64,000 nucleotides of DNA, taken from an uncultured Planctomycetia bacterium (GTDB taxonomy: Bacteria; Omnitrophota; Gorgyraeia; 2-02-FULL-51-18). This document shows, one piece after another, positions 1 to 64,000 of the stretch. The DNA lies in contig CAZSGP010000002.1 in NCBI GenBank assembly GCA_964606485.1, positions 319,620-383,619 on the forward strand. The letters are read 5' to 3'. Positions within the stretch are counted from its first letter, which is position 1; every line of letters begins with the position of its first letter. The notes under the pieces are model-generated. The model saw only the letters and a program-made list of their open reading frames with translations, was not told the DNA's origin and did no database searches. The position numbers and the translations under genes were made by a program.

Positions 1-100
1 AAGCCTGTTTCGTAATCGAGGTAGGCAATGAGCGAGACGAGGCTCAAAGAAAATAAAATCAGGAACGCATTCGATCGTTTTCCAAAAAAAGCGGTCAGGC

Positions 101-1462
101 TCATAGAGTGATCCTCTTTAGAATCTTATCGAAGATAGAGCAGCAGTGCAAAATTTCTTTTTCGGTGATCACAAACGGAGGCGTTAAGGAAATTACGTTA
201 TGCTTCGGTCCAGACGAGAGAACCACAAGCCCCTCTTTTAAAGACTCCACTATAAATACGCCCGCTTTGTCACTAAGCTCCATTCCAATCATCAATCCCG
301 AGCCGCGAATGTCGGCAATCGCAGAGTATTTTTCTTTTAATTTCCACAACTCTTTGCGGAAGAAATCGCCCAAAAGCTTGGAGCGCTCGACAAACTTTTT
401 CTCCTGAATTTCACGAATGACGGCGAGTGCGACGGCGCAACCCAGCGGATTTCCGAGAAAGGTGCTCGTATGAATGGCGTCTCCGGTCGAAGCGCCCCAC
501 GAGTACATGATGCGCGCCGGCGCGATGCACGCCGAAATGGGAAACCCGCCGCCCATGCCCTTCCCAACACAGAGAATATCAGGAATAATACCCGACTTTT
601 CGACCGCAAAGAGCGACCCAGTGCGGCCAAACCCGGTAAACACCTCATCGGCAATCAGCAAAATTTTTTCTTCGTCACAAAATGCGCGGAGCGCCTTCAT
701 GAAATCAGGGGGTGCTGAAATAATTCCCCCGCGGCCCTGAATAGGTTCGATCAAAATCGAGCCCACGGGATGCTTCGAGCGTTTATTTTTCTTCACCAGT
801 GATTGAATAGCCTTCATGGACGTTTGTGTGGCTTTATTTTCGTACACACGCACATCGGGAAACGGCGCAAAATGAGAAAAACCGCCAAGCTGTTTCAAAA
901 ATGGTTTTTTAAAATCCTCGCGATGGGTCACATTTAGCGTCCCATAACCCAGTCCGTGGTACGCCCCCGTGAAAGCGATAACCCCCGTTTTTTTGGTGTG
1001 CATCACGGCGGTTTTAAGAGCGGTTTCAACCGTTTCAAAACCCGTTGAGGAGAAAATACTCATGCTTAAATTGCCAGGGGTGATTTCACTTAACACTTTG
1101 GCGAGCTCCACTTTGACTTCATTGGGATGAACGTCTCCCATCCCATGAATCATGTTTTTGGATTGAAGCCTAATCGCTTCGAGCACTGCCGGGTTTGAAT
1201 GCCCGATACCCGACACCCCAAAGGCACTCGTCAAATCCAAATAACGATTCCCGTCCACATCGGTCATGTTGGCGCCTTTGGCCGACTGGATAAAAATCGG
1301 AAAATTTTCGTTCACGAAGGTGATGTTCGGACATTCAAATCGCTTAAGCGACTCGGAAAGCTTCTGGGACTTGGGGCCCGGAACAATCTTCGTCCGAATT
1401 TTAGGAAGCTGATTCTTGGGGAGCTCTATCTTTTTTTTCTTCTTGGCGAAGAAAGGAAACAT
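101..1462 (-). CDS. Class III PLP-dependent aminotransferase (acetylornithine/GABA aminotransferase family)
   Basis: 453 aa ORF. Contains the class III aminotransferase motif LIADEVFTGFGRTGSLFA with a PLP-lysine context. Its start overlaps the trxB stop. Confidence 0.8.
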   Translation of the reverse strand: MFPFFAKKKKKIELPKNQLPKIRTKIVPGPKSQKLSESLKRFECPNITFVNENFPIFIQSAKGANMTDVDGNRYLDLTSAFGVSGIGHSNPAVLEAIRLQSKNMIHGMGDVHPNEVKVELAKVLSEITPGNLSMSIFSSTGFETVETALKTAVMHTKKTGVIAFTGAYHGLGYGTLNVTHREDFKKPFLKQLGGFSHFAPFPDVRVYENKATQTSMKAIQSLVKKNKRSKHPVGSILIEPIQGRGGIISAPPDFMKALRAFCDEEKILLIADEVFTGFGRTGSLFAVEKSGIIPDILCVGKGMGGGFPISACIAPARIMYSWGASTGDAIHTSTFLGNPLGCAVALAVIREIQEKKFVERSKLLGDFFRKELWKLKEKYSAIADIRGSGLMIGMELSDKAGVFIVESLKEGLVVLSSGPKHNVISLTPPFVITEKEILHCCSIFDKILKRITL

Positions 1463-2397
1463 TAATGCTCCAGTGATCGTTCCGCGTCAAGTGCCGCCAT
1501 ACAGCCGGAACCTGCCGCCGTGATGGCCTGGCGGTATTTGAAGTCCTGCACGTCTCCGCAGGCAAAAACGCCGGGCACATTCGTTAACGTTCCATCATGA
1601 ACTTTAATGTAGCCCTTGGGGTCCAAATCAATCTGACCCTTAAAGAGCTCGGAATTTGGTGTGTGACCAATGGCCATGAAAACGCCGTCGCACTTTTTCT
1701 CATAAGTTTGATTCGTTTTCAAATCTTTGAGCACCACGCCCGAGACTTTTTTCTGAGCGGGGTCTTTGATTTCCAAAATCTGTGTATTTAAAACAAATTC
1801 AATTTTAGGATTGGCCTTCGCGCGATCGTACATGATTTTGGACGCGCGGAACACGTCACGTCGATGAATGATCGTCACCTTTGACGCAAATTTGGTGAGG
1901 AAATTAGCTTCTTCCATGGCGGAATCTCCCCCGCCCGCCACAATGACTTCTTTATTTTTAAAGAAAAATCCGTCACACGTTGCGCACGCTGAAACGCCGT
2001 AGCCTTGCAACGCTTTTTCGGATGGAAGACCGAGCCAATTGGCGGATGCGCCGGTCGAAATGATCACGGTTTTTGAAAAATAATCTTTTCCGTCGGAAGT
2101 GACTTTAAAAGGCTTCTTTGAAAAATCCACCGACTGTACGTCCTGCACGAGACACTCAGTGCCAAAACGCTTGGCCTGCTCGCGAAAAAGCTCCATGAGT
2201 TCCGGCCCCATTTTCCCATGCGGAAAACCAGGAAAATTCTCAACTTCGGTCGTGAGCATGAGCTGGCCGCCGGGTTGGCCGCCCTTCACCTGGCCTTCAA
2301 ATAAAAGTGGTTTTAGATTGGCGCGTGCCGCGTAAATTGCCGCTGTGAATCCGGCGGGGCCTGAACCGATAATCAAAACATTACGAATATCTGACAT
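1462..2397 (-). CDS. trxB: Thioredoxin-disulfide reductase
   Basis: 311 aa. N-terminal FAD motif GSGPAGFTAAIYAARA, redox-active CATCDG motif and NADPH motif GGGDSAMEEA. Confidence 0.9.
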   Translation of the reverse strand: MSDIRNVLIIGSGPAGFTAAIYAARANLKPLLFEGQVKGGQPGGQLMLTTEVENFPGFPHGKMGPELMELFREQAKRFGTECLVQDVQSVDFSKKPFKVTSDGKDYFSKTVIISTGASANWLGLPSEKALQGYGVSACATCDGFFFKNKEVIVAGGGDSAMEEANFLTKFASKVTIIHRRDVFRASKIMYDRAKANPKIEFVLNTQILEIKDPAQKKVSGVVLKDLKTNQTYEKKCDGVFMAIGHTPNSELFKGQIDLDPKGYIKVHDGTLTNVPGVFACGDVQDFKYRQAITAAGSGCMAALDAERSLEH

Positions 2398-2405
2398 AAA
2401 ATTTT

Positions 2406-3437
2406 TTAACCTTCTTTTTTATCTAGCATTCCCTTAAAAACTCCGTTTAAATCCATCAGCGTGGTGTTGTTAGCGCCGGTGGGAATTCCCCAGATTTGCA
2501 ATTTATCCGGGATATTCTTGGCAAACTCCAAAGCCACCACGTTGTGTCCACCTCCAAGTGCTTCAGCGGATAATTTTTTGCCTTCAGCTTCCGCTTTATA
2601 AATCGCAAGCTTTCCCGACGCTTCCTGCTCAAGCTTGTACCGTTCACCGTCGGCTTCAATTTTAGCAGACTCCGCGCGGCCTTGCGCATCTTGAATAGCT
2701 TTTAGCTTCATACCTTTGGCTTCCGCCTCTTGGCGCTTGGCTTCTTCTTCCTGGGCGAGCGCACGGTTTTTATTAATCTCAACTTGTTGAGCCGCTAACT
2801 TCTTCGACTCGATTGCATTTTCAAATTGAGGGCTAAATTGAAAATGGCGGATTAGGGCATCCTGAATCTGAATCGCTGGATATTTGCTTAAAACAGCTAC
2901 GAGCTTCTCTTTGATTTGGAGCTGGATTTGATCACGGACTTTCCCCTGATAAATTTCTTCCGCAGAGTATCCGCCGATGGCAATTCTTGCTTCAGACCGC
3001 ACCTGAGGAAGCAGGATTTGGTCTTCATAATTGGAGCCTATGGATTGGTGCAGTGAAGGAACGCTTTTAGCCTCAAGCGCGTAGATAATCGTCATGTCCA
3101 CACTCACATTTTGCCCGTCGTTTGTTTTGAGCTCCATGTTGTATTCCTTTTCATTCTCGGAAGCCATGGATTGGGACGGAAAAGAGCGGGCGGAAACTTT
3201 ATAAACCACCATGTCGGTGGACCATTTGTTAAAAAAGTGGTATCCCACTCCCAGAGGGTCCTTGCGAACTTCCCCTTTAAATTTATTCACCTGAACGGCG
3301 ACTTCGGTGGGCTTCACATTAATCCATCCAAAGGACAACGCCACGACAACGATCACTGCTGCGACGAGCATAGAGCCGAATGCAGAACCAAAATGCCGTG
3401 TAAATCCTTCCGGAAACGGGCTATTGCCTTGGGCCAT
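2406..3437 (-). CDS. SPFH/band-7 (prohibitin/HflC-like) membrane protein
   Basis: 343 aa. N-terminal TM anchor, SPFH core, and a C-terminal coiled Ala/Glu-rich region (LAAQQVEINKNRALAQEEEAKRQEAEAKG). Confidence 0.8.
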   Translation of the reverse strand: MAQGNSPFPEGFTRHFGSAFGSMLVAAVIVVVALSFGWINVKPTEVAVQVNKFKGEVRKDPLGVGYHFFNKWSTDMVVYKVSARSFPSQSMASENEKEYNMELKTNDGQNVSVDMTIIYALEAKSVPSLHQSIGSNYEDQILLPQVRSEARIAIGGYSAEEIYQGKVRDQIQLQIKEKLVAVLSKYPAIQIQDALIRHFQFSPQFENAIESKKLAAQQVEINKNRALAQEEEAKRQEAEAKGMKLKAIQDAQGRAESAKIEADGERYKLEQEASGKLAIYKAEAEGKKLSAEALGGGHNVVALEFAKNIPDKLQIWGIPTGANNTTLMDLNGVFKGMLDKKEG

Positions 3438-3454
3438 GACTTTCTCCTTATAAA

Positions 3455-3486
3455 ATAAAAAAAGCCCGGCAGGTTTATGCCGGGCT
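3455..3486 (-). terminator. Rho-independent terminator hairpin downstream of the gltBD-ferredoxin transcription unit
   Basis: GC stem AAGCCCGGCA..GCCGGGCTT flanked by an A-run on one side and a T-run on the other. It lies just after the minus-strand ferredoxin stop. Confidence 0.7.
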
Positions 3487-3510
3487 TTTGGTTAAAAATT
3501 TAAATGTTTC

Positions 3511-3744
3511 TTAAGCTCCATCGCTTCCGATGGCTTCCACCGGGCAACCCTCTTTGGCTTCTTTGCAGAGCGCCTCTTCTTCAGGGGTGGTCGGTTGTTT
3601 CTTCACGAATGAATATCCACCGCTTTGATTGCGGTCAAAATTGCTAGGAGCCGTCTGACGGCATAGATCGCAGTCAATGCATTGCGTATCAACGTAAAAA
3701 GCTCCGCCCGTGTTGTCTGCGTATTTATTTGCCTTATCTGCCAT
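3511..3744 (-). CDS. Small ferredoxin (4Fe-4S type)
   Basis: 77 aa with cysteine clusters CIDCDLCRQTAP and CKEAKEGCPVEAI. It sits immediately downstream of gltD. Confidence 0.7.
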   Translation of the reverse strand: MADKANKYADNTGGAFYVDTQCIDCDLCRQTAPSNFDRNQSGGYSFVKKQPTTPEEEALCKEAKEGCPVEAIGSDGA

Positions 3745-3814
3745 TTCTTTTAAACTCCTCTAAAATTTTTATGTGAAAACTTGGTTGTTAGACTATCAAG
3801 AAAAAAGCTCTTTT

Positions 3815-5296
3815 TCAAGGAAGATCCGTGTAGCCCATCAAATATTGATCGAGCGCTTTGGCAGCTCCGCGGCCTTCGTTGATCGCCCACACCACAAGGC
3901 TTTGTCCGCGGCGCATATCACCGGCCGCAAACACTCCTTTAATGTTGGTTGCGTATTTGCCATACTCGGCTTTGGCGTTCGAGCGCTCATCCTGCTCCAC
4001 TCCCAGACCTTTTAAAACGGTGTCCTCGGGACCTAGAAAACCCATGGCCAAGAGAACGAGTTCGGCTGGAAGCGTTTTTTCAGTTCCTGGAACTTCTTTC
4101 GGAATAAAGCGGCCTTTGTCGTCTTTCCCCCACTGAATATTCACGATCTCAATGCCTTTAACCTGGCCCTTTTCATCGGCCACTAATTTTTTGGCGGTAA
4201 CCAAGTACTTGCGGGGATCCGCTCCAAAAAGTGCCGCCGCTTCTTCCTGACCGTAATCCATTTTATAAACCTTGGGCCACTGCGGCCACGGATTGTCGCC
4301 TGCGCGTTCCGTTGGAGGTTGCGGCAAAATCTCAAGCTGAACCACGCTCTTTGCGCCATGACGAATTGATGTACCAACACAGTCGGTTCCGGTGTCTCCG
4401 CCGCCGATCACGATGACGTTTTTACCTTTAGCAGAGATCAGAGCATCCGGAGATTTTCCGTCTAATAAATTCTTGGTATTCGCGTGTAAAAATTCCATCG
4501 CAAAATGAACGCCTTTGAAGTTTCGACCTTCGATTGGAAGATCTCGCGGCTTGGTGGCGCCACCGCAAAGCACAACGCCGTCAAACTCTTTGAGTAATTT
4601 TTCCGCTGGATAATTTTTTCCGACTTCGGTGTTCACCACAAATTGAACGCCTTCTTTTTTAAGGAGCTCGACGCGGCGTTCGACAATTTTTTTATCGAGC
4701 TTCATATTGGGAATGCCGTACATGAGAAGCCCGCCCACGCGATCCGCGCGCTCAAACACCGTCACGGTGTGGCCGGCTTTATTGAGCTGTGCGGCGGCCG
4801 AAAGTCCAGCGGGGCCCGAGCCCACAATAGCTACTTTTTTACCCGTGCGCTTTTCAGGAGCTTCGGCGGTGACCCAGCCCTCTGCAAATCCTTTATCGAT
4901 AATTGAAGCTTCGATGTTTTTAATCGTCACGGCGGGCTCGCTAATACCAAGCACACAAGAACCTTCGCAAGGAGCCGGGCAAACACGTCCGGTAAACTCA
5001 GGGAAATTATTCGTCTTATGAAGACGGTCGAGAGACTCGCGCCAGAGACCGCGGTAAACTAAGTCGTTCCATTCAGGAATTAAGTTATTCACGGGGCAAC
5101 CCGAGGCCATGCCCGCCAAAAGCGTTCCCGTGTGACAAAATGGCACACCGCAATCCATGCAACGCGCGCCCTGCTCTTGAAGCTTGGCTTCAGGCATGTG
5201 TTCGTGGAATTCATTCCAGTGCTTCACGCGCTCTTTGGGAGCGGCATCTACCGGAAGCTGTCTTTTAAATTCTTTAAAACCAGTTGGCTTGCCCAT
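3815..5296 (-). CDS. gltD: Glutamate synthase small (beta) subunit, NADPH-dependent
   Basis: 493 aa. N-terminal Fe-S cysteines ([10 protein letters not shown]), the dinucleotide motif [17 protein letters not shown] and a second GGGDTGTDC motif. There is a 1-nt TAATG overlap with the gltB stop. Confidence 0.9.
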
Positions 5297-8200
5297 TAAT
5301 TTCCACCCACGCGGGATAAATCTTTTACGTTCGCCTCAAACGCGGCCATGATAGCTTCGTCACCTGTTAAACCCTGACTCTTCACGCGCTCGAGCATTTC
5401 TAAAACGCGCTTGTAATCTTTCGGGAGAATTTTTACAAATTTCGGTGCCATGTCGTCCCAAAGTTTTAAAATTTGTTCGGCGAGCTTGCTCTTCGTGTAG
5501 CGAGCGTGTTTTTCGATGAGCTCCTTGACCGCCTTGGCTTCGGCCGGATTGTCGAGCCGGAGCACTTCCACCATTTGCTTATTCACTTTTTTCTCAAAAT
5601 CATTCTTCACATCGAGCACATAGGCCACACCGCCCGACATTCCTGCCGCAAAATTACGGCCCGTGGGGCCAAGCACCACCACGCGTCCGCCTGTCATGTA
5701 TTCACAACCATGATCACCAATCGCTTCCACCACCGCATCGACGCCACTATTTCTGACGGCAAATCGCTCACCGGCCATGCCACGGAAAAAGGCTTCACCG
5801 CGGGTTGCGCCATAGAGCGCCACGTTACCGATAATCATATTTTCTTCAGGCTTAAAAGTCGCTTTCGCTGACGGATAAACCATGATGCGGCCACCCGAAA
5901 GACCTTTGCCGACATAGTCGTTGGCGTCACCCTCGAGCTCCAGCGTCATCCCTTTAGGGATAAACGCACCAAAGCTCTGACCCGCGGAACCGTTGAAATG
6001 AAAATGAATCGTATCATCCGGCAAACCCTCAGCTCCAAAACGCCGCGTGACTTCACTGCCCAAAATCGTTCCGACTACGCGGTTCGTGTTGCGAATATGA
6101 AGCGAGGCATGAACCTTTTCTTTTTTAGTGAGCGCTGGCTCGGCTAAATCCATCAACACTTGCTCATCGAGCGACTTATCAAGTCCGTGGTCTTGAGTTT
6201 CTTGGGCAAAGCGTCCGATAGATTTGTCTGCTTTGGGTTGATACAAAATATTGGAGAGATCAATTTTATTGGCCTTCCAGTGTTCAATGGCTTTTTTCAT
6301 TTCAAGTTTGTCAGAGCGGCCAACCATTTCATTCAAGGTTCGAAATCCAAGTTGAGCCATGAGCTCACGCACTTCTTGGGCAATCATGGTCATAAAATTC
6401 ACCGCGTGCTGCGGGTCGCCGGTAAATTTCTTGCGAAGTTCAGGATCTTGAGTCGCAACACCCACTGGGCAGGTGTTCAAGTGACAGACGCGCATCATGA
6501 TGCAGCCGAGTGTGACCAGTGGCGCGGTTGCAAATCCAAATTCTTCGGCGCCGAGCAATGCACCAATCACCACGTCGCGACCGGTCTTGAGTTGTCCGTC
6601 GGTTTCAACAACGATGCGGCTTCTGAGATTATTCAAAACCAAAGTTTGATGCGTTTCGGCAAGCCCGAGCTCCCAAGGCGCTCCCGCGTGTTTTAAGCTA
6701 GAAAGCGGAGAAGCGCCCGTTCCGCCATCGTGTCCGCTGATCAGCACCACGTCGGCATGCGCTTTCGCTACACCCGCGGCAATCGTCCCAACCCCGACTT
6801 CGGCGACAAGTTTGACACTAATGCGCGCGTACTTGTTGGCATTCTTTAAATCGTGAATGAGCTCAGCCAAATCTTCGATCGAATAAATATCATGATGCGG
6901 CGGCGGAGAAATGAGTCCAACACCCGGCGTCGACAAGCGGACTTTCGCAATCCACGGATACACTTTTGCGCCTGGCAACTGTCCGCCCTCGCCGGGCTTC
7001 GCGCCTTGCGCCATTTTGATTTGAATTTCGCGGGCGCTCACCAAATATTCGCTCGTCACGCCAAAGCGGCCGGAGGCCACTTGCTTGATCGCGCTCATCT
7101 TGGAATCACCATTGGGAAGCGGCTTAAACCGTTCGGGATCCTCGCCGCCCTCACCGGTGTTGCTTTTTCCACCAATCCGGTTCATGGCAATAGCCAGCGA
7201 CTCGTGCGCTTCTTTGCTGATCGAGCCATAAGACATCGCACCCGTCTTAAAGCGTTTTAAAATTTCAGTCACCGGTTCAACTTCTTCAATGGGAATCGCT
7301 TTTTCGGCAAACTTAAAATCCATCAGCCCGCGAATCGTGCAGTGATTCTTGGATTGCTCGTTTACCGCTTTAGAATATTCTTTGAACACCGTGTAGTTAT
7401 TCGTGCGAGTGGCAAGCTGAAGCTTGTGAACGGTTTCAGGATTGAATAAATGATACTCGCCGTCTTTTCTCCACTGGTATTGGCCGCCTGGGTCTAGCAC
7501 CGAGCCATTCACCTGCCGCAGCGGAAAAGCGTGGCGGTGGCGCCGTGTGACTTCCTCGGCGATTTCTTCGAGCCCCGCGCCTTCAATGCGAGTCGGCGTC
7601 CACGTAAAATATTTATCGATGAATTTTTGGTTTAATCCAATCGCTTCGAAAATCTGCGCACCGCGGTAACTTTGAATTGTGGAGATCCCCATCTTCGACA
7701 TGGTTTTCACAACGCCTTTGGCGACAGCCTTTGCGTAATTCTTCACGGCCGTTTTGTGATCCACGCCTTTTAGAATGCCTTGGCGAATCAGATCATCCAA
7801 CGTTTCAAATGCTAAGTAAGGATTGATCGCGCCGACGCCGTAACCAATAAGTAGCGCAAAGTGATGCACCTCGCGCGGCTCGCCCGACTCCAAAATAAGT
7901 CCCACTTTGGTGCGGGTTCCTTCGCGAATCAAATGATGATGAAGCCCTGACACGGCCAGTAGCGCCGGAATCGCCGCTTGGTTATGATCAATGCCGCGGT
8001 CGGAAATGACGATAAAATTAATTCCTTTTTCGATAGCAAGGCTCGCCTTCTTATACAATTCTTCGAGAGCGGCTTCAAGCGCTTGAGTGCCCTTATTCAC
8101 GTCGTACAAAATTGGAAGTGTAATCGATTTGAAATACGGATCTTTGATATGACGAAGCTTTTCAAATTCTTCATTCGTCAAAATCGGGCTTTTGAGTTTA

Positions 8201-9879
8201 ATTTGGCGGCAGCTTTCCGGAATGGGCTTGAGCAAATTCCCCTCAGGACCAATCGTCGTTTCAGTCGAGGTGACAATTTCCTCGCGAATGCAATCGATCG
8301 GAGGGTTTGTCACCTGCGCAAACAGCTGTTTGAAATAATTATAAAGGGGTTGTGACTTGTTCGACAAAACTGCGAGCGGCGTGTCGGTTCCCATGGAGCC
8401 CACAGGCTCAACGCCATCGCGGCCCATCGGCGTCATGAGAATGCGCAGATCTTCGAAGGTGTATCCAAAAGCTTGTTGGCGCAGCAGCACCGTGCGGTGG
8501 TCCGGCTCGTGCACATGCGGCGCGTCCGGAAGATTCTCGAGCGGAATTAAATTTTCATTCAGCCATTTGCGGTATGGAAATTGTTTAACGATTTGATTTT
8601 TAATCTCTTCGTCGGCAATGATTCTTCCTTCCTGAGTATCAATCAAGAACATGCGTCCGGGCTGAAGGCGTCCTTTTTGAACCACGTTCTCGGGAGCCAC
8701 GTCGAGCACGCCGACTTCGGAAGCCATGATGACCAAATCATCTTTTGTGACGTAATAACGCGAAGGGCGCAGTCCGTTGCGGTCGAGAGTCGCGCCAATC
8801 CGAACGCCGTCAGTGAACGCAATCGACGCCGGTCCGTCCCACGGCTCCATCATCGACGAATGGTATTCGTAAAAAGCTTTTTTTTCATCCGACATGCTTT
8901 CGTGATTGTTCCATGGCTCAGGAATCATCATCATCATGGCGTGCGGGAGCGAGCGGCCGCCGAGCACCATGAATTCGAGCGCATTGTCAAACATAGCTGA
9001 GTCGCTGCCGTCTTCGCAGATCACCGGAAGAATTTTTTTCAGATCGTCTTTAAAAATATCGGACTGGCAAACGGCTTGGCGCGCGTGCATCCAGTTGACG
9101 TTTCCGCGAAGTGTGTTGATTTCGCCGTTGTGTGCAACATAACGGTACGGATGGGCGCGCTCCCAGCTTGGGAAAGTGTTGGTGCTAAAGCGCGAATGCA
9201 CGAGAGCAAGTGCCGTCTCCACCGTGGGCTCCATGAGCTCAGGGAAAAATTCCTCTACCTGCTCGGACATGAGCATGCCTTTATAAACAATGGTTTTACT
9301 GGAAAGGCTTGAGACGTAGAAAAATTCCCCGCCTTTTATTTTACCGGAGAAACGAATCAGGTTTTCCGCACGGCGGCGAATCACGTAAAGTTTGCGTTCA
9401 AAATCCAAATCGTTCTGAATTTGCGCGCTGCGACCAATGTAGATCTGACGCACAAAAGGTTCTGAAAGTTTCGCGGTGGGTCCAAGCGTACCATTGTCGG
9501 TCAACACCGTGCGCCAACCGAGGAACTGCTGCCCCTCTTCATTAATAATATCTTCGAGCGCCTTTTCGCAAACTTTTCTTTGTCTGGCATCTGGGGGCAA
9601 GTAAACCATGCCGACGCCGTATTGTCCTTCGGAAGGAAGTTTGATGCCCACGCCTTCGCAGGCTTCATTTAAAAATTTATGGGGGATCTGCAGCAAAATA
9701 CCCGCACCGTCGCCCGTGTTGGTTTCGCAACCACAGGCGCCGCGATGGCGAAGATTGAGCAGAACCGTCAGCGCTTGGCGGACGATTTCATGAGATTTCT
9801 TGCCTTTGATGTGGGCAACAAATCCCACACCGCAAGAATCATGCTCGAAATTGGGGTCGTAGAGTCCTTGTTTTTTCAT
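5296..9879 (-). CDS. gltB: Glutamate synthase large (alpha) subunit
   Basis: 1527 aa. The N-terminal amidotransferase domain has the catalytic Cys ([10 protein letters not shown]). FMN and 3Fe-4S domains and the C-terminal GXGXG beta-helix ([11 protein letters not shown]) are present. Confidence 0.95.
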
Positions 9880-9936
9880 ACTTTTTTACACAAACGTAGT
9901 ATTTTGGATGACCGCGAACGGAGTGTCAACACTTTC

Positions 9937-11067
9937 TTACAAAAGTTCCGATGCTTTTTGAAAAACCTCTCGAGGGCTGAGCGTCTCAAGACAGCGGTGT
10001 TCATTGCCACAGACCACCTTCTTTCCATTATAGATCTGGTAGCAAGGGCTGCAATAAAGCATTTTGGAGATGTTTTTAACGTGGGGGCTTTCATAACCGT
10101 AGAGCTTTGGTGTTTCAGGCCCGAACAGGATGGCGGTTGGCACACCCAGCGCCGCTGAAAAATGAGGTGTACCACTATCCACGCTCACCACTAATCTCGC
10201 ATTCCCCAAAAAAGAAAGATACTCTCTAAAATCAAACTGACCGCAGACGTTTTCAGTGTGCTTACGCTCTTCCGGGGTAAGCTCATTTAAAATGCTCTCC
10301 ACTAAATTTCGATCCGGGCCAAGACCCGTCAAGACAATACTCGATTCTCCGCGTTTTAAAAATAGCCGGATGAGTTCTGCCCAATTTTTGTGAGGCCACA
10401 ACCGGTATCCGTCCAAGGCTCCCCCGCCGCTAGGATTAAAAACAATAACTTTGGAGGGATCGGACTTTTTTTGATTTTCTAAAACCGGATACCCCACACC
10501 TTTATCCACGGGAACGCCAAACGCTCTCAGTAAATTGCAAAAGTTTTCAGTGATCGGAGTCATCCAGTCATAATCGGCGCGGTGCGAATAAACGGATGAG
10601 CGACACTCAAGATACGTCGAATCGAAACCCGCGCTCCACCGCGCTTTCGAAAGCGAAACCACCCAAGCCGAAAATCTTGAATAAAACTCGGCGTCTAAAA
10701 ATAAATCAACTTTCTTCCGTCGTATGATTCTGATAGTCCGAAGCACCGATCTTAAAAAACCCAAAAGACCGCGCGACTCCACAAATAACACCTCATCAAC
10801 CCCGCCCATTATTTCTAAAAGCGGCTTACTGGATTCGAGCGTCAAAAAAATAATCCGCGCTTTCGGGAAATTTTTCCGAGTTTGTCGAAAAAGTTTTTGC
10901 ATCAAGAGAATGCTTCCGAGTCCGACAAATTTTGAAATTACGATGGTGCGAACCTGGGAAGCGTCGAAAGGCTCTGGCTTATTTTTCCCTTTAAAAAGTG
11001 AACGACTTTTCAGTAAGGCGCCAAAGAGAGAGCGTTCAAGCGTTAGAGCGAGTTGGTTTCGGGTCAT
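9937..11067 (-). CDS. Glycosyltransferase family 9 (LPS heptosyltransferase-like)
   Basis: 376 aa. GT9-type N-terminus (IVISKFVGLGSIL) and a C-terminal nucleotide-sugar binding half (VIVFNPSGGG...GYRLWP, VSVDSGTPHFSAALGVPTAILFG). Confidence 0.7.
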   Translation of the reverse strand: MTRNQLALTLERSLFGALLKSRSLFKGKNKPEPFDASQVRTIVISKFVGLGSILLMQKLFRQTRKNFPKARIIFLTLESSKPLLEIMGGVDEVLFVESRGLLGFLRSVLRTIRIIRRKKVDLFLDAEFYSRFSAWVVSLSKARWSAGFDSTYLECRSSVYSHRADYDWMTPITENFCNLLRAFGVPVDKGVGYPVLENQKKSDPSKVIVFNPSGGGALDGYRLWPHKNWAELIRLFLKRGESSIVLTGLGPDRNLVESILNELTPEERKHTENVCGQFDFREYLSFLGNARLVVSVDSGTPHFSAALGVPTAILFGPETPKLYGYESPHVKNISKMLYCSPCYQIYNGKKVVCGNEHRCLETLSPREVFQKASELL

Positions 11068-12707
11068 TTCCGTCGCAGAATCAAAATGGTTCCAATTTTC
11101 TTTTCAAGCGTGTAGCGCTCGTTTAAATAGGCTCCGACTTGGGGCAGCACTTCATCGGAGCGACCGATTGAAAGTGCCAAATCAGAAACCTCAGCACTTT
11201 TTAAAACGTACTGTGGATCCACCTTTTCTAAATCACTCAAAAGCGCATTCTGCCATTCGGGTTTAGCCCACGCGGCACCACTCACAGTAAAACTCCCCAC
11301 TCCCGGTCGGTTGCATAGAAAATTAAACACGCCGAGATCCGGAAATGTAAATAAAGTCTCCCCCGGCTTTGTGTTTTGTTGAATAAATTGAACGGTCTGC
11401 TCGATCTCCTGGGCCTGATCTTCAGCCACCCACAACCCCCGCGCGCGCGGCGCGAGCGCAACGTTCACCGGACGCAGTCCAAGCGAATCCACGCGCGTGA
11501 AACCTTTATCCGGATAACGCATCCACTCCGCTTTATGAAACTGATAGTGCACCCAACCCGAAAGATTATCCTGGTAGAACCTCTTTTGGGAGAAGATCAT
11601 AAATAAAAATGATATTGAAAGAAGCAGTGCTAGGGCACCTCTCTGAAGGCGCATTCGCAGGCTGAGCGGCCATGGAGTTCTGCCGAAGGCAGAACGAGCG
11701 AAGCCGAGAACCTGAGCGAAAGCCGCGACGGCAGCGCGGCCGAGCGTCGCCGGAAGAGAGGTGTCCTGGCGCTCGCGGATTAGGAGTTGGTAGCTCTTGA
11801 TACTAATAATAAACGAAACAATTGTGCAAACCGGAAGTGCCGCCTCAAACTGCGGACCCTGCACTGCCCGAAACGAATAGAAATAAAGCCCCGCTCCGAA
11901 TACGCTTAGAACAAAAAGCGCCTTCTTCTCAAAATGTTCCTCTTTGGTCCAGAGTGATTTTACGCTCACCATCAAAAAGCTAAACCCGTAGATAAAAAGC
12001 GGGTAGAAAAACTTCACGCGGCTGCGGGTTCCAAATGTAAATTCTTGCGCCCATATGCGGTAAGCGCCGAGCGACCGGAAATGCTCGATAAATCCATTTA
12101 ACGCACCACCCCAAACTAAAAGCGCAGCAAAAATCCCAAACACGGTGAGCGCGCCCATCGCATAACTGATTGCTCGCTCTCCTCGATTCTCAGATTCCCA
12201 TAAAAAGAATGTTCCAGCCGTTAAAAGCGAGAGCATTCCAAGATCGTACCCAAAAAGAAAACTGATAGCCGCCGTAAATCCTGCCAAATGAAACCATTTG
12301 GAATTTTTAAATTTCGCTCCGGCTACAAGTGCCGCAACTGATGCGTAAGCAAATGTGAGTCGCATCCCACCCCAACGACTCACCCAGAAAGGGTGATGAC
12401 CCTCGATCACCGCCACTGTAATCGCCAAAAGAGAAATCCAGTAATTTTTAAGAACGAGACGGCAAATGGCATACAAAAATAGGAAATTGAAAAAATCAGC
12501 ACACAAGAAAAACGCACGAAGAACGACGAGACTATCGCCCAACAGCTTCATCAAGGCGGCTGGCGCGTAACACGACAACGGACCGTATAAAAAATAAAAA
12601 TCCTTATAAATAATTTTACCGTCGAAGATCGCTTGAATGGCAGAGGCGTACCAGCCGCTCTCTAGATAATTTTCGAAGCCGCGGGCAAAATTCGGCTCAA
12701 AAACCAA
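11064..12707 (-). CDS. Polytopic membrane glycosyltransferase-like protein (ArnT/PMT-like, GT39/83 fold) with a C-terminal periplasmic domain
   Basis: 547 aa, about 10 predicted TM helices followed by a soluble C-terminal region. Its position next to the GT9 gene suggests LPS or glycan modification. Assignment to a specific family is tentative. Confidence 0.45.
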   Translation of the reverse strand: MVFEPNFARGFENYLESGWYASAIQAIFDGKIIYKDFYFLYGPLSCYAPAALMKLLGDSLVVLRAFFLCADFFNFLFLYAICRLVLKNYWISLLAITVAVIEGHHPFWVSRWGGMRLTFAYASVAALVAGAKFKNSKWFHLAGFTAAISFLFGYDLGMLSLLTAGTFFLWESENRGERAISYAMGALTVFGIFAALLVWGGALNGFIEHFRSLGAYRIWAQEFTFGTRSRVKFFYPLFIYGFSFLMVSVKSLWTKEEHFEKKALFVLSVFGAGLYFYSFRAVQGPQFEAALPVCTIVSFIISIKSYQLLIRERQDTSLPATLGRAAVAAFAQVLGFARSAFGRTPWPLSLRMRLQRGALALLLSISFLFMIFSQKRFYQDNLSGWVHYQFHKAEWMRYPDKGFTRVDSLGLRPVNVALAPRARGLWVAEDQAQEIEQTVQFIQQNTKPGETLFTFPDLGVFNFLCNRPGVGSFTVSGAAWAKPEWQNALLSDLEKVDPQYVLKSAEVSDLALSIGRSDEVLPQVGAYLNERYTLEKKIGTILILRRK

Positions 12708-12754
12708 AAAAGCAATGAGAGAGAACGGAAGAAGAATTTCAAAAAAAAGGAGTT

Positions 12755-13783
12755 TTAAGGTTTTAATACGATTTTCCCGAAATTAAGACGCGCTTCCATG
12801 CGCTGATGCGCCGCCGCGGCTTCTTTTAAAGGAAATACTCGGTCAACCGTGGGCCGAATCACTCCCTTTTCGACGAGGGCTAGCACTTTCAAGAGTTCTA
12901 GCTGGCTTCCCATGTACGCGCCGAGAATACTGAGTTGTTTGGAGAATAAAAAGCGGATATCGACTTCTGCTTTTGGGCCAGACGTTGCGCCGCAGGTCAC
13001 CATGCGTCCGCCGCGGGCGAGGCTCATTAAATTTTTAGGCCAAGTCTCAGGGCCGATGTGCTCAAAAATGACGTCTACTCCGCGCGCGTCAGTAAGTCTT
13101 TTTACTTCTTCCGAAAAATCTTTGTCGCGGTACAAAATAACTTCATCGGCTCCCAATTTTTTGGCGTGGTCCACTTTTTTTTCGTCACCCACCGTTGTGA
13201 GAATTCGCGCACCGATCGATTTGGCCAGTTGAACCGCCACACTCCCCACGCCGGAACCCGCCGCGTGCACCAAAATAGTTTCGCCTTTTTTTAAATCGGC
13301 GCGTGTCACGAGCATGTGATAGGCCGTAAGCGACACAAGTGGAAACGAAGCCCATTCTTCGAAGGAATATTTTTCGGAAACCGGAATGACGAAACGCTCA
13401 TTCACCGCGACGCGTTCGGCGTATCCCCCGTTGGATTGAAGACCCAAGATTTGAAATTGTGGAGAGTAGCTGTCTTTACCTTCAAAAGCTTCAACGGCTT
13501 CCAAAGGCAATTGACCGGGAGAGAGCACGACCCGATCCCCTTTTTTAAAACGCTTGGCAGCATTTCCCGTTTGAAGGACAATTCCGGAAACATCGGCGCC
13601 GAGAATATGAGGAAGGGGAATCTTGACGGTGGGCATCCCCTGCCGCGCCCAAATATCCAGGTGGTTAAGTGCGCAAGCTTTGATGTCGATTAAAACATCG
13701 CTCGGCCCTAAATTCGGATCAGGAAAATCGCCGTACTCTAAAACTTCGGGTCCGCCGTGATGGCGGAAAAATGTGGCTTTCAT
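12755..13783 (-). CDS. Zinc-binding/MDR-family NADPH:quinone oxidoreductase
   Basis: 342 aa. GroES-like N-domain and Rossmann motif HAAGSGVGSVAVQLAK. Confidence 0.8.
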   Translation of the reverse strand: MKATFFRHHGGPEVLEYGDFPDPNLGPSDVLIDIKACALNHLDIWARQGMPTVKIPLPHILGADVSGIVLQTGNAAKRFKKGDRVVLSPGQLPLEAVEAFEGKDSYSPQFQILGLQSNGGYAERVAVNERFVIPVSEKYSFEEWASFPLVSLTAYHMLVTRADLKKGETILVHAAGSGVGSVAVQLAKSIGARILTTVGDEKKVDHAKKLGADEVILYRDKDFSEEVKRLTDARGVDVIFEHIGPETWPKNLMSLARGGRMVTCGATSGPKAEVDIRFLFSKQLSILGAYMGSQLELLKVLALVEKGVIRPTVDRVFPLKEAAAAHQRMEARLNFGKIVLKP

Positions 13784-13787
13784 TTGT

Positions 13788-13862
13788 CATTGCGAGCGCA
13801 GCGAAGCAATCTCGCTTCAAACCGGGATTGCTTCGTCGCTCTCGCTCCTCGCAATGACATTT
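13788..13862. repeat. Imperfect 75-bp palindromic REP-like element (family 2: GTCATTGCGAGCG...GCAATGAC)
   Basis: The arm GTCATTGCGAGCGCAGCGAAGCAATC and its imperfect reverse complement GATTGCTTCGTCGCTCTCGCTCCTCGCAATGAC flank a central spacer. It lies between pepA and the quinone oxidoreductase gene. Confidence 0.65.
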
Positions 13863-13863
13863 C

Positions 13864-15312
13864 TTATAGATAACTCTTTACGAGGTTTACAAAAATCCGC
13901 ACGCCGACACCGGTCGCGCCAATCGGCGACAGCAATTTAGCTCCGCCTTCATTCCAAGCGGTCCCGGCCACGTCTAAATGCGCCCAGGATTTCGTGTGAT
14001 CGGCAAATTCTTTTAAGAACATTCCCGCCGTAATTGTTCCGGCGTAGCGCTTCGAAATATTCTGAATATCCGCGTAAGTGGCTTTGATGAGATCGCCGTA
14101 TTCTTCCCAGAGCGGAAGCTCCCAGAGACGTTCCCCGGCGCGCTCGCCTGCGTCTCTTAAACGGCTCGTGAGATCGGAATCCGTGCTCATGAGACCCGAA
14201 GCCAGATCCGCAAACGTCACGGAGCATGCTCCGGTTAGCGTCGCGATATCCACTAGCGCCTTAGGATTAAAGCGCTTCGCGAAAGACAGCGCGTCCGCCA
14301 AAATAAGGCGGCCTTCGGCATCCGTGTTCAAAACTTCAACGGTTTTTCCGTTCGAAATTTTAATAATGTCCCCGGGACGCATGGCCTTTGAACCCGGCAT
14401 ATTTTCGCAGACCGGTGTAATGCCAACCACTTTGATCGGCAATTTCAAATTCGCAATCGCCTTCATGGCGCCCATCACGGCCGCCGCGCCGCACATGTCG
14501 AATTTCATTTTATCCATGTCATTCGCGGGCTTAATCGAAATTCCGCCCGTATCAAATGTAATGCCTTTTCCAACCAGCACAATCGGCTCTTTAAAAAGAG
14601 GCTTCGTAACGCGGTTTTCGAGAACAATGAGCTGAGGATCAAAACTTGAGCCTTGTGAAACACCCAAAATTCCGCCCATGCCCATTTTTTTAATTTCCGC
14701 TTTGCCGTACACTTTGCAGGACAAGTTATTCTTTGCAGCCATTTCCTTAGCGGCTTTGGCGAGCGCTTGTGGTGTCATCACATTCGGCGGCTCGTTGGCC
14801 ACATTGCGGGTGAAATAAATACCTTCAGATACAGCCTCGGCATCCGCCATACCCTTTTCAATTGCCCGAACTTTTCCGGATTCTTTGGTCGTTAAAATAA
14901 ATTCTGAGATTTCAAAACCACTTTTTTTCTTGGACTTGTACTTGTCGAATTGATAATCCGAAAGCCTTAAGCCTTCCACGGCTGCACCGGCGACAAAATC
15001 GATGGAAATGTCGTGCGTCAGAAATCCATCCAAATCCAGCGCCACGGTTTTGTATTTAAAATGCTTGGCTTGAGCCAATACTTTGGCTGCTGCGAGCCGG
15101 ACTTTTTTGAGAGTGAGCTTTTCTTTTTTACCAAGGCCGATCATGAGCACAAATTTTGAGAGATTTTGCTTTGGGTTTGCCGCAAAATGCGTTTCGCCAT
15201 CGGCACCCTTAAATTCCACACCTGTCGCTTTCTCGTCGGCACCAAACTGCGCTACACCAATCAAATCCACCGCTTTATAATTTTTTCCGAGGACCTTTAA
15301 AACGATTTTCAT
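13864..15312 (-). CDS. pepA: Leucyl aminopeptidase (M17 family)
   Basis: 482 aa with the M17 signature NTDAEGRLILADAL and metal-binding residues. Confidence 0.9.
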   Translation of the reverse strand: MKIVLKVLGKNYKAVDLIGVAQFGADEKATGVEFKGADGETHFAANPKQNLSKFVLMIGLGKKEKLTLKKVRLAAAKVLAQAKHFKYKTVALDLDGFLTHDISIDFVAGAAVEGLRLSDYQFDKYKSKKKSGFEISEFILTTKESGKVRAIEKGMADAEAVSEGIYFTRNVANEPPNVMTPQALAKAAKEMAAKNNLSCKVYGKAEIKKMGMGGILGVSQGSSFDPQLIVLENRVTKPLFKEPIVLVGKGITFDTGGISIKPANDMDKMKFDMCGAAAVMGAMKAIANLKLPIKVVGITPVCENMPGSKAMRPGDIIKISNGKTVEVLNTDAEGRLILADALSFAKRFNPKALVDIATLTGACSVTFADLASGLMSTDSDLTSRLRDAGERAGERLWELPLWEEYGDLIKATYADIQNISKRYAGTITAGMFLKEFADHTKSWAHLDVAGTAWNEGGAKLLSPIGATGVGVRIFVNLVKSYL

Positions 15313-15324
15313 TTCTAGCTCCTT

Positions 15325-16374
15325 TTACGTGTGAATGGGTTCGGTGGTTAAAAGCGGCGTCATCTCACCCGCTTCTTTGTAGCCTAGTTTTTTTAAAAAA
15401 TCTTGAATCAATTCTTCTTCCACCTTGGTGCACTGTTCATGCTCCATATTGCAGTGCACTTGGCCTCCGGCAATCATGCCGTGCCCACCGGCCGTTCCTT
15501 TTTTTCCGATGAGTTTTCTTAAAAAATTTCCGGCGTTTCCATTGTGATTGGTGGTACGCAAGGATACGATCACTTTTTCTTTGTAGCGTCCGAGGCAAAT
15601 AGCCCAACTCATGCGCTCACAGCGAAGCATGAAGTCCGCGATCAGCGGCACGAAGTCCGGATTCTCAACTTCTCCGAGCGAACTCGCAACGGCGTTTTTA
15701 TAAACAAAGCTGTGATGGAGCGCCCGGTTCAAGGTGATGTAATAATTTCGCGGCAAGCGCGGATGCTCAATTTGCGCGAGCATTTTTTTATTACTCATCG
15801 GGAAAAGAGCCAGATACGCCTGAATATCTTTTTCCTGAGCTTCGCGGCCCAGATCCTGCGTTTCAGAGCTAATCCCATAGGATAGCGAGGTCGCCAGCGA
15901 CGATGGAATTTCCAAGCCGCTTGCCAATAAATACTCCGTCAAAATGGTGGCCGTGGCTCCATAATCAGTTCGGATATCGGCATACGCCGCTTTAGTTGTT
16001 TTTCTTAACGGGTGGTGATCAATCACAATTAAGGGATTTTTATTCTTTGGAAAACCGTTATTCCCGGTGCGCGGCTGCATGTCGACCACCGCGAAATCCG
16101 CGTCAGATTTATAATCCTGCTCTTTGATCGGAGAAACCTTGAGCTCTAGAATGCGAATCATGGTGCGGTTTTCGGCTCGGCCCACAATCCCACCGTATTT
16201 GACGACGGATGGGATTTTGAATTTATGCTGAGCAATATAGGCTAGAGTCAACGCGCTCGACACCGAATCCGGGTCGGGGTTGTCGTGCGTCATCACGATG
16301 AGACGCTTGGTATTTTTTAAAGCCTCTCCCATTTTCTCGAGGCGTTCTTGCATTTCAGCGGAAACTGAAATCAT
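15325..16374 (-). CDS. DHH-family phosphoesterase (NrnA-like oligoribonuclease/pAp phosphatase)
   Basis: 349 aa. DHH motifs VMTHDNPDPDSVSS and IVIDHHP, plus a DHHA1-like C-terminus with GGH. Confidence 0.8.
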   Translation of the reverse strand: MISVSAEMQERLEKMGEALKNTKRLIVMTHDNPDPDSVSSALTLAYIAQHKFKIPSVVKYGGIVGRAENRTMIRILELKVSPIKEQDYKSDADFAVVDMQPRTGNNGFPKNKNPLIVIDHHPLRKTTKAAYADIRTDYGATATILTEYLLASGLEIPSSLATSLSYGISSETQDLGREAQEKDIQAYLALFPMSNKKMLAQIEHPRLPRNYYITLNRALHHSFVYKNAVASSLGEVENPDFVPLIADFMLRCERMSWAICLGRYKEKVIVSLRTTNHNGNAGNFLRKLIGKKGTAGGHGMIAGGQVHCNMEHEQCTKVEEELIQDFLKKLGYKEAGEMTPLLTTEPIHT

Positions 16375-17538
16375 TTAATACCGCGGGCAGGACGCGTCGA
16401 CGTCCGTTGACCACGCATCGATGCCGCCAGCAAGATTGACCACATTTTTGTAGCCTAGCGCGTAAAGCGCTTTTGCCGCCTTCATGCTGCGGCCACCGAA
16501 ATGGCACTGCAACACAATTTCATCGCCTGGGTTTAGCTCTTTCGCACGTTCTTCGATGGCTCCGAGCGGAATGAGTTTCGAGCCCGGGATTTTGTTGATC
16601 TGATACTCAGACGGCTCACGCACGTCCACGAGCACAAATTTTTTCTTTTGATCCATCCAAGCTTTTAATTCCTTCGCTGAAATTTCGCGAACGCCACCAC
16701 TCGCTTGCGCACTAGTGGGCGTAGCCTCTTGGCCGCGCTTAGGGATTCCACAAAACGCGTCGTAGTCAATGAGCTCTGTGATGGTTGGATTTTCACTGCA
16801 AACCGGGCATTTGGGATTCTTGCGGAATTTAACCTCTCGAAACGTCATTTTCAAAGCGTCATAAAGCATGAGGCGGCCGATCAGGGGCTCGCCTTTTCCA
16901 ATAATCAGCTTCACCACCTCTGTCGCTTGAATCACGCCGATCACGCCTGGCAAAATTCCGAGCACTCCGCCTTCGGCGCAGCTAGGAACCATTCCGGGTG
17001 GAGGAGGTTCTGCGAACAAGCAGCGATAGCACGGACCTTTGCCCGGGTAAAACACCGTCGCTTGTCCATCGAACTGAAAAATGCTGCCGTACACAAACGG
17101 TTTTTTGGTAAAGATACACGCATCATTCACTAAATAGCGCGTCTGAAAATTATCCGTGCCATCAAGAACAATGTCGTAATCTTTGATCAATTTCATAATA
17201 TTATCTTTGGTCAGCATTTCGTTATAAGTGACCACTTTGACATTAGGATTGATCTCGGCGATGCGCTTTTTAGCGGATTCAACCTTAGGCTGATTCACGG
17301 TCGACGTGCTGTGAATAATTTGACGCTGGAGATTGGAGAAATCAACCACGTCGAAATCAATGAGACCCATTGTTCCAACACCCGCGGCTGCCAAATAAAG
17401 AGCCGCCGGAGATCCGAGTCCGCCGGTTCCAATTAAAAAAACTTTTGCGGCCTTAAGCTTCTCTTGGCCTTCAACACCCACTTCCGGCATAATGAGATGC
17501 CGGCTATATCTTAAAATTTCTTCCTGAGTCAGTGCCAT
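16375..17538 (-). CDS. MoeB/ThiF-type adenylyltransferase fused to a C-terminal rhodanese domain (MoeZ-like)
   Basis: The listed ORF has a non-homologous 36-aa N-terminal extension, so the start is taken at MALTQEEILRYSRHL. ThiF GXGXXG (IGTGGLGSPAALYLAAAG), CXXC pairs and a C-terminal rhodanese with active-site Cys (VLQCHFGGRS) are present. Confidence 0.85.
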   Translation of the reverse strand: MALTQEEILRYSRHLIMPEVGVEGQEKLKAAKVFLIGTGGLGSPAALYLAAAGVGTMGLIDFDVVDFSNLQRQIIHSTSTVNQPKVESAKKRIAEINPNVKVVTYNEMLTKDNIMKLIKDYDIVLDGTDNFQTRYLVNDACIFTKKPFVYGSIFQFDGQATVFYPGKGPCYRCLFAEPPPPGMVPSCAEGGVLGILPGVIGVIQATEVVKLIIGKGEPLIGRLMLYDALKMTFREVKFRKNPKCPVCSENPTITELIDYDAFCGIPKRGQEATPTSAQASGGVREISAKELKAWMDQKKKFVLVDVREPSEYQINKIPGSKLIPLGAIEERAKELNPGDEIVLQCHFGGRSMKAAKALYALGYKNVVNLAGGIDAWSTDVDASCPRY

Positions 17539-17655
17539 TTGAACAATCTCCCAATGCAGCGGGTCCTGCCGGCGGTTGTCCGTTCGGAACCACCTGCGGT
17601 GGCTTCCGAGACGGACGCCTACCGCCGTCACCCGCTGCCAAGCCACACATTCTTG

Positions 17656-18615
17656 TTATTCTACCATACTGATATTTTTTAGGACTACTTCAGCGTTTTT
17701 GACAAGTCCCTGCCGTTTGGCGCGCTTAACCGGGCTACCTTGAAATCGGGCTTGAAATTGCTCGTCCGAGGAGAAATTCTGTATTTCGTTCAAATCGAGC
17801 CACGTCCCCGCTATTTTGTTGGGGTAGAGTTCAGCGTGCCGCGTCGTCTTCGCTTTATGATTATACGGGCAGACATCTTGGCAAATGTCGCACCCGAACG
17901 CCCATTCCCCCACTCCCTTTTGCAGTTCCTGCGGAATCGGCTGTTTGGATTCGATGGTTAAATACGAAATGCACCGCCTCGCGTCTATTTCATAGTTCCC
18001 TAAAAGGGCGTTTGTAGGACAAGCATCAATGCAGATCCGGCAGGAACCGCACGAACCCGTGTGCGGCGAATCCGGTTCAAGCTCTAAATCTGTGATGAGA
18101 CTCGCCAAGAATACAAACGACCCGAAATTTTTCGTGATGATATTCGTATTCTTCCCAAAAAAACCGAGCCCCGCTTCTTTTGCGAACGCTTTTTCTAAAA
18201 CCGGTCCCGTGTCGACATAAGTTTTCACTTGCGCGCCTGGAGAGAGCTCCAGAATATAATTGCGGAGTAGCTTTAATTTTTTTTCGATAATTTTATGGTA
18301 ATCGCGGCCATAGGCGTACTTCGCCACTTTTCCAACCGGCCGGTCCGTGGGCTTCGGGTCATCCGGATGATGGTAATTAATGACAAGTGAGATGACGGAC
18401 TTCGCGCCGGGTAAAACTTGCTGAGCATCGGTTCGTTTCTTGGGATCGCGTTCCATGTAGTCCATGGAACCGGCGTGGCCTTTTTTGATCCAGACTTCTA
18501 AAGCATCGGAATGAATCTGCGGGAGAGCGGCCAAAGAAAAACCGGCAAGATCAAAACCCGCTTCGTTTAAAGCGAAATCTTTAATCTTGCCGGTTAGAAC
18601 AGAATTTATTCCCAA
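17656..18615 (-). CDS. queG: tRNA epoxyqueuosine(34) reductase
   Basis: 319 aa with two 4Fe-4S motifs (CGSCRICIDACP, CDICQDVCPYN) and the QueG cobalamin-binding fold. Confidence 0.85.
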   Translation of the reverse strand: MGINSVLTGKIKDFALNEAGFDLAGFSLAALPQIHSDALEVWIKKGHAGSMDYMERDPKKRTDAQQVLPGAKSVISLVINYHHPDDPKPTDRPVGKVAKYAYGRDYHKIIEKKLKLLRNYILELSPGAQVKTYVDTGPVLEKAFAKEAGLGFFGKNTNIITKNFGSFVFLASLITDLELEPDSPHTGSCGSCRICIDACPTNALLGNYEIDARRCISYLTIESKQPIPQELQKGVGEWAFGCDICQDVCPYNHKAKTTRHAELYPNKIAGTWLDLNEIQNFSSDEQFQARFQGSPVKRAKRQGLVKNAEVVLKNISMVE

Positions 18616-19382
18616 ACCTCTTCTTCGGAAATTACTTTTCCATCGGAGTTAAATTTGCGGATAATTTTTTTCTTGAGCTGTGACTGCTGTTGCTGCACAG
18701 GCGCTTGTTGCTGATAAGAAGGTTGTTGATATGAAGGCTGCTGGTACTGGACCGGCGCCTGCTGAACATAAACCGTCTGAGGCTGCTGCTGGGGTTGAGA
18801 ACCGCTTCCCATCAGCGTGTCGAGAAGCGCACCACCAATGACGTTTGTTCCTGCTCCAATCAGAGCGCCCTTGCCGGCTTTTCCGCCCGAAGCACTGGCC
18901 GAAATCGCACCAACACCGGCGCCCAAGAGACCCTGCTTAATAATTTTTTTATTCGGATCCTCTTGCTGAGGCTGTTGATAAACCGGAGCTTGCTGAACAT
19001 AGACGGGCTGGGGCTCATACACCGGTTGAGATTGAACCGTCTGAACCGGATAAGAAGATTGAGCGTATTGAGGCTGTTGCTGCACGTATTGTGGGGCCGC
19101 TTGTACATACTGAACTTGTTGCTGTTGCGGCTTCGGAGAAGAGGTTAGCGTATCGAGTAGCGCGCCGCCAATTACGTTTGTTCCCGCACCCACCAAGGCA
19201 CCCGTCCCTGCTTTACCGCCAGATGCTTCCGCAGAAATGGCTCCGACACCAGCTCCCAAGAGACCTTGTTTTAAAATTTTCTTATTGGGATCTTCATTTC
19301 CCGAATAATCTTGGCCGTTGGCCCAAACCGTTGCGGCTGAAACCAGTAGCAAAAACGCTGTCAATTTCATCAATCTTTTCAT
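18606..19382 (-). CDS. Secreted repeat protein with two glycine-zipper modules separated by a Q/P/Y-rich low-complexity linker
   Basis: 258 aa with a signal peptide (MKRLMKLTAFLLLVSAATVWA). The ~60-aa unit EDPNKKI[LI]KQGLLGAGVGAISA.ASGGKAG.GAL.GAGTNVIGGALLDTL is duplicated and joined by QQ/PQ/Y-rich tracts. Confidence 0.6.
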   Translation of the reverse strand: MKRLMKLTAFLLLVSAATVWANGQDYSGNEDPNKKILKQGLLGAGVGAISAEASGGKAGTGALVGAGTNVIGGALLDTLTSSPKPQQQQVQYVQAAPQYVQQQPQYAQSSYPVQTVQSQPVYEPQPVYVQQAPVYQQPQQEDPNKKIIKQGLLGAGVGAISASASGGKAGKGALIGAGTNVIGGALLDTLMGSGSQPQQQPQTVYVQQAPVQYQQPSYQQPSYQQQAPVQQQQSQLKKKIIRKFNSDGKVISEEEVWE

Positions 19383-19412
19383 CGTGCTCTCCTCTAAAAA
19401 TATTGGCGGTTA

Positions 19413-20969
19413 TTATATCACTCTTTGAAACTTGTCGATAGGAAGCTTCCAGACGGGCACCCCGCAGAAACGGTCCCCTTCCGGACAAATCGGCCGTACT
19501 TGTGACAAATTGCGAATCCCACACGGCGGCAAAATAAATTTGGCTAAATCCGGAAAAATCCGGCCTACTTCTTCGACCTCATCCTTACACATATTCCAAA
19601 TTTCTTCCTGAGCGGTGTAGCAGAGGCGCTTGGTCCACTTATGATGATGATTCAGAAGATCGCCCGACTCGTGAAAGCGAATCGGAAACGCATTGGGCAA
19701 AAGATACAGTGCAAATTCTTCTTTAACGCCTTCGTTTAACAGCGCCGTGATAGCCTTCCAAGTCTTGCCCATGGTTTCGGCATAAAACGCCATCGCTTCG
19801 GAAGACGCTTTGACCAAGGCTGGAATCACGTAGTCGGGTTTACCCGGCACAAAATGACGGTGCAGCACCGGCCGCGACGCGGGAGTCATGCGGTGGCGCT
19901 GATCCTGAGAGTCTGCGGTGTGGCTAATTTTTTTCATAAACGTAAAATGTGGGTGCGACATGGTTCGCGATAACTTCCCAAGCGTCGTTAGATTCAAGTT
20001 TTCTCCAAAATACGGATTTTTTGAAGGATCCATCACAAGATTGATCGCGTCCTGCTCCGACAAGCGGCTCTTAGACAGTCCAAGCACCGCTCGCACCGCA
20101 TCGGCCATACTCTTTTGGCCGTTTATTTTGTGATCCACTAGCTTAGACGTCTTAGAGCCGAGTAAAGTGTCGAACTCTTTTAAGAATTCTTCACGGCTTG
20201 TCACCTCGCTAGCAGGAGATTGGCTTAAGAAAAATTCGTATTCGGGCGTTTCTTCAATCGGCAGCGGGTCTTCGATATTCTTAAAAAACAAAGGATCGAC
20301 CGCGCTTACGGCGTCGATCATTTTTTGAATCACAATTTTTTGTTCGTGCGGCGTGTCAAATTGCTGCGAAAGCTTATTGTAGCGGTGGAGCGTGATCCCG
20401 CTCACGGTGTGGTACAAATGCGCATGCGTCGCAAGCGGCAAAACGTAGCGCGCCACTTCTTGCCCACGTTTTTGCAAAGCGCTTTTCCATTTTTTAAGCT
20501 CCGGGTCACGGTTCGGGAAAATTTTGGCGTACTGCGCGCGCACGACCGGTTCTAAAATTTGAATGAGTTTTTCATAGGCTTCCATTTGGAAGTGGATCGT
20601 TTCGGTGTAAATTTCGCGCGCCTTGCCCTCGATTGGAGGAATTGCAAAATTCTCAGCCGACACGTGCACGTAGCGCTGGCTCACCTGCTCCGAATTGTAG
20701 AAAGGATGCGAATGAAGAAACGACCAGATGAATTGCCGAGAAACTTTATCGAGAATGAATTGAAACGTGGCGTGCTGAATCGTGGTGTGATGACCGGCCT
20801 TGTAAATAGATTCGGCAATCCGGTCGCGAAGTTCGAGCGCTTTCTGGTCCTTATGAACGTCCTCGGAGGTGATCACTCGCGAGGAGTAACACGTGCGGGC
20901 CGTTGCGACAGCGTTGTCGAACGGATCCTTGAAATAATTTTCGAGTTTAACGATAGGTTCGGGAGTCAT
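19413..20969 (-). CDS. thyX: Tandem-duplicated (two-domain) ThyX-like FAD-dependent thymidylate synthase
   Basis: Start taken at MTPEPIVKL with a ThyX-like N-terminus (ATARTCYSS). The first half has a ThyX pattern (AGHHTTIQHATFQF..VSR..SQRYV) but a degenerate RHR. The second half carries a ThyX-like RHR..S motif (QRHRMTPASRP). The upstream 93 codons of the listed ORF are rejected. Confidence 0.55.
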   Translation of the reverse strand: MTPEPIVKLENYFKDPFDNAVATARTCYSSRVITSEDVHKDQKALELRDRIAESIYKAGHHTTIQHATFQFILDKVSRQFIWSFLHSHPFYNSEQVSQRYVHVSAENFAIPPIEGKAREIYTETIHFQMEAYEKLIQILEPVVRAQYAKIFPNRDPELKKWKSALQKRGQEVARYVLPLATHAHLYHTVSGITLHRYNKLSQQFDTPHEQKIVIQKMIDAVSAVDPLFFKNIEDPLPIEETPEYEFFLSQSPASEVTSREEFLKEFDTLLGSKTSKLVDHKINGQKSMADAVRAVLGLSKSRLSEQDAINLVMDPSKNPYFGENLNLTTLGKLSRTMSHPHFTFMKKISHTADSQDQRHRMTPASRPVLHRHFVPGKPDYVIPALVKASSEAMAFYAETMGKTWKAITALLNEGVKEEFALYLLPNAFPIRFHESGDLLNHHHKWTKRLCYTAQEEIWNMCKDEVEEVGRIFPDLAKFILPPCGIRNLSQVRPICPEGDRFCGVPVWKLPIDKFQRVI

Positions 20970-20973
20970 GGCC

Positions 20974-22782
20974 TTAGGCCGCGCACTCGCCTTTACCCAT
21001 CTCCAGCTTGAATGGCTTTCCAGGGTCGCCCAAATCTTCGTACATCTTAGGATCTTTGTCGAAGGCGGGAATATCCACAAACGGCGCCACAATTTCTTTG
21101 AGCTTCGGCACGCCAACGCGCCCAGACCAGTCAAGGAACGATTCTGTGGCGCCTTTATCTTTTTTGAATGCCTGCAGAACTGCTTCCGCCGCTTCAGGGG
21201 TACGCTTGGCCGGAATCTGCGCAATGCGCTTTCCGAACACCGCCACACCGTCTTTAGCGGTGTAACCGCCGATCATAAATTGGTAGTGAGGAACCGCTTT
21301 GCCGTCCACGGTTTTAGACGCGCCGTGAAAACCCATATTGGCCACGTGATGCTGACCGCACGAATTCGTGCAACCGGAAATTTTAATCGAAATATCTTTC
21401 AGCACTGAATCACTGCCAAGTCCATGTCCGTTTTCGAAAAGCTTACCCATTTCAAACGCGAGACCCTTCGAATGCGTGATGGCGATCTGGCAGGTATCGG
21501 CACCCGGGCAACGCGTAATGTCGGTGATTTCTTCAGCACCTTTTGCGGCAAGGCCATTTTGAGAGAGTTGCGAATAAAGTGCTTTTAAAGAATCTTTCGG
21601 AATCCAACACAGCAAAATATTCTGCAAAATGGTCGTGCGCATGCGTCCATCGCAAAACTCGCGCGCAATTTTGGCAACGGCTCTGGCCTGTGCCGGAGTT
21701 AAGTCTCCGAGCGGACAGCGCACGTTCACCGCAAAAAAGCCTTTTTGTTTTTGTTCGAAAGTATTGCTCTTGGCCCATTCGTCGTAACCAGGCAACACGG
21801 CCGGGCTTTGAGTCGGGGCGGGCTTCGGAAGAACCGGAGCTTTTTCTTCTTCCAGGCGCAAATTCCAAAAACTTTCTTTTCCGGAACCCGTCATCATCAC
21901 CTGTTTGCGTTCAATTTGAAATTCAGCGCGGAAAGTTTCAATGCCCCACTTCGCGACTAAAAATTTAATGCGCGCGCGGTTCTTGTCTTTGCGCTCGCCG
22001 TTTCGGTCAAACAAACGGATCACCGCTTCGGCGCTTGGAAGCATCAATTCAACGGGGCAGAATTCTTCGAGCATTTGTGCCGGGTATGGCAAACTTCCCA
22101 GTCCCCCACCCACAAAAATGCGAAATCCTTTTACTTCCTTGCCGTTGATATTTTTTTTTATCGCGACAAATCCAAGATCGTGTAAGCCGACCTTGGCGTA
22201 GTCCTCTTCAAGACTCGCTTCAAACGCGATTTTAAATTTGCGCGGCATGTTTTGACATACCGGATTTCTTAAGAAATATTGCGAAATGAGATCTGCGTAG
22301 GGCGCCACGTCAAACGCTTCCTTCGGAGAAATACCGGTGTAGTGCGACGCGCTGACATTTCGAACCGTGTTTCCGCAACCTTCGCGGGTCGTGAGACCCA
22401 CGAGCGACAACTCGCGTAAAACGGTAGGAATGTCCGTACGTTTAATTTCGTGAATCTGTATGGCCTGGCGCGTCGTGATATGCGAAAGTTTATTGGGCGT
22501 ATATTTTTCAGCGATATCTGCCACGCGTTCGAGCTGCAACGAATTGATGTGACCATAGCGGATTTTAATGCGGATCATGTGACGGTCATCGGAATTGCGA
22601 ATGCCGTACACACCGTTTTCTAAACGAAATTTGCGAAAATCTTCGGGGTCAAGTTCGCCCTTGTTTAAACGGTTGATTTCTTCTTGAGCACGCTTCAGCT
22701 CGGCTTCAATAATGGGGGGTAGTTCAGTAAGCTGTTTTTCTTCTTGGATCCGCGGGACAAGCTCTAATTCTTTGATTGCCAT
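20974..22782 (-). CDS. Nitrite/sulfite reductase hemoprotein (ferredoxin-dependent sulfite reductase-like)
   Basis: Two NIR_SIR ferredoxin-like halves. Siroheme/4Fe-4S cysteine motifs CPGADTCQIA and SGCTNSCGQHHVANMGF. Start taken at MAIKELELVP. Confidence 0.8.
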   Translation of the reverse strand: MAIKELELVPRIQEEKQLTELPPIIEAELKRAQEEINRLNKGELDPEDFRKFRLENGVYGIRNSDDRHMIRIKIRYGHINSLQLERVADIAEKYTPNKLSHITTRQAIQIHEIKRTDIPTVLRELSLVGLTTREGCGNTVRNVSASHYTGISPKEAFDVAPYADLISQYFLRNPVCQNMPRKFKIAFEASLEEDYAKVGLHDLGFVAIKKNINGKEVKGFRIFVGGGLGSLPYPAQMLEEFCPVELMLPSAEAVIRLFDRNGERKDKNRARIKFLVAKWGIETFRAEFQIERKQVMMTGSGKESFWNLRLEEEKAPVLPKPAPTQSPAVLPGYDEWAKSNTFEQKQKGFFAVNVRCPLGDLTPAQARAVAKIAREFCDGRMRTTILQNILLCWIPKDSLKALYSQLSQNGLAAKGAEEITDITRCPGADTCQIAITHSKGLAFEMGKLFENGHGLGSDSVLKDISIKISGCTNSCGQHHVANMGFHGASKTVDGKAVPHYQFMIGGYTAKDGVAVFGKRIAQIPAKRTPEAAEAVLQAFKKDKGATESFLDWSGRVGVPKLKEIVAPFVDIPAFDKDPKMYEDLGDPGKPFKLEMGKGECAA

Positions 22783-22795
22783 GTTCATTCTTCCT

Positions 22796-23920
22796 TTATA
22801 TAGGTGGCGTATTATAGCCTTTTTTGACGAGCCTATCAATTGCGGCCTCAAACGTCTGAGGCACCGGCAATAGGCTCAAGACAAAATGCCCCTCCTCTTC
22901 AAAATCAAAGAAGTAACCTGGATAAATCAAAACCCCTTCATTTTCAAGGAGTTCCATGGCGTAGGTTTCGTCATTTTTGCAGGAGGCAATGTGAAAAACA
23001 GCGTACCATCCCCCTTCCGAATCCAACACTTGGATAGGAGAGTTCAGGGCTATTTTACGAAAGGTCTCAAAATTTTGCGCGCATCGCTGATTGATCTCCG
23101 AAAGAATCCGTTCTTTTTTGGACAGCCACTGGGGCAATGCGTTTTGAACGGGTGCGCTGACTGATAAATACGCGTCGGAAATAATTTCCAATTTTTGAAG
23201 CGCTTGCATTTTTGATTTTTCGGGGCCGCTCACGACAATCCAGGATAATTTCATTTGGGGTAATGCCAAAATCTTAGAAATCCCACTCAAGGTAAATGTT
23301 AGAACCTCTGCGTTTCCGGCGAGTGACAGCGGAGCTTCTTTGCGGCCCCAGTCATAATCTAAAAACACTTCGTCAGAAATCAAAGCACAGCGGCTTTGAA
23401 TACAAAAGGCATTCCATTTATTAATTTCATCAATTCTCAAAAAATGGCCTGTGGGGTTATTGGGATTGACGAGAATCACGGCTCGAGGAATTTCCGTGTC
23501 TGATAATTTCACATCGTTTAATTCTGCAAGCTGATCCAAGAGCGGATAGCCTGGCTTTGGCGTGCGCACCGCATCTCCCGGATCGCACAAGAGTCGGAAT
23601 AAAAAAGAATAGGCTTCGCTGGTCCCCGCCGTCAGAAAAATCTGATTGGGTTCGACCCTAATATTTTTTTCCGCGTAATAACGGCAAATCGCCTCGCGCG
23701 TCATTTCCAGTCCGCGCGGATTGGGTTCGTATTTTAAATTTTCGACAGCCGTTAAACCTTCCAGCTGATTTTCGGAATAGAATTTAAATCCACAGCGCGT
23801 GGGATTGGATTCGGTGAGATCCAGGAAGTTTTTTTCGTGTTTTTTTTGTTCGATCAAATTAGAGAGCGGGTTCGAATCCCCCGACCAATCCGTTCGTTTT
23901 GAAAAATTCGTCATAGACAA
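22796..23920 (-). CDS. Class I/II PLP-dependent aminotransferase
   Basis: 374 aa. Aminotransferase fold with an SGISKILALPQMKLSW lysine region. Confidence 0.75.
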   Translation of the reverse strand: MSMTNFSKRTDWSGDSNPLSNLIEQKKHEKNFLDLTESNPTRCGFKFYSENQLEGLTAVENLKYEPNPRGLEMTREAICRYYAEKNIRVEPNQIFLTAGTSEAYSFLFRLLCDPGDAVRTPKPGYPLLDQLAELNDVKLSDTEIPRAVILVNPNNPTGHFLRIDEINKWNAFCIQSRCALISDEVFLDYDWGRKEAPLSLAGNAEVLTFTLSGISKILALPQMKLSWIVVSGPEKSKMQALQKLEIISDAYLSVSAPVQNALPQWLSKKERILSEINQRCAQNFETFRKIALNSPIQVLDSEGGWYAVFHIASCKNDETYAMELLENEGVLIYPGYFFDFEEEGHFVLSLLPVPQTFEAAIDRLVKKGYNTPPI

Positions 23921-23996
23921 ATGATTCTAGCATGCGTGCTGTGGGATTTTATAGGGTTATGAGAGGTTTTTGGGCTGTGATACCATATTTTCCACC

Positions 23997-26900
23997 ATGA
24001 GCACTTCCCTAGAAAAAGAACTTCAAAAAAGAATCCTCATCATCGACGGCGCCATGGGCACGATGATTCAAGGCTACAAGCCCGACGAAGCCGCCTATCG
24101 AGGAGAAAAATTTAAAAATCACCCCTCTTCTCTCAAGGGCTGCAACGATCTTTTGTCGCTGACCCAACCGCAAATGATCGAAGAAATTCACAAAGCCTAT
24201 TTGGAAGCGGGCGCCGATATTTTAGAGACCAATACGTTCAGTTCCAACAGTGTCGCCATGGCGGACTACGCTCTCGGGGAATACGTCTATGAGCTAAATC
24301 TCAAATCCGCGCAAATCGCCAAAAAAATTGCAGCAGAATTCACACAAAAAAATCCGTCGAAGCCGCGATTTGTAGCGGGGTCTTTAGGTCCCACCAATCG
24401 CACCGCGTCGATGTCACCCAATGTAAACGACCCAGGCTTTCGCGCCGTTACTTTTGACGATCTCGTCGCTTCTTTTTCCGAGCAGATCCGCGGACTTCTG
24501 GATGGCGGAGTGGATCTTATTTTAATCGAAACGGTAATCGACACGCTAAATTGCAAAGCCGCTCTTTTTGCGGCTGAAGAATTGTTTAAAAGAAATGGAA
24601 AACGCATTCCGGTCATTGTTTCGGGAACCATCACCGATGCGAGTGGCCGCATTTTGTCGGGTCAAACCGTCGAAGCATTTTGGAACTCCATCCGCCACGC
24701 AAACTTGCTAGCCGTCGGCTTAAACTGCGCGCTCGGAGCGAAAGAACTTCGCCCCTATCTCGAGGAGCTGTCGAATATCGCCGACACAAACGTCATTGCT
24801 TACCCGAACGCCGGCCTGCCGAATCAATTTGGCGAATACGATCAGACGGCCGACATGATGGGAAATTTCATCAAGGATTTTGCCGAGAGTGGTTTTTTAA
24901 ATATTGTCGGCGGCTGCTGCGGCACGACCCCGGCGCACATCCAAAAAATTGCGGAGACCGCTAAAAATTTTAAACCGCGTGTCATCCCAACACCCGAACG
25001 TCTCACGCGGCTAAGCGGACTCGAAGCGTTTACAATTCGCAAAGATTTGAACTTCGTAAACGTTGGGGAACGCACCAATGTCACCGGCTCCCCCAAATTT
25101 TCAAAACTCATTCTAGCCGGCGATTACGAAGGCGCTTTAGCAATTGCCAAACAGCAAGTCGACGCCGGCGCGCAAATCATCGACATTAATTTTGACGAAG
25201 GCATGCTCGATTCGGAAGCCGCCATGACCAAATTTTTAAATCTCATCGCCTCCGAGCCAAATATCGCCAAAGTTCCGGTGATGATCGATTCCTCAAAGTG
25301 GTCCGTCATCGAAGCGGGCTTAAAATGTGCGCAAGGAAAAGGCATTGTGAACTCCATCAGCTTAAAAGAGGGTGAAGCCGCCTTTGTGGAGCGCGCCAAA
25401 AAAATCCGCCAGTACGGCTTTGCCACCGTCGTCATGGCCTTCGATGAAAAAGGCCAAGCCGACACCGCCGAGAGAAAGTACGAAATCTGCTCGCGTTCGT
25501 ACAAACTTCTGACCGAAAAAGCAAATTTTCCTGCAGAAGATATTATTTTTGACCCGAATATTCTCACCGTCGCCACCGGCATGGACGAGCACAACAATTA
25601 CGGCGTTGAATTCATTGAAGCCACGCGAAAAATCAAAGCGACTCTCCCCCACTGCCACGTTTCAGGGGGTGTGAGCAATTTATCGTTCTCGTTTCGCGGG
25701 GTAAACCCGGTGCGCGAAGCCATGCACTCGGCGTTTTTATTCCACGCCATGAAGGCTGGTATGGACATGGGCATTGTGAATGCGGGTCTCGTCACAATTT
25801 ATGACGAAATCCCCAAAGACTTGCTCGAGCACGTTGAAGACGTGATTTTAAACCGTCGCCCCGACGCCACCGAGCGGCTTTTAAAATTATCCGAAAATTT
25901 CCGCGGCGAAAAACAGGCCACCGTTAAAAATGAAGCCTGGCGCGGCGGCTCTGTCGAAGAGCGCCTTTCTCATTCGCTGGTTCAGGGCATCACGGATTAC
26001 ATCGACCAAGACACCGAGGAAGCGCTTCAAAAATACAAAAGACCCCTACTTGTCATCGAAGGTCCTCTTATGGCGGGAATGAGTGTCGTAGGAGATTTAT
26101 TCGGCGCCGGAAAAATGTTTTTACCCCAAGTGGTTAAAAGCGCCCGTGTCATGAAAAAGTCTGTGGCTTACTTAACGCCGTATCTCGAAAAAGAAAAAGC
26201 CGCGAGCGGCCGTCAAGCGGCTGGGAAAATTTTACTCGCCACCGTCAAAGGGGACGTGCATGACATTGGTAAAAATATTGTCGGGGTCGTGCTGGCCTGC
26301 AACAATTACGAAATCGTAGATCTTGGCGTGATGGTTTCTTGTGAGAAAATTCTTCAAACCGCCATTGAGCAAAAATGCGACATTATTGGTTTAAGCGGTC
26401 TCATCACACCGTCACTCGACGAAATGGTACACGTGGCGCGTGAAATGAAGCGCCAAAATCTTGAAGTTCCGCTTTTAATCGGAGGTGCGACCACGTCGCC
26501 CGCCCACACTGCGGTAAAAATTGAGCCTCAGTATGACAACGCTGTGGTTCATGTGCACGACGCCTCGCGTTGTGTCACCGTTGTGAGTAGTCTTTTAAAT
26601 TCAACGCTCAAAAACCCATTTGTTCAGACCAAGAAAGCGGAGTACGAAAAAATCCGCACCGAACAAAAAAACCGCACGCCGCTCGTTCGGTATTTCACGC
26701 TTCAAGAAGCGCGCAAAAACCGCTTCACCTGTGATTGGACAAAATCCCCCATCGCAACGCCCCGCGTGTCGGGACTCACCGCATTTGATGATTTTCCGCT
26801 CGACAAAATTGCGGAAAAAATAGACTGGTCACCCTTTTTCCATACCTGGGAAATCCGCGGCCGCTACCCCCAAATTTTTGAAGACAAAGTCGTTGGTGAG

Positions 26901-27668
26901 ACGGCTAAAAAACTTTACGACGACGCGCAGACTCTCCTACAGAAAATAATTAAGGAAAAATTGCTCACCGCCAAGGGTGTGATTGGTCTTTTTCCGGCAA
27001 GTTCCGTGGGGGACGACATTGAAATTTATAATGAGAGCGGAAAAAAGGTCGTAGCAACCCTTCACACCCTGCGCCAACAGATTCACAAAGAAAAGGGCGA
27101 TCCGAGTTTTGCTTTAGCTGATTTTGTAGCGCCCAAAGAGTCTGGGCGACAAGACGCGATCGGCGCATTCGCGGTGACGACCGGCATTCGCATTGAAGCC
27201 CTGCTTCGCAATTTCGAAAAAAATCACGATGATTATAATTCGATCTTGGTCAAAGCCATCGCGGATCGCTTGGCAGAAGCATTCGCCGAAACCATGCACT
27301 TACAAGTGCGTAAAGATTATTGGGGCTATGCGAAAGACGAAAATTTATCCAATGAGGACTTAGTCGGTGAGCGCTACCGCGGTATCCGTCCGGCACCGGG
27401 CTACCCCGCCTGTCCCGATCACACTGAAAAACAAACGCTGTTTGAGCTCTTGCATGCTGAGCGCTTCACTAAAATTAAACTGACTGAGTCCTTTGCCATG
27501 TATCCCGCCTCATCGGTGAGCGGACTTTATTTTGCGCACCCAGAGGCCAAGTACTTTGCTGTCGGAAAAATTGCGAAAGACCAGGTCGAAGACTACGCCC
27601 GCCGCAAAGGCATGGACGTAAAAACCATTGAAAAGTGGCTCGCACCAAACCTTAATTACGAAATCTAG
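23997..27668 (+). CDS. metH: Cobalamin-dependent methionine synthase
   Basis: About 1224 aa. Contains a Hcy-binding domain, a pterin-binding domain, B12-binding motifs DVHDIGKN and GLSGL, and a C-terminal AdoMet reactivation domain. Start at ATG 23997 ([10 protein letters not shown]). Confidence 0.95.
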
Positions 27669-29344
27669 ATATTCTTTAAAGCGCGGTAGGTCTGCATGCC
27701 GCCCGAGAGATTCCGTGCATCTAAATTATTTTCGCGGAGCGCTCGAACCGCATAGTATGCGCGCTGCCCCACGCCGCACGTGACGTAAATAGGCCTATCC
27801 TTAGGAAGCTCTTTCAATCTGGATCGAAGCTCATTCAAGGGAATATTCACAGCCTCGTGGACGGAGAACTCTTTAAACTCCTCACGATTTCTGACATCTA
27901 AAATAAAATCATTTTTAGGATCAATCTTATCCCAGTGAGCGAGCGGCGCGTCTCCCCGAAGCGCGTTTGCGGCAATCATGCCGGCTACATTCACAGGATC
28001 TTTGGCGGCACCAAATTGAGGCGCATAACACAGCTCGGCCTCCTCTAAATCATAAACCGTTGCTTTCATTTGAATGGCCATGGCGATCACATCAATTCGC
28101 TTTTCAACGCCGTCTTCTCCGACGGCCTGCGCGCCCAACACTCGCCCGCTGTCCGGTGAGAATAGAAGTTTCAGATCAATCGGCTTCGCATCCGGAAAAT
28201 ACCCCGCGTGATGCCCCGGGTGCAAATATACTTTTTCGTAGGGTATATTCAATCGCTTTAATGTTTTTTCGCTCTCCCCTGTCATCGCTGCCACGCGATC
28301 AAACGCTTTGCAAACCGCCGTGGCCTGCACACCGCGAAACACCGATTTCCGGCCAAAAATATTATCCGCTGCAATGCGTCCTTGCCGATTCGCCGGACCC
28401 GCCAGTGGAATGCTCATCCAGTCCTGGGTAATAAAATCTTTCTTTTCAACCGCGTCTCCGACAGCCCAGATCGCCGGGTCCGATGTTTTCATCGTGTTGT
28501 CGACGCGAATTCCCCCGCGCGCACCAATTTCAAGCCCTGCTTCCTGCGCGAGTTTCGTTTCAGGCTTCACACCAATTGATAAAATCACAAGATCCGTCTC
28601 AAGACGCAGCCCGCCCTTGGATAAAACGGTTATTTTTCCGAGAGGCGCTTGTTCAAAACCCGTTAAAGCGTCGCCAAGATAGAGCGACACACCTTTTTTT
28701 CTCAAATCCTCGTGAACTCCCGCGACCATCTCCGCGTCAAAAGGCGGCAGCACCTGTGTTTGCATTTCTAAAATGGAAACTTTCATCCCGCAGCAATGCA
28801 CCAAGTTTTCAGCCATCTCAAGACCAATAAATCCCCCGCCGATCACCACGACGTTTTTGGCATTTTTAGAAAGAATCCATTCTCTGATTTTGCGGCTATC
28901 CGGAATTGTGCGAAGCGCAAAGATACCTGGCAAATCAATCCCGGGAAGCGGTGGCCGAATGGGCCCAGCGCCCGGCGACAGCACCAGCGCATCGTAACTT
29001 TCGGAATACACGCGGCCGGATCCAAGCTCTTTGATCTGCAGGACTTTTTTTACGCGGTCAATCGACAAAACTTCATTTTCAGTGCGAACCTGGATATTAA
29101 ACCGCTCCTTAAAAAGCTCGGGAGTCGCGACAATCAACTTTCCCTCATCTTTAATCACGTCCCCCACAAAATAAGGCAAACCGCAGTTTGCAAAAGAGAC
29201 GTATTTTCCACGGTCGATCAAAATAATTTCAGCTTTCTCCGACAACCGACGCGCACGCGCGGCACTGGATGCGCCGCCCGCAACCCCACCCACAATAACG
29301 AGCTTCATGACGCGCAGCATCCTTTTGAATTTTTTTGATTCCAC
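27665..29344 (-). CDS. CoA-disulfide reductase-family FAD/NAD(P) oxidoreductase with a C-terminal rhodanese domain (CoADR-RHD)
   Basis: FAD motif [20 protein letters not shown] with active-site Cys ([10 protein letters not shown]), a second NAD(P) Rossmann motif, and a C-terminal rhodanese with Cys ([11 protein letters not shown]). The true start may be the internal MKLVIVGG. Confidence 0.8.
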
Positions 29345-29847
29345 GGCATTTTAGCTAAGATGAGTCCCATCGTGCAGGTATCCGTCACAGCCGAAAACAT
29401 CAGGCCGCAGGCGACAAAAACCGAAAGTCCCACCCAATAAATATTCACCCAGTGGGCTAGCATTAACCCCAATAGCACGAGAAACCCAGCCGCGAAGCGC
29501 ACCTGGCGCTCAAGGCCCCAGACACGGGAGACTCCCTTTGTGGTCGATTTTCCAGCCGCGGACCAAGCGGCCAAGCCGCCCTCTAAAACGCGCACCTCTT
29601 GAAAACCGGCTTGCATTAATTTTTGAGCGGCTTGCCCCGCGCGATTGCCGCTTCGGCACAGCACATACACCGGTTTATTTTTATCCAAACCGGATTTGGG
29701 TAGTTCTGCGTCAAATCGAGACAGCGGAATCAGCTTCGCTGCACTTAGGTGCTCCGCCTCATGCTCGGCCGGCTCACGCACATCAATAATCTGACAGTGA
29801 GCGTTATTTAAAGCATTCTCAATATCCAACACGCTGCATTTTTTCAT
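29305..29847 (-). CDS. Rhodanese-domain protein with a C-terminal YgaP-like (DUF2892) transmembrane region
   Basis: 180 aa. Rhodanese active site VYVLCRSGNRAG followed by a hydrophobic C-terminal segment. Confidence 0.75.
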   Translation of the reverse strand: MKKCSVLDIENALNNAHCQIIDVREPAEHEAEHLSAAKLIPLSRFDAELPKSGLDKNKPVYVLCRSGNRAGQAAQKLMQAGFQEVRVLEGGLAAWSAAGKSTTKGVSRVWGLERQVRFAAGFLVLLGLMLAHWVNIYWVGLSVFVACGLMFSAVTDTCTMGLILAKMPWNQKNSKGCCAS

Positions 29848-29848
29848 C

Positions 29849-30142
29849 TCATTTTCCTCCGTGACTGCGAATACAATCGAGAACCCTTAAAACATTGGGG
29901 TAAATAACCGTGTAATAACGAAAATTTTTGTCGGCACTACTTTCAACAATGCCGCATTGTTTGAGCGAAGCCAAATGCTTGGATACCGCGACCTGGCTTA
30001 AACCCAATTTCTTGACGAGCTGCCCCACCGATAATTTTTGATGCTCCAAGCTTTCTACGATTCTCAGCCGGTCCGGGTGAGAGATGCAGCGCAACACTTT
30101 TGCCGCCTGCTTCACCCTTGTTAAAGTCAATCGCTCCTTCAT
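29849..30142 (-). CDS. ArsR/SmtB-family transcriptional regulator (candidate BigR/SqrR-like persulfide sensor)
   Basis: 97 aa. wHTH with HPDRLRIVESL, SVGQLVKKLGLSQVAVSKHLASL. Cys residues sit in the alpha2 region (LRCISHP) and the C-terminal helix (VLDCIR). Confidence 0.8.
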   Translation of the reverse strand: MKERLTLTRVKQAAKVLRCISHPDRLRIVESLEHQKLSVGQLVKKLGLSQVAVSKHLASLKQCGIVESSADKNFRYYTVIYPNVLRVLDCIRSHGGK

Positions 30143-30147
30143 GAATT

Positions 30148-30185
30148 CTCCTATATACTATATTTGGAATATACTACTTTTGGAA
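30148..30185. promoter_or_regulatory. Candidate ArsR operator and divergent promoter region
   Basis: AT-rich repeats ATATACTATAT..GGAATATACTAC lie between the divergent ArsR gene and the FNR-like gene. Confidence 0.35.
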
Positions 30186-30271
30186 CTTATTGTCAACCCC
30201 ATTCAAAGGCTTGGCGTATTGAAGCGCTCCGGGTTTCTGTTATACTATTTTGCAATCAAGGAGAACTTATG

Positions 30272-30994
30272 GCAGAGAAAGCTCGGTTTTACGACGCCAA
30301 GATGGTGAAGATTTTTAATTTGAGCGAAACGGTGAAGCATTTCGTGCTTCAATACCCCGATGGCGCCGACACAAGTTTCATTGCCGGGCAGTTCATGCAG
30401 GTTCACCTTGAAAAAGAAGGCAAGCCGCACAAAAAATCTTATTCCATCGCCTCTTCCCCCTCTCTGGCCAAAGCTAAAAATCAAATCGAGCTGTGCATCA
30501 AAAAAGTAGAAGGCGGCTACGTCTCCACCTGGTTCTTCGGCCTCAAAGAAGGAGATGTGATTAAAACAGCGCTCCCCTACGGCGTGTTCACGATCAAGGA
30601 GCCTTTGCAAAAGCACATGGTTTTTGTGGGAACTGGCACCGGCGTTGCCCCTTTGCGCGGCATGATTCAGAATCTTTACGAAAAAAATTACACGGGTGAA
30701 ATCACACTCGTCTTTGGAAATCGGTACGACACAGACATTCTTTATCTAGATGAATGGAAAAAGCTGGAAGCCCAGCATAAGAACTTTCATTTTATCCCGA
30801 CGGTGAGCCGCTCCCCTCATTGGACCGGCGAGAAAGCCTACGTACAAGACATTATCAAAGGGAAGTTCTCGGGAAATGTGGAAGGGCTTGATTTTTACGG
30901 CTGCGGGCTCGTTCCAATGTGCCAGCAATTAAAAGCAACGCTAATCGAGATGGGCGTGGCTAAAGAACAAATTCACTTCGAGCAGTTTACTTAA
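30272..30994 (+). CDS. Ferredoxin-NADP reductase-type FAD/NAD(P)-binding oxidoreductase
   Basis: Start taken at MAEKARFYD. FAD-binding RxYS motif (KKSYSIASSP) and NAD(P) motif MVFVGTGTGVAPLRG. Confidence 0.75.
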   Translation, partial: AEKARFYDAKMVKIFNLSETVKHFVLQYPDGADTSFIAGQFMQVHLEKEGKPHKKSYSIASSPSLAKAKNQIELCIKKVEGGYVSTWFFGLKEGDVIKTALPYGVFTIKEPLQKHMVFVGTGTGVAPLRGMIQNLYEKNYTGEITLVFGNRYDTDILYLDEWKKLEAQHKNFHFIPTVSRSPHWTGEKAYVQDIIKGKFSGNVEGLDFYGCGLVPMCQQLKATLIEMGVAKEQIHFEQFT

Positions 30995-30999
30995 AATAT

Positions 31000-31542
31000 T
31001 TAGCTTAACCCAAACCCTTTTTTCTTGTAGTCGTCCATGAGGCGACGAATGTCACCTTCGGCGGAACGCGCAATCTGGCCACCCACAAAGAGCAGCACAC
31101 TAAACTGCCACACGTCTTCGGGGCCTGTCAGTAAACCGGAGTGAACGTCTTCCTCGCGCTGAAATTTTTCCATATAACTTTTGATCGCGCTAGAAACCTT
31201 TCCCTCGTGGACATCAATTCCTGAGGTCTGGTTATTGTACTTGAATGACGGGAAGCTCACGCCGCGCACGAGAAAAAAAGTATTCAAAAAATCCTGCTTA
31301 AAGTCGGACTCCCCTTCAAACTCAAACCCTTCAAACTGCGGCAAATTAAATGGGAGGATAATAGAGGGCTTCTCAACAATCACTTCCCCCTTTCGAACCA
31401 CGGTATCTCCGGAGTTGACCGAAGAGGCCGCTAAAAATACATAGGGAATCCGTGTCGATTCATACGAATGAAGCGGCTGAACGCGCGGACGCACGATATC
31501 GGTCTTCTTTAATGCTTTTTCCCAGGCGTCTTGGATGGTCAT
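31000..31542 (-). CDS. Hypothetical protein
   Basis: 180 aa ORF with no recognisable motifs. It is translationally adjacent to the DUF309 gene. Confidence 0.4.
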   Translation of the reverse strand: MTIQDAWEKALKKTDIVRPRVQPLHSYESTRIPYVFLAASSVNSGDTVVRKGEVIVEKPSIILPFNLPQFEGFEFEGESDFKQDFLNTFFLVRGVSFPSFKYNNQTSGIDVHEGKVSSAIKSYMEKFQREEDVHSGLLTGPEDVWQFSVLLFVGGQIARSAEGDIRRLMDDYKKKGFGLS

Positions 31543-31842
31543 TTATAAATCCTTTAAAAGTTTTTCCATGCGTTTCACCAGAGCGCTCACATCTAAACCC
31601 AGCGCCGCTGGCTCGTATTTCTGAAGATAAGCGATAGAGCTCTTTGCTAAACCTTTGGCCCCGCTAAAAATCTTGCGATCAAACTGATACACCGCAGCGG
31701 CAGCCTGAATCACACCCTGATAAAGCTCTCGGTTTGGGTCAGACTTTGGCGTTTCAAGCCACAGGCCTTCGATCACCTCGTGACACTCAAAATACTCTTT
31801 TTGTTCTAGAAGCCGAAGGCCTTCGACCCAACGTTTATCCAC
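31543..31842 (-). CDS. DUF309-domain protein
   Basis: 99 aa with FECHEVIEGLWL, matching the DUF309 consensus (F..Y.EAHEvlE.lW). Confidence 0.5.
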   Translation of the reverse strand: MDKRWVEGLRLLEQKEYFECHEVIEGLWLETPKSDPNRELYQGVIQAAAAVYQFDRKIFSGAKGLAKSSIAYLQKYEPAALGLDVSALVKRMEKLLKDL

Positions 31843-31898
31843 TGGAAACTTAGTCTATTCACATCCATTTTAAAGTCAAGAAATTTGCTTTAAAAATC

Positions 31899-32975
31899 TT
31901 ATTTCAGGGAGAGCTTTCTAAGATATTTATACCCGTAAAGCCCGGTCGAATGACCATCGCTCCAGGCAATGTGAAGCGCGTAGCGCCCAACAGTTTGAAT
32001 AGACGCCGCTTTTAGGTCTTGAGGAATTTTTTGAGGGTCTAATAATTTTTTTCCGGAAAATTCATCTACGCAGGCGGCACACGGGCACGCCACTCGAAGA
32101 TCTTTGGCTGAAAAAATACTTAATTTTCCGTCGGACCACTCCACTAGCACTTCCGAGTGGCCTGCTCCATTAGTTTTTTTGACAGAAATTTGAGATCCGC
32201 TCTCGTGAGCGCGGCCTTTAACTTGTTCGTCTAATTTTTTAGCAATCTCCGAAAAATCCCGCGTCACTGCGTGTTCCAAGGCATACCGAATCATGGGTTT
32301 TCCGTTATCGGAAGCTTCCCGCAACTCCGGCTCAAGCGCAATTTCTCCTAGGAATGGAATTTCTAGCACTGCCGCCGCTTTTTCTGTCCCTTTGTGGCCG
32401 AAAATTTCATGCTTCGTTGAGCAATTAGAACAAACAAAATAACTCATATTTTCGACGATGCCTAAGATTGGGACGTTCAGCTTGTCGAACATCACAATCG
32501 CTTTTTGAGCCACACTCCACGCCAAGTCCTGCGGCGTCGACACAATCAAGGCTCCCGTCACGGACGCGCTCTGACAAAGACTGAGCTGAACATCTCCTGT
32601 GCCGGGCGGCAAGTCGATCACGAGATAATCGAGCTCCCCCCACTCCACATGACCCAAAAAATCCTGAATCATTTTATTGAGCATCGGCCCGCGCCAAATC
32701 ACCGCTTCATTCGCCGGCACAAAAAAACCCATGGAAATGACGCTAATTCCAAAGGCTTGAACCGGAAAAATATGACCCCCTGACGACAGGGGCTTTTCGG
32801 TAATTCCTAAAATCGTTGGAATACTCGGGCCGTAGACGTCGGCGTCCATCAATCCAACTTTATAGCCTTGAGCCGACAACGCAAGCGCCAAATTGGCACT
32901 GAGTGTCGATTTTCCAACGCCGCCCTTGCCGCTAGCGACTGCGATAATATTGCGAATAGAATTAAGAGTATGCAT
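31899..32975 (-). CDS. Mrp/NBP35 (ApbC) Fe-S cluster carrier ATPase fused to a C-terminal DUF971 domain
   Basis: P-loop AVASGKGGVGKST, the Mrp CxxC (CSNCS), and a C-terminal segment with CPCAACVDE..HIAWSDGHSTGLY typical of DUF971. Confidence 0.8.
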   Translation of the reverse strand: MHTLNSIRNIIAVASGKGGVGKSTLSANLALALSAQGYKVGLMDADVYGPSIPTILGITEKPLSSGGHIFPVQAFGISVISMGFFVPANEAVIWRGPMLNKMIQDFLGHVEWGELDYLVIDLPPGTGDVQLSLCQSASVTGALIVSTPQDLAWSVAQKAIVMFDKLNVPILGIVENMSYFVCSNCSTKHEIFGHKGTEKAAAVLEIPFLGEIALEPELREASDNGKPMIRYALEHAVTRDFSEIAKKLDEQVKGRAHESGSQISVKKTNGAGHSEVLVEWSDGKLSIFSAKDLRVACPCAACVDEFSGKKLLDPQKIPQDLKAASIQTVGRYALHIAWSDGHSTGLYGYKYLRKLSLK

Positions 32976-33017
32976 AGATGTTTGCCTTACTAAAATACCT
33001 TAAAGGGATACTTCTTC

Positions 33018-34250
33018 CTAGATTTTATTTAAAGGGGCCGACAACTCGCGGTTGTTGGGACGTGTGAAAACCGCTTGAGCCACGCTGATATTGCGCATGC
33101 TGAACGCGGCTTCGCAGTAGGAGAGATAATAGTTCCACTTGCGCATAAATTTTTCGTCGAAGCCCAGCGCTTTCACGGCATCGGAATTTTGGTTAAAAGC
33201 CTCTCTCCAAATCGAAAGTGTCCTGGCGTAAAACGGCGTCATGTCCTCGTAAGCGTGCAAGCCCAAGTCCCCGGTGCGCCCGACCGAACGCATGATCTGT
33301 CCAAAGCTCGGCAAAATGCCGCCCGGGAAAATATGTTTTTGGATCCAATCCACGCTCTTTCGAAAACTTTCGTAACGATGATCGGGAGACAAAATCATCT
33401 GCAAGCCCAAAAGCCCGTTTGGCTTGAGCAAATGGTGGCATTGGGCAAAAAATTCTCCTAAAAAATCATGCCCGACCGCCTCGATCATCTCAATTGAAAC
33501 AATCTTGTCATACCTCCCCTTCAGATGCCGGTAATCCGAAAGCTCAACATGAATTTGATGAGAGAGCCCTTTTTCTTTGAAGCGCTTTTGCATAAACTCA
33601 TACTGTTCTTTTGAAATCGTCGCCGTCGTAACACGGCAACCCAGATTCACTGCAGCAAATTCTGCAAACCCTCCCCATCCTCCGCCGATTTCCAGCACAT
33701 GATCCTCACGGCGAATCAGAAGTTTGCGGCACATCACCTCATACTTGGAAGACTGGGCTTCCCCGAGAGACTGATAGTCGTTTTTAAAATAAGCGCACGA
33801 ATACGTCATTCCCGGATCCAAGAACGTTTCAAAAAAGGCGTTGCCGAGATCGTAGTGTTCTCTGATATTTTTGCGTGAGCCGGCCACCGTGTTTTGATTC
33901 AGGTGATGTTGGAAGCGGCTCAAAATTTTAAGCAAATTTAGCCGAGTACGCTTCTGACGGGAGCCCATGAGCGTCGGATGCGTTTCAGCGTTTAAAATCA
34001 TCCATTCAACGACCTTCACAATGTTGCTGGTTTCCCAATCGCCGTCAACATACGATTCTCCAAAACCGATGTCTCCATGCAACACGCATTTGCGAAAGAA
34101 ATCATCGTTTAAAATTTGAATATCCGCTTCGGCGGCCGAACCCTTGCGGCCAAATGTGAGGTGTTGACCGGTCGGCAGCGTCATCCGAAGGTAGCCCTCT
34201 GTCATGGGCTCCATCACTTTCAAAACAATTGAGCGGTAAGTGGTCTTCAT
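33018..34250 (-). CDS. Cyclopropane-fatty-acyl-phospholipid synthase family methyltransferase
   Basis: 410 aa with SAM motif VLEIGGGWGGFAEFAA and CFA-synthase architecture. Confidence 0.85.
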   Translation of the reverse strand: MKTTYRSIVLKVMEPMTEGYLRMTLPTGQHLTFGRKGSAAEADIQILNDDFFRKCVLHGDIGFGESYVDGDWETSNIVKVVEWMILNAETHPTLMGSRQKRTRLNLLKILSRFQHHLNQNTVAGSRKNIREHYDLGNAFFETFLDPGMTYSCAYFKNDYQSLGEAQSSKYEVMCRKLLIRREDHVLEIGGGWGGFAEFAAVNLGCRVTTATISKEQYEFMQKRFKEKGLSHQIHVELSDYRHLKGRYDKIVSIEMIEAVGHDFLGEFFAQCHHLLKPNGLLGLQMILSPDHRYESFRKSVDWIQKHIFPGGILPSFGQIMRSVGRTGDLGLHAYEDMTPFYARTLSIWREAFNQNSDAVKALGFDEKFMRKWNYYLSYCEAAFSMRNISVAQAVFTRPNNRELSAPLNKI

Positions 34251-34276
34251 AATATTCCCATTATTCCTGCATGCTT

Positions 34277-35074
34277 TTAGCCGGAACGAAAGCGCCTTTG
34301 AACGTCTCTTTGCAAATCAGGCCTATCTTCTTTTAAGCGGTGCGGAATTTTTTTTAAACTCAAAACCAACGCATGCCAATGTATCATAAAAATGATCTGC
34401 AGCGTCACAAATGGAAATCGAAGGGTATTGATCCATAAGTTTTTGGCGCAGAGCTCCTTCTTTTTTCCGGTCAACACCGTCGCTAGAATCTTCTGGCCGC
34501 CCTTCCAATCATCCACCCGGATCGACAACTGTTCTTTAGGCAGTGCGACCGAAAAATGCAGTTCCGCATCCAAATCGATAAATGGGGAAATATAATAAAA
34601 CTTTGTTTGCCGGTCTGAAAATTCGGCACTCTTAAAACAATCTCTTCCTAAAAAATACGCCTTTAGCTCTCCAAAGGTATTTCCGACCTCAGCAACAAGT
34701 GCTAACGGCTTGCGATTGGCATCGAAACAAAAGTAAAACGAAACCGGGTTAAAAATGTAGCCGAAAAAACGCAGATTGGTCAGAAGAAGAACCTGCGAAA
34801 CCGGCTCTGACACTCCGTTTTGTCTCAAATACTCTAAAACGTTTTCTTTGGCCGAATTTTTTCCGAACTGCAAATGATCGGAGTCTCTAAATTCGTAAAT
34901 CCCCTTAAGTTTTAGAGTTTTTAATTCATCCAAGTCGAGGCAAAACATAAAAAAGCTTTGCGAAAACTTGTAGGACCTAGGCGTAAAACGCTGGTGGGTA
35001 GTGCGGCATTCATAGAGACAGGACTGCATGGGCTGCCTCCTGTCCGGATTGAAACGCGTCCTCATGAAAACCAT
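34277..35074 (-). CDS. DUF1365-family protein
   Basis: 265 aa with HQRFTPRSYKFSQSFFMFCLDLDEL, matching the DUF1365 consensus. This family typically accompanies CFA synthase and amine oxidase genes. Confidence 0.7.
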   Translation of the reverse strand: MVFMRTRFNPDRRQPMQSCLYECRTTHQRFTPRSYKFSQSFFMFCLDLDELKTLKLKGIYEFRDSDHLQFGKNSAKENVLEYLRQNGVSEPVSQVLLLTNLRFFGYIFNPVSFYFCFDANRKPLALVAEVGNTFGELKAYFLGRDCFKSAEFSDRQTKFYYISPFIDLDAELHFSVALPKEQLSIRVDDWKGGQKILATVLTGKKKELCAKNLWINTLRFPFVTLQIIFMIHWHALVLSLKKIPHRLKEDRPDLQRDVQRRFRSG

Positions 35075-36263
35075 ACTTAAAATAGCTCCCGCAAAATTTA
35101 ATTCTCGAGCCTTGATTTAACTGGGGCAGCTCGTTCTGGGCGGCCACCGCGCCGGGATTATAGACCGGATGGAGATAAGTCCCGCTCCAGAGAATTTGTG
35201 AAGAGCGCACGAGACCCGGGTCGTTGATGGAAACAAAATAATTCTTTTTTTCCGAAACGCGCTGCAGGCGGTTCATCCAGTACACCGTTGTCGCAAAGGG
35301 TTTTCCGGCCGCTCTGGTTCCCGCGTAGTAATTCCAGGCTGACCACGCGCGACGCTTGCGGGGCATCACACTCTCGTCGGTGTGAAGAAGCGCTTCATTT
35401 TTTTGGTACCGAAATTTTTGAAGCAATTCTCTTTCCCCGGGCCGCGGGTTTTTGAGCATAGAAACCGACTCATCGGCATGAGCGGCTAAAACCACGGCGT
35501 CAAACTCGCGGCGCTCTCCATTGACCGTTTCGACCATTACTTTATCTCCAAATGACTCCACACGATGAACGCCGCAGCTTAAAAAAACATTTCCCTTAAA
35601 AAAATCCATAACCCTGTCACGATACACTCGACTGCCGCCCGTCACCGTTCTCCATTTTAAATGCCCGGTCAGACCAAGCAATCCGTGGTTTTTAAAAAAA
35701 CGCACGAGCGTCTCGGCTGGGAAATCAAGCATTTCGCGAGCTTCGGTCGACCAAATAGCCGAGCTCATGGGGAGAATGTATTTGTTCATAAAATCTTCCC
35801 CGAAGCACTTTTTTTTGGCGTAGTCCTTGAGCGACATATTCCTAAAACGAGGGTCATCCAAAATTTCACCGCAGGTTTTGTTGAAGCGGTTAATGTCTCC
35901 CAGCATTTTCCAAAATGGGATATTTAAAATATTCCGGCGCTGCGCAAAAAGGCCGTCTAGGCCCGTGCCGCTGTACTCTAGCCCCGAAGCCGCATGCTGG
36001 AAACTAAATGACATATCCGTCTCTTGGGTTGGAATCGAAAGTTCCGCAAAAAATTTCACAAGGCCAGGATAGGTGACTTCGTTGTAGACGATAAATCCGG
36101 TGTCGATAGGGATCGGACGGCCGTCTTCATCTGCGAGGACCGTGTTCGTGTGGCCGCCGGGGCGCGCGTCTTTCTCAAAGAAAGTCACCTCACATGCATC
36201 TTTTAAGTAATACCCGCAGGACATGCCCGCGATGCCGGTTCCAACAATCGCAATTTTTTTCAT
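35010..36263 (-). CDS. FAD-dependent oxidoreductase (amine-oxidase-like)
   Basis: Start taken at MKKIAIVGTGIAGMSCGYYL (Rossmann GXGXXG). Amine oxidase fold. Confidence 0.75.
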   Translation of the reverse strand: MKKIAIVGTGIAGMSCGYYLKDACEVTFFEKDARPGGHTNTVLADEDGRPIPIDTGFIVYNEVTYPGLVKFFAELSIPTQETDMSFSFQHAASGLEYSGTGLDGLFAQRRNILNIPFWKMLGDINRFNKTCGEILDDPRFRNMSLKDYAKKKCFGEDFMNKYILPMSSAIWSTEAREMLDFPAETLVRFFKNHGLLGLTGHLKWRTVTGGSRVYRDRVMDFFKGNVFLSCGVHRVESFGDKVMVETVNGERREFDAVVLAAHADESVSMLKNPRPGERELLQKFRYQKNEALLHTDESVMPRKRRAWSAWNYYAGTRAAGKPFATTVYWMNRLQRVSEKKNYFVSINDPGLVRSSQILWSGTYLHPVYNPGAVAAQNELPQLNQGSRIKFCGSYFKYGFHEDAFQSGQEAAHAVLSL

Positions 36264-37339
36264 TTTTTTACGAATAAATAATGCCCCACAAACCATTCCG
36301 ACCCGCGCTTAAATCCAAACAGTTCCTCGCAGGCCATAAAAAATACCCGCCATCTCACCCACCACTTCAGGGCGTCATCCTTGCCGTAGGTTTTTTCTAA
36401 AATTGGCCAAATTTCTTTTTTGTGACGGTCCATATTTTTAAGCCACGCCCGGCACGTTTTTTGATAATGCGTCCCGTCTACCCGCCAGTGATACTGAATT
36501 TTTAAATGCTCGCTAAACTCCGCAAATAAATTTTCGCTCGGCATAATTCCACCCGTAAAAAAGTGCTGAGCAATCCAATCGCTCGGGTCCGTGTGGTCGT
36601 AGGCATACGCAAAGCGCTTATGGCAAAAAATATGCACAAACAGTTTTCCCTCGGGCCTTAGCCAGCGGCTTATTTTTTGAAAAAGGAGCTGATAGTTTCG
36701 AACATGTTCGAACATTTCAACGGAAACCACTCGGTCAAAGGTCTGATCGGATTCAAACTCCGCAATATCTGCGGTGAGCACCGTTAAGTTGGTTAGTTTT
36801 TTCTTTAATGCTTTGTCTTGAATATATTCCCGTTGCGTCGAAGAATTTGAAAGTGCGGTGATGCGGCAGTCCGGGAAATGCTCTGCCAGATACAGACACA
36901 TTGATCCCCAGCCGCAGCCCAATTCTAAAATATTCATCCCGTTGTAAATTTCAGCGCGCTCGATGCTCATCTCGAGCATGTCTTTCTCGGACAGATCCAG
37001 CCCGCTCAGCTTCGCGTGAGGATTCGGTTCGCGGTAGGCAGGCTGCGACCCAGGAAATTTTGTGGGCGGGCGCCAATAGCCGCCGCTATACTTCATATGC
37101 CTTCCTAAAATAAATTTAAAAAACTCGGTGGGTAGCTCATAATGCTGGCGATTCGCGTCCTGCGTATGAACCGTGATAGGGCTCTTCATGAGCGTCTTTA
37201 CAAAATCATTGAATCTCTTCTTTTGAGCCTCTTCGCGCCCGGAATTTTCCTGATCCAGTTTTTGACTGAGCAAGCGGCGCATGCCAAAACGAATGAGAAA
37301 ATCGGGCAGCTGATTTTTTTCGAGAAGGCTTTCGATCAT
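36260..37339 (-). CDS. Cyclopropane-fatty-acyl-phospholipid synthase family methyltransferase (second copy)
   Basis: 359 aa with SAM motif ILELGCGWGSMCLYLAE. Confidence 0.85.
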   Translation of the reverse strand: MIESLLEKNQLPDFLIRFGMRRLLSQKLDQENSGREEAQKKRFNDFVKTLMKSPITVHTQDANRQHYELPTEFFKFILGRHMKYSGGYWRPPTKFPGSQPAYREPNPHAKLSGLDLSEKDMLEMSIERAEIYNGMNILELGCGWGSMCLYLAEHFPDCRITALSNSSTQREYIQDKALKKKLTNLTVLTADIAEFESDQTFDRVVSVEMFEHVRNYQLLFQKISRWLRPEGKLFVHIFCHKRFAYAYDHTDPSDWIAQHFFTGGIMPSENLFAEFSEHLKIQYHWRVDGTHYQKTCRAWLKNMDRHKKEIWPILEKTYGKDDALKWWVRWRVFFMACEELFGFKRGSEWFVGHYLFVKK

Positions 37340-38130
37340 TTCTTTTTAAACCACGGTACAAATACGCTGGTTGATTTTTGATACCGGCGGTAAAACTCAC
37401 CTTTGGACTTTAGAGACTGGGCTTCTGCCGGGGGAATTCCGCTGCCGAACACTAAAAAATAAAACATCAGCACAGGACTACAAATCGCCCAAATCCCTCC
37501 GGGTGCCGGCAATGCAAAAAGAAAATACCCCACCCACATCGTCCATTCAAAAAAATAATTGGGGTGACGGGAAAAATTCCATAGTCCCGCCTCGCAGACT
37601 TTGCCCTTATTCGCCGGGTCGCTTTTAAAACGCGCAAGCTGTCCGTCCGCCGAGGCTTCACCGATAAAACCAACCCACCAAACACCGATGCCGATCCACT
37701 CTAAAATCTCAAATTCTGGCTTGGGATTGGCATCGATAATGAGAAACGGAACCGATAAAACTGCTGCAGCGATGGCCTGAATTTGAAAAAAAGCAAAGAA
37801 GTTGAGTTTTAAATTTTTTTTCCAATCTACGCGTAATTTCGCATAGCGCGCATCTTCTCCTTTTTCTTTAAAGAGGCGGTGAAACAAATGGCGCGACAGC
37901 CGCCAAGCCCACAGCGCGACCATGATTGAAAGCGCTGCTTGTCTTCTTTCAAAACCATGCGCCTGGAAGTCATAAAAGAAAGCTAAAACCGCCAAACTTA
38001 ATGTCCAGACCGGGTCAACGATACTGAAGCGGTCAATGCGCACCGCGATGATCCAGAGCACCGCCATGATGGCGCAAGACAAGAAAAGTCCGTACATCCA
38101 AGTCGTTGCGAGAGAATTGAAGAGATTCAA
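37336..38130 (-). CDS. DUF1295 membrane protein (ICMT/steroid-reductase-like)
   Basis: 264 aa polytopic protein with GLWNFSRHPNYFFEWTMWVG (RHPNY motif). Confidence 0.7.
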   Translation of the reverse strand: MNLFNSLATTWMYGLFLSCAIMAVLWIIAVRIDRFSIVDPVWTLSLAVLAFFYDFQAHGFERRQAALSIMVALWAWRLSRHLFHRLFKEKGEDARYAKLRVDWKKNLKLNFFAFFQIQAIAAAVLSVPFLIIDANPKPEFEILEWIGIGVWWVGFIGEASADGQLARFKSDPANKGKVCEAGLWNFSRHPNYFFEWTMWVGYFLFALPAPGGIWAICSPVLMFYFLVFGSGIPPAEAQSLKSKGEFYRRYQKSTSVFVPWFKKK

Positions 38131-38136
38131 AATTTT

Positions 38137-38865
38137 TTACTCGGGCACACGAACAATTTTTAAAATCCTAAAAAAACGGATCAACGGATAGGTGGGGTCG
38201 ATTTCAAACCATTTCATAGCAAAATTAAGCTTCATGCCGGCGTGGTGATGATTATTTTGCATCAGCTCCCCCATCACCAACAAATCTACCGGAAGCGTAT
38301 TGCGCGACTTGTCTTTATTATCAAAATTCTGATAACCATATTTGTGCCCGCACCAGTTCACAATTGCGCCGTGCACCGGACCCATCATAAAGTGAAGCGG
38401 CAAAAGCAAGTACATCCACCACGCTGTTGCAAAAATCATATAATAAACCACGTAACAACCGATCCAGAAAATTCTAAAAAACCAGTGATCCGCAAAACGG
38501 TCAAACTCCACCCATTCGGGATAATGCCCTTCGAATTTTGAGGCGGGTTTTAACCGACCCTCCTTAATATCCAGATACCTATAAAGCGTTTGAAGCATCA
38601 TGGATGCCACGTTTTTGTAGTAACTCGGCGAATGAGGATCTTCCTGGGTATCGCTATACGCGTGATGCATGCGGTGCATCAAGGCATACGCGCGTGGATT
38701 CAAATAGGAGGATCCTTGCGTAAGAAATGTGAGGACATAGAATACCCGCTCCCAAAATTTATTCATGGTAAACATTTGGTGGGCGCTGTATCGGTGTAAA
38801 TAAAATGTTTGGCAAAACGCGGATAAATACCAATGCGCCACAAAAAAAACGAGAATCGGAATCAC
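38137..38865 (-). CDS. Membrane fatty-acid (acyl-lipid/acyl-CoA) desaturase
   Basis: Histidine boxes HRYSAH, HRMHHAYSDTQEDPHSP and NNHHHAG. Confidence 0.8.
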   Translation of the reverse strand: MIPILVFFVAHWYLSAFCQTFYLHRYSAHQMFTMNKFWERVFYVLTFLTQGSSYLNPRAYALMHRMHHAYSDTQEDPHSPSYYKNVASMMLQTLYRYLDIKEGRLKPASKFEGHYPEWVEFDRFADHWFFRIFWIGCYVVYYMIFATAWWMYLLLPLHFMMGPVHGAIVNWCGHKYGYQNFDNKDKSRNTLPVDLLVMGELMQNNHHHAGMKLNFAMKWFEIDPTYPLIRFFRILKIVRVPE

Positions 38866-38882
38866 AAAAAACCTTTCAAATT

Positions 38883-39866
38883 TTAGTAGCTTGCCAGAAC
38901 CGCGTTGGGGTGATCGCCGGTTAAGTCCATCATGCGCTGAAGGGTTTTTTGCGCGCGGCTGCGAGTGGGCTCCGGAACTTCAATTTTATGCTCCATGTTT
39001 TCGAGCGCGTGCGCGACCCAGCCAAGAGTCGTCATTTTCATAGTCTGACACACAAAATGTTCAGTTGGCGCAATGAAACGTTTATTCGGAAAATCTTTCT
39101 TTAATTTATAAATCATTCCGACTTCGGTGCCAATGATAAACGTGTCCGCTTTGGACTTGGCAATAAACGGCCCGAAACCGCTCGTCGAACACACGCAATC
39201 GGCCAAATCAATGACGTCCGGCGGACACTCCGGGTGCACAATAAAAGGCGCGCCGGGGAACTTTGCTTTCACCGCGCGCACTTCTTCGGCGGTGATGCGA
39301 ATGTGTGTCGTGCAAAAACCTTGCCAGAGAATAATTTCTTTTTCGGGGCAAAACCGCTGAGCATAATGCCCCAAGTTTTTATCAGGGACGAATAAAATTT
39401 GCTTTTCTTTAAGAGACTTCACGACTTGAATCGCATTGGCCGAGGTGCAAGCAATGTCGCTCTCCGCCTTCACTTCGGCAGAGCTATTCACATAACAGAC
39501 CACAGCAGCGTTTGGAAATTCTTTTTTCTTTTCGCGTAAACGCTCAGCCGTCACCATGAGCGCCATGGGACAGTCTGCTTCGCGAACAGGAAGTAAAACC
39601 GTTTTTTCGGGATTTAAAATCTTGGCGCTCTCGGCCATAAAATCCACGCCGCAAAACACAATGGTGTCGTAACCAGTTCCCACCGTCGCCTTGGAAAGCG
39701 CGAGCGAGTCGCCAAGAATATCCGCTACCTCCTGCACTTCATAATTTTGATAATTATGGGCAACGATATAAGCATTGCGCTCCTTTTTTAAGCGCAACAC
39801 TTTCTCGCGGAGCTTCTTTTTATACTCCTTTGAGGTTTCAAGCGTTTCGAATTCTGGTTCGATCAT
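38883..39866 (-). CDS. nadA: Quinolinate synthase
   Basis: Start taken at MIEPEF (ATG about 39866, with GGAGGT 8 nt upstream). NadA motifs VAHNYQ plus Fe-S cysteines. The 71 upstream codons of the listed ORF derive from a repeat element. Confidence 0.85.
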   Translation of the reverse strand: MIEPEFETLETSKEYKKKLREKVLRLKKERNAYIVAHNYQNYEVQEVADILGDSLALSKATVGTGYDTIVFCGVDFMAESAKILNPEKTVLLPVREADCPMALMVTAERLREKKKEFPNAAVVCYVNSSAEVKAESDIACTSANAIQVVKSLKEKQILFVPDKNLGHYAQRFCPEKEIILWQGFCTTHIRITAEEVRAVKAKFPGAPFIVHPECPPDVIDLADCVCSTSGFGPFIAKSKADTFIIGTEVGMIYKLKKDFPNKRFIAPTEHFVCQTMKMTTLGWVAHALENMEHKIEVPEPTRSRAQKTLQRMMDLTGDHPNAVLASY

Positions 39867-39870
39867 AAAT

Positions 39871-39985
39871 CTACCTCCCCGGCACTTCGTGTCCGCCCCT
39901 CCTTGGTAGGGAGGGGAAATCCTACTCGTCTTTCCTCCCCTTACCAAGGGGAGGTGTCCACCGCAGTGGACGGAGGGGTCTAAAC
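39871..39985. repeat. 110-nt multi-hairpin intercistronic repeat element, copy A (suf region)
   Basis: Contains the palindromes CCCCTCCTTGGTAGGGAGGGG, TCCCCTTACCAAGGGGAGG and GTCCACCGCAGTGGAC. Near-identical to copies at 40565 and 43797. It lies directly upstream of the nadA start. Confidence 0.8.
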
Positions 39986-40549
39986 TTGGACAACTTCCTT
40001 CACTTCCGGAATAGATGCTTTGAGCCGATTCTCTACACCCATTTTGAGCGTCATAATCGAACTCGGACACGAACTGCACGAGCCCTGTAAATGAAGCGTC
40101 ACAATCCCGTCATTATACCCGTAAAACGTAATATCTCCCCCATCCATGGCCACGGCAGGTCTGATTTCACTATCCAGAATCTGACGGATTTTTTGTTCGA
40201 TGGCACTGTTCCCTTCAACCGGCACACCTTCCGTCACCTGCGGCTTGTGTCCAAAGAGCTCTTTGTCACTTGCAAGCGCAGACTTAATGGTTTCGGTAAC
40301 ATTCCCCACGATGGTTTGCCACTGAGCAGCGGGAGCCTTCGTGACCGTGATAAAATCGCGGCCGACCATTACCCCTAGCACCGAATCAATCGCAAAAAGC
40401 TGCTCGGGTAAATAATTTCCGCGCGCTTTTTCCTTGTCCGGAAAATTAAATGAGCCGGATTCAAAAAAAACTTTGTTCACATTAAATTTCAGCGTATGCG
40501 GATTCGGTGTGACTTCCGCAGTAATTTCGATTTTAGTATTCGTATCCAT
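39980..40549 (-). CDS. NifU/Nfu-type Fe-S cluster scaffold (Nfu_N + NifU C-terminal CxxC domain)
   Basis: Start taken at MDTNTKIEITAEVTPNPHTLKF (Nfu_N). C-terminal GSCSSCPSS motif. The upstream 60 codons of the ORF are repeat-derived. Confidence 0.8.
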   Translation of the reverse strand: MDTNTKIEITAEVTPNPHTLKFNVNKVFFESGSFNFPDKEKARGNYLPEQLFAIDSVLGVMVGRDFITVTKAPAAQWQTIVGNVTETIKSALASDKELFGHKPQVTEGVPVEGNSAIEQKIRQILDSEIRPAVAMDGGDITFYGYNDGIVTLHLQGSCSSCPSSIMTLKMGVENRLKASIPEVKEVVQV

Positions 40550-40564
40550 AGCTATCTCCTTTTT

Positions 40565-40686
40565 ACCTCCCCGGCACGCCTTCGGCGTGTCCACTCCTCC
40601 TTGGTAAGGAGGGGAAATCTTTCTCATTTTTCCTCCCCTTACCAAAGGGGAGGTGGTCGCCCTCAGGCGACCGGAGGGGTTAAATC
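40565..40686. repeat. 110-nt multi-hairpin intercistronic repeat element, copy B
   Basis: Same architecture as copy A. The third hairpin is GGTCGCCCTCAGGCGACC in place of GTCCACCGCAGTGGAC. It overlaps the 3' end of sufU and supplies the RBS of nfu. Confidence 0.8.
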
Positions 40687-41121
40687 TTTTAGCGCGTCCC
40701 CCAGTGCCTGCCAGGCCAGCGTCGCGCACTTGACGCGCACCGGATAATTCTTAACCCCTTCAAAAATTTTTAGCTTTCCGAGAGCCGCTTTTTCCTCAGA
40801 TGAAAGCGTTTCGTCCGTCAGCATCCGGATAAAATTCGCATCCATCGTCTTTGCTTCTTTGATGCTTTTTCCTTCCAGCGCTTCAGTCATTAAAGACGCG
40901 CTAGACTTTGAAATGGCGCATCCAGAACCTTCAAACTTTACGGCCTTTATTTTACCGCTTTCATCTGTCAACAAATAGACATGATAGTCATCACCGCAGA
41001 GAGGATTTACCCCATGCGAGTAAGCGCTTGGATTTTCCAGTTTGCCGAAATTGCGCGGCGAACGGTTGTGATCCAAGATCACTTCCTGATAGAGATCGTT
41101 TAATTTAAACTCGAACATCAA
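40663..41121 (-). CDS. sufU: SufU/IscU-like Fe-S scaffold/sulfurtransferase
   Basis: 152 aa with conserved cysteines (LCGDDYHV, GSGCAISKSSAS). Confidence 0.8.
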   Translation of the reverse strand: MMFEFKLNDLYQEVILDHNRSPRNFGKLENPSAYSHGVNPLCGDDYHVYLLTDESGKIKAVKFEGSGCAISKSSASLMTEALEGKSIKEAKTMDANFIRMLTDETLSSEEKAALGKLKIFEGVKNYPVRVKCATLAWQALGDALKDLTPPVA

Positions 41122-42353
41122 TGCCCCAACACTTCCTGAACTTTTAAAATTCCTTCGATCAATTTATCAATTTCCTGAGTGGTGTTGTAAAACGCGAAAC
41201 TTGCGCGTGCGGTGGCGGGCACTCCAAAACGTCTCATCGCCGGTTGCGCGCAGTGATGCCCCGCTCGAATGGCAATGCCACACTGGTCAAGCACGGTGCC
41301 GATATCGTGCGGGTGAATACCCTCCATCGTAAACGACACGAGGCTCGCCTTCTCGCGTGCCGTTCCAATAATTTTAAGCCCCTTGATTTCCGCTAATTTT
41401 TTTGTCGCGTAAACGAGCAGCTCTTTTTCATAAGCTTCAATCGCCTCAAAACCAACGCTTTGAAGATAGTCGATGGCGGCCCCCAAGCCCACGATTTCGG
41501 CAATGGCTGGCGTGCCTGCTTCAAATTTGGCTGGGATTTTTGCGTACGTCGTTTTTTCAAATGTCACACTTTCAATCATGTCGCCGCCGGATTGGTACGG
41601 GTCCATCATTTCTAAAACTTTGCGCTTACCGTACAACACGCCTATGCCGGTCGGCCCGTAAACTTTGTGCCCCGAGAAACAATAAAAATCACAATCGAGC
41701 GCTTGCACATCCACTTTCATGTGGGGCGTACTCTGCGCGCCATCAATCAAGACCAAGGCCCCGGCGTGATGGGCGATTTTTACGATTTCTTCGACAGGAT
41801 TAATCGTCCCAATCGCATTCGACACGTGATTGACTGCCACAAAATAAGTGCGCGTCGTCAGCATCTTTTCAAATGCGTCCAAATCAAGCTCTCCGCGGTC
41901 GTTAACCGGGATCACTTTTAAAACGAGTTCTTTTTCTTCGCAAAGCCTCTGCCAGGGAACGATATTCGAGTGATGTTCGAGCGTCGAAATAATAATTTCA
42001 TCGCCCTTTTTCAAAAGTTTTCGTCCGTAACCTGCCGCGACCAAATTAATCGCCTCGGTCGCGCCGCGCACAAAAATAATTTCTTCTTTTTCTTTGGCAT
42101 TCAAAAAATCGCGGCATTTCACGCGCACCGCTTCGCATTCTTCGGTGGACGTCTGCGAAAAGGTATACACGCCGCGGTGCACCGTGGCGTATTCCTTTTT
42201 ATAGAACTCCGACAGACGCTCAATCACCAAAAAAGGCTTCTGTGTCGTCGCAGCATTATCAAGATAGACAAGTGGAAGTCCATTCATCCGGCTGCGAAGC
42301 ATCGGAAATTCCTGGCGAATTTTATGAGCGTCAAGCATGGGCATTGAGAGCAT
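41118..42353 (-). CDS. sufS: Cysteine desulfurase SufS
   Basis: 411 aa. PLP-lysine motif FSGHKVYGPTGIGVLYGK and active-site Cys HHCAQP. Confidence 0.9.
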   Translation of the reverse strand: MLSMPMLDAHKIRQEFPMLRSRMNGLPLVYLDNAATTQKPFLVIERLSEFYKKEYATVHRGVYTFSQTSTEECEAVRVKCRDFLNAKEKEEIIFVRGATEAINLVAAGYGRKLLKKGDEIIISTLEHHSNIVPWQRLCEEKELVLKVIPVNDRGELDLDAFEKMLTTRTYFVAVNHVSNAIGTINPVEEIVKIAHHAGALVLIDGAQSTPHMKVDVQALDCDFYCFSGHKVYGPTGIGVLYGKRKVLEMMDPYQSGGDMIESVTFEKTTYAKIPAKFEAGTPAIAEIVGLGAAIDYLQSVGFEAIEAYEKELLVYATKKLAEIKGLKIIGTAREKASLVSFTMEGIHPHDIGTVLDQCGIAIRAGHHCAQPAMRRFGVPATARASFAFYNTTQEIDKLIEGILKVQEVLGH

Positions 42354-43074
42354 CTCGCATCCCCTCTCTGACTAGCGCTTCAAGCTGGCTACGCACAGTT
42401 CGGTCCTTAATTTGCTGTAAAATTTCATCCGCAAACCCATACACCAGCAAGCTTTTGGCTTGGTCTTCGCTCAAACCCCGACTCTTCAAATAAAAAAGCT
42501 CGCGCTCATCGATCTGCCCCACGGTTGCGCCGTGCGCGCAGGAGACATCGTCGTTTTCAATTTGAAGCTCAGGCTTTGCATCCGCATGCGCTCCGCTTGA
42601 TAACAGTAAATTTTTATTGAGCTGCTTCGAATCAGACTTCACCGCGTCTTTGTGCACATGGACAAGGCTTTCAAAATCCGACCGAGACTCATCGAGTAAA
42701 ATATTTTTAAAAATTTGACGGCTTGTGCAGCGGGGCGTCGAGTGCTCCACGCGCGCTTTGTGGGATACGCGTGATTTTCCTTTCAAGAGAGACAACCCTT
42801 TTAAATCCGCCTCCGCCCCTTCTCCATTAAACTCGACCACGTGTTCATTTTGAGCGTTCGTCCCACCGCTTGAAAAAGAAACCAGCGTTAGCTTTGCATT
42901 TTTCTCCAAATGAAAATGGTTTAAAAGCGCAATCGATCCATCTTTTTGGATTTGCGTTACCAAAAGCTCAGCATCTTCGCCAATCCAGGCTTCAACCCCT
43001 TCATTCTCGAGAGAGGTTTGAAGCGTTTGGCCTTTAGCGAGTTTGATTTGTTTGTTCATACCCTTTTTTCTCAA
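42331..43074 (-). CDS. sufD: Short SufD-like Fe-S assembly protein
   Basis: 247 aa with a SufD C-terminal beta-helix region ([23 protein letters not shown]). It overlaps the sufC end. Confidence 0.65.
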
Positions 43075-43780
43075 GTTCTAGCGCGAGCGTCTTGTCGCCC
43101 GAACGCACAATTTTCCCGTCAGCCATGATGTGCACAAAATCGGGTTTCACATAGTCGAGCAAGCGCTGATAATGAGTGATCAAAATAATGGCATTGTCCG
43201 CGCGGCGCAGGGCGTTCACGCCACCGGCTACTTCGCGCAGTGCGTCAATGTCGAGGCCCGAATCCGTTTCGTCTAAAATGGCTAAGTCCGGATCGAGCAC
43301 CGCCATTTGTAAAATTTCATTCCGCTTTTTCTCGCCACCTGAAAAACCCTGATTCAGTGAACGTGTTAAAAATATTTCAGGCATATTCACGGTTTTGAGT
43401 TTTTCGCGCACGAGTTCATCAAACTCCAAAGGATCAGCTTCTTTCTGGCCTTTAAATTTGCGCTTGGCGTTGTAGGCCATTCGCAAAAATGAAGCATTGT
43501 TCACACCCGGAATCTCAACCGGGTATTGAAACGCCATGAAAATTCCACTCAGCGCGCGCTCGGTCGGCTCAATTGTGAGAAGACTCTTTCCCTTATAAAG
43601 GATTTCGCCTTCAGTCACCTTGTAATGGGGGTCTCCTGCCAACACTTTCGACAGCGTGCTCTTGCCGGAACCGTTCGGTCCCATAATGGCGTGCACCTGC
43701 CCAGGTTTCACCTCAAGCGAAAAGCCTTTTAAAATTTCTTTGCCGTTAATCTCAGCGTGTAAATTTTTAATGCTTAGCAT
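43034..43780 (-). CDS. sufC: Fe-S cluster assembly ATPase SufC
   Basis: Start taken at [13 protein letters not shown]. Walker [10 protein letters not shown] and ABC signature FSGGEKKR. Confidence 0.9.
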
Positions 43781-43796
43781 AATTCTCCTTTTCAAA

Positions 43797-43906
43797 CCAC
43801 CTCCCCGGCGCTTCGCGTCCACCCCTCCTTGGTAAGGAGGGGAAATCGCTAGCCCTTTCCTCCCCTTACCAAGGGGAGGTGTCCACCGCAGTGGACGGAG
43901 GGGTCA
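43797..43906. repeat. 110-nt multi-hairpin intercistronic repeat element, copy C
   Basis: Near-identical to copy A. It lies between the sufB stop and the sufC start and provides AAAAGGAG before the sufC ATG. Confidence 0.8.
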
Positions 43907-45349
43907 GCCTGTTGCACCTTCCAACTTAAGTCCTAGTAATTGCGTTGCCTCGACCGCGAATTCGCCGGGAAGTTCACGAAACACGTCCTTGCAAAATCCA
44001 TTGATGATGGCGCTCATCGCGTCTTCTGAGGAGATTCCCCGTTGTTGAAAATAAAAAAGTTGGTCGTCGCTCACCTTCGATGTCGTGGCTTCGTGTTCCA
44101 CCTGCGACTGAGGCTGGCTCGAACGAATCACTGGAAACGTGTTGGCTGTGCACTTAGAGCCAACGAGCAGCGAATCGCACTGCGTAAAATTGCGCGCACC
44201 GGTTGCGGATTTTTTAATATCCACCAAACCACGATACGTGTTTTGTCCATGTCCCGCAGAAATTCCCTTCGAAATAATCGTGCTCTTCGTATTTTTTCCA
44301 ATGTGAATCATTTTCGTTCCGGTATCCGCCTGCTGAAAATGATTGGCGAGGGCCACCGAGTAAAATTCACCCACGGAATTGTCTCCGGCCAAAATGCAGC
44401 TAGGGTATTTCCAGGTAATCGCGGAACCCGTCTCGACTTGAGTCCAGGAAATCTTAGAATTGAATCCGGCACACTTGCCACGCTTTGTCACAAAATTAAA
44501 AATGCCGCCTTTTCCGGTTTTAGGATCCCCCGCGTACCAGTTTTGAACCGTGGAGTATTTGATTTCAGAATTTTCAAGCGCCACAAGCTCTACAATCGCC
44601 GCATGGAGTTGATTGGAATCAAATTTCGGGGCGGTGCAACCTTCTAAATAAGAAACGGTGCTATTGTCCTCGCAAATAATCAGCGTTCGCTCAAATTGTC
44701 CTGAGCCTTCAGTGTTGATACGGAAATAGCTCGAAAGTTCCATGGGACATTTGGTGTTTTTAGGAATATAAACAAATGATCCGTCCGAAAAAACAGCGGA
44801 GTTCAAGGCCGCAAAAAAATTATCGGTGTACGGAACCACCGAGCCCATGTATTTTTTCACAAGGTCCGGGTACTTTTCGACCGCCTCGGAGAATGGGCAA
44901 AACACCACGCCCACTTCGAGCAATTTCTTTTTATAACTCGTCGCGACCGATACGCTGTCAAAAATGGCGTCCACTGCAACACCGGCGAGCTTTTTTTGCT
45001 CCATCAGCGGAATACCAAGCTTTTCGAAGGTTTTCTTGAGCTCCGGATCCACCTCATCCATGCTTTTTAATTTTTCGGGAGAGGGTTTCGGCGCCGAATA
45101 ATAAATAATATTTTGGTAATCAATCGGATCGTATGTGGCATGTGCCCAATGAGGCTCTTTCATTGTCTGCCAATGCCGGAATGCTTTTAAACGAAACTCT
45201 AGCATCCACTCCGGCTCATTTTTTTTCTTGGAAATGAGACGCACCGTGTCCTCGGTGAGGCCTTTTGGAATAACATCCGCCCCAATATCGGTTTTGAAAC
45301 CGTATTTGTATTCTTGGCTCGTTATTTTTTGAATGGCCTTTTGGCTCAT
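43904..45349 (-). CDS. sufB: Fe-S cluster assembly protein SufB
   Basis: 481 aa with a typical SufB sequence ([18 protein letters not shown]...). Confidence 0.9.
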
Positions 45350-45357
45350 AGTTTCCT

Positions 45358-45416
45358 GTCATCCCCGCGTAGGCGGGGATCGAATCGTTAGATTCCCGCT
45401 TTCGCGGGAATGACAC
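45358..45416. repeat. Double-hairpin REP-like element, family 1 (GTCATCCCCGCGTAGGCGGGGATC ... ATTCCCGCTTTCGCGGGAATGAC), copy 1
   Basis: Two GC-rich hairpins. It translates to the REP-derived peptide IPAYAGMTG / VIPAKAGI and forms the last codons of the rrf2 ORF. Confidence 0.8.
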
Positions 45417-45879
45417 TACCTTCCTGTCTTGCGCTCAACAATGAAAATTGCACTTCCGCCTGGCTTTTAGTTAAGGTTTCAAGCGTAATCGAATCAAAAA
45501 AATGATCCAGCAAATCTTTGGTGCGCTTCCACACGGGCTTCGCCCCGCACATGCAAATATGATTGCAAACAATGTCTTCTCTCACATGCGGATCGCAGAA
45601 CACTTCAAAGGTGCTGCCTTCGAGCGCATCAATAATTTGCCGAACGGTAATTTCCGACGGCGCTTTCGCGAGCACGTATCCGCCTTGATTACCGGTTTGA
45701 GCCGTCACGAGCTTTGCATTTCGAAGCGCTTGTAAAATTTTCTCGATGTAAGCCACCGGATAATTTTCTTTTTTGGCGAGTTCTTTAATCGTCATCAGCG
45801 TCGCCTGTCCTTCGCGCGCCAAAGCGATCATGCAAACAAGGCCGTATTCGGTTTTAGTGGTGTATCTCATGCTCGCCAT
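45388..45879 (-). CDS. Rrf2-family transcriptional regulator (IscR-like)
   Basis: Start taken at MASMRYTTKTEYGLVCM. Rrf2 wHTH with IscR-type cysteines (CDPHVREDIVCNHICMC). The C-terminal about 10 aa are encoded by the REP element. Confidence 0.8.
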   Translation of the reverse strand: MASMRYTTKTEYGLVCMIALAREGQATLMTIKELAKKENYPVAYIEKILQALRNAKLVTAQTGNQGGYVLAKAPSEITVRQIIDALEGSTFEVFCDPHVREDIVCNHICMCGAKPVWKRTKDLLDHFFDSITLETLTKSQAEVQFSLLSARQEGSVIPAKAGI

Positions 45880-46255
45880 TTCCTTGGTTATTTTTATTCG
45901 TGGACGAATCCGCCGACGCTCCAGTGGCGGAAGAAGAAACCGTAAAAGACGTCCCACAACCACAAGTACCCGTCGCGTTGGGATTCACAAATTTAAATCC
46001 ACCTGATAATAAATCGCTCGAATAATCGACATGCATTCCCCCCAAATAAAGCAGGCTCTTAATGTCAGACACCACTTTGAGTCCGTCCACATCGAAGGCG
46101 CGGTCATTTTCGCCCATTTGATTGTCGAATTTGACGTCATAGCTAAAGCCCGAACATCCCCCGCCCTTGACGCCCACCCGAAGGAAAACGTCTGGCTTTT
46201 GGTCTGCAATCAGCTTCCTTACATGTTGCTTGGCTGCATCTGTTAGTTGGATCAT
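45854..46255 (-). CDS. IscA/SufA/ErpA-type Fe-S cluster insertion protein
   Basis: Start at MIQLTDAAKQHV. HesB motifs with the C-terminal cysteines GTCGCGTSF. Five upstream codons of the listed ORF come from REP copy 2. Confidence 0.85.
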   Translation of the reverse strand: MIQLTDAAKQHVRKLIADQKPDVFLRVGVKGGGCSGFSYDVKFDNQMGENDRAFDVDGLKVVSDIKSLLYLGGMHVDYSSDLLSGGFKFVNPNATGTCGCGTSFTVSSSATGASADSSTNKNNQGNGEHEIHH

Positions 46256-46264
46256 GCTTGCCTC

Positions 46265-46326
46265 CGTCATTCCCGCGAAAGCGGGAATCTAATCGCTTTG
46301 ATCCCCGCCTACGCGGGGATGACAAG
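46265..46326. repeat. Double-hairpin REP-like element, family 1, copy 2 (inverted relative to copy 1)
   Basis: CGTCATTCCCGCGAAAGCGGGAATC..GATCCCCGCCTACGCGGGGATGAC. It translates to RFRGNDG in a spurious ORF. Confidence 0.8.
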
Positions 46327-46419
46327 TGTATTCGGACTAAATAAGTCTGAATTTGGTCGATTAAAAAAGCCAGCGGGCGTTACGCCGACTGACAGGAAAA
46401 TTATACTCTAAAATCTATG

Positions 46420-46839
46420 TTATGTCCAGGTGACTCGGTAAAGCATCCAATACACCACCACTCCCGTAACCGAAACGTACAACCAGATCGGCCAGGTGAG
46501 CCGCGCAATTCGTTTGTGCCCCTCGTAGTTACCCCGAAACGCCTTCACAAGCGTCGTAATCACAAGCGGCGGAACCAGCGCCGCGAGCACGGTGTGAGTC
46601 CCCAGAATAGACAGGTAAACGGTCCGGATAAGCCCCTGCCCCTGAAAGTGTGTTGCCCCATGGTGATAGTGGTAATAAAGATACGAGGCTAAAAATAACG
46701 TAGAAACCGCGCAGGCTCCAATCATGCAAAATACATGAGCCGTTTTATTCTGTTTCTTGATGAAATAAAAACCGAAGATCAAAAAAACCGCGCTAATAAA
46801 GTTAAGCACTGCATTGAGCGTAGGGAGATGGATTTGCAT
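46420..46839 (-). CDS. DUF420-family integral membrane protein
   Basis: 139 aa with 4 TM helices and a histidine-rich loop (YYHYHHGATHF). Confidence 0.55.
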   Translation of the reverse strand: MQIHLPTLNAVLNFISAVFLIFGFYFIKKQNKTAHVFCMIGACAVSTLFLASYLYYHYHHGATHFQGQGLIRTVYLSILGTHTVLAALVPPLVITTLVKAFRGNYEGHKRIARLTWPIWLYVSVTGVVVYWMLYRVTWT

Positions 46840-46846
46840 TCGGGTC

Positions 46847-47998
46847 CTAGGCTAAATCTTTATAATAATCGATCGCTGTTTTCCAAGGAATAATTTCAAA
46901 ACCCTCCGCTGACTTCCGGGCGATTTTATCACTCAGCGAAACAATAAACAAAGGGACTTTTGGAAATTGGCTTTTAAATGCCTTCACAGCCAAATTATTA
47001 ACAATGGACCGGCCCGACTTGAGTTCAAATGCGGCCAAAGGCCCGCGCCCTCCTGACACGAGCAAATCAATTTCGTGTGCACCCTCTCTCCACAACGAAA
47101 ACTCGTGCGCTTTTCCAAAATAATCCCGGCACCGCTTTAACTCTCCAAAAAACCAAGTTTCAAATAAAATTCCCATTTCCGCGGGAGTGGGAGGGTCGTT
47201 TAACCTGTTTTGAATGGCCCGCACAACCCCGCAGTCAAAAAAATAAAATTTAGGACGGGCTTTTTTTCGCTCGCTCCGGTCCCAAGGCCACAAAAATTCT
47301 CCCAGCAAGGTATCTTCCAAAATAGAATAGTATTCCTTCACCGTACTAGATGGCACCGAGCATTCTCTTGAAATGTTCTGAAATTCGATCATTTGGCCGT
47401 TCGATTGAACGGCAATATTTAAAAATCGTTGAAACGCCCCAACGTTTCGGGTCAGGGCTTCTGCCTGAATCTCTTCTTTTATGTAAGTGGTGTAGTAGGA
47501 TTTTAAAAGCGCTTTGACTTCCTCAATTTCACGGCGGATAAAAAAGTCGCTGATTTTAGGAAGAGTGCCATACTCTAGCGCATCGGACACCCGAAACGAA
47601 TCACCTATTTCTTCGGCGGCCAAAGCATGAAGCTTGAGATCACGGGCCCTACCTCCCAGAAGGTTAGCTCCACCACGACGAAGCTTCCGAGCGCTGGAAC
47701 CGGACAAAATAAACCTCAAACCAAGCTCTTCAATCCCCTTTTGCACATAGTCAAGCAACGCGGGAACTTTTTGAATTTCATCTACGGCAACTAAACTTCC
47801 TTTTGGCAGAGCTGAAATAATCTCCCAAAAACGCCGCGGAGCTTGCTTAAACTCAAGCTCCTTTTCAGGATCCAAAAGATCAATCTGGTGTGCGCCTTTT
47901 AGGCTTTTTATTAAGGATGTTTTTCCGGTCATGCGCGGGCCAAACAAAAAGGCCGATGTTTTGACTTTCTGGAGATCCAAAAGACGATGAAATCGCAT
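46847..47998 (-). CDS. AAA-family ATPase with a DUF4143 domain
   Basis: 383 aa. Walker A GPRMTGKTS. The architecture AAA_14 + DUF4143 is inferred from motifs. Confidence 0.75.
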   Translation of the reverse strand: MRFHRLLDLQKVKTSAFLFGPRMTGKTSLIKSLKGAHQIDLLDPEKELEFKQAPRRFWEIISALPKGSLVAVDEIQKVPALLDYVQKGIEELGLRFILSGSSARKLRRGGANLLGGRARDLKLHALAAEEIGDSFRVSDALEYGTLPKISDFFIRREIEEVKALLKSYYTTYIKEEIQAEALTRNVGAFQRFLNIAVQSNGQMIEFQNISRECSVPSSTVKEYYSILEDTLLGEFLWPWDRSERKKARPKFYFFDCGVVRAIQNRLNDPPTPAEMGILFETWFFGELKRCRDYFGKAHEFSLWREGAHEIDLLVSGGRGPLAAFELKSGRSIVNNLAVKAFKSQFPKVPLFIVSLSDKIARKSAEGFEIIPWKTAIDYYKDLA

Positions 47999-48069
47999 GA
48001 AATATAAATAACATATAGATGTTATTTAATCAAGTTTTATAACATAATGCCACGGCTCAATGGGGGGGG

Positions 48070-51000
48070 CTACGCAGATGCTCCTATTGAGGCAAGCGAC
48101 GTCTTTGCAAACTCCACAAACTTCGCCCAGTCGAGCACGGCGAGCACTTTTAAGGAGAGTTTTTTGTAAAATTGTGTGTCGATAGTGGTAACTTTTTTAA
48201 TGGCCTGAAATGCCGCAGGCAAAAGCTCCGAGAACGAGTCGCTTCTTAAATTATTCCACATTTGCTTTAAAGTGTCGGTGACCGACGGCAATCGAGCAGC
48301 CGCCACAGCAAAAGTCGCACTCGCCGCAAATGGAATGGCGGATTTGCCATCACCAAAATTTTCAAAGACCACAGCACCTGCTCCATCAGCTTGGGCGAGT
48401 TTCAAGGCCGCGTCGCTGAGCTTGGAAAAATAGACCATTTCGTACTGATCGCGAGCCAGTCCCTGCAAAGCGTCGGAAGCGCCGTATTCTAAAAAGCGCT
48501 CCCCCGCTAGAGTTCCAAACTGCAACAGCACATTGCTTCCGGCCACAGCGCGAACGGATTTTATTTTAGAAGCGTAAAGCGAAAGCTCTTCGACACTCAA
48601 TTCTTTTTCGGTCACAATTCTTAAAACCACGGTGCGGTCGTTGGAGATGCCTGATTTCTGATAGAGCCTCGTGATCAAGCGCGTCACGCGTTCATTTTCG
48701 GAGTTCAGCTCTAACACTTCCGGTGACGCCATTTGAATCTGTTGACCCACGACGCGCGGTAAGACGGCAACGCTTTCGGAATTGAGTTTGTGTGCTTTTT
48801 CGCGCGTGGCTTCATCAAACGTTAACTTGCCGATGAAAACACGAGCCTCTTCCCCGACGTCACCTCGCCGGTAAAGCTCAACGGCAAGCCCTGCGTCTAC
48901 GAATTTAACTAAAGTAATTCCCGTTAAAAAGGAAAAGGGTCGAGACAATTCATCCTTCGAAAATTGCGCACCAACTTTGTCCGCCAAGCGCGCTAAGAGC
49001 AGAGTGTCAGACGCTTCGAAAGCGCTAGGCATGGATTTGATTTCGTTGGATGGAAGGCGTGCGCCGTAAATTTCTTTAAATGTCGGCACTAATTCTTCGA
49101 TATCCGGCACCTGATAAACCTTAAACGCGGTCTCGCCATTTAACGCGCCTTTATTTTTAAATTTGAGCGTGAATAATTCGGACTGCTGAGGATCTCCCCA
49201 GGCTTTCGGATAATACGGCCCGACATGATTGCCCCACTGACCCATTACAGCAAACGCTCCAGGCTTAAGTTCGCGGCCCAGCTTTTCCCGAAGAGCCGAT
49301 TGAAAACTTTCTCTCTTACCCACACCCAAACCGCTGGGTTGTGTGTAGTAAAAATAAAAAACATCAACCTGACTCCAAGACACCGCCAGTGCGTCCGTGT
49401 TTCCCAAAAATGTAAAATTGTCTCTGGGAACGAGTTGCCAAAATTTGGACTGAATCAGCACGTCCCGGGCGGCCCTCGAAATATCCGCGTCCTTTTCAAC
49501 CGCCGTAATTTTCATCCCGTACAGATAAGCCGCCACGGCAGAAACGCGGAAATCTCCGGAACCCATTTCAAAAAACTGCTTTCCTTCAAGCGACCCTTTT
49601 TCTTTTAATAATTTTTCAAACACTTCAAAAATACTCTTCAGATCCGTTGGTTTGTAGAAACTCGTGTCCGCTACCGCACCTTCCGCATCTTTGAATGCAT
49701 CACCCTGAGTTTCGTAAAACTTCTGAAGCTCTTGGAGTCTCGCCATTCGGCCCTGTTTGCCAAGGGCCAATCGCGCACCAACGCCCACCAGTTGTTGGTT
49801 GGGAGCTAAATCTGGAGCAATCTCTTTAAGAGGCGCTGTCGCTGCGAACATGGGTCGAGGGGCGAGCAGCTCTTGCATCAATTGCTCGGGAGCGGCTCCT
49901 GTCAAAATAAGACGCTCCCCCTTGGCCTCAAACGGCACGTAGGACAGCCAACCCTTTTTGATCGAGAACTCCACCTGATCTTTGGGAAGCGCTTTTAATT
50001 GAACTGTACCGAATGAAGTTCGATTTTTATTGTTGTTGAACGTATGAATCGGAACCAGAATCTCCGCTTTGGCATCTTTCGGATGGTCACGAAGAAAATC
50101 GTTCACTTGTCGGCTTCGACGATCTGTAAGATATTGATTTAGATTAAAATTCTCAACGGCCAGTGAAAGAGCCCCCGACTTCTCGTCAACTGCTAGAATT
50201 CCTAGACGCAAATCACGCACCACTTCTCTAAAATTAGCCCAAACAGACGCCTGTCCTGCTAACGGAATCCAGTAAAGTCGATATTTTTTTGCGCCAAGCG
50301 CGGCTTTGTTTAATTGGTAAAATGATCTCAAATCGGAAAGACGGGCGCCTTCCATCTCCACTCTTCTTTCTTTTGCGGGTTCTTCGGTCACCTTCTCATC
50401 AACAACCGTTGTGGGCTTTTTCTCGCTGAGTATCGCTTCCGCTGAAATACCCTCCTTAAGACTCCGATCAACTTCCCGGGGAGTTAACTGGCCAACTTGA
50501 GCATCTATTTGTTTCAAGATAGCGTCTGAACGAGTCTTTTTAATTTTTAATTCGGCGATTTCATTCGCCTTCTGCTTGATTTTTTCTTTTTCTGTGTTGG
50601 TTAATGCGAAAGCATCTTGGAGAATTTCAAGATCGCCATCGCGATTAACTTGAGTCTCTGCTCCATTCCACTGCTCAGCCAGCTCTTGTGTCATCGTTTC
50701 AAAAACCTCGCCCGTCATCGTGCCTTTAAGTTTTTCATCGCCCTCCAGCGTTAGATCTTGAGGAATGGGCGCATTCAGATTTTTGGCTACGAGCCGCTTG
50801 AGACGAAAAGCTTCGCGAGGCTCGATGTAATCGTGTTCCTTTAGGATCTCTGTCGTTATTTTTTCGATGTCTTTTTCACTAACCTCCTTAACGGCAGATG
50901 AATCGGCGGCGATACGACCGAGCGTGTTCAGATTGTCCAGCGTATTTGCGACGGAACCTTTGTTAACTTGCTCGGTAGCTTCGCTGGCTAAAGTGGCTAT

Positions 51001-54000
51001 AGGATCAAGCTCGCTAGTCAGGGAATTAAAATGTTTTTTTGCCGCGTCGTCGGCTAATGATGCAACCGCGTCGAACTTTTGGCTGACGGAGTTTTTAAGC
51101 TGTCGATCGACAACGGGCACAAATTCTTCTTTTAAGTCTTCAGGGAAGTATTTCCGGTAAACATCTTCAGGAGTAATTGAGTCGACGTATTTTTTGGCTA
51201 GGTCATAAGCGGCCTTCGCTTTTTTGGTGCGTTCAGAACCGGTTATTCGCCCGACCCAACTATCCTTAATTTCCGCCAAGGGAAGCAGAGCGACTTCATT
51301 GTTTTGGGCGACGGCGTCCACTGCCAAGTCATAAATTTCCTTATCACTAGCCCAGTGGACAGGCTCGTTGTCCTTTTCTGCTAAAAAGTCGGCCAAACGA
51401 AGAATTTCAAATCCACTGAGAGAATATTTTTTCCCATAGGGATATGCGGCTTCCAAAAACGAAATTAGTCTTGTTGAACTATTATTCATTCTACCAAGCG
51501 CTTGTATAGCGCTTTCACTTACGATTTTATATTTATCATTTAATAGCTCAATGAGCGCAAGAGCAATATTTGGTGCTACAGGGCCGATCCTGCCAAGAGC
51601 AAAAGCAGCTTCTAAACGAACAGATGGATCCTCGTCTTTTAACGCTTCAATCAGAGCAGGGATGACTTCTTTGGCGGCGGGGCCAATCTGTCCGAGGGTG
51701 ATGGCAGCATTTCTGCGGACAACCCGATCCTTGTCTTTTAATGCTTCAATCAGTGCAGGGATGGGTTCTTCGGCAGTGGGATCAATCTTACCGAGAGCAA
51801 CAATAGCTTGACTGTTACCCAGATCTTCGTCCTTTGACGCTTCAACTAGAGCGGGGATGGCTTCTTGGGCGGCGGGGCCGATTTTGCCGAGAGACTCGGC
51901 GGCGTAGTGACGGACAAGCCAATCTTTGTCTTTTAATGCTTCGATCAACGCTGGAACAACTTCTCTGGCGGCGGGGCCAATCTGTCCGAGGGCGGTGGCA
52001 GCATTTCTGCGGACAGTCGGATCTTTGTCTTTTGATGCTTCGATCAACGCTGGAATGACTTCTTTGGTAGCGGCACCTATCCTGCCGAGAGTTAGGACAT
52101 CACCGTGGCGCATAACCCCGCTCTCGTCTTTCAATCTTTCAAGGAGCGTAGGGATGGCTTCTTTGGCGGCGGGGCCGATTTTGCCGAGAGCAATGTATGC
52201 ATAACCCTCTTCATCTTTCAATGCTTCGATCAACGCTGGAATGACTTCTTTGGTAGCAGGTCCGATCTCTCCGAGAGCAATGGCGGCGCTTCTACGTAGA
52301 TGCAGATTTTTGTCTTTCAATGCTTCAATCAGAGCAGGGATGGCTTCTTGGGCAGAGGGCCCCATCTCCGCAAGGGTCCGCGCAGAACGAACGCGAATAT
52401 TTCCATCTTCATTTTTTAAATCTTCTATTAATTTTTTGATTTCATCGGATCCGGCCATCCGCGCGCCAACTTGGTTAGCTGAAATTTTTTCCAAATCACT
52501 CTGAATAGGAAACCGGACCGCATGCATCCAATAGGAAGAATCGCCTGACGGGCGAGCGGCTATATATTCAGCGAGCGCCTCTTTAAAGGAAGGCGCAATA
52601 ACTCTATGCGTCTCTTTTTTGGAGTCTACAGTAATTTCTTTTTGTTTTTTCACGACGATCACTTTTTTAAAATCGTTACCCATCACCCTGCTGGCCATAT
52701 CCAGCATCGTTTCTGGTACAAAAAATACGTCAATGGCAGAAGCGGAGACTGAGCCCTCCCTCTCCACTTCGGTCTTACCCAAGCGAACGTAAGGAAGCTT
52801 CGCATCCTTAAAAATTTGCATAACAATGATGGTGTGATTTAATCTTTCGCGCACATCCTCGTCGGTGGAATCATTTTCCACCACTACCGGTAACATTGAA
52901 AAAGGGGATCGGTCTCCGAGCGCCCGATCCAGATTTTGGTCTACGTCCTTCGATGCAGGCATAGCCACTCCATACACGCGGTCGTCATAGATCAAATCTC
53001 CACCTGCGTCCGGATAATCCAAATCCCGCGAAAATGCGAAGATCGTATCCGGTCTCTTTTCCATTATCGCCCGCCTCGATAAAATCCCATGCGTCATAAT
53101 ACTTTTCATATGTTTTTCGCGCGCTTTGTCAATTGATACATCAGCCATCCGCGCGCCGAAACCTTCGCTTTGGTCCACCCAATCCATACTAGCTCGAAAT
53201 ATCTCACCGATTTCAGGATCGTTTTTTAATTGGCTGATGACGCTCCGAGCTTTCTTAGAAACATCCGACAGGCTTGTCCGGGCGATATTGTTCAGGAAAA
53301 TGTAATTGTTCATTTGATAGTTGGTAGAAGTGTTTTTAGCTGGGAATTTGATCAATAAATGGGCATATTCCATGTCTTTTTCATCAAAAATATCGGGACT
53401 TGCGATTGATAGCGCCGGGAGAAGGTCCGACAATATTTCCTTTTCAAGGTAACTTAGATTGGCGGGCGCCTTTCTTTCGGATTGAATTCGCGCCAAGATC
53501 CGATAGGCCGCTTTTTTGTCACGGGAAAGCTGAAAATATTCATCAATTGCCTGTCTTGCAACAATCCGCTCCTTGTCTGTGCTGGCTAAATTGAAATAGG
53601 TTTCAATGCAGGTTGAATCGAGCGGATTGACGACACGCGCAACCGACTCTTGGAGTGCTGTCGTGACCGGCTCGCCCACAGCCGGCTTGCTGCTGTCTGA
53701 CAACCAAAAATAAATCTGCGCGGCGAGCAAAGGAACGGGTCCCATTAAAATGAAAACCTTCACAGCTGTAAGCGCATAAAGCCCCGTAAATAGAAGTGTT
53801 GTTCTTAGGAACAGTGTGAAGGCAATATCCTCAAGGCGGGTCTCTTTGCTGGTCGCCATCCCTGCCTGTCCGGCAGACAAACGCGCGCCGGCTAGAACTC
53901 TATTTAATTCATGCGGAAATTGTATGGGTGCATGCAAATGAACCGTCTCGTTTGTCGGTTCGATGTGAATAGTGTTTGGGGCTATAACCGAGAATTTAAC

Positions 54001-57000
54001 CCCCTCTCTAAAAATTCCTTTTTCAGCCCAATCTTGAAGCGCTTTGCTTACAAGCTCGGTGTCTTTAGTAGGATCTTTAAGGAGACTGAGATAGATTTTG
54101 TCTGATCCGAGTTGGATATACGGGCCCTTTAATGAGTCTTCGCCTTTGGTGATTAAATTAGCATTTTGAGTGGGCGTGCCGGAAAGGCGCGCGCCGGAAT
54201 TGAGCGCCGACAAATCCACATTCACCATGCGGTTTATAGCCGCTCCGACCGGGCGCAGTTTGGCTTCGATGACCACGGGCCTTGGGTAATCTTCGGAGCC
54301 GCTCGCTGGAAGCCACATGAGATCAATTTGGCCATCTAATTCAAATCCGTCCGGGACACCGATTGCTTTAAGCCTTTGGGACAAATAACGAACCTCGGCC
54401 TTAACCTGTTCATCCATCTGCTTGGAAAAACCGTCTTTTTTGCCTTCCGAAATCCCTGCCGCTTCATAAAGCGGCGCGTAAATAGTGGGCCAATAATCTT
54501 TCTGGGTCTGAGCTTCTCCGGTAATAAATGTAAAATACGACGAGCTCCCGACACGCGAATGCCAACCGCTCAAATTTTTATCCCCGTCCCTTTCTTTGAG
54601 CAGCACCACGTCGCCGCCGACCGTAAATTGATAGCGCGTCCTTAGCTCCAGCGCTTTACCGTGATAACGCAAAACGGGTGACAATGTCTCAGCCACTCCG
54701 TAATTCTCTCCTATAAACAATTCCCAAAATTCCCGCAATCGGCTAGCCGCATCTTCTCTACTAGCGTCAATAACCAATTGCGTGATTTCTTCAGACGGCT
54801 TGTCTAGGACTGGCACCTTACGGAAAGAAAAATGAGCCTTTACGCGCTGCAATTGATCATCAGACGCGATCGAGCGGTAATCGGCAAACGTGATCACAAA
54901 CGCTCCTTCCTGATTTTTTTCAATCATAAATATGCCATTTCCCATGCTCATCGAATTCGCTTTAACCACGATTGGCAGAGCGCGCGCGCCGCTCATAATT
55001 TCATCGAGCAGTTGGCGCGGTGTTCTGCTTCCTCCAGACGGAATCAGCTCAAGAACAGGCTGTTCCTCAAGAAGGCGGATGTGAAAGGGCTCCGGACCCT
55101 GCCATGATCCATTTACAAAGCGCTTTCCAAAAACCACGTATTCCGGTTGAATCATCGGACCCCCATCCAACAGGCGACGCATTTCGTATTTTCTCGAAAA
55201 CGTCTGAATTAGATTGTCGAATGGCACTTCACTAGCCGACAAGCGGGCACCCGATGATAATGCATCGGTCGGCCTCTGAACTAAAATCTGTCCCGGCTCG
55301 GTTAACCAATGCGTACTAGAGGACTTATTGGAGTCGGTGAAATAAGGCAACGCTAGACTCATATTCTTCGAAATAATCCCAGCGAGTGTTTTCACCTCTG
55401 AGACACTGTTTAGCAATACCTCTTTTTTAAATGTTCTATGAGAAAGAAGATGGGAAATTTTACCGATGCGAGGCTGATTGACGCCGGCCAACCATATTTT
55501 TAATTTTTGGTCCGGCTCTACCAGTATGGTGTAATAACTATCCCTGTAATTAGACTGGACGTAAATTAAGGTCCCTGGTATTTCATCGAATAAATTTAGA
55601 AATTCAACCTCATCCGGCTTCCGGGACGTGTCAAACTTAGGCGCCGCCTCGCTCGAAGAACCTGGAGCCCATGGTCCCGCAGACATCTCGGGATTATGAA
55701 ATTCATAAAACACTTGCCTTAGATATAACTGGCTCATAGCGACAAGCGGTACAGCAGCCGCCAGAACATCAATCCCTACGATGATAGCCGCAAACAATGG
55801 CATACCAAAATAAATCAATCCCAATGAGGTTATTCCGCCAAAAATAATACCCGCACCCCAATAGGCCAAGCGATTTTCATCTATTGAAATACCCAGAAGA
55901 ACATGGGTGGGTATTTCAGCCATCCTCGCCCCGTCCGGCAGGCGGTCTTTAGGAATCTCGTTACGATTTAGAAGATTTAGCTCTCTCTGGACTGCCTGAA
56001 CCGCTTCTTCCAAAAATTTTTTAAATTGATCTCCTGAATAATCTTTCTGTATTGCCTCTACCATTTTCTTCGACTCTTGGGCTAACGCTTTGGCCTTAGC
56101 CCAGTCCTTTGCTTCTTTCCTCACTGCATTGCGGTCCCCTTGAATTTTTTCATAAGCTCGATCCAACTTGGATGAAAAACGGCTATCCTCAATCAGCTCG
56201 GCTTCGGCGATATCTCCCTTAATCGCCGCAAATATTTGAAGCGCCATCCACATTTTTAAAACGACGCGGCCCCGAATGAATTGCCCCGGCCTCCAGGAAA
56301 CTAGGTATGCGTCCGCCATTTTTTCGGCTGTGACCAAGTCCATGGCTTCGATCCCGCGCTTGTTCAGCGCTCTGTACAAATTCAGAAAAACAATCTTGTG
56401 TTTCAAATCCGGTATGGATTCGACACTTTCAACAAGTTCCTTCGACGTTTTTTCATCCATCTCGGTCTTTATGGACTTTAGATTTTCGATCAACGATTCT
56501 AATTTCAAGACGTTCTCTTGGCTTAATTCATCAAAAAGCACCTGTTTTAATTTTGGGTTGGCGCTACTCCACTTTAAAACCGTTTTCATGGTCTCGGGTT
56601 CAACGTTTTCAAGCAGCGCCGCCGGCCCCCCACGCTGGCGCACCGTTTTCAAATCACCCGATTCATTGTAGGCAATCGCGGTGACAAAATTGGGGACGGT
56701 TTTTGAATCAAATAGACCTTTAAAATAGCGGTAGTACACCACCTCGTTCTCTTCCAAAACTTTTTGGTAGTTCTGAGCGACCGGACTCGTCAAGACAGTC
56801 TTTAAGGGGCTTGGCTCGGCGGGCGCCATCGCCTGGGAAGCCTCGGGCGACTGAGAAGACTCGACGGATTCTTGGTAATGGATGGAGGCTTGGGTCAATA
56901 AATGCGAGGTAGAAATTGGTAAAAGCGCTAAAAATAAACCGATCGTGAAAGGAAGCATTCGTCTAAGCAATTGATTCTGAGAGTTTGCCGCAATGATAAT

Positions 57001-60000
57001 TCCCAAATAAACGAGCGCTGTGCAAAGCACTCCGGGAATTCCTAAAGCCGTGTACGCTGAAAGCGCTCCGACAAGCATGCTCGCGGAGGCAGCGCTAAAG
57101 TTTGCCGGGCTAAGAGATGCGAATCGTGCACCGGCGGCCTTCAGAAAATTTATTCTTTTAGCCATTTCTGCCGACCGGCCAAAATCTGCCGCCAATCGCG
57201 GCGCAGTCACTGAGAGCTCCGGATCGTTTTTAAAATATTCTGAAATGTATGAATAAATATCGGCAATAGCATTTCTAATTTTTTGCTGTACTTGCTCTGG
57301 GGTGGCTTCGGCTGCATCCCGGCTCCACAGCTGCGCGACGGCACGAAGGCTTTTCTCATCAACAAGGTCCGTTTGTCCGCTTGCAACTTTCAGCGCCCCC
57401 CTAAACTTCAGCAGAAGGGCGTATTCCTCAATAACCTTCTGGCTTTTTGGAAGTCTTTCCAAAACCTCAAAAGAGCTCGAAAAAGAACGCAACTCAGGAT
57501 GCCGGCTTTTTTCATGCCAAACCAGAAAATGAATGGCGCGGATCACGGCCAATTTTATATTCAATTCTTTTGCGCCCGAAATGACCGGGGTTTGAACACT
57601 GTCTAATTCCTCCAAAAGTGCCTTCTGATGATCACTTCGAGAACTTCCATAGAGATTGTTAGCAACAATCCGTTGAATCAGCACCTGGTCATACTGGTCC
57701 CTGCTACCCGCCACAAAATAAATATCCCGAAACGTAGTCGGCGTGTTGCTGGGAACCTCTATATCGGCATCAATGGCTGGTTCGTATCTTTTTTCAAAAG
57801 GCGCCCATATTTCTTTTGCGCCACCCAGCTCTTCCAGAGATAGAAAATATTTATCCCCCAAACTCTCTTTCATTCCTTCATCCACATCCAGATCCGGCAG
57901 CTTGTATTCATCCACCCACTGCTCAAGCTGAATTTTAATCGCTTCGTGTATTTTTTTTGCATTTTCTTTATTTGCGGCGCTGACCGGAATAACCTTAAAA
58001 TCGATGTCCGAAAAATAAACCAACTCGTCTTTCCGGGCCAAGCTTCCGTAGCTAGCCACCACAAAATCATTCAAATCGACGCCGATCTTTTGCGACACGG
58101 CCTCCGCAGCTAAACGAACGGTTTGATTGAGCCAGCTCGTCATTGAAGTCGAAGCTTTTATCTGCCGCTCCCTATTTATTTCAGGAGCACTCGCTTCAAT
58201 CTCCACATCCCGTTTTAAATCTTTGTAAACTTGAACATGTTGCGCCATTGGATCTTCCGCCAACCGCGCCCCGCTCACGGGCATAAACTTCTCCAAAGCA
58301 GACTTATAAACAAACTCCGGCATCTCACCATCAATCTTGAGCAGTACGATTTCACCACTGGCCACCGCCGCCTTAAAATCGGTTTCATTTGAAATTTTCC
58401 ACCCCATGTTTTGCTCGATGCCAGGGATGAGAACATTTTTTGCTACGTGCCTTCCTTTTCCGGGAGGAATTTTAGAAAGCGCCTCTTTTGTGGGGAAAAT
58501 TCTAAAATGATATTTTTTTCCAAATCTAGCCAGCACATCAAATTCCATCAAGTCTGAATCTGTCTCCACCGTCGCCAGTGTAATTACAGCGCCCTGATCA
58601 AAGCTTTGGCCCTGATGCAATGCGCCGTTCACACCGCTAATCTTAATTTTCCATTGTCCTTCTTCAAAAAAAATCTCCGCATGCTTTCTGGAGATTGTTG
58701 AGCCTGGTATTGATATCTCATTCTCCGGATTCCGCCCAACGAAGTATCTTTTTTCAGGTGTAAGCGTTATAGGCGATCCGCTTGTCGTTGTGACTACTAA
58801 ATTTTTTCCGTCCAAGTGATAACCAAACTTGCCGTCCCCCAAAAACATCTCTTGGGTGGTAGGCTCGGTGGAAGTAGCGGCGGGCGCGCCAAATCGTTTC
58901 CGAAACTCCGCAATCACCGGTATCCTGTTGAGATATTTTTCAGAAACATCGACGTAATTAGTATTGGAGGGGTGCGATTGGCCTGCGTATTCTCTCGCTT
59001 GTTTTCGATACTCATATGCGGGAGTCGTAAAGGACCCACCCTTGACCCATTTTGCCCTTAAACCTAAAACTCCAATTTTACCGGTGGTTTCAATGCTACC
59101 AATCCACGATCTTCCATCTTTATCCGTCATAAAAATAAAACGTAGATTTTTATTGAGCGATCTAAAAACACGCGCGGTGACCATTCCATAAAGATTTGTT
59201 TGCATCGTAGTCTGATCTTTTTTGGGATCGAAACCCTCAAAATTAGGAGCATCCCCCGGGTCCGTAAACCGAACATCTTCGGGCCTCGGTTTTTTCGTAG
59301 AGTCCACCATCCCGAAACGGTCCATCACCAAAGAACCTTCCTTTAACCGCTGCGCGTTCCTGTCGATGGCCATTTTATAAGTCCCCTGTAAATCATAATT
59401 ATTCTGATAATCCCGTGTCGTTCCCGCAAAAATCAACTCTTGAACACGCTTATCTCTTATCTCAACAATTTTCTTTTGCTCGGAAATTTTGTTGAGCGCT
59501 ACTTGAATTTCAAAAGGAAGTGTAATGCTGTCTTCTCCAAAACCTTTGTCATACCAATCAATCTCTCCAAGCCCATCCAAGTAAACACTAGGCAAGTATC
59601 TCCACAATGCTTGGGAATTGCTCAAATAATAAGTTCTCGCCACGTATCTGTTTCCCGCTTTTACATAGGCAATCGCAGCCAGTCGTTTATCTTTCATTTC
59701 AAATAAATTCGATGCAAACAAAAGCACCTGCCCGTCCACATTAACCCGATGCTTGGGAATCATCCCTTCGCGTCTTAGCAAGTCCGTGGTCAAAAATTCA
59801 CCCTTAAAGGACCGTCCGTGAATATCCGTTTTAGCTAAAATCGCAAGCCCTTCTTCAGCGCCAATTTCGACAGGAGCATCGGCCTGGAGCGAAATTTCCT
59901 CATTAACCCCTGCCGGAGAAGCCAAAGAAACGTTAAACCTATCGATCATTTTTTCAACGATATTTTTGATGGCTTCCTTGGCTTGCGCAGGAATGGAGTT

Positions 60001-63000
60001 ATCGAGTGCATAGCTAAAAGCACCATCACCGCTTTCCGCGGAAAGATTACGAATGAGGTGAAGCCGATACTGACCCGGTTTTAGTGCGCTCGCTTTGCCA
60101 ATCGATAAAATATTTCCGTCAATCCCAATAATGACCTCTACGATAATTTTTTTGTACGTATTGCTCGACACAAGAGCGCTTTCGAAATCGTCGGATTTTA
60201 GTTTTTTGACGTTCGTCTGAAGAATGAGCTCGTCATCGTCCTTTAGATTGGCTCTCAGGATCGAAAGCACTTTTGTTTCTCCGGAGTCCATGTCTTCATT
60301 GTCTTGCGTGCGGCGTGAAGCGGCGGCTATTTCGATGAGCGGCAAGTACAAATCTCGAGGCATCCGGTAGGAGGCCACTAATTCATAAAACTCGCCGAGT
60401 TTTCCCGCCTTTGAAGCGTCCTTTAAATCGTCGGATTGTCTCAAGAAAAATTCGATTTCGGACATTTCGGTTAAATTCATTTTTCCGCTAAGATCTTCGA
60501 CTGCTTTTTTAAACAAAGATTGGTCGGCCAGCCATCCCATATCCACAAACTGAAGCGGCGGCACTTTCGTGCCGTTGGTTGATTCCAAATCTTGCACAAC
60601 TACCATCGGCAACCCTTGAGAGGCGTCCAAATGAATTTCAAAATGACGCGTTGAAATTCCAGGATCAGAGAGCTCGCTCGCATCCCGTCCTGCAATAAAT
60701 GGTTTGCCCGTCATAAGTTTCTGGAATGAGGGATCCAGTTCACGCGAATCACCGACTTGCGCATATTTTCTTAAAATAAATTCATCCCCTCTTTTTTCTA
60801 TCGCAAAATCCGTATTGCCTGCCCGCAGCAATGGCCTCGCTCCATCTTCGGTCATTGTCATAAAATAGGGTACGTTCGCGGTGAGGGGGGTTGTGAATAA
60901 ATCACTTGGCGCAAGGGAGGCTAAACGCGAACCGCTTGGAGGAGCGACCTCATCCATTCTCTGCAAAACCAGCTTAATCTGACTCTTTATGCTTTCGGGA
61001 TAACGCCTAAATGAGGGGCTTGTTACAACCGCCTGAACAGATTGCTTGAGCTTTGAAAGATCTTCCTTGGAAAGATTTCTTTCCTCTAGAAATTTATCAA
61101 AAGCTACTGAGATTCCGTTAAAATTTTTAGCTTCTTCCGCCCCAAATCCTGGAAACATCTTTCGCATATCCAGATTTATTTTTGAAATCAAGCTGTTAAA
61201 ATCAAGATATTGCGGCAATCCTAAGTCGAGATACTGAACCTTTGAGACTTCATTCTTTGACTTCACAACAAAATTATCGGGCTTCAAGTCGCCGATCGTG
61301 ATTCCCGTATCTGCATATCTATTGGCTTGGCTTATTAAAAGCCAGGCTCTCACAATAGTTTCGACCACGCTGGCGTATTTATCCCGCGTTATCCCGGTAA
61401 CTGCGCCGATCTCCACGCCGTTTTTCAAATCAACATACTCCCCAACCGTGAACCCCGTATATTTAACGGGCTTCTCGCCGATACCCATCACCAAGGGAAT
61501 GTAGCCATACACCTCGATGGCCACACCGTTTAACTCATTGTATTTCCTGAAAAGCTGCACTTCCTTTTTTGCAGTATCCTCACCGCCATTTTTTATAAAT
61601 CGGATTCCAATAACATGCGATTCGAGCACTCCATCTTTGTTTGAGGCTTCAATTTCCATTCTTAGAACGTATTTATAATTTCCCTCGCCCCCATAGCTAA
61701 TTTTTTTAATTTTTACTTCTTTTAAATTCTGAAGATTCGCCATTTCCAAAATTTTGTCCATATTTGAATAAATGTAGGGGACTGTCGCTTCATAATCCTG
61801 CGGATCAATCCCTTCCAAAATAGAGACCGCCATCCTCGCCCCCGCCGCCTTAAAATCATCCACCACGGCACTCACCTCTTGCGGCGTTGCCCCCGCTTCA
61901 CTTAAAAGCTCCGTAAGCGTACTAGGTCTATTTTCCGCAGCTGCGAGTCGTGCACCGGGGGCCGTCAACACAGGCCGAAGGTCATTATTTTTCTGCCTAC
62001 TTTTAAGCAAATCCTTCTCCAAAGCACTTAAAGGTTTATCCGCATGAGACTCGCCCTGCACCATCTCCACCTTTTTAATTTCTGCGTGCATGGGTTCAAG
62101 CAGCAGCTTTTCATATTTCTTTTGATTCGTTTCTGCCGTCACCACCGGCGTCAGCACCGCGATCGAATACCCCTTTTCGGAAAGGAGTTTCTTTAAATGC
62201 GGCGTGTGATAACCACCCGCGATCATAAACGCGGCATTCGCATTATTTTCAGCGAGCGCTTTTTCGGCATTTTGGAGAAACACGAAATCTCTCTTCGACA
62301 CCGTGTCATAAAAAGCCTCGAGCGACTTACGGCCTTCATCCAAAACCGGTTCAAGCACCAAAAGATCTTCGAAATATCCAAGCTCCGCGAGTTTTCGATT
62401 GATAAATGCTAAATAAGATAATGTTGAGAAATCGGGCTCATTGGCTTTAAACGTTTCAAAATCTTTCGTCGTCATTTGAATTTGGTAGGCTGTTTTGAGG
62501 AGTTTCAGGTAACGGTCGATGGAGCGAATAAGCCTAGTATCACTGGATTGCTTCGCTTCGCTCGCAATGACAGATAAGTAAACTTCGTCTTCGATGGCTT
62601 CCATTTCGCCTAGCAGAACATCCAGATCAATCGCAGAAAAAAACTGCAAGTATTCCGCGTATTTTTCAAGATGCGGAAACTTTTCAAGATTCACTCCCTT
62701 TACCTTTGCCATATTCAATGTGTTTAAAATTGGGCCAAGCCGCGAAAGCTTGTTGTCATTCCCGCGCAAGCGGGAATCAAGTTGATCCCCGCTTAAAGAT
62801 TGCGGGGATGACCGAAGCTCTTCCAACAATGCGGCCAGCTCGAGATTGGAGAGATTGAAATCGATTAATTTTTCCTGAAGCGAAAGCTCAACAAGTTTTT
62901 CAGCATTTGGGTACTTTTCGAGTTCTATTTTATTCTGAGAAGCCATCTCGAGCAGCGCTTTGAATTTTTTCTCAAACGAACTCTCCGCCCCATAAAGCTT

Positions 63001-63630
63001 CTCAAATTGGAGCAGTTCTTTGGGGTAGAGCTTCGACTTGATCTGATCTTCCGCACGCTGAATAGCGTGGAGATAATCGAGTATCTTTTCCCGGCGAGTG
63101 GCCAAATCGCCGTAACTTTGAACACTTTTTAAATAGAGCTCCTGATCCTCAAGTCCCATAATTTTCATTGGATGCTCGCTTGTTAAATTTAAATATTCCT
63201 CCCCCGAAATTTTTCCAAGCAGTAAATATTTTTTAGCAATCCGTTTCCAAACAGCGGGTGTCGCGATTTTTTTGAGTGCTGTCAGCGAGCAGTCATCGAT
63301 ACCACCCTCCGACAACACTAGCTTGATTCCATACTTTGACATCAGAAAATCAAGTGCGCCCGAGAGATTCTGTTGTCCCGAAAAATTGGCATGCGCGTCT
63401 TCGATTTGGATAATCAACTTTCCCCCGGACGCTTTAGAAACCTCTTTGAGCGAACAAAATTCGGTGGGTACGTCTAGCTGCTGTGGCTCCGCTAAAAGCG
63501 AGGTAAGTAGCGGCGGTGAAACAGGCGTCGCCCCAATTTCAGTCCCGGCAAAACCAAGCTCTTGCAAAAAGAAAGCGAAAGCTAAAACTAAGCTGACAAG
63601 GCGAACCGTTAGGCACTGTCTGTTTTTCAT
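48070..63630 (-). CDS. Giant multidomain protein (5186 aa): signal peptide, Tiki/TraB-like domain, kinase-like domain, two FHA domains, Pol-beta nucleotidyltransferase, ATP-grasp-like segment, three TM blocks, HEAT-repeat array, SAM-MTase-like segment
   Basis: A single uninterrupted 15.56-kb ORF in a roughly 50% GC genome. Several independent domain signatures were recognised by eye (detailed in the sub-features). Confidence 0.75.
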   Translation of the reverse strand: MKNRQCLTVRLVSLVLAFAFFLQELGFAGTEIGATPVSPPLLTSLLAEPQQLDVPTEFCSLKEVSKASGGKLIIQIEDAHANFSGQQNLSGALDFLMSKYGIKLVLSEGGIDDCSLTALKKIATPAVWKRIAKKYLLLGKISGEEYLNLTSEHPMKIMGLEDQELYLKSVQSYGDLATRREKILDYLHAIQRAEDQIKSKLYPKELLQFEKLYGAESSFEKKFKALLEMASQNKIELEKYPNAEKLVELSLQEKLIDFNLSNLELAALLEELRSSPQSLSGDQLDSRLRGNDNKLSRLGPILNTLNMAKVKGVNLEKFPHLEKYAEYLQFFSAIDLDVLLGEMEAIEDEVYLSVIASEAKQSSDTRLIRSIDRYLKLLKTAYQIQMTTKDFETFKANEPDFSTLSYLAFINRKLAELGYFEDLLVLEPVLDEGRKSLEAFYDTVSKRDFVFLQNAEKALAENNANAAFMIAGGYHTPHLKKLLSEKGYSIAVLTPVVTAETNQKKYEKLLLEPMHAEIKKVEMVQGESHADKPLSALEKDLLKSRQKNNDLRPVLTAPGARLAAAENRPSTLTELLSEAGATPQEVSAVVDDFKAAGARMAVSILEGIDPQDYEATVPYIYSNMDKILEMANLQNLKEVKIKKISYGGEGNYKYVLRMEIEASNKDGVLESHVIGIRFIKNGGEDTAKKEVQLFRKYNELNGVAIEVYGYIPLVMGIGEKPVKYTGFTVGEYVDLKNGVEIGAVTGITRDKYASVVETIVRAWLLISQANRYADTGITIGDLKPDNFVVKSKNEVSKVQYLDLGLPQYLDFNSLISKINLDMRKMFPGFGAEEAKNFNGISVAFDKFLEERNLSKEDLSKLKQSVQAVVTSPSFRRYPESIKSQIKLVLQRMDEVAPPSGSRLASLAPSDLFTTPLTANVPYFMTMTEDGARPLLRAGNTDFAIEKRGDEFILRKYAQVGDSRELDPSFQKLMTGKPFIAGRDASELSDPGISTRHFEIHLDASQGLPMVVVQDLESTNGTKVPPLQFVDMGWLADQSLFKKAVEDLSGKMNLTEMSEIEFFLRQSDDLKDASKAGKLGEFYELVASYRMPRDLYLPLIEIAAASRRTQDNEDMDSGETKVLSILRANLKDDDELILQTNVKKLKSDDFESALVSSNTYKKIIVEVIIGIDGNILSIGKASALKPGQYRLHLIRNLSAESGDGAFSYALDNSIPAQAKEAIKNIVEKMIDRFNVSLASPAGVNEEISLQADAPVEIGAEEGLAILAKTDIHGRSFKGEFLTTDLLRREGMIPKHRVNVDGQVLLFASNLFEMKDKRLAAIAYVKAGNRYVARTYYLSNSQALWRYLPSVYLDGLGEIDWYDKGFGEDSITLPFEIQVALNKISEQKKIVEIRDKRVQELIFAGTTRDYQNNYDLQGTYKMAIDRNAQRLKEGSLVMDRFGMVDSTKKPRPEDVRFTDPGDAPNFEGFDPKKDQTTMQTNLYGMVTARVFRSLNKNLRFIFMTDKDGRSWIGSIETTGKIGVLGLRAKWVKGGSFTTPAYEYRKQAREYAGQSHPSNTNYVDVSEKYLNRIPVIAEFRKRFGAPAATSTEPTTQEMFLGDGKFGYHLDGKNLVVTTTSGSPITLTPEKRYFVGRNPENEISIPGSTISRKHAEIFFEEGQWKIKISGVNGALHQGQSFDQGAVITLATVETDSDLMEFDVLARFGKKYHFRIFPTKEALSKIPPGKGRHVAKNVLIPGIEQNMGWKISNETDFKAAVASGEIVLLKIDGEMPEFVYKSALEKFMPVSGARLAEDPMAQHVQVYKDLKRDVEIEASAPEINRERQIKASTSMTSWLNQTVRLAAEAVSQKIGVDLNDFVVASYGSLARKDELVYFSDIDFKVIPVSAANKENAKKIHEAIKIQLEQWVDEYKLPDLDVDEGMKESLGDKYFLSLEELGGAKEIWAPFEKRYEPAIDADIEVPSNTPTTFRDIYFVAGSRDQYDQVLIQRIVANNLYGSSRSDHQKALLEELDSVQTPVISGAKELNIKLAVIRAIHFLVWHEKSRHPELRSFSSSFEVLERLPKSQKVIEEYALLLKFRGALKVASGQTDLVDEKSLRAVAQLWSRDAAEATPEQVQQKIRNAIADIYSYISEYFKNDPELSVTAPRLAADFGRSAEMAKRINFLKAAGARFASLSPANFSAASASMLVGALSAYTALGIPGVLCTALVYLGIIIAANSQNQLLRRMLPFTIGLFLALLPISTSHLLTQASIHYQESVESSQSPEASQAMAPAEPSPLKTVLTSPVAQNYQKVLEENEVVYYRYFKGLFDSKTVPNFVTAIAYNESGDLKTVRQRGGPAALLENVEPETMKTVLKWSSANPKLKQVLFDELSQENVLKLESLIENLKSIKTEMDEKTSKELVESVESIPDLKHKIVFLNLYRALNKRGIEAMDLVTAEKMADAYLVSWRPGQFIRGRVVLKMWMALQIFAAIKGDIAEAELIEDSRFSSKLDRAYEKIQGDRNAVRKEAKDWAKAKALAQESKKMVEAIQKDYSGDQFKKFLEEAVQAVQRELNLLNRNEIPKDRLPDGARMAEIPTHVLLGISIDENRLAYWGAGIIFGGITSLGLIYFGMPLFAAIIVGIDVLAAAVPLVAMSQLYLRQVFYEFHNPEMSAGPWAPGSSSEAAPKFDTSRKPDEVEFLNLFDEIPGTLIYVQSNYRDSYYTILVEPDQKLKIWLAGVNQPRIGKISHLLSHRTFKKEVLLNSVSEVKTLAGIISKNMSLALPYFTDSNKSSSTHWLTEPGQILVQRPTDALSSGARLSASEVPFDNLIQTFSRKYEMRRLLDGGPMIQPEYVVFGKRFVNGSWQGPEPFHIRLLEEQPVLELIPSGGSRTPRQLLDEIMSGARALPIVVKANSMSMGNGIFMIEKNQEGAFVITFADYRSIASDDQLQRVKAHFSFRKVPVLDKPSEEITQLVIDASREDAASRLREFWELFIGENYGVAETLSPVLRYHGKALELRTRYQFTVGGDVVLLKERDGDKNLSGWHSRVGSSSYFTFITGEAQTQKDYWPTIYAPLYEAAGISEGKKDGFSKQMDEQVKAEVRYLSQRLKAIGVPDGFELDGQIDLMWLPASGSEDYPRPVVIEAKLRPVGAAINRMVNVDLSALNSGARLSGTPTQNANLITKGEDSLKGPYIQLGSDKIYLSLLKDPTKDTELVSKALQDWAEKGIFREGVKFSVIAPNTIHIEPTNETVHLHAPIQFPHELNRVLAGARLSAGQAGMATSKETRLEDIAFTLFLRTTLLFTGLYALTAVKVFILMGPVPLLAAQIYFWLSDSSKPAVGEPVTTALQESVARVVNPLDSTCIETYFNLASTDKERIVARQAIDEYFQLSRDKKAAYRILARIQSERKAPANLSYLEKEILSDLLPALSIASPDIFDEKDMEYAHLLIKFPAKNTSTNYQMNNYIFLNNIARTSLSDVSKKARSVISQLKNDPEIGEIFRASMDWVDQSEGFGARMADVSIDKAREKHMKSIMTHGILSRRAIMEKRPDTIFAFSRDLDYPDAGGDLIYDDRVYGVAMPASKDVDQNLDRALGDRSPFSMLPVVVENDSTDEDVRERLNHTIIVMQIFKDAKLPYVRLGKTEVEREGSVSASAIDVFFVPETMLDMASRVMGNDFKKVIVVKKQKEITVDSKKETHRVIAPSFKEALAEYIAARPSGDSSYWMHAVRFPIQSDLEKISANQVGARMAGSDEIKKLIEDLKNEDGNIRVRSARTLAEMGPSAQEAIPALIEALKDKNLHLRRSAAIALGEIGPATKEVIPALIEALKDEEGYAYIALGKIGPAAKEAIPTLLERLKDESGVMRHGDVLTLGRIGAATKEVIPALIEASKDKDPTVRRNAATALGQIGPAAREVVPALIEALKDKDWLVRHYAAESLGKIGPAAQEAIPALVEASKDEDLGNSQAIVALGKIDPTAEEPIPALIEALKDKDRVVRRNAAITLGQIGPAAKEVIPALIEALKDEDPSVRLEAAFALGRIGPVAPNIALALIELLNDKYKIVSESAIQALGRMNNSSTRLISFLEAAYPYGKKYSLSGFEILRLADFLAEKDNEPVHWASDKEIYDLAVDAVAQNNEVALLPLAEIKDSWVGRITGSERTKKAKAAYDLAKKYVDSITPEDVYRKYFPEDLKEEFVPVVDRQLKNSVSQKFDAVASLADDAAKKHFNSLTSELDPIATLASEATEQVNKGSVANTLDNLNTLGRIAADSSAVKEVSEKDIEKITTEILKEHDYIEPREAFRLKRLVAKNLNAPIPQDLTLEGDEKLKGTMTGEVFETMTQELAEQWNGAETQVNRDGDLEILQDAFALTNTEKEKIKQKANEIAELKIKKTRSDAILKQIDAQVGQLTPREVDRSLKEGISAEAILSEKKPTTVVDEKVTEEPAKERRVEMEGARLSDLRSFYQLNKAALGAKKYRLYWIPLAGQASVWANFREVVRDLRLGILAVDEKSGALSLAVENFNLNQYLTDRRSRQVNDFLRDHPKDAKAEILVPIHTFNNNKNRTSFGTVQLKALPKDQVEFSIKKGWLSYVPFEAKGERLILTGAAPEQLMQELLAPRPMFAATAPLKEIAPDLAPNQQLVGVGARLALGKQGRMARLQELQKFYETQGDAFKDAEGAVADTSFYKPTDLKSIFEVFEKLLKEKGSLEGKQFFEMGSGDFRVSAVAAYLYGMKITAVEKDADISRAARDVLIQSKFWQLVPRDNFTFLGNTDALAVSWSQVDVFYFYYTQPSGLGVGKRESFQSALREKLGRELKPGAFAVMGQWGNHVGPYYPKAWGDPQQSELFTLKFKNKGALNGETAFKVYQVPDIEELVPTFKEIYGARLPSNEIKSMPSAFEASDTLLLARLADKVGAQFSKDELSRPFSFLTGITLVKFVDAGLAVELYRRGDVGEEARVFIGKLTFDEATREKAHKLNSESVAVLPRVVGQQIQMASPEVLELNSENERVTRLITRLYQKSGISNDRTVVLRIVTEKELSVEELSLYASKIKSVRAVAGSNVLLQFGTLAGERFLEYGASDALQGLARDQYEMVYFSKLSDAALKLAQADGAGAVVFENFGDGKSAIPFAASATFAVAAARLPSVTDTLKQMWNNLRSDSFSELLPAAFQAIKKVTTIDTQFYKKLSLKVLAVLDWAKFVEFAKTSLASIGASA
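49230..49593 (-). other. SAM-dependent methyltransferase-like segment (motif I)
   Basis: FFEMGSGDFRVSAVAAYLYGMKITAVEKD resembles MTase motif I (E/D-x-G-x-G) with an acidic residue at the end of beta2. Tentative. Confidence 0.3.
51486..52467 (-). repeat. About ten tandem HEAT (PBS-lyase-type) repeats, with a 93-bp periodic near-identical DNA repeat
   Basis: The 31-aa unit AIPALIEALKDKD..VRR.AA.ALG.IGPAAKE is repeated about 10 times. At DNA level, blocks such as GTCTTTTAA(C/T)GCTTCAATCAG.GCAGGGATG recur with a 93-bp period. Confidence 0.85.
53694..53823 (-). other. Internal hydrophobic (TM) block 3
   Basis: IAFTLFLRTTLLFTGLYALTAVKVFILMGPVPLLAAQIYFWL. Confidence 0.55.
54210..55023 (-). other. 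ATP-grasp-like segment of the giant protein
   Basis: ALPIVVKANSMSMGNGIFMIE (compare vvKP..gs.G.Gv) and later PVVIEAKLRP (compare viEvN..P). Tentative. Confidence 0.3.
55725..55869 (-). other. Internal hydrophobic (TM) block 2
   Basis: LAYWGAGIIFGGITSLGLIYFGMPLFAAIIVGIDVLAAAVPLVAM. Confidence 0.55.
56910..57078 (-). other. Internal hydrophobic (TM) block 1 of the giant protein
   Basis: MLVGALSAYTALGIPGVLCTALVYLGIIIAA...MLPFTIGLFLALLPI, two predicted helices. Confidence 0.55.
57180..58143 (-). other. Pol-beta superfamily nucleotidyltransferase domain (GlnE/GlnD/DUF294-like) plus helical region
   Basis: ASYGSLARKDELVYFSDIDFKV carries the GS...D.D NTase signature. Confidence 0.6.
58560..58779 (-). 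other. FHA domain 2 of the giant protein
   Basis: YFVGRNPENEISIPGSTISRKHAEIFFEEGQWKIKISGVNGALHQG. Confidence 0.55.
60540..60738 (-). other. FHA domain 1 of the giant protein
   Basis: FIAGRDASELSDPGISTRHFEIHLD...VVVQDLESTNGTKV matches the FHA consensus (GR..D..l.d..vSR.Ha.i...........DlgStNGT.vN). Confidence 0.7.
61140..61713 (-). other. Protein-kinase-like domain (non-RD; catalytic D/K/N retained) in the giant protein
   Basis: Gly-rich loop ISYGGEGNYKYVL, catalytic-loop-like IGDLKPDNFVV (compare HRDLKPEN), and DLG in place of DFG (YLDLGLP). Confidence 0.5.
62546..62574. repeat. Single arm of the family-2 REP-like element (GTCATTGCGAGCGAAGCGAAGCAATCC), in-frame in the giant gene
   Basis: It matches the arm of the 13788..13862 palindrome and encodes VIASEAKQS within the giant protein. 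Confidence 0.6.
62749..62808. repeat. Family-1 double-hairpin REP-like element inserted in-frame inside the giant gene (copy 3)
   Basis: GTCATTCCCGCGCAAGCGGGAATCAAGTTGATCCCCGCTTAAAGATTGCGGGGATGAC. In the gene frame it encodes SSPQSLSGDQLDSRLRGND; the opposite strand gives SFPRKRESS. Confidence 0.8.
63544..63630 (-). other. Predicted N-terminal signal peptide of the giant protein
   Basis: MKNRQCLTVRLVSLVLAFAFFLQELGFAG: basic n-region, hydrophobic core and an A-x-A-like end. Confidence 0.6.
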
Positions 63631-63812
63631 AATTTTTTTATCATTATTAACTATTAATTAACTTCCTTATTATAAATTTTACATGAGATTTTAGCCATTT
63701 CAAGGCCTGGAGCCACTTTTTTAAGGTCTATAACCAATTGAAAACAAAGGGGTTATTGTGCTAGAATGCCATTCATAGCAACTTGTGACTTGAGCAAAGG
63801 AAAAAACAAGCA
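63631..63812. promoter_or_regulatory. AT-rich divergent promoter region between the giant gene and the hldD-like gene
   Basis: 182 bp at over 70% AT. Contains the palindrome TTAACTATTAATTAA and several TATAAT-like hexamers. Confidence 0.4.
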
Positions 63813-64000
63813 ATGGTCGTTGTGACGGGCGGGACTGGTTTTATTGGAAGTGTTCTGGTGTGGAAGCTCAACCAGATCGGGATTCGGGATATTTTAGTCG
63901 TCGACCAAGACGTCCATAACCCCTCAAAACTCATTAACCTTAAGAACCACGCCCACACTGAACGCATCGAATCAGGCGCATTTCTCGATGCGCTCGAAAA
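63813..64000 (+). CDS. hldD: ADP-L-glycero-D-manno-heptose-6-epimerase-like NAD-dependent epimerase (5' partial)
   Basis: ATG at 63813. The translation MVVVTGGTGFIGSVLVWKLNQIGIRDILVVDQ closely resembles the HldD/RfaD N-terminus ([31 protein letters not shown]). It runs off the window end. Confidence 0.55.
   Translation, partial: MVVVTGGTGFIGSVLVWKLNQIGIRDILVVDQDVHNPSKLINLKNHAHTERIESGAFLDALE

What the first reader, a model, noticed from the sequence alone, without database searches (positions are those of the whole stretch)
49065..61956. Recurrent G-A-R-[L/M]-[S/A] pentapeptide (about 14 copies) punctuating the giant protein, often just before TM blocks or domain starts
Clear GAR[L/M/F/A] copies occur at aa 559, 597, 1787, 2167, 2567, 2794, 2881, 3146, 3248, 3492, 3722, 4428, 4618 and 4856. 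A weaker GARP copy sits at 930. Chance expectation for the GAR tripeptide in 5186 aa is roughly 1 to 2.

Codons differ between copies (for example ggc-gcg-cgt versus ggt-gcc-cgc). Conservation is therefore at the protein level and is not a DNA repeat.

Copies at 2167, 2567 and 3248 sit 15 to 25 aa before each of the three hydrophobic blocks. Copy 3722 is exactly at the start of the HEAT array. Copy 1787 sits 50 aa before the NTase core.

This looks like a module-boundary, processing-site or targeting motif. One hypothesis is that the protein is a polyprotein cleaved by a dedicated protease. Another is that the motif marks internal signal-anchor-like segments. I do not recognise the motif.
Basis: seen in the sequence. 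Interest (0 to 1): 0.75.

Follow-up and report, generated by a model that had tools for sequence, protein, structure and literature searches.

The report
Candidate cleavage motif in giant protein
A five-residue motif (Gly-Ala-Arg-Leu/Met-Ala/Ser) marks the boundaries between the unrelated modules of this 5,186-residue bacterial protein and of thousands of related Omnitrophota giant proteins, which all start with a protease-like domain; this suggests, without proving, that these giants are polyproteins cut into many separate proteins.

Summary
The 5,186-aa ORF (window 48070-63630, minus strand) has 15 GAR tripeptides where 1.5 are expected. Twelve fit GAR[LMF][AS], where 0.04 are expected. The other 15,360 aa of ORFs in the window have none.

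The motif is a hallmark of a very large family: 10,170 cluster representatives, mostly from Omnitrophota MAGs, reaching 7,364 aa. Members share:
- a signal-peptide-like N-terminus;
- a ~480-aa N-terminal domain;
- hypervariable cargo modules;
- often a conserved ~190-aa C-terminal domain.

In 78 genome loci the family ORFs carry 187 GAR[LM][AS]. About 146,000 aa of flanking ORFs carry none. Motifs lie in low-confidence, Pro/Thr/Ala/Ser-rich linkers a median of 296 aa apart. They never interrupt a Pfam domain, and they keep their position at the edges of homologous modules.

The N-terminal domain models as a TIKI/EreA/ChaN fold. Its invariant residues are D-x-H, E, R and H, spaced as in the Ras/Rap1 endopeptidase RRSP.

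Best reading: these are processing sites of a polyprotein, probably cut by the TIKI-like domain. Cleavage itself is not shown. I found no description of the family in the literature or the family libraries searched.

The parts
48070..63630 (-). Giant ORF, 5186 aa (identical to database protein P0061). Architecture: signal peptide, TIKI-like N-domain, about 16 cargo modules separated by the motif, conserved C-terminal domain.
63544..63630 (-). aa 1-29, signal-peptide-like N-terminus: K/R-rich start, 12-14 hydrophobic residues, then small residues at -3/-1 (G-F-A|G). Homologues have S-Y-A|A-P or S-Y-S|A-P.
   Evidence: Read directly from the sequence. Modelled as a helix, aa 7-32. No signal-peptide predictor was available, so this is an inference.
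62071..63513 (-). aa ~40-520, conserved N-terminal domain. It has a TIKI/EreA/ChaN/TraB-like alpha/beta core with a ~280-aa helical insert (aa ~163-440). It is the only domain shared by all family members and is the candidate endopeptidase.
63391..63399 (-). D78-A79-H80, invariant D-x-H after strand 72-76. Counterpart of RRSP E3900-x-H3902.
63307..63309 (-). E108, invariant, 28 residues after H80. Same spacing as RRSP H3902-E3930 and Bcr135 H85-E113.
62290..62292 (-). R447, invariant. Counterpart of the conserved basic residue R4001 of RRSP.
62206..62208 (-). H475 of the G-G-Y-H motif, invariant, 28 residues after R447. RRSP has R4001-H4030, spacing 29.
61942..61956 (-). Motif copy 1, GARLA, aa 559. 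First site, about 40 aa after the N-domain. This position is conserved in most homologues, where the first site falls about 10-150 aa after the end of the domain.
61828..61842 (-). Motif copy 2, GARMA, aa 597. Precedes the kinase-like module.
60919..60933 (-). Weak copy, GSRLA, aa 900. GSRL[AS] is a variant used by other family members.
60829..60843 (-). Weak copy, GARPL, aa 930. Sits ~50 aa before the first FHA region. Non-canonical at positions 4-5.
58258..58272 (-). Motif copy, GARLA, aa 1787.
57190..57204 (-). Weak copy, APRLA, aa 2143.
57118..57132 (-). Motif copy, GARFA, aa 2167. Lies 18 aa before hydrophobic block 2185-2239.
55918..55932 (-). Motif copy, GARMA, aa 2567. Lies 27 aa before hydrophobic block 2594-2636. 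The homologous module of P0066 ends at a motif within ~3 aa of the equivalent position.
55237..55251 (-). Motif copy, GARLS, aa 2794.
54976..54990 (-). Copy GARAL, aa 2881. Non-canonical at positions 4-5.
54181..54195 (-). Motif copy, GARLS, aa 3146. The homologous module of P0102 ends at a motif at about the same place.
53875..53889 (-). Motif copy, GARLS, aa 3248. Lies 29 aa before hydrophobic block 3277-3310.
53143..53157 (-). Motif copy, GARMA, aa 3492.
52453..52467 (-). Motif copy, GARMA, aa 3722, at the start of the HEAT module. The HEAT modules of P0108 (motif at 1940) and P0058 (motif at 1192) align from exactly this residue.
50335..50349 (-). Motif copy, GARLS, aa 4428.
49765..49779 (-). 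Motif copy, GARLA, aa 4618, at the start of a module with a methyltransferase-like look. Homologous modules in P0126 and P0089 have a motif within ~10 aa of the same place.
49051..49065 (-). Copy GARLP, aa 4856, ~140 aa before the conserved C-terminal domain. P0103, P0108 and P0167 have a motif at a similar distance.
48082..48648 (-). aa 4995-5183, conserved C-terminal domain of the family. It ends 3 residues before the stop codon. The tail consensus is A-[IV]-G-x-[AS]-A-COOH; here it reads ...SLASIGASA. No known family matches.
56914..57078 (-). Hydrophobic block, aa 2185-2239 (2-3 predicted membrane spans).
55723..55851 (-). Hydrophobic block, aa 2594-2636.
53701..53802 (-). Hydrophobic block, aa 3277-3310.
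51463..52371 (-). HEAT-repeat array, Pfam hits over aa ~3754-4056.
58594..58746 (-). FHA domain, aa 1629-1679. Pfam reports a second FHA stretch; it is probably the FHA-like stretch near aa 978.

Best explanation
The pentapeptide [G>A]-[A>S,T]-R-[L,M>F]-[A>S>T] is the recognition and processing site of a polyprotein.

The giant protein belongs to a very large, mainly Omnitrophota family. Members start with a Sec-type signal peptide and a TIKI/RRSP-like hydrolase domain. A string of unrelated cargo modules follows: kinase-like, FHA, HEAT and membrane hairpins here; DnaJ, GT2, HAD, RelA/SpoT, HATPase, histidine phosphatase, LOG and methyltransferases in relatives. Many members end in a conserved C-terminal domain.

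I propose that a site-specific endopeptidase cuts the flexible linkers at each motif and releases the modules as separate proteins. The most likely enzyme is the family's own N-terminal TIKI-like domain. It could act on its own chain and on paralogues in the same cell.

The scissile bond is probably [L/M]|[A/S], by analogy with the MARTX CPD (P1 Leu, small P1'). R|[L/M] is the alternative, because Arg is the least tolerant position.

Shown:
- the motif is real, specific to the family, selected at the protein level, and located at module boundaries;
- the N-domain has a TIKI-type fold and a complete catalytic residue set.

Inferred:
- that cleavage happens at all;
- which enzyme does it and at which bond;
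- that the protein is exported.
For: 1. Enrichment and specificity.
- Window protein: 12 canonical copies against 0.04 expected. None in 15,360 aa of other window ORFs.
- 78 genome loci: 187 copies in 148,639 aa of family ORFs. The flanking ORFs gave 6, and all 6 turned out to lie in the tail of a neighbouring family member. The true control is therefore 0 in ~146,000 aa.
- 118 further representatives: 380 copies against 3.5 expected.

2. The information is confined to five residues; the flanks are unconserved. Tolerated substitutions follow chemistry, not codon distance. Position 5 accepts A, S, T, V, P and G but not D or E. Position 3 is Arg, with Lys only ~5x enriched.

3. Boundary location.
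- All 13 Pfam domains or arrays found lie between consecutive motifs: two FHA and the HEAT array in the window protein; HAD, methyltransferase, CheR, DnaJ, GT2, DUF218, LOG, HATPase_c, His_Phos_1 and RelA_SpoT in relatives.
- Median spacing is 296 aa.
- Upstream flanks are enriched in P/T/A/S.
- Both of the first two motifs fall in pLDDT<50 linker.

4. Positional conservation at the edges of homologous modules that sit at different absolute positions in different proteins.

5. Each protein or genome uses its own internally consistent variant: GARL, GARM, AARL, GTRL, GSRV. This is as expected for sites co-evolving with a recogniser.

6. Candidate enzyme.
- The N-domain is the only universal domain.
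- The AF2 model has pLDDT 82.
- The invariant residues D78-x-H80, E108, R447 and H475 reproduce the RRSP set E3900-x-H3902, E3930, R4001, H4030, with spacings of 28 and 28 against 28 and 29 (PMC6254334).

7. Precedent. The MARTX CPD releases effector domains by cutting after Leu, before a small residue, in disordered interdomain linkers (PMC3153235).
Against: - There is no direct evidence of cleavage: no proteomics and no biochemistry.
- Other members of the superfamily are esterases (EreA/B/C), a haem binder (ChaN), or of unknown function.
- AF2 did not dock the first motifs into the active site.
- The motif variant follows the genome more than the N-domain lineage. This fits a single trans-acting enzyme per genome at least as well as cis cleavage.
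- Distant N-domain homologues keep the catalytic residues but lack an obvious motif.
- A Sec signal peptide would place the N-domain outside the cytoplasm, yet many cargo domains are cytoplasmic-type enzymes.
- There is an unexplained synonymous-codon bias in the motif, notably CGG. Some nucleotide-level constraint may also act.
Confidence: 0.5

Rival explanations
1. The motifs are cleavage sites, but the enzyme is a separate, genome-encoded protease, for example an Arg-specific protease cutting G-A-R|L or a C39-type 'double-glycine' peptidase cutting G-A|R. In this reading the TIKI-like N-domain has another role, such as an esterase or hydrolase acting on a target cell, or an export function.
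For: - The motif variant is coherent across paralogues of one genome even when their N-domains are only 42-55% identical and their closest N-domain relatives elsewhere use another variant.
- Arg is the least tolerant position, as expected of a P1 residue.
- Positions 1-2 (G>A, then A>S,T,G) resemble the GG/GA/GS of double-glycine sites. This resemblance is from my own knowledge.
- C39 and S8 peptidase domains have been reported in other Omnitrophota giant proteins (bioRxiv 10.1101/2023.11.21.568195).
Against: - No protease gene is conserved next to family loci.
- No C39, S8 or other peptidase Pfam domain is found in the window protein or in the seven other family proteins scanned.
- There is no conserved leader-like sequence upstream of the motif.
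- The motif occurs only in proteins that carry the N-domain.
- One genome (JACQQX) has paralogues with different variants.
Confidence: 0.2
2. The motif is a non-proteolytic short linear motif. It would be a repeated docking or recognition element in the linkers, for instance for a chaperone, an export machine, a modifying enzyme acting on the Arg, or the protein's own N- or C-terminal domain. The giant would then function as one chain.
For: - The motif is short, sharply delimited, and sits in disordered linkers.
- A motif-like A-R-[LM]-[AV] is part of the last helix of the conserved C-terminal domain, ~8 residues before the conserved A-[IV]-G-x-[AS]-A C-terminus. Cutting there would release only a tiny peptide.
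- There is no evidence of fragments.
Against: - Such a motif would have no obvious reason to sit at essentially every module boundary, including just before membrane hairpins and immediately after the N-domain.
- The conserved catalytic-type residues in the N-domain point to an enzyme.
- The pattern of a hydrophobic residue followed by a small residue is typical of protease subsites.
Confidence: 0.15
3. The motif is primarily a junction for module shuffling. A conserved short coding sequence at module borders would promote in-frame recombination of cargo cassettes between paralogues. The proposed analogy is the VENN motif of CdiA or the PxxxxDPxGL motif of Rhs. This could hold on top of a cleavage role.
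For: - Cargo is hypervariable even at syntenic loci, and most modules of the window protein have no homologue.
- Modules recur in different orders and positions in different proteins, always bounded by the motif.
- Synonymous positions are biased towards one nucleotide version, C GGC GCG CGG CTG GCG.
Against: - Amino-acid conservation far exceeds nucleotide conservation. Third positions within the window gene are near random.
- Substitution tolerance follows residue size, not nucleotide distance.
- 15 nt is very short for homologous recombination.
- Invariant Gly and Ala residues in the N-domain show the same GGC/GCG preference, which suggests general codon-accuracy selection.
Confidence: 0.1
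4. The motifs mark internal translation starts. Position 4 would be an NTG start codon and position 5 the small second residue that allows Met removal, so modules would be made as separate proteins without proteolysis.
For: - Position 4 is L, M or V-like, and its codon is NTG in 75% of 187 sites against ~43% expected for Leu.
- Position 5 accepts A, S, T, V, P and G, the residues that permit Met removal. The rule is from my own knowledge; the counts are.
Against: - 25% of sites use CTC, CTT, CTA or TTA, and some use Phe or Ala codons, which are not starts.
- The invariant G-A-R upstream is conserved as amino acids.
- There is no Shine-Dalgarno-like element, and the spacing would be zero.
- Continuous ORFs of up to 7,364 aa are maintained without stops.
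Confidence: 0.03
5. The motif marks internal signal-anchor or membrane-targeting segments.
For: - Three copies in the window protein precede hydrophobic blocks by 18-29 aa.
- Family-wide, 29% of internal hydrophobic blocks start within 40 aa after a motif, against 10% at random.
Against: - Most motifs are nowhere near a hydrophobic block. There are 268 loose-pattern motifs in the locus ORFs and about 60 internal blocks in those ORFs plus the window protein.
- Motifs equally precede HEAT, DnaJ, methyltransferase and other soluble modules.
Confidence: 0.02

Closest known systems
MARTX toxins (multifunctional autoprocessing repeats-in-toxin), processed by the InsP6-activated cysteine protease domain (CPD)
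   Same: - One giant secreted polypeptide carries several unrelated enzymatic modules between conserved terminal regions.
- A protease domain within the same chain cuts at several sites.
- The sites lie in disordered interdomain linkers, with a hydrophobic P1 (Leu) and a small P1' (Ala > Ser).
- The module repertoire is variable.
   Different: - No RTX repeats and no Peptidase_C80/CPD domain were detected.
- The candidate protease here has a TIKI/EreA-like fold and sits at the N-terminus.
- The site is a five-residue code with an invariant Arg, not just a P1 Leu.
- There are up to ~20 sites per protein, against 3-4.
- The N-terminus looks like a Sec signal rather than a C-terminal type I secretion signal.
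- The host phylum is Omnitrophota.
TIKI superfamily endopeptidases: RRSP (the Ras/Rap1-specific endopeptidase of MARTX) and animal TIKI1/2. The same fold is shared by EreA/B/C, ChaN, TraB/PrgY/GumN, HopBA1 and the PMT C2 domain.
- The invariant acidic-x-His, Glu, Arg and His residues have the same order and spacing as the RRSP 2His/2Glu+Arg set.
- RRSP is a sequence-specific endopeptidase.
   Different: - No sequence-level match to the Pfam models of this superfamily.
- Asp replaces the first Glu.
- A ~280-aa helical insert separates the two halves of the active site.
- Known members cut a foreign substrate once, not their own chain many times.
- Activity is untested here.
Viral polyproteins (picornavirus, flavivirus, nidovirus, alphavirus)
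   Same: - One ORF encodes many mature proteins.
- A protease is encoded within the same ORF.
- A short consensus at every junction co-evolves with that protease.
- Some products are membrane-anchored.
   Different: - This is a cellular, chromosomal gene flanked by housekeeping operons.
- It is present as many paralogues per genome.
- The cargo is hypervariable rather than a fixed replication set.
Junction motifs of polymorphic toxins: VENN in CdiA and PxxxxDPxGL in Rhs/YD proteins (comparison from my own knowledge)
   Same: - A conserved N-terminal part and variable downstream cargo are demarcated by a short conserved peptide motif.
- That motif is thought to serve cleavage (Rhs) and/or cassette exchange.
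   Different: - There are many junctions per protein here instead of one.
- A conserved C-terminal domain follows the cargo.
- No small immunity gene lies downstream. The next gene encodes an AAA_14/DUF4143 ATPase.
Omnitrophota giant proteins described so far: Archaeovorins and dockerin-type giants (West-Roberts et al. 2023 preprint; Seymour et al. 2023)
   Same: - Same phylum, very long ORFs, few annotated domains.
- Both papers leave open whether the products are cleaved. [quoted passage not shown]
   Different: - Those giants are longer than 20-30 kaa, rich in adhesin and carbohydrate-binding repeats and membrane spans, and carry C39 or S8 peptidase domains.
- The present family is 1-7 kaa and is defined by the TIKI-like N-domain, the GAR[LM][AS] code and a conserved C-terminal domain.
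- None of these three features is mentioned in those papers.

Membership tests
TIKI / EreA / ChaN / TraB superfamily (N-terminal domain, aa ~40-520) | Alpha/beta fold with a central parallel beta-sheet flanked by helices | tested here: inconclusive
   - The AF2 model has pLDDT 82.
- Foldseek against the PDB gives no significant hit; 2rad has E=0.67 and HopBA1 E=1.7. The large helical insert probably explains this.
TIKI / EreA / ChaN / TraB superfamily (N-terminal domain, aa ~40-520) | Catalytic 2His/2Glu set plus a conserved basic residue, in the order E-x-H ... E ... R ... H | tested here: met
   D78, H80, E108, R447 and H475 are invariant in 24 sequences down to 20% identity. The spacings are H80-E108 = 28 and R447-H475 = 28. 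RRSP has 28 and 29, and Bcr135 has H85-E113 = 28. Asp replaces the first Glu.
TIKI / EreA / ChaN / TraB superfamily (N-terminal domain, aa ~40-520) | Sequence match to curated models of the superfamily (Pfam TraB_PrgY_gumN, Erythro_esteras, Cofac_haem_bdg) | tested here: not met
   No Pfam or NCBIfam hit on aa 1-1800 at E<0.01 apart from FHA. A profile search against PDB sequences found nothing.
TIKI / EreA / ChaN / TraB superfamily (N-terminal domain, aa ~40-520) | Demonstrated peptidase or esterase activity | not testable with these tools
   Needs biochemistry.
MARTX toxins | Glycine-rich RTX-type repeats at both ends and type I secretion | tested here: not met
   No RTX or HemolysinCabind hits. 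The N-terminus looks like a Sec signal peptide.
MARTX toxins | Cysteine protease domain (Peptidase_C80) that autoprocesses the toxin | tested here: not met
   No C80 hit in the window protein or in seven relatives.
MARTX toxins | Several unrelated effector modules separated by disordered linkers that carry a conserved cleavage consensus | tested here: met
   Only the arrangement is met; cleavage is not shown.
Polyprotein with cis-encoded protease (viral type) | A short consensus at each junction between mature products | tested here: met
   The motif sits at module boundaries and is position-conserved in homologous modules.
Polyprotein with cis-encoded protease (viral type) | Mature products detectable as separate polypeptides | not testable with these tools
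   No proteomic data were accessible.
Polyprotein with cis-encoded protease (viral type) | Site consensus co-varies with the protease encoded in the same chain | tested here: inconclusive
   Variants correlate with N-domain similarity (nearest-neighbour Spearman 0.52). Within genomes, however, paralogues share the variant irrespective of N-domain lineage, with one exception.
C39 double-glycine leader processing | G-[GAS] at -2/-1 preceded by a conserved leader (LSxxELxxIxGG), plus a C39 peptidase | tested here: not met
   Positions 1-2 fit G-[A/S/T/G]. There is no upstream conservation and no C39 domain in the proteins scanned.
Polymorphic toxins (CdiA/Rhs type) | A single variable C-terminal toxin after the junction motif, followed by a cognate immunity gene | tested here: not met
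   There are many modules and a conserved C-terminal domain. The downstream gene encodes an AAA_14/DUF4143 ATPase, and the SUF operon follows.

The most novel reading that the evidence does not exclude
Omnitrophota (and MAGs filed near them) carry thousands of chromosomal 'polyprotein' genes. Each is exported and then cut at a five-residue code, G-A-R-[L/M]-[A/S], by a previously unrecognised TIKI/RRSP-type site-specific endopeptidase at its own N-terminus. Cutting would release up to ~20 unrelated enzymes, membrane proteins and scaffolds per gene. This would be a cellular counterpart of viral polyprotein expression, or a MARTX-like multi-effector delivery system, with lineage-specific cleavage codes (GARL, GARM, AARL, GTRL, GSRV). 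It would give the first cleavage map for bacterial giant proteins.
Probability: 0.35. Interest if true: 0.9.

Novelty: new variant of a known kind. Interest (0 to 1): 0.8.

Why it matters
Giant ORFs are a signature of Omnitrophota and other ultra-small, possibly predatory or parasitic bacteria. Their functions are called 'poorly understood'. [quoted passage not shown]

This finding supplies three things:
- a concrete, easily searched candidate cleavage code;
- a candidate enzyme with named catalytic residues;
- a family definition covering about 10,000 protein clusters.

If the reading is right, several gains follow:
- Giant proteins could be split in silico into their real functional units for structure prediction and annotation.
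- It would reveal a new substrate logic for the TIKI protease superfamily.
- It would show that cellular organisms use polyprotein expression on a large scale.
- The modules (RelA/SpoT, kinase-like, FHA, LOG, phosphatases, DnaJ, glycosyltransferases) would become candidates for effectors delivered to host or prey cells.

If no cleavage occurs, the motif is still an unusually strict, family-wide linker signal that needs an explanation.

Tried and rejected
- **Cargo segments aa 2100-3550 and aa 4428-5186.** No homologue was found in the word-indexed 5.8-billion-protein search. Motif conservation therefore had to be tested through the N-domain family.
- **Sequence-level identification of the N-domain.** Pfam, NCBIfam and a PDB sequence profile gave nothing.
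- **Foldseek against the PDB.** No significant hit. The afdb50 library was not available.
- **AF2 'self-docking' test** (aa 34-640 with a 12-sequence alignment). Both motifs stayed at pLDDT<50 with no sign of packing, so the test is inconclusive. Coordinates cannot be inspected.
- **Search for a conserved neighbouring protease.** Recurrent neighbours are only nuo genes and an epimerase, that is, synteny of orthologous groups.
- **Stand-alone N-domain proteins as trans proteases.** The apparent cases were an assembly gap, a frameshift and a contig end.
- **C-terminal domain.** No Pfam or PDB match.
- **DNA-repeat explanation.** Rejected.
- **Chance or compositional explanation.** Rejected.
- **Pooling artefact as the cause of the codon bias.** Rejected by per-protein expectations and by the composition of flanking codons.
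- **Literature searches.** No paper combined Omnitrophota with polyprotein, TIKI or TraB. Searches for the words GARLA, GARMA and GARLS gave nothing relevant among the papers listed.

Full report
**The object**

The finding lies in one ORF on the minus strand, window 48070-63630, encoding 5,186 aa. The rest of the window is ordinary chromosomal housekeeping. It holds the SUF Fe-S system, NadA, glutamate synthase, MetH, ThyX, sulfite reductase and leucyl aminopeptidase.

**Checking the observation**

There are 15 GAR tripeptides; 12 fit GAR[LMF][AS] and three are off-consensus (GARPL 930, GARAL 2881, GARLP 4856).
- Two weaker copies were missed: GSRLA 900 and APRLA 2143.
- GAR is the most over-represented tripeptide in the protein, 15 against 1.52 expected (P about 1e-10).
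- The five-residue pattern is expected 0.043 times and occurs 12 times (P about 9e-26).
- The other 37 ORFs of the window (15,360 aa) contain 4 GAR against 4.8 expected. None is followed by [LM][AS]. That set includes the multidomain GltB and MetH.
- At the DNA level, the 30-nt flanks of the copies are at random identity and third codon positions are 0.32 identical. This is not a DNA repeat.
- The three hydrophobic blocks begin 18, 27 and 29 aa after copies 2167, 2567 and 3248.

**The motif defines a family**

The first 1,600 aa find 53 homologues of 880-2,781 aa. They share only the first ~520 residues, and sources name several of them as Omnitrophota or Omnitrophica. Most of these homologues carry several GAR[LM][AS] copies themselves: 127 GAR against 34 expected. 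P0007, P0014 and P0016 have six GARL[AS/T] each, and P0015 has six GARM[AS].

A scan of one genome per species returned 78 loci in MAGs. Most are labelled Omnitrophota; some are labelled 'uncultured Planctomycetia' or 'Eisenbacteria'. Some genomes hold ten or more paralogues.

| Sequence set | Residues | GAR[LM][AS] copies |
|---|---|---|
| Family ORFs in the 78 loci | 148,639 aa | 187 |
| Flanking ORFs in the same loci | 148,986 aa | 6 |

All six of the flanking hits lie in one 3,238-aa ORF, which is the tail of the adjacent family member. The true control is therefore 0 in about 146,000 aa.

An exhaustive profile search finds 10,170 cluster representatives at E<=1e-3, and 6,903 at E<=1e-30. 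Many are 4,000-7,364 aa long. In 118 new representatives (349,728 aa) the motif occurs 380 times against 3.5 expected. Over 531,000 aa of family sequence, GARLA is 174-fold enriched.

**Anatomy of the motif**

Only five positions carry information. There is a weak S/A preference at -1 and E at +5. A one-mismatch scan gives these tolerances:

| Position | Accepted residues |
|---|---|
| 1 | G > A |
| 2 | A > S, T > G |
| 3 | R, essentially invariant (K only ~5x enriched) |
| 4 | L and M (M is 320x enriched) > F, A, V, I |
| 5 | A > S > T > V, P, G |

D and E at position 5 are excluded although they are one nucleotide away. Selection therefore acts on the residues.

Some members use other, internally consistent variants:
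- GTRL[AS]: 13 copies in P0086;
- GSRV or GSRA;
- GARA;
- SRMS;
- AARLA.

The choice of L or M is strongly heterogeneous among proteins (permutation p<5e-5).

**Location**

- Spacing between consecutive motifs has a median of 296 aa (interquartile range 167-492).
- Upstream flanks are enriched in P, T, A and S and depleted in hydrophobic residues.
- Every Pfam domain or array detected lies between consecutive motifs and none is split by one. These are FHA x2, the HEAT array, HAD, a methyltransferase, CheR, DnaJ, GT2, DUF218, LOG, HATPase_c, His_Phos_1 and RelA_SpoT.
- The first motif follows the N-domain by about 10-150 aa in most members that have one.
- In an AF2 model of aa 34-640, both of the first motifs fall in pLDDT<50 linker.

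Most cargo modules of the window protein are orphans. The few with relatives in other family members keep the motif at the same edge:
- The HEAT module aligns from exactly the G of GARMA 3722 to motifs at 1940 of P0108 and 1192 of P0058.
- The module starting at 4618 matches modules of P0126 and P0089 that have a motif within ~10 residues.
- Module ends at 2567 and 3146 coincide with motifs in P0066 and P0102.

Family-wide, internal hydrophobic blocks start within 40 aa after a motif about three times more often than at random (29% against 10%). Most motifs are not near such blocks. This fits modules that are whole proteins, some with N-terminal anchors.

**The shared N-terminal domain**

An alignment of 24 sequences down to 20% identity has ten invariant columns: D78, H80, Q86, E108, G109, F440, R447, G473, H475 and P495.

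The AF2 model (pLDDT 82, pTM 0.70) shows a small alpha/beta core with a long helical insert.

The RRSP structure paper defines the catalytic 2His/2Glu set as E3900, H3902, E3930 and H4030, plus the essential R4001. It gives the Bcr135 pair as H85/E113. The invariant residues here have the same order and almost the same spacing: D78-x-H80, then 28 residues to E108; R447, then 28 residues to H475.

Against this, Foldseek finds nothing significant, and no curated sequence model matches.

The N-terminus of family members looks like a Sec signal peptide: a basic start, a 12-14-residue hydrophobic core, then S-Y-A|A-P-type sites. This is an inference from sequence only.

**A second conserved end**

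About 190 residues at the extreme C-terminus are conserved in at least 45 complete members, including the window protein (aa 4995-5183). The domain ends three residues before the stop codon. The tail reads A-[IV]-G-x-[AS]-A, and a motif-like A-R-[LM]-[AV] lies ~8 residues upstream. It matches no Pfam or PDB entry.

The family architecture is therefore: signal peptide, TIKI-like domain, variable modules separated by the motif, conserved C-terminal domain.

**Interpretation**

A strictly conserved, residue-selected pentapeptide sits in the flexible linker at nearly every junction between unrelated modules. It is restricted to proteins that carry a protease-type domain, and its variants are coherent within a protein or genome. 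This is the pattern of polyprotein cleavage sites.

The nearest worked example is the MARTX toxin. Its CPD releases effector domains by cutting after Leu, before a small residue, in disordered interdomain linkers. By analogy the bond would be [L/M]|[A/S]. The invariance of Arg keeps R|[L/M] open.

The obvious candidate enzyme is the N-terminal TIKI-like domain. The weak points are:
- No cleavage has been observed.
- The fold call is moderate.
- AF2 gave no docking.
- The motif variant tracks the genome more than the N-domain lineage. CAYSKO paralogues with 46-48% identical N-domains all use GARM, while their closest relatives elsewhere use L-type sites. This fits either a separate trans-acting enzyme or N-domains that act on all paralogues of a cell. 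One genome (JACQQX) does have paralogue-specific variants.

**An unexplained extra**

Across the 78 loci the synonymous positions of the motif are biased.

| Codon | Observed | Expected |
|---|---|---|
| GGC | 128 of 187 | 68 |
| GCG | 106 of 187 | 71 |
| CGG | 99 of 187 | 38 |
| CTG | 66 of 153 | 37 |

The codon before the motif ends in C in 50% of cases. The bias survives per-protein expectations, and flanking codons are not affected.

Invariant Gly and Ala residues of the N-domain show the same GGC/GCG preference, which suggests accuracy-type codon selection. The invariant Arg447, however, prefers CGC, not CGG. A nucleotide-level contribution, such as recombination microhomology or an RNA feature, cannot be excluded.

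Internal translation starts are unlikely. A quarter of the sites use non-start codons, and the upstream G-A-R is conserved as protein.

**Novelty**

Two papers on Omnitrophota giant ORFs describe other classes, Archaeovorins and dockerin-type giants with C39 or S8 domains. They state that function and possible cleavage are unresolved and that cleavage points are unknown. No held paper links Omnitrophota with polyproteins, TIKI or TraB. Pfam (2025) and NCBIfam (2026) have no model for either conserved domain.

I rate this a new variant of a known kind, namely autoprocessed multi-module proteins. The claim of cleavage is still a hypothesis.

Noticed in passing
window 48082-48648 (aa 4995-5183) and tail 48073-48123: A conserved ~190-aa C-terminal domain is shared by at least 45 complete family members and ends 3 residues before the stop codon. 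The extreme C-terminus has the consensus A-[IV]-G-x-[AS]-A-COOH. About 8 residues upstream there is a motif-like A-R-[LM]-[AV], and some members have a full GARLA or GARMA there. It has no Pfam or PDB match and its function is unknown. It could be a sorting or secretion signal, or a pseudo-substrate.
   Followed up: partly
motif copies in loci L002-L079 and in window 49051-61956: The motif shows a synonymous-codon bias across the family: a consensus of C GGC GCG CGG CTG GCG, with CGG seen 99 times against 38 expected, and an NTG codon at position 4 in 75% of sites. Invariant Gly and Ala residues in the N-domain share the GGC/GCG preference, but the invariant Arg447 prefers CGC. The CGG/CTG bias is unexplained.
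   Followed up: partly
loci L010, L011, L036, L037 (CAYSKO); L035, L042, L043 (JACQQX); L003, L004, L027 (DATJEK): The motif variant (GARL, GARM, AARL or x[ST]R[LM]) is mostly a property of the genome rather than of the N-domain lineage. Genome JACQQX is the one exception, with paralogue-specific variants. This bears on whether recognition is in cis or in trans.
   Followed up: partly
window 63631-63700 (upstream of the giant gene's ATG at 63630): The 20 nt before the start codon are A/T-rich (taataatgataaaaaaatt) with no Shine-Dalgarno-like purine run. The gene is divergent from, or follows, an NAD-dependent epimerase-like ORF at the window edge. The same neighbour appears at loci L002, L009, L012, L020, L026, L029 and L032, so these loci are syntenic, yet their cargo differs completely.
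   Followed up: partly
window 52981-57333 and 48073-50349 (aa 2100-3550 and 4428-5186): These cargo segments, about 2,200 aa in total, have no detectable homologue in a 5.8-billion-protein word-indexed search. Even syntenic orthologues carry unrelated cargo, so module turnover is extremely fast.
   Followed up: partly
P0101, P0083, L026, L027 (family members elsewhere): Cargo modules include RelA/SpoT, HATPase_c, histidine phosphatase, LOG ('lysine decarboxylase'-like), a DnaJ J-domain (24 aa after a motif) and GT2. This repertoire is reminiscent of effector or toxin domains in conflict systems, though some could simply be metabolic enzymes.
   Followed up: no
window 46847-47998 (minus strand): The gene immediately downstream of the giant ORF encodes an AAA_14/DUF4143 ATPase. 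The only other contig found carrying it is a 6.6-kb assembly from run SRR12487046, which also holds the last 1,330 aa of the giant protein. No link to the motif was tested.
   Followed up: no
loci L045, L052, L070: These are apparent short or 'stand-alone' N-domain ORFs. They are explained by a run of N (L045), a frameshift or assembly break with the motif-bearing cargo continuing in another frame (L052), and a contig end (L070). No convincing stand-alone N-domain gene was seen.
   Followed up: yes
window 20974-21248, 42331-42353, 43034-43074, 39980-40079: Several housekeeping ORFs overlap their neighbours by tens to hundreds of bases in the mechanical ORF list. One example is 19413-21248 against 20974-22851. 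The cause is probably over-extended TTG or GTG starts rather than real overlaps.
   Followed up: no

What the first reader, a model, noticed from the sequence alone, without database searches (positions are those of the whole stretch)
58560..61713. Eukaryote-like phospho-signalling trio (kinase-like domain + two FHA domains) embedded in the giant protein
The catalytic-loop-like IGDLKPDN retains the Asp/Lys/Asn of HRDLKPEN but lacks His-Arg. DLG replaces DFG, and a Gly-rich loop is present. Together these suggest a possibly active non-RD kinase.

Two FHA (phospho-Thr-binding) domains follow at aa 965-1030 and 1618-1690. Kinase plus FHA pairs are classic bacterial STPK signalling partners. Finding them fused into a 5000-aa membrane protein is unusual.
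Basis: partly seen in the sequence, partly recalled or inferred. Interest (0 to 1): 0.6.

Follow-up and report, generated by a model that had tools for sequence, protein, structure and literature searches.

The report
Kinase-like and FHA modules, Omnitrophota giant protein
A 5,186-residue Omnitrophota protein really carries two phosphothreonine-binding FHA domains and a very divergent kinase-like domain, but they are two of about 15 unrelated cargo modules, each preceded by the same five-residue motif (G-A-R-L/M-A/S), which may mark where such giant proteins are cut.

Summary

- **FHA domains:** both pass Pfam's threshold (28.7 and 37.7 bits against a cut-off of 20.7). Both keep the Arg, Ser-x-x-His and Asn-Gly residues that bind phosphothreonine.
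- **Kinase-like domain (aa 602-899):** no Pfam model detects it. Even so, an AlphaFold model (pLDDT 82) matches only protein kinases in the PDB. A profile comparison (95.9%, E 5e-9) aligns it from the Gly-rich loop to the DFG motif. The alphaC Glu, the catalytic Asp/Lys/Asn and the DLG Asp are conserved. The beta3 Lys is Arg, and an invariant Lys sits in the Gly-rich loop, as in WNK kinases. The substrate-binding half of a Hanks kinase is missing.
- **Host protein:** it belongs to an Omnitrophota family with four parts. These are a conserved Sec-type signal peptide, a roughly 500-aa N-domain, variable cargo modules each preceded by GAR[LM][AS], and a conserved C-terminal tail. The motif occurs 11 times here against 0.03 expected.
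- **Topology:** sequence rules place the kinase-like and FHA modules outside the cytoplasm. This argues against classic cytoplasmic signalling.
- **Recurrence:** FHA cargo appears in other family members without a visible kinase-like partner.

Enzyme activity, cleavage at the motif and true location are all untested.

The parts
48070..63630 (-). Giant ORF, 5,186 aa, including the stop codon. It is a member of an Omnitrophota family of modular proteins that combine a signal peptide with transmembrane segments.
   Evidence: The identical protein is on an NCBI contig of 401 kb. Relatives of its N-domain are found only in records that are, or resemble, Omnitrophota MAGs.
63676..63703 (-). Sigma-70-like promoter match (TTGAAA-16-TAAAAT, 10 of 12 positions), 46 nt upstream of the ATG.
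   Evidence: This is a consensus match only.
63544..63630 (-). Predicted Sec-type signal peptide, aa 1-29: MKNRQCLTVRLVSLVLAFAFFLQELGFAG, with the likely cut before TE.
   Evidence: Hydropathy scan. The same layout is seen in 71 of 71 family N-termini: a positively charged start, a 12-aa hydrophobic core, then '..A|AP'. No SignalP was run.
61957..63543 (-). Conserved N-domain, aa 30-558. Invariant residues include D78, H80, E108, E145, E161, D162, R180, H475 and H478. Function unknown.
   Evidence: 25 homologues at E down to 1.7e-145. 132 relatives in GTDB genomes. AF2 pLDDT 84. No significant fold or sequence match in the PDB.
61843..61956 (-). Module 2: a short 38-aa segment lying between the first two junction motifs (GARLA at aa 559, GARMA at aa 597).
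   Evidence: Relatives also have closely spaced motifs just after the N-domain.
60934..61842 (-). Module 3: GARMA motif plus a divergent protein-kinase-like domain (aa 597-899).
61666..61695 (-). Gly-rich loop YGGEGNYKYV (aa 646-655), containing the invariant Lys653 at the position of the third glycine.
   Evidence: G650 and K653 are invariant in 13 of 13 sequences. The loop aligns to CDK2 G11-E-G13-T-Y-G16. It lies at the beta1-beta2 turn in the model.
61591..61614 (-). Beta3 strand VIGIRFIK (aa 673-680). Arg677 stands in place of the catalytic Lys.
   Evidence: R677 aligns to CDK2 K33. The column is Arg in 11, Lys in 1 and Asn in 1 of 13 sequences.
61540..61572 (-). AlphaC helix AKKEVQLFRKY (aa 687-697), with the invariant Glu690.
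   Evidence: E690 aligns to CDK2 E51.
61273..61296 (-). Catalytic loop IGDLKPDN (aa 779-786): Asp781, Lys783, Asn786.
   Evidence: D781 is invariant; K783 and N786 are conserved in at least 90% of sequences. They align to CDK2 D127, K129 and N132.
61213..61233 (-). YLDLGLP (aa 800-806): the equivalent of the DFG motif, with the invariant Asp802.
   Evidence: D802 aligns to CDK2 D145.
60919..60933 (-). Junction motif GSRLA (aa 900-904), between the kinase-like module and the FHA module.
60541..60738 (-). FHA domain 1 (aa ~965-1030).
   Evidence: Pfam PF00498, 28.7 bits, E 1.9e-6. PDB best hit is Rv0020c FHA, E 0.002.
58831..60510 (-). A 560-aa region between the FHA domains (aa 1041-1600). No family assignment.
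   Evidence: No Pfam hit at E<=10. No homologue in 74 family ORFs.
58561..58779 (-). FHA domain 2 (aa ~1618-1690).
   Evidence: Pfam PF00498, 37.7 bits, E 2.7e-9. PDB hits are GarA/OdhI, E 4e-4.
58258..58272 (-). Junction motif GARLA (aa 1787-1791), closing the FHA module.
49051..57132 (-). Ten further junction motifs at aa 2167 (GARFA), 2567 (GARMA), 2794, 3146 and 3248 (GARLS), 3492 and 3722 (GARMA), 4428 (GARLS), 4618 (GARLA) and 4856 (GARLP). They bound modules 6-15.
   Evidence: There are 11 strict copies against 0.03 expected. Codons differ between copies, so selection acts on the peptide, not the DNA.
56896..57078 (-). Transmembrane hairpin 1 (aa ~2185-2245). It starts 18 aa after the GARFA motif.
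   Evidence: Hydropathy scan. The Arg-Arg in the connecting loop was read from the sequence.
55720..55863 (-). Transmembrane hairpin 2 (aa ~2590-2637). It starts about 20 aa after a GARMA motif.
53701..53829 (-). Transmembrane hairpin 3 (aa ~3268-3310). It starts about 20 aa after a GARLS motif.
50350..52467 (-). Module 12 (aa 3722-4427). Its HEAT-repeat array begins a few residues after the GARMA motif.
   Evidence: Pfam HEAT_2, E 1.5e-53. The NCBIfam and PADLOC hits are HEAT repeats only.
48073..49065 (-). Module 15 (aa 4856-5186): conserved C-terminal region ending ...SLASIGASA.
   Evidence: phmmer hits to the C-termini of L026 and L012. In an alignment of complete family ORFs, 13 of 18 end in -AA.

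Best explanation
The finding covers two adjacent cargo modules of an Omnitrophota-specific modular giant protein. The family plan has four parts:
- a Sec-type signal peptide;
- a conserved N-domain of about 500 aa;
- a string of mutually unrelated modules, each preceded by the pentapeptide G-A-R-[L/M]-[A/S];
- a conserved C-terminal tail.

Module 3 (aa 597-899) is a member of a small, undescribed protein-kinase-like family. It keeps everything needed to bind ATP-Mg and transfer phosphate: the Gly-rich loop, the alphaC Glu, the D-L-K-x-x-N catalytic loop and the DLG Asp. Its phosphate-binding Lys has moved into the Gly-rich loop, as in WNK kinases. It lacks the activation segment and substrate-binding lobe of Hanks kinases.

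Module 4 (aa 900-1786) holds two canonical FHA domains around a 560-aa unknown region.

The most likely working model is that module 3 is an active Ser/Thr-type phosphotransferase, as the D-L-K-x-x-N loop suggests. It would place phosphothreonine marks on itself, on sister modules or on an external target. The FHA domains of module 4 would dock on those marks and hold or regulate the assembly.

Shown here: the domain identities, the conserved residues, the motif-delimited modular layout, and membership of the family. Inferred: catalytic activity, that the FHA domains read this kinase's marks, where the modules sit, and whether the motifs are cut.
For: - **FHA domains.** Both score above Pfam's cut-off and keep the phosphothreonine-binding residues.
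- **Kinase fold.** The AF2 model has pLDDT 82. Foldseek finds 637 PDB hits at E<=1e-3, and the top 50 are all protein kinases, including PknB, PknG and WNK1. hhalign gives 95.9%, E 5e-9, with residue-by-residue mapping of K653, R677, E690, D781, K783, N786 and D802.
- **Purifying selection on the catalytic set.** G650, K653, E690, D781 and D802 are invariant, and K783 and N786 nearly so, across 13 sequences that are only 22-30% identical.
- **Signalling role of the family.** Nine of ten homologues tested carry a Pfam cNMP-binding domain directly upstream. That is the PKA/PKG layout.
- **Modular layout.** There are 14 motifs in this protein, 11 of them strict copies against 0.03 expected, and at most 2 in 2,000 shuffles. 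The other 15.4 kaa of ORFs in the window hold none. Synonymous codons differ between copies.
- **The motif across the family.** Family ORFs hold 181 motifs in 139.5 kaa against 1.26 expected.
- **The motif sits in linkers.** Residues just before it have low pLDDT in both models.
- **Domains start just after the motif.** This holds for the HEAT array here, for DnaJ and HTH_3 in relatives, and in L051 a J-domain N-terminus begins 2-3 residues after GARLAS.
- **Family membership.**
Against: - No Pfam or NCBIfam kinase model detects module 3.
- TM-scores to real kinases are only 0.28-0.42.
- The canonical beta3 Lys is Arg. I had no model coordinates, so I could not check that K653 points into the nucleotide pocket.
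- Without an activation segment or P+1 loop, the substrate could be a small molecule or lipid rather than a protein.
- The signal peptide plus paired transmembrane hairpins predict an extracytoplasmic location, where ATP is normally absent.
- FHA cargo occurs in L074, L016 and L076 with no kinase-like module in the readable part. The kinase-like profile hits none of the 74 family ORFs. The kinase-FHA adjacency may therefore be accidental.
- No phosphatase or second kinase lies nearby.
Confidence: 0.55

Rival explanations
1. Classic cytoplasmic signalling in cis. The giant protein stays in one piece and is anchored in the inner membrane with its bulk in the cytoplasm. The kinase-like domain autophosphorylates Thr residues of the same chain, and the two FHA domains bind them to switch the neighbouring enzyme modules. 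The GAR[LM][AS] motifs would be only flexible linkers.
For: - The cargo is of cytoplasmic type. Here it includes an ATP-dependent kinase fold. In relatives it includes DnaJ and HTH_3 domains, which need Hsp70 and DNA.
- The 2026 preprint reads nearly half of the long Omnitrophota proteins as membrane-anchored with cytoplasmic domains.
- Kinase plus FHA pairs are the standard bacterial arrangement (established knowledge: PknB with FhaA/GarA).
Against: - A textbook Sec signal peptide with an A|AP-type site is conserved in 71 of 71 family N-termini.
- Transmembrane segments occur only as hairpins, so they do not change sides.
- A five-residue motif kept at 14 sites, with free synonymous codon change and no flanking conservation, is more than a passive linker needs.
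- The domain is not a Hanks kinase.
- The kinase-FHA pairing is not conserved in the family.
Confidence: 0.2
2. The kinase-like module is not a protein kinase. It is either a small-molecule or lipid kinase, or a catalytically dead scaffold. The FHA domains work independently of it and bind phosphothreonine marks made by other kinases, possibly those of another cell.
For: - Homology ends six residues after DLG. There is no activation segment, APE motif or matching C-lobe, and TM-scores are low. This is the pattern of small-molecule kinases and of Rio/Bud32-type minimal kinases (established knowledge).
- The beta3 Lys is replaced.
- One homologue gives a faint ABC1 atypical-kinase hit, E 0.007.
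- FHA cargo occurs without kinase-like cargo in relatives.
Against: - The full catalytic set is invariant across very divergent sequences, which argues against a dead scaffold.
- The Lys in D-L-K-x-x-N is typical of Ser/Thr protein kinases, not of the APH/choline-kinase type (established knowledge).
- The best fold matches are all protein kinases.
- Fusion to cNMP-binding domains mirrors PKA/PKG.
Confidence: 0.2
3. Chance resemblance. The kinase-like strings are short motifs occurring by accident in a very long protein.
For: Pfam finds no kinase domain. PDB sequence hits are marginal, E 0.016-0.1.
Against: - hhalign E 5e-9 over 146 columns, with all motifs in the canonical order.
- Foldseek probability 1.00 for hundreds of kinases.
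- A homologous family conserves exactly those residues.
Confidence: 0.01

Closest known systems
Hanks-type (eukaryote-like) Ser/Thr kinases with FHA partners, e.g. M. tuberculosis PknB with FhaA (Rv0020c) and GarA
   Same: - Bilobal kinase fold with a Gly-rich loop, alphaC Glu, D-L-K-x-x-N loop and Mg-binding Asp.
- PknB and PknG are among the top fold matches.
- The FHA domains are most similar in sequence to Rv0020c and GarA/OdhI.
   Different: - No Pfam Pkinase hit.
- Ile-Gly in place of His-Arg, and Arg in place of the beta3 Lys.
- No activation segment, APE motif or matching C-lobe.
- Predicted extracytoplasmic location.
- Kinase and FHA are modules of one 5,186-aa ORF, separated by a junction motif.
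WNK ('with no lysine') kinases
   Same: - The Lys sits at the third-glycine position of the Gly-rich loop: GEGNYK here, GRGSFK in WNK1.
- The beta3 Lys is replaced.
- DLG stands in place of DFG.
- WNK1 is among the fold matches.

   Different: - No detectable specific relatedness to WNKs.
- Beta3 holds Arg, not Cys.
- The family lacks the WNK C-lobe.

The resemblance is probably convergent. Whether K653 reaches the nucleotide was not checked in three dimensions.
Omnitrophota giant multi-enzyme proteins ('Archaeovorins', bioRxiv 10.1101/2023.11.21.568195; the signal-peptide-plus-TM class of 10.64898/2026.06.07.730766)
   Same: - Same phylum.
- Signal peptide plus scattered transmembrane helices.
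- HEAT repeats.
- Many unrelated enzyme-like domains in one ORF.
- Cleavage into several products was already suspected for these proteins.
   Different: - Much smaller: 5,186 aa against 30,000-147,000.
- No SecA, C39 or S8 domains found by Pfam.
- Those papers name no cleavage points, no conserved N-domain family and no FHA domains.
[quoted passage not shown]
Multi-effector toxins and surface polyproteins cut at short conserved sites (MARTX toxins; Porphyromonas gingipain polyproteins) - analogy from established knowledge
   Same: - Conserved N- and C-terminal parts flank a variable set of unrelated modules.
- A short recurring site lies in the linkers.
- MARTX modules are released by cuts after Leu. 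Gingipain polyproteins are cut after Arg or Lys and carry an N-terminal signal peptide plus a conserved C-terminal sorting domain.
   Different: - No protease domain has been identified here.
- No RTX repeats, and no T1SS or T9SS genes nearby.
- Transmembrane hairpins lie inside some modules.
- Cleavage is not shown.
cAMP/cGMP-dependent protein kinases (PKA/PKG layout)
   Same: Nine of ten homologues of the kinase-like domain tested have a cNMP-binding domain directly upstream.
   Different: The copy in this window has no cNMP-binding domain; a junction motif precedes it. The catalytic domain is far from AGC kinases.

Membership tests
Hanks-type Ser/Thr protein kinase (Pfam PF00069) | Scores above the Pfam Pkinase gathering threshold | tested here: not met
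   No kinase family appears at E<=10 for aa 602-899, or at E<=1 for the whole protein.
Hanks-type Ser/Thr protein kinase (Pfam PF00069) | Gly-rich loop GxGxxG at the beta1-beta2 turn | tested here: met
   G-E-G-N-Y-K aligns to CDK2 G-E-G-T-Y-G. It lies at the beta1-beta2 turn of the model. The third Gly is replaced by the invariant Lys653.
Hanks-type Ser/Thr protein kinase (Pfam PF00069) | Beta3 Lys (VAIK) paired with the alphaC Glu | tested here: not met
   The beta3 position is Arg677 (Arg 11, Lys 1, Asn 1 of 13 sequences). The alphaC Glu690 is present and invariant.
Hanks-type Ser/Thr protein kinase (Pfam PF00069) | Catalytic loop HRDLKxxN | tested here: inconclusive
   D781, K783 and N786 are present and conserved. 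His-Arg is replaced by Ile-Gly.
Hanks-type Ser/Thr protein kinase (Pfam PF00069) | DFG Mg-binding Asp | tested here: met
   D802 of DLG is invariant and aligns to CDK2 D145.
Hanks-type Ser/Thr protein kinase (Pfam PF00069) | Activation segment, APE motif and subdomains IX-XI | tested here: not met
   The hhalign alignment ends six residues after DLG. Foldseek TM-scores are 0.28-0.42.
Hanks-type Ser/Thr protein kinase (Pfam PF00069) | Phosphotransfer to Ser/Thr of proteins | not testable with these tools
   Needs an in vitro assay.
Protein-kinase-like (PKL) fold superfamily | Bilobal kinase fold recognised by structure comparison | tested here: met
   AF2 pLDDT 82. Foldseek finds 637 PDB hits at E<=1e-3; the top 50 are all protein kinases with probability 1.00. 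hhalign 95.9%.
WNK-type kinases | Catalytic Lys in beta2 (GxGxxK) instead of beta3 | tested here: inconclusive
   The sequence position matches and the Lys is invariant. Its side-chain geometry could not be inspected. There is no specific sequence relatedness to WNKs.
FHA domain (Pfam PF00498) | Scores above the gathering threshold | tested here: met
   28.7 and 37.7 bits against 20.7. Two stretches are found in the full protein.
FHA domain (Pfam PF00498) | Phosphothreonine-contact residues (Arg of G-R, Ser and His of S-x-x-H, Asn of N-G) | tested here: met
   AGRD...STRH...TNGT in FHA1, and VGRN...SRKH...VNGA in FHA2.
FHA domain (Pfam PF00498) | Binds phosphothreonine peptides | not testable with these tools
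   Needs binding assays.
Omnitrophota giant multi-domain proteins (Archaeovorin type) | Encoded by Omnitrophota | tested here: met
   Homologues of the N-domain are named Candidatus Omnitrophota or Omnitrophica. The 80 loci come from Omnitrophota MAGs or from MAGs with other labels that carry the same family. The window's own genome was not in the GTDB set.
Omnitrophota giant multi-domain proteins (Archaeovorin type) | HEAT repeats, many transmembrane helices, many unrelated domains | tested here: met
   HEAT_2 E 1.5e-53. One N-terminal and three paired transmembrane segments. About 15 modules.
Omnitrophota giant multi-domain proteins (Archaeovorin type) | Length of at least 30,000 aa; SecA-related and C39/S8 peptidase domains | tested here: not met
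   The protein is 5,186 aa. Pfam finds no SecA or peptidase domain.
Processed polyprotein (MARTX or gingipain type) | Recurrent short site in the linkers between unrelated modules | tested here: met
Processed polyprotein (MARTX or gingipain type) | A protease that recognises the site | tested here: inconclusive
   No protease domain by Pfam. The N-domain has a His/Asp/Glu-rich invariant set but no significant fold match: best E 0.1, with erythromycin-esterase-family entries at ranks 5 and 9. There is no PDB sequence match either.
Processed polyprotein (MARTX or gingipain type) | Cleavage products observed | not testable with these tools
   Needs proteomics.

The most novel reading that the evidence does not exclude
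The G-A-R-[L/M]-[A/S] motifs are processing sites. On this reading the giant ORF is a secreted bacterial polyprotein that is cut into about 15 separate proteins. Among them would be a stand-alone atypical kinase of about 33 kDa and a double-FHA protein of about 98 kDa. These would act outside the producer's cytoplasm, in the periplasm, at the cell surface or inside a prey or host cell. The conserved N-domain, which also exists as a stand-alone secreted protein, would be the processing enzyme or export chaperone. Sub-lineages with other N-domain types use other junction peptides (AARLA, ARFTE, TDASGAAP). This would supply the cleavage points that earlier work on Omnitrophota giant genes said were missing.
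Probability: 0.3. Interest if true: 0.85.

Novelty: new variant of a known kind. Interest (0 to 1): 0.6.

Why it matters
1. **A new kinase-like family.** It has a WNK-like lysine shift and no Pfam model. Outside Omnitrophota it is usually fused to a cyclic-nucleotide-binding domain. It is a candidate new class of cNMP-regulated bacterial kinases.

2. **A testable route into an open question.** Omnitrophota giant genes are among the longest known, and whether their products are cut is unresolved. Earlier work states that no cleavage points are known. The motif-delimited layout found here gives exact, testable cut-site predictions. It also gives a rational way to split such proteins for structure prediction.

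3. **A location puzzle.** If the modules really lie outside the cytoplasm, a kinase, FHA domains and (in relatives) DnaJ and HTH domains would be working where their usual partners are absent. That would point to action inside another cell.

Tried and rejected
**Searches that gave nothing or little**
- Pfam, NCBIfam and PADLOC on the whole protein and on each module. Only FHA and HEAT are detected. The PADLOC hit is just HEAT repeats.
- Word-index homologue search with the kinase-like domain alone and with its family alignment: no hits.
- Looking up contigs that encode the exact protein: none on record.
- GTDB genome scan with the kinase+FHA region: no relatives, so the window's own genome is not in that set.
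- Literature searches for Omnitrophota with 'polyprotein', and for the motif strings, found nothing relevant.

**Ideas tested and not supported**
- N-domain as a member of the erythromycin-esterase/Tiki/TraB superfamily. The idea came from its H...E...H-type invariant residues. Foldseek gave only weak hits (E 0.3-0.6 for 3b55 and 6xcq) and the PDB profile search gave nothing.
- Module 5 as a nucleotidyltransferase and module 14 as a SAM methyltransferase, both guessed by eye from short motifs. Neither Pfam nor the PDB supports them.
- A conserved partner gene (protease or secretion system) next to family genes. The only recurrent neighbour is the nuo operon beside one paralogue, which is synteny only.
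- The motif as a DNA repeat or recombination site. Rejected because the codons vary synonymously.
- The motif as an internal translation start. Rejected because the fourth codon is often CTC, CTT or TTA.
- Homologues of this protein's cargo modules in 74 related ORFs. None were found; only the N-domain and the C-terminal region are shared.

Full report
**1. What is there**

The finding lies inside one ORF, window 48070..63630 on the minus strand, 5,186 aa. No ORF longer than 131 aa lies on the opposite strand. The identical protein exists in NCBI on a 401-kb contig. The rest of the window is ordinary chromosomal metabolism: the suf operon, NadA, GltB, MetH, ThyX, sulfite reductase and others. 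It holds no kinase, phosphatase, peptidase or secretion genes, and no RNA genes.

**2. FHA domains**

Both are real.
- FHA1 scores 28.7 bits (E 1.9e-6) and FHA2 scores 37.7 bits (E 2.7e-9) against Pfam PF00498, whose cut-off is 20.7 bits.
- The nearest solved structures by sequence are mycobacterial FHA proteins, Rv0020c and GarA/OdhI.
- Both keep the residues that contact phosphothreonine in known FHA domains: G-R, S-x-x-H and N-G.

**3. Kinase-like domain**

Pfam finds no kinase at E<=10. Sequence searches of the PDB give only marginal kinase hits confined to the catalytic-loop/DFG stretch. Deeper methods do support a kinase fold.

- **Homologues.** An exhaustive HMMER scan of 1.84 billion representatives found 14 homologues (E 1e-21 to 8e-5) and one true eukaryotic kinase at E 2.5e-4.
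- **Conservation.** Thirteen aligned sequences are 22-30% identical. G650, K653, E690, D781 and D802 are invariant, and K783 and N786 nearly so.
- **Structure.** The AF2 model has pLDDT 82. Against the PDB it matches 637 chains at E<=1e-3. The top 50 are all protein kinases, including PknB, PknG and WNK1. TM-scores are only 0.28-0.42.

The hhalign alignment maps residues as follows:

| This protein | CDK2 equivalent | Role |
|---|---|---|
| K653 | G16 | third Gly of GxGxxG (the position of the WNK catalytic Lys) |
| R677 | K33 | beta3 Lys |
| E690 | E51 | alphaC Glu |
| D781 / K783 / N786 | D127 / K129 / N132 | catalytic loop |
| D802 | D145 | DFG Asp |

The alignment stops six residues after DLG. 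This is therefore a protein-kinase-like domain with a complete nucleotide and catalytic core. It has a WNK-like lysine position and no Hanks-type substrate-binding half. It is not a member of the Hanks family as Pfam defines it.

Nine of ten homologues tested carry a cNMP-binding domain just upstream. This supports a regulated signalling enzyme. The public names of these homologues mention only that cNMP domain.

**4. The host protein**

Fourteen copies of G-[A/S]-R-[L/M/F]-[A/S/P] cut the protein into about 15 modules.
- Eleven copies fit the strict pattern GAR[LM][AS], against 0.03 expected and at most 2 in 2,000 shuffles.
- The other 15.4 kaa of ORFs in the window have none.
- Codons differ between copies, so the peptide is what selection keeps.
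- The kinase-like domain is module 3 (aa 597-899). FHA1, a 560-aa unknown region and FHA2 together form module 4 (aa 900-1786). GSRLA lies between the two modules.
- Three modules begin with the motif, then about 20 residues, then a transmembrane hairpin. The HEAT array begins a few residues after a motif.
- In both AF2 models the residues next to the motif have low confidence, as expected for linkers.

**5. The family**

- **N-domain.** The first 558 aa define a family. There are 25 homologues at E down to 1.7e-145, and those with names are called Candidatus Omnitrophota. GTDB species genomes hold 132 relatives, often several per genome.
- **Motif density.** In 74 related ORFs (139.5 kaa) the strict motif occurs 181 times against 1.26 expected. 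That is 1.3 per kaa, against 0.11 per kaa in other ORFs of the same loci.
- **Motif specificity.** Of 220 'GAR' tripeptides, 189 are followed by L or M and 180 then by A or S. The median spacing is 285 aa.
- **Other junction peptides.** Branches with more distant N-domains use different recurring peptides: AARLA, ARFTE and TDASGAAP.
- **Signal peptide.** All 71 N-termini examined look like Sec signal peptides with an '..A|AP' site.
- **C-terminus.** Complete members end in a conserved tail, '...A[IV]G[SA]AA'.
- **Variable cargo.** None of modules 2-14 has a homologue in the 74 ORFs.
- **Domains start at the motif.** Where relatives carry recognisable cargo, it starts right after a motif: HTH_3 in L006, DnaJ in L012, and in L051 'GARLAS-PKKDYYEVLGV', which is the N-terminus of a J-domain.
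- **FHA recurrence.** FHA cargo recurs in L074 (two copies), L016 and L076. No kinase-like module is detectable there.

**6. How it most likely works**

Shown here: two FHA domains, one kinase-fold domain with a conserved catalytic set, the motif-delimited layout, and family membership.

Inferred: module 3 transfers phosphate to Thr or Ser, as its D-L-K-x-x-N loop suggests. The FHA domains of module 4 would then bind the resulting phosphothreonines and hold or regulate an assembly of modules or a target. I put this at about 0.55.

Main doubts:
- the missing substrate-binding lobe;
- the unverified geometry of K653;
- the non-conserved kinase-FHA pairing;
- the location.

On location: the signal peptide, together with transmembrane segments that occur only as hairpins, predicts that all soluble modules lie outside the cytoplasmic membrane. 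ATP is not normally available there. The published surveys note the same puzzle for larger relatives.

**7. Comparison with what is known**

Omnitrophota giant genes with HEAT repeats, many transmembrane helices and mixed enzyme content are already described. [quoted passage not shown] A signal-peptide-plus-TM class is also described. Neither paper mentions FHA domains, a conserved N-domain family or a junction motif. Nothing turned up in the literature searches.

The layout resembles multi-effector toxins and surface polyproteins that are cut at short sites, such as MARTX toxins and gingipains. This comparison rests on established knowledge, and no protease was identified here. The position of any cut is open. 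It could fall after G-A (double-glycine type; the G-[A/S] variation fits), after Arg, or after Leu/Met.

**8. Verdict**

The trio is best seen as cargo of a modular Omnitrophota protein, not as a fused classical STPK signalling unit. The novelty lies in the undescribed kinase-like family and, more so, in the junction-motif architecture noticed while working on the finding.

Noticed in passing
window 61942-61956, 61828-61842, 60919-60933, 58258-58272, 57118-57132, 55918-55932, 55237-55251, 54181-54195, 53875-53889, 53143-53157, 52453-52467, 50335-50349, 49765-49779, 49051-49065 (minus strand): Fourteen copies of the pentapeptide G-[A/S]-R-[L/M/F]-[A/S/P] divide the giant protein into about 15 modules. 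Eleven are strict copies against 0.03 expected. Their codons vary, and the motif is equally enriched in related Omnitrophota ORFs (181 against 1.26 expected). They are candidate processing or junction sites.
   Followed up: yes
window 61957-63630 (-); loci L004-L083: The first 558 aa (signal peptide plus N-domain) define an Omnitrophota family. It has 132 relatives in GTDB genomes, with several paralogues per genome. Stand-alone versions of 516-570 aa also exist (L043, L060, L066, L068-L071, L081). Its fold has no significant PDB match.
   Followed up: partly
window 48073-48500 (-); C-termini of L003, L010, L012, L019, L026, L055 and others: Complete family members end in a conserved tail, '...A[IV]G[SA]AA-COOH'. 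Thirteen of 18 end in AA, and this protein ends ...SIGASA. It may be a sorting or recognition signal.
   Followed up: partly
L033, L038, L057 (AARLA); L061 (ARFTE); L065, L080 (TDASGAAP): Branches of the family with more distant N-domains lack GARLA. They carry other recurring short peptides instead. The junction peptide therefore varies with the N-domain type.
   Followed up: partly
L051 6745-11427; L012 aa 2953-3040; L006 aa 3611-3661: In relatives, recognisable cargo begins right after a motif. In L051, 'GARLAS-PKKDYYEVLGV...' is the very N-terminus of a DnaJ J-domain. A DnaJ domain in L012 and an HTH_3 domain in L006 follow a motif by 24 and 12 residues. These are cytoplasm-type domains in proteins that carry a signal peptide.
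   Followed up: partly
L074 (aa 575-630 and 2588-2654), L016 (aa 2703-2763), L076 (aa 1150-1184): FHA domains recur as cargo in other family members, once as a pair. No kinase-like module is detectable in the readable 3.5-3.9 kaa.
   Followed up: partly
proteins P0003-P0014 (homologues of window aa 602-899): Nine of ten homologues of the kinase-like domain tested carry a Pfam cNMP-binding domain immediately upstream. They are annotated, if at all, only as 'cyclic nucleotide-binding domain-containing protein'. The kinase-like half appears to be undescribed.
   Followed up: partly
window 53701-53829, 55720-55863, 56896-57078, 63544-63630 (-): The signal peptide, plus transmembrane segments that occur only as paired hairpins, predicts that every soluble module lies outside the cytoplasmic membrane. 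This includes the kinase-like and HEAT modules. It is at odds with their usual cofactor needs.
   Followed up: partly
L001 236-3945; L002 108-3817: One family gene is split into two overlapping ORFs (618 and 622 aa), 16 nt after... more precisely, just after a GARMA motif. The 618-aa product is identical on six contigs. The second ORF carries another GARM motif and the family C-terminal tail. This may be a frameshift or a genuine split.
   Followed up: no
protein P0007 (3,870 aa) and P0015 (1,470 aa): Two other large proteins carry the same kinase-like domain. P0015 also has the N-domain (27% identity, E 4e-53) but no GARLA motif. P0007 starts with what looks by eye like a SecA-type motor; this was not tested.
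   Followed up: partly
loci L004-L007, L009, L012, L013 and others: Many GTDB records that carry this family are titled 'uncultured Planctomycetia' or 'Candidatus Eisenbacteria'. Their family genes are 45-53% identical to those of named Omnitrophota MAGs. The record titles may be mislabelled.
   Followed up: no
window 57133-58272 and 49066-49779 (-): By eye, module 5 has a nucleotidyltransferase-like string (GSLARKDELVYFSDIDF) and module 14 a SAM-methyltransferase-like string (FFEMGSGDF). Neither Pfam nor PDB sequence searches support either.
   Followed up: yes
upstream flanks of L018, L021, L037, L059 and others: One paralogue of the family sits next to what look by eye like NADH dehydrogenase (nuo) genes in 13-17 loci. 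This is conserved synteny, with no sign of a functional link.
   Followed up: no

Follow-up and report, generated by a model that had tools for sequence, protein, structure and literature searches.

The stretch of DNA analysed here (the window, 64,000 nucleotides) contains a 15.6-kb gene for a giant protein with a hydrophobic segment and a conserved domain at its N-terminus, besides an FHA domain and a region of HEAT repeats. The N-terminal domain, which in some relatives is found as a stand-alone protein or as a separate ORF, is interrupted at two positions, designated sites 1 and 2, by palindromic repeats of two families that also occur elsewhere in the window (Table 1). Both in-gene copies are located within the first 1.1 kb of the gene, and outside these sites the giant ORF holds no further family-1 or family-2 copy. 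In total, the window has family-1 dimers at three places and a family-2 dimer at one, the latter filling the gap between the aminopeptidase and alcohol dehydrogenase genes.

Table 1. Palindromic repeats of the window and the gene that hosts two of them.
Feature	Position	Strand	Basis or remark
Giant ORF, 5,186 aa, open for 5,186 codons	48070..63630	-	translation
Conserved N-terminal domain, aa 1-520, host of both repeats	62071..63630	-	homologue alignment
Family-1 REP dimer in giant ORF (site 1)	62755..62812	-	two arms with 8-bp stems, 5-nt spacer 62779-62783
Single family-2 REP arm in giant ORF (site 2)	62546..62571	-	translated as aa 354-362, VIASEAKQS
Family-1 REP dimer, gap between Rrf2-family gene and sufB	45358..45414	.	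arm 2 codes for the end of the Rrf2 ORF
Family-1 REP dimer, just 5′ of Fe-S biogenesis (HesB/IscA-like) gene	46266..46323	.	inverted relative to 45358-45414
Family-2 REP dimer, gap between M17 aminopeptidase and alcohol dehydrogenase genes	13786..13858	.	arms of 26 and 33 nt, 14-nt spacer

At site 1, one arm of the dimer (62784-62812, minus strand, GTCATCCCCGCAATCTTTAAGCGGGGATC) combines an 8-bp stem with a 9-nt loop, and the other (62755-62778, plus strand, GTCATTCCCGCGCAAGCGGGAATC) an 8-bp stem with a 4-nt loop. The dimer is translated as residues 273-292, (R)SSPQSLSGDQLDSRLRGND, with either 273 or 274 as the first residue, and the 22-residue loop of the protein at this site is REP-coded almost throughout. 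The short-loop arm has a single mismatch in 24 nt to the arms at 45391-45414 and 46266-46289, and the long-loop arm shares its tag and stem with those at 45358-45381 and 46300-46323 but has a loop of 9 nt where theirs has 4; relative to the intergenic dimer, the one in the gene is thus a close variant and no exact copy. The arm at site 2 (minus strand, GTCATTGCGAGCGAAGCGAAGCAATC) is identical in 25 of 26 nt to the arm at 13786-13811. The initial annotation, which had described both repeats as lying in frame within the giant ORF and had read VIASEAKQS from the second, is borne out by these near-identities, with minor amendments: the family-1 element is present where it was placed but extends to 62812 and not to 62808, and the copy at 45358, listed as intergenic, is partly coding, as the Rrf2-family ORF at 45388..45963 takes its final eight codons (VIPAKAGI) and its stop from the second arm. 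A 6.6-kb Logan contig with an exact protein match breaks at the REP dimer.

Scanned against Rfam at gathering thresholds, the window matched no family. Neither element has a predicted intragenic terminator on the strand of the gene, and the ORFs of 150 residues or more in the window contain no transposase domain. Palindromes of a third family at 39888-39980 and 40586-40653 were considered as further intragenic cases and rejected; they lie 5′ of the true starts, which have Shine-Dalgarno sites, and are therefore intergenic, appearing internal only in mechanically called ORFs.

Judged by their sequence features, the elements of the window fit the superfamily of CGTC-tagged REPs, among whose members are Neisseria dRS3 and Rickettsia RPE-6 and RPE-4 (PMC3733652); dRS3 and the R. 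conorii RPE-6 belong to its CGTC-1 family (Di Nocera et al. 2013; PMC3733652). The hallmarks of the class are an unpaired CGTC, often TGTC, tag, a stem of 8-9 bp that opens with two A-T pairs, a loop of 4 nt in family 1 of that classification and 5 nt in families 2-4, with exceptions allowed, and a short unpaired tail with the consensus CCA (PMC3733652). Such repeats occur mostly as inverted dimers, mainly between genes near ORF ends, with occasional in-frame intragenic dimers coding for 20-30 residues, and no dedicated transposase has been reported for them in the literature (PMC3733652). In the window, each of the six family-1 arms has a perfect 8-bp stem (ATTCCCGC or ATCCCCGC) starting with AT, five of the six have a 4-nt loop, and the base preceding GTC is T, T, C, T, T and G; the tails are CTA, CGA, CAA or CAAA, that is, a C followed by A-rich sequence as opposed to the consensus CCA. 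Of 292 units from related loci, 193 have a T and 86 a C before GTC, and 198 have the tail CCA. The (C/T)GTC tag, the 8-bp stem with its AT start and the inverted, multi-copy and mainly intergenic dimers are as in CGTC-1; the mostly 4-nt loop and the transposase-free window would agree with this placement. The short-loop arm ATTCCCGCGAAAGCGGGAAT conforms to the dRS3 form ATTCCC-N8-GGGAAT. In contrast to the 4-5 nt loops described for the class, a 9-nt loop (AATCTTTAA) is found in one in-gene arm and in a cross-phylum subfamily, and Omnitrophota, like most phyla among the matches listed, are absent from the published list (PMC3733652). Family 2 is placed in the class by its tag and dimer form only, as its perfect stem is just 5 bp (ATTGC/GCAAT), with a purine-rich interior.

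In the AlphaFold model of the domain (pLDDT 85.9, pTM 0.80), both repeat segments are predicted to be located at helix-connecting loops on the surface. Residues 274-292 lie between the helices 258-273 and 294-310 and form the least confident internal stretch of the model (pLDDT about 59-67), and residues 354-362 comprise the end of the helix 336-356 and the loop 357-361. This placement, together with the insertions that orthologues carry at the same sites, agrees with the earlier proposal of a loop tolerant to insertion. The other proposal made there, recent decay of the domain, in which case the repeats would mark a part of the gene that selection has released, is very improbable. Two repeat insertions within 270 nt and the many relatives whose domains also carry insertions would be in line with it; however, the ORF is intact over all of its codons, the best homologues cover 96-100% of the 520-residue query at 40-50% identity, the model is confident, and the in-gene repeats of the domain are all in frame and restricted to four loops.

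The Tiki/TraB/ChaN/erythromycin-esterase superfamily shares an alpha/beta core with paired His motifs. For the label Tiki/TraB-like given to the domain in the initial annotation, the hints are weak and consist of Pfam matches to Cofac_haem_bdg of the Tiki superfamily in two of 25 members of the domain family (E 0.043) and to DUF5694 in one of the 25 (E 0.0018), and of a Foldseek search against the PDB, with a best E-value of 0.08 and the BcR135 chains 3b55 and 2rad at E 0.1-0.5. The window protein itself has no match in the Pfam search, and a profile search against PDB sequences gave nothing relevant. The motifs IQ(I/D)(E/Q)DAH and GGYHT are conserved.

Comparison of 32 homologues of the N-terminal domain (here numbered L or P) shows that REPs or other palindromes sit in sites 1 and 2 and in two further loops; most orthologues lack the repeat-coded peptides. 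L131 and L133, which are 89.7% identical in amino acids and 88.4% in nucleotides, differ at site 2 by a 69-nt indel in which a REP dimer takes up 66 nt; no direct repeat flanks this indel. At about 80% identity, L128, L129 and L130 present three different states of site 2, and L002 has a REP dimer at site 1 where L132, at 67% identity, retains the ancestral KGG..L..K loop. Carrier genomes also hold the repeat between genes, as in the MAG LH-05nov19-156, where it is found within a gene (L092) and at four intergenic loci (L010, L042, L094 and L099). The initial annotation had considered convergence, but the notion that native loop peptides merely resemble repeats has next to no probability. The shortness of the family-2 arm (26 nt) is the one point that favours it; the expected number of chance matches is 0.00 for each repeat pattern in 100 dinucleotide-preserving shuffles, the peptides are missing from most orthologues, occupied and empty alleles exist in pairs as close as L131 and L133, and the same repeats are present between genes of the same genomes.

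Site-1 dimers are found in four separate lineages (the window, L001, L002 and L092), each of which has a closer relative without the dimer, in a neighbour-joining tree of 445 columns in which the branching order should be read with the support of a first, smaller tree in mind (most deep nodes <60%). On this comparison the site-1 dimers appear to be independent gains. It is unlikely, although several observations fit it, that site 1 instead received its REP dimer, and site 2 a REP, once in an ancestor and that the hairpins have been maintained since, either through selection on a structure of the in-gene RNA or DNA, acting for instance on mRNA stability or on a pause in translation behind the N-terminal domain, or through gene conversion from copies elsewhere in the genome. 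The four dimers share site, orientation and the frame S[SF]P.S..G[DN], and the 29-nt arm of the window is identical in 29/29 positions to that of L002, at the same site and in the same orientation and frame, although the two domains are only about 48% identical; this identity and the stems, which are perfect in every in-gene copy, would likewise be expected if selection or gene conversion maintained the hairpin. Moreover, the stem variants ATCCCCGC/GCGGGGAT, ATTCCCGC/GCGGGAAT and ATCCCCGA/TCGGGGAT differ between copies in a compensatory manner, and as mRNA the site-1 dimer folds strongly (-33.5 kcal/mol, z = -5.9).

A single ancient entry would, however, need several exact reversions, since the closer relatives of the carriers (L132, L136/P0009 and P0004/L138) have the ancestral-type site-1 loop, which is homologous across the family. 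The stem variants are also genome-wide intergenic subfamilies in many phyla, and the apparently compensatory changes can reflect different source copies. Site 2 contains at least three REP stem types as well as unrelated palindromes, turnover between L131 and L133 took place at 88% nucleotide identity, and the single family-2 arm on its own (-7.1 kcal/mol, z = -0.1) folds no better than shuffles.

The segments are copies of CGTC/TGTC-tagged REPs, and most likely such insertions into the region coding for the N-terminal domain were recurrent and recent and were filtered by selection. According to this model, small interspersed palindromic repeats would enter the coding sequence of the domain and become translated protein, and REPs of several stem types, as well as unrelated palindromes, would have colonised four loops repeatedly and recently in different lineages of the Omnitrophota. 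Persistence of a copy would depend on its landing in a surface loop between helices, on a stop-free and mostly hydrophilic reading (SSPQSLSGD / DSRLRGND) and on a net insert length that preserves the reading frame. The in-gene copies would then be selectively near-neutral passengers rather than functional parts. Ancestral loop residues were probably lost in some lineages, as at site 1 of the window: the loop there is 22 residues long as compared with 22-24 in REP-free orthologues, a simple insertion is thus insufficient, and an accompanying deletion must be assumed. A metagenome scan for relatives of the window's own gene reached a best identity of 53%, too low for setting its insertion junctions against an empty allele.

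The repeated arrival of REPs in the same codon register might go beyond the sieving of random hits by selection and reflect targeted copying guided by structure or microhomology, a tentative idea to which we assign a low probability. It is suggested by the site-2 insertions, which begin with GTC ATT directly behind VY-x-x in four or more lineages that seem to be independent, by the common orientation and frame at site 1, and by the replacement instead of extension of the loop in some cases. Template switching at quasi-palindromes would be one possible route, as L001 and L002 have a 15-nt inverted copy of native downstream coding sequence joined to the REP end, and the REP tag of L092 is triplicated in tandem. 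The identical 3′ flank of L001 and L002 was also considered as part of a larger mobile unit, which was rejected, as the flank repeats the neighbouring native coding sequence in inverted form.

Several known systems offer partial parallels. REPINs are doublets of GTAG-tagged REPs that are mobilised by RAYT (IS200/IS605-like tyrosine) transposases, and MITEs have terminal inverted repeats and target-site duplications and are longer than the repeats of the window. As in REPINs, two inverted REP hairpins are separated by a short spacer, could form one long hairpin and lack a target-site duplication; unlike in REPINs, the tag in the window is GTC(AT) and not GTAG, and there is no gene for a RAYT/Y1 or other transposase in the window. 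A MITE model was rejected because target-site duplications are absent, with no direct repeat flanking the three family-1 copies or the L131/L133 indel. Coxiella burnetii QMITEs (PMC5896051) and enterobacterial ERIC sequences are likewise small and non-autonomous, some lying within ORFs and adding peptide segments.

The closest counterpart of the phenomenon is the palindromic elements of Rickettsia (Ogata et al. 2000, 2002), which are described as in-frame and translated in otherwise intact genes, compatible with the protein fold, and at times inserted more than once per gene (PMC10969869; PMC3733652). With these the window shares an in-frame repeat in an intact host ORF that is absent from orthologues and located away from the fold core. 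RPE-1 type elements are about 100-150 bp long, compared with 26 and 58 nt here, and the Rickettsia insertions are scattered over unrelated housekeeping genes, while here four loops of one domain family are affected, with quick turnover. In-frame intragenic repeats, which the initial annotation had called uncommon, are indeed so but had already been described (PMC3733652; PMC10969869). In-frame coding palindromes being documented in other bacteria, what is notable here is their recurrence in the same loops of many relatives, which extends a curiosity best studied in Rickettsia to the Omnitrophota and to a giant protein.

With four recurrently hit loops and with occupied and empty states between relatives 88% identical in nucleotides, the domain family provides a practical data set for dating insertions, for defining exact junctions and for testing targeted insertion. 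This bears on the spread of CGTC repeats, a class to which no transposase has been tied so far, and if targeted copying were true, the movements of repeats of the CGTC type would be naturally recorded in this family. For annotation, SSPQSLSGD, DSRLRGND and VIA.EAKQS in large Omnitrophota proteins are to be regarded as loop filler that stems from repeats rather than as functional motifs. The repeat itself is widespread, as a genome scan found it in more than 119 stretches of other genomes from many phyla among the matches listed. There, 255 of 277 units lie outside the deep interior of long ORFs and 22 lie deep within ORFs of at least 250 residues; 17 of these 22 are read in the mostly hydrophilic frames F1/R2/R0, three in F2 and two in the more hydrophobic VIP.IF frame.

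Two short sequences near the 5′ end of the giant ORF (5,186 codons, minus strand, 48070..63630) are also present elsewhere in the window. The initial annotation had placed two REP-like elements in frame within this ORF, which is confirmed by the matching copies of intergenic type and by zero matches for every family-1 and family-2 pattern search in 100 shuffles; the location given for the family-1 element also stands, its true end being at 62812 and not at 62808. The in-gene family-1 dimer is translated as aa 273-292, (R)SSPQSLSGDQLDSRLRGND, and the in-gene family-2 arm as VIASEAKQS, aa 354-362. The short-loop family-1 arm, one hairpin unit of the dimer, differs from the two family-1 copies outside the gene at 1 of 24 nt, and the long-loop arm shares their tag and stem, with a 9-nt loop versus 4-nt. 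The in-gene hairpins have no terminator-like site associated with them. A single-copy perfect palindrome unrelated to the REP families, with an 11-bp stem and a 12-nt loop, is located inside the same ORF at 55885-55918.

Coordinates of REP-like repeats in the window and of loci with a second REP-carrying protein family
Feature	Position	Strand	Details
In-gene family-1 arm, long loop	62784-62812	minus	GTCATCCCCGCAATCTTTAAGCGGGGATC; 9-nt loop
In-gene family-1 spacer			5 nt between the two arms
In-gene family-1 arm, short loop	62755-62778	plus	GTCATTCCCGCGCAAGCGGGAATC
In-gene family-2 arm	62546-62571	minus	GTCATTGCGAGCGAAGCGAAGCAATC
Family-1 dimer	45358-45414		stem types ATCCCCGC and ATTCCCGC, as in gene
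Family-1 dimer	46266-46323		stem types ATCCCCGC and ATTCCCGC, as in gene
Family-2 dimer	13786-13858		one arm matches in-gene family-2 arm at 25/26 nt
Second REP-carrying family, L053	3116-7615		
Second REP-carrying family, L103	3681-8000		
Second REP-carrying family, L081	7183-7998		

The anatomy of family 1 matches that of the CGTC-tagged REP superfamily (Di Nocera et al. 2013, PMC3733652). Every arm combines a GTC tag with a stem of 8 bp that starts with AT, a loop and a tail led by C, and the arms are paired as inverted dimers with the tags outermost. In the superfamily, which includes Neisseria dRS3 and Rickettsia RPE-6 and RPE-4, the CGTC tag is frequently altered to TGTC, the stems are 8-9 bp long and open with two A-T pairs, the loops are 4-5 nt and the tail is CCA; the units form inverted dimers for the most part, lack a dedicated transposase and have stated intragenic copies, with dimers coding for 20-30 aa (PMC3733652). 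Among 292 collected units the base before GTC is T in 193 and C in 86, and the CCA tail is present in 198. The family-1 dimers fold as long hairpins (-33 to -40 kcal/mol, z-scores -5 to -7.5) and the family-2 dimer has a folding energy of -41.6 kcal/mol; the single in-gene family-2 arm folds no better than shuffles. Since no direct repeats were found flanking the copies, a MITE-like identity is rejected, and no window ORF of at least 150 aa has a transposase domain.

The first 520 aa of the giant ORF, which host both repeats, have 24 homologues of 37-57% identity, all metagenomic and, where named, from Candidatus Omnitrophota; the earlier label of this domain as Tiki/TraB-like is weakly supported. 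In the window the domain is fused to the giant ORF; some genomes encode it as a protein of its own or in a separate ORF. Comparison of the relatives' loci L003/L004 and L001 with window 61800-63630 reveals that one lineage has it as an independent protein of 618 aa; in another it is a separate 747-aa ORF upstream of an ORF of 4,049 aa or more. An AlphaFold model of the domain from the homologue alignment (pLDDT 85.9, pTM 0.80) positions aa 274-292, the least confident internal stretch (block means 67 and 59), between helices 258-273 and 294-310, and has aa 354-362 run from the final turn of helix 336-356 through the loop 357-361 to the residue that opens the following helix. From these positions, both repeat-coded segments are predicted to lie at helix connections. 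The proposed loop location thus agrees with the prediction, and there is no sign of the recent decay suggested initially, as the ORF is open and the domain aligns with its homologues and is modelled at the above pLDDT.

In alignments of 32 homologues, with DNA for 20, insertions concentrate at four hot spots, located near window aa 232-240, 274-292 (site 1), 354-362 (site 2) and 462-465. At site 1 an ancestral loop of 22-24 aa, KGG.E.L...L.K....K, is common to most homologues. A REP dimer in identical orientation and frame is found there in the window, L001, L002 and L092, and a single REP-like unit in the opposite orientation in L005, L129 and P0006. The window loop is almost entirely REP-coded at the ancestral length, and the ancestral residues have therefore been lost. 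In L001 (3117-3165) and L002 (7322-7365) the dimer is directly followed by 15 nt, GACAAAACAAAGACA, that repeat the native coding sequence downstream (TGTCTTTGTTTTGTC) in inverted orientation and create a new hairpin taking in conserved codons (VSLFCH). In L092, with the gene on the minus strand, three tandem copies of a 24-nt unit (REP tag plus half a stem; ACAACGTCATCCCCGA[A/G]CACTGAC) precede the dimer at about 1290-1370 and are translated as TTSSPNTD TTSSPSTD TTSSPKSLIGD. Site 2 has an insertion in 12 of the 20 DNA-supported orthologues. Seven insertions start with GTCAT, six directly after VY-x-x and that of L131 one codon earlier (after VY-x), and the REP GTC ATT (Val-Ile) stands where the helix ancestrally ended in Leu-Leu. 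The stem ATTGCGAG occurs in the window and L001, with the same start and nested elements in L005 and L130, ATTCTGAG in L131 and L132, and unrelated palindromes in L002, L006, L092 and L129.

Several lines of sequence comparison favour recurrent and recent gain, possibly also loss, over a single ancient event. First, the four carriers of the site-1 dimer are separate lineages in a neighbour-joining tree built on 445 well-occupied columns, each with closer relatives that are dimer-free (L132, 67%, for L002; L136 and P0009 for L092; P0006 for L001; L006, P0004 and L138 for the window). Next, L131 and L133, with 89.7% protein and 88.4% DNA identity, are set apart at site 2 by an indel of 69 nt holding a 66-nt REP dimer, and L128, L129 and L130, about 80% identical, have three distinct site-2 states. 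Finally, the genomes of repeat-carrying orthologues, such as MAG LH-05nov19-156, also contain the repeat intergenically. Convergence is ruled out by the lineage pattern, the occupied and empty close relatives and these intergenic copies. In-frame intragenic repeats are already known from Rickettsia RPEs and from intragenic GTAG and CGTC REPs (PMC3733652; PMC10969869); the finding is real and the phenomenon of a known type, its chief value being the recurrent colonisation of the same site together with close-relative pairs with occupied and empty sites. One giant-gene preprint (10.1101/2023.11.21.568195) contains no word starting with 'palindrom' or 'MITE'.

The repeats are probably the result of CGTC-type REP insertion, with coding copies surviving only in permissive loops, stop-free frames and at in-frame net length. 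The route of insertion would be trans-acting or independent of a transposase, persistence within genes would be limited to permissive loops and to stop-free, mostly hydrophilic frames, the net length of the survivors would be a multiple of three, and the host domain would provide four permissive loops. Room should be left for two candidate readings, that the in-gene hairpins are maintained by selection or gene conversion, and that palindrome-guided copying is the REP route. Both draw on features that simple insertion does not account for: on the 29-nt arm that shows no difference between the window and L002, where it has a common site and frame in domains ~48% identical, on the perfection of every in-gene stem, on ancestral loops being replaced and not extended, and on the inverted 15-nt copy joined to the REP end in L001/L002 and the triplicated REP-tag unit in L092.

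Most repeat copies lie in short open frames and are therefore intergenic; when the criterion is tightened, 22 units out of 277 are deep within ORFs of at least 250 aa. Their frames are F1, R2 or R0 in 17 cases, F2 in three and VIP.IF in two; F1, R2 and R0 (S[SF]P.S..G[DN], [SF]P[IL]K..G[DN]D and DSRL..G..) are mostly hydrophilic and VIP.IF is more hydrophobic. A scan for the 29-nt long-loop form, with one genome per species, gave at least 119 stretches. Among the matches listed, these come from Omnitrophota, Nitrospirota, Atribacterota, Zetaproteobacteria, Planctomycetota and Elusimicrobiota, further from Caldisericota, KSB1, Ignavibacteriota, Margulisiibacteriota, Gammaproteobacteria, Leptospiraceae and others, a spread wider than the five phyla named for CGTC repeats in 2013; the matches listed are only a lower bound, and the true spread is therefore wider. 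The variant (L008-L126) is nearly unchanged across more than 12 phylum-level lineages among the matches listed. In-frame REPs also occur, at one common site, in a second family of Omnitrophota proteins (shared motif ILP.IEKE.NEGKNFA); the dimer in L103 is of the window's composite type, pairing a long-loop CCCC arm with a short-loop TCCC arm, and reads SSPQSLSGD..DSRLRGND. Another in-frame dimer (L005 1157-1222, SSPKSFVGD..DSRLKIAGMT) is close to the C-terminal end of the P0019 ORF, outside and beyond the conserved domain.

The two family-1 dimers outside the giant ORF are mutually inverted and flank an 850-bp segment with HesB/IscA-like and Rrf2 genes, the head of the suf operon (sufB, sufC, sufD, sufS, nifU). 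The second arm of one (45388-45414) forms the last 8 codons and the stop codon of the Rrf2-family regulator ORF (45388..45963, minus), which ends in the REP-coded VIPAKAGI plus TAA. A third, composite palindromic family (CCTCCCCTTACCAAGGGGAGG and partners; 39888-39980, 40586-40653, 43814-43905) has every copy intergenic within the suf/nadA gene string, and a GGGGAGG Shine-Dalgarno lies just downstream of at least two, the first two, which were read in detail. The sole independent assembly of the region, a Logan contig of SRR12487046 (L127, window 45460-52064), breaks beside the REP dimer at 45358-45414 and inside a HEAT repeat array of 99-nt period (51482-52376), as expected of repeat-induced assembly breaks.
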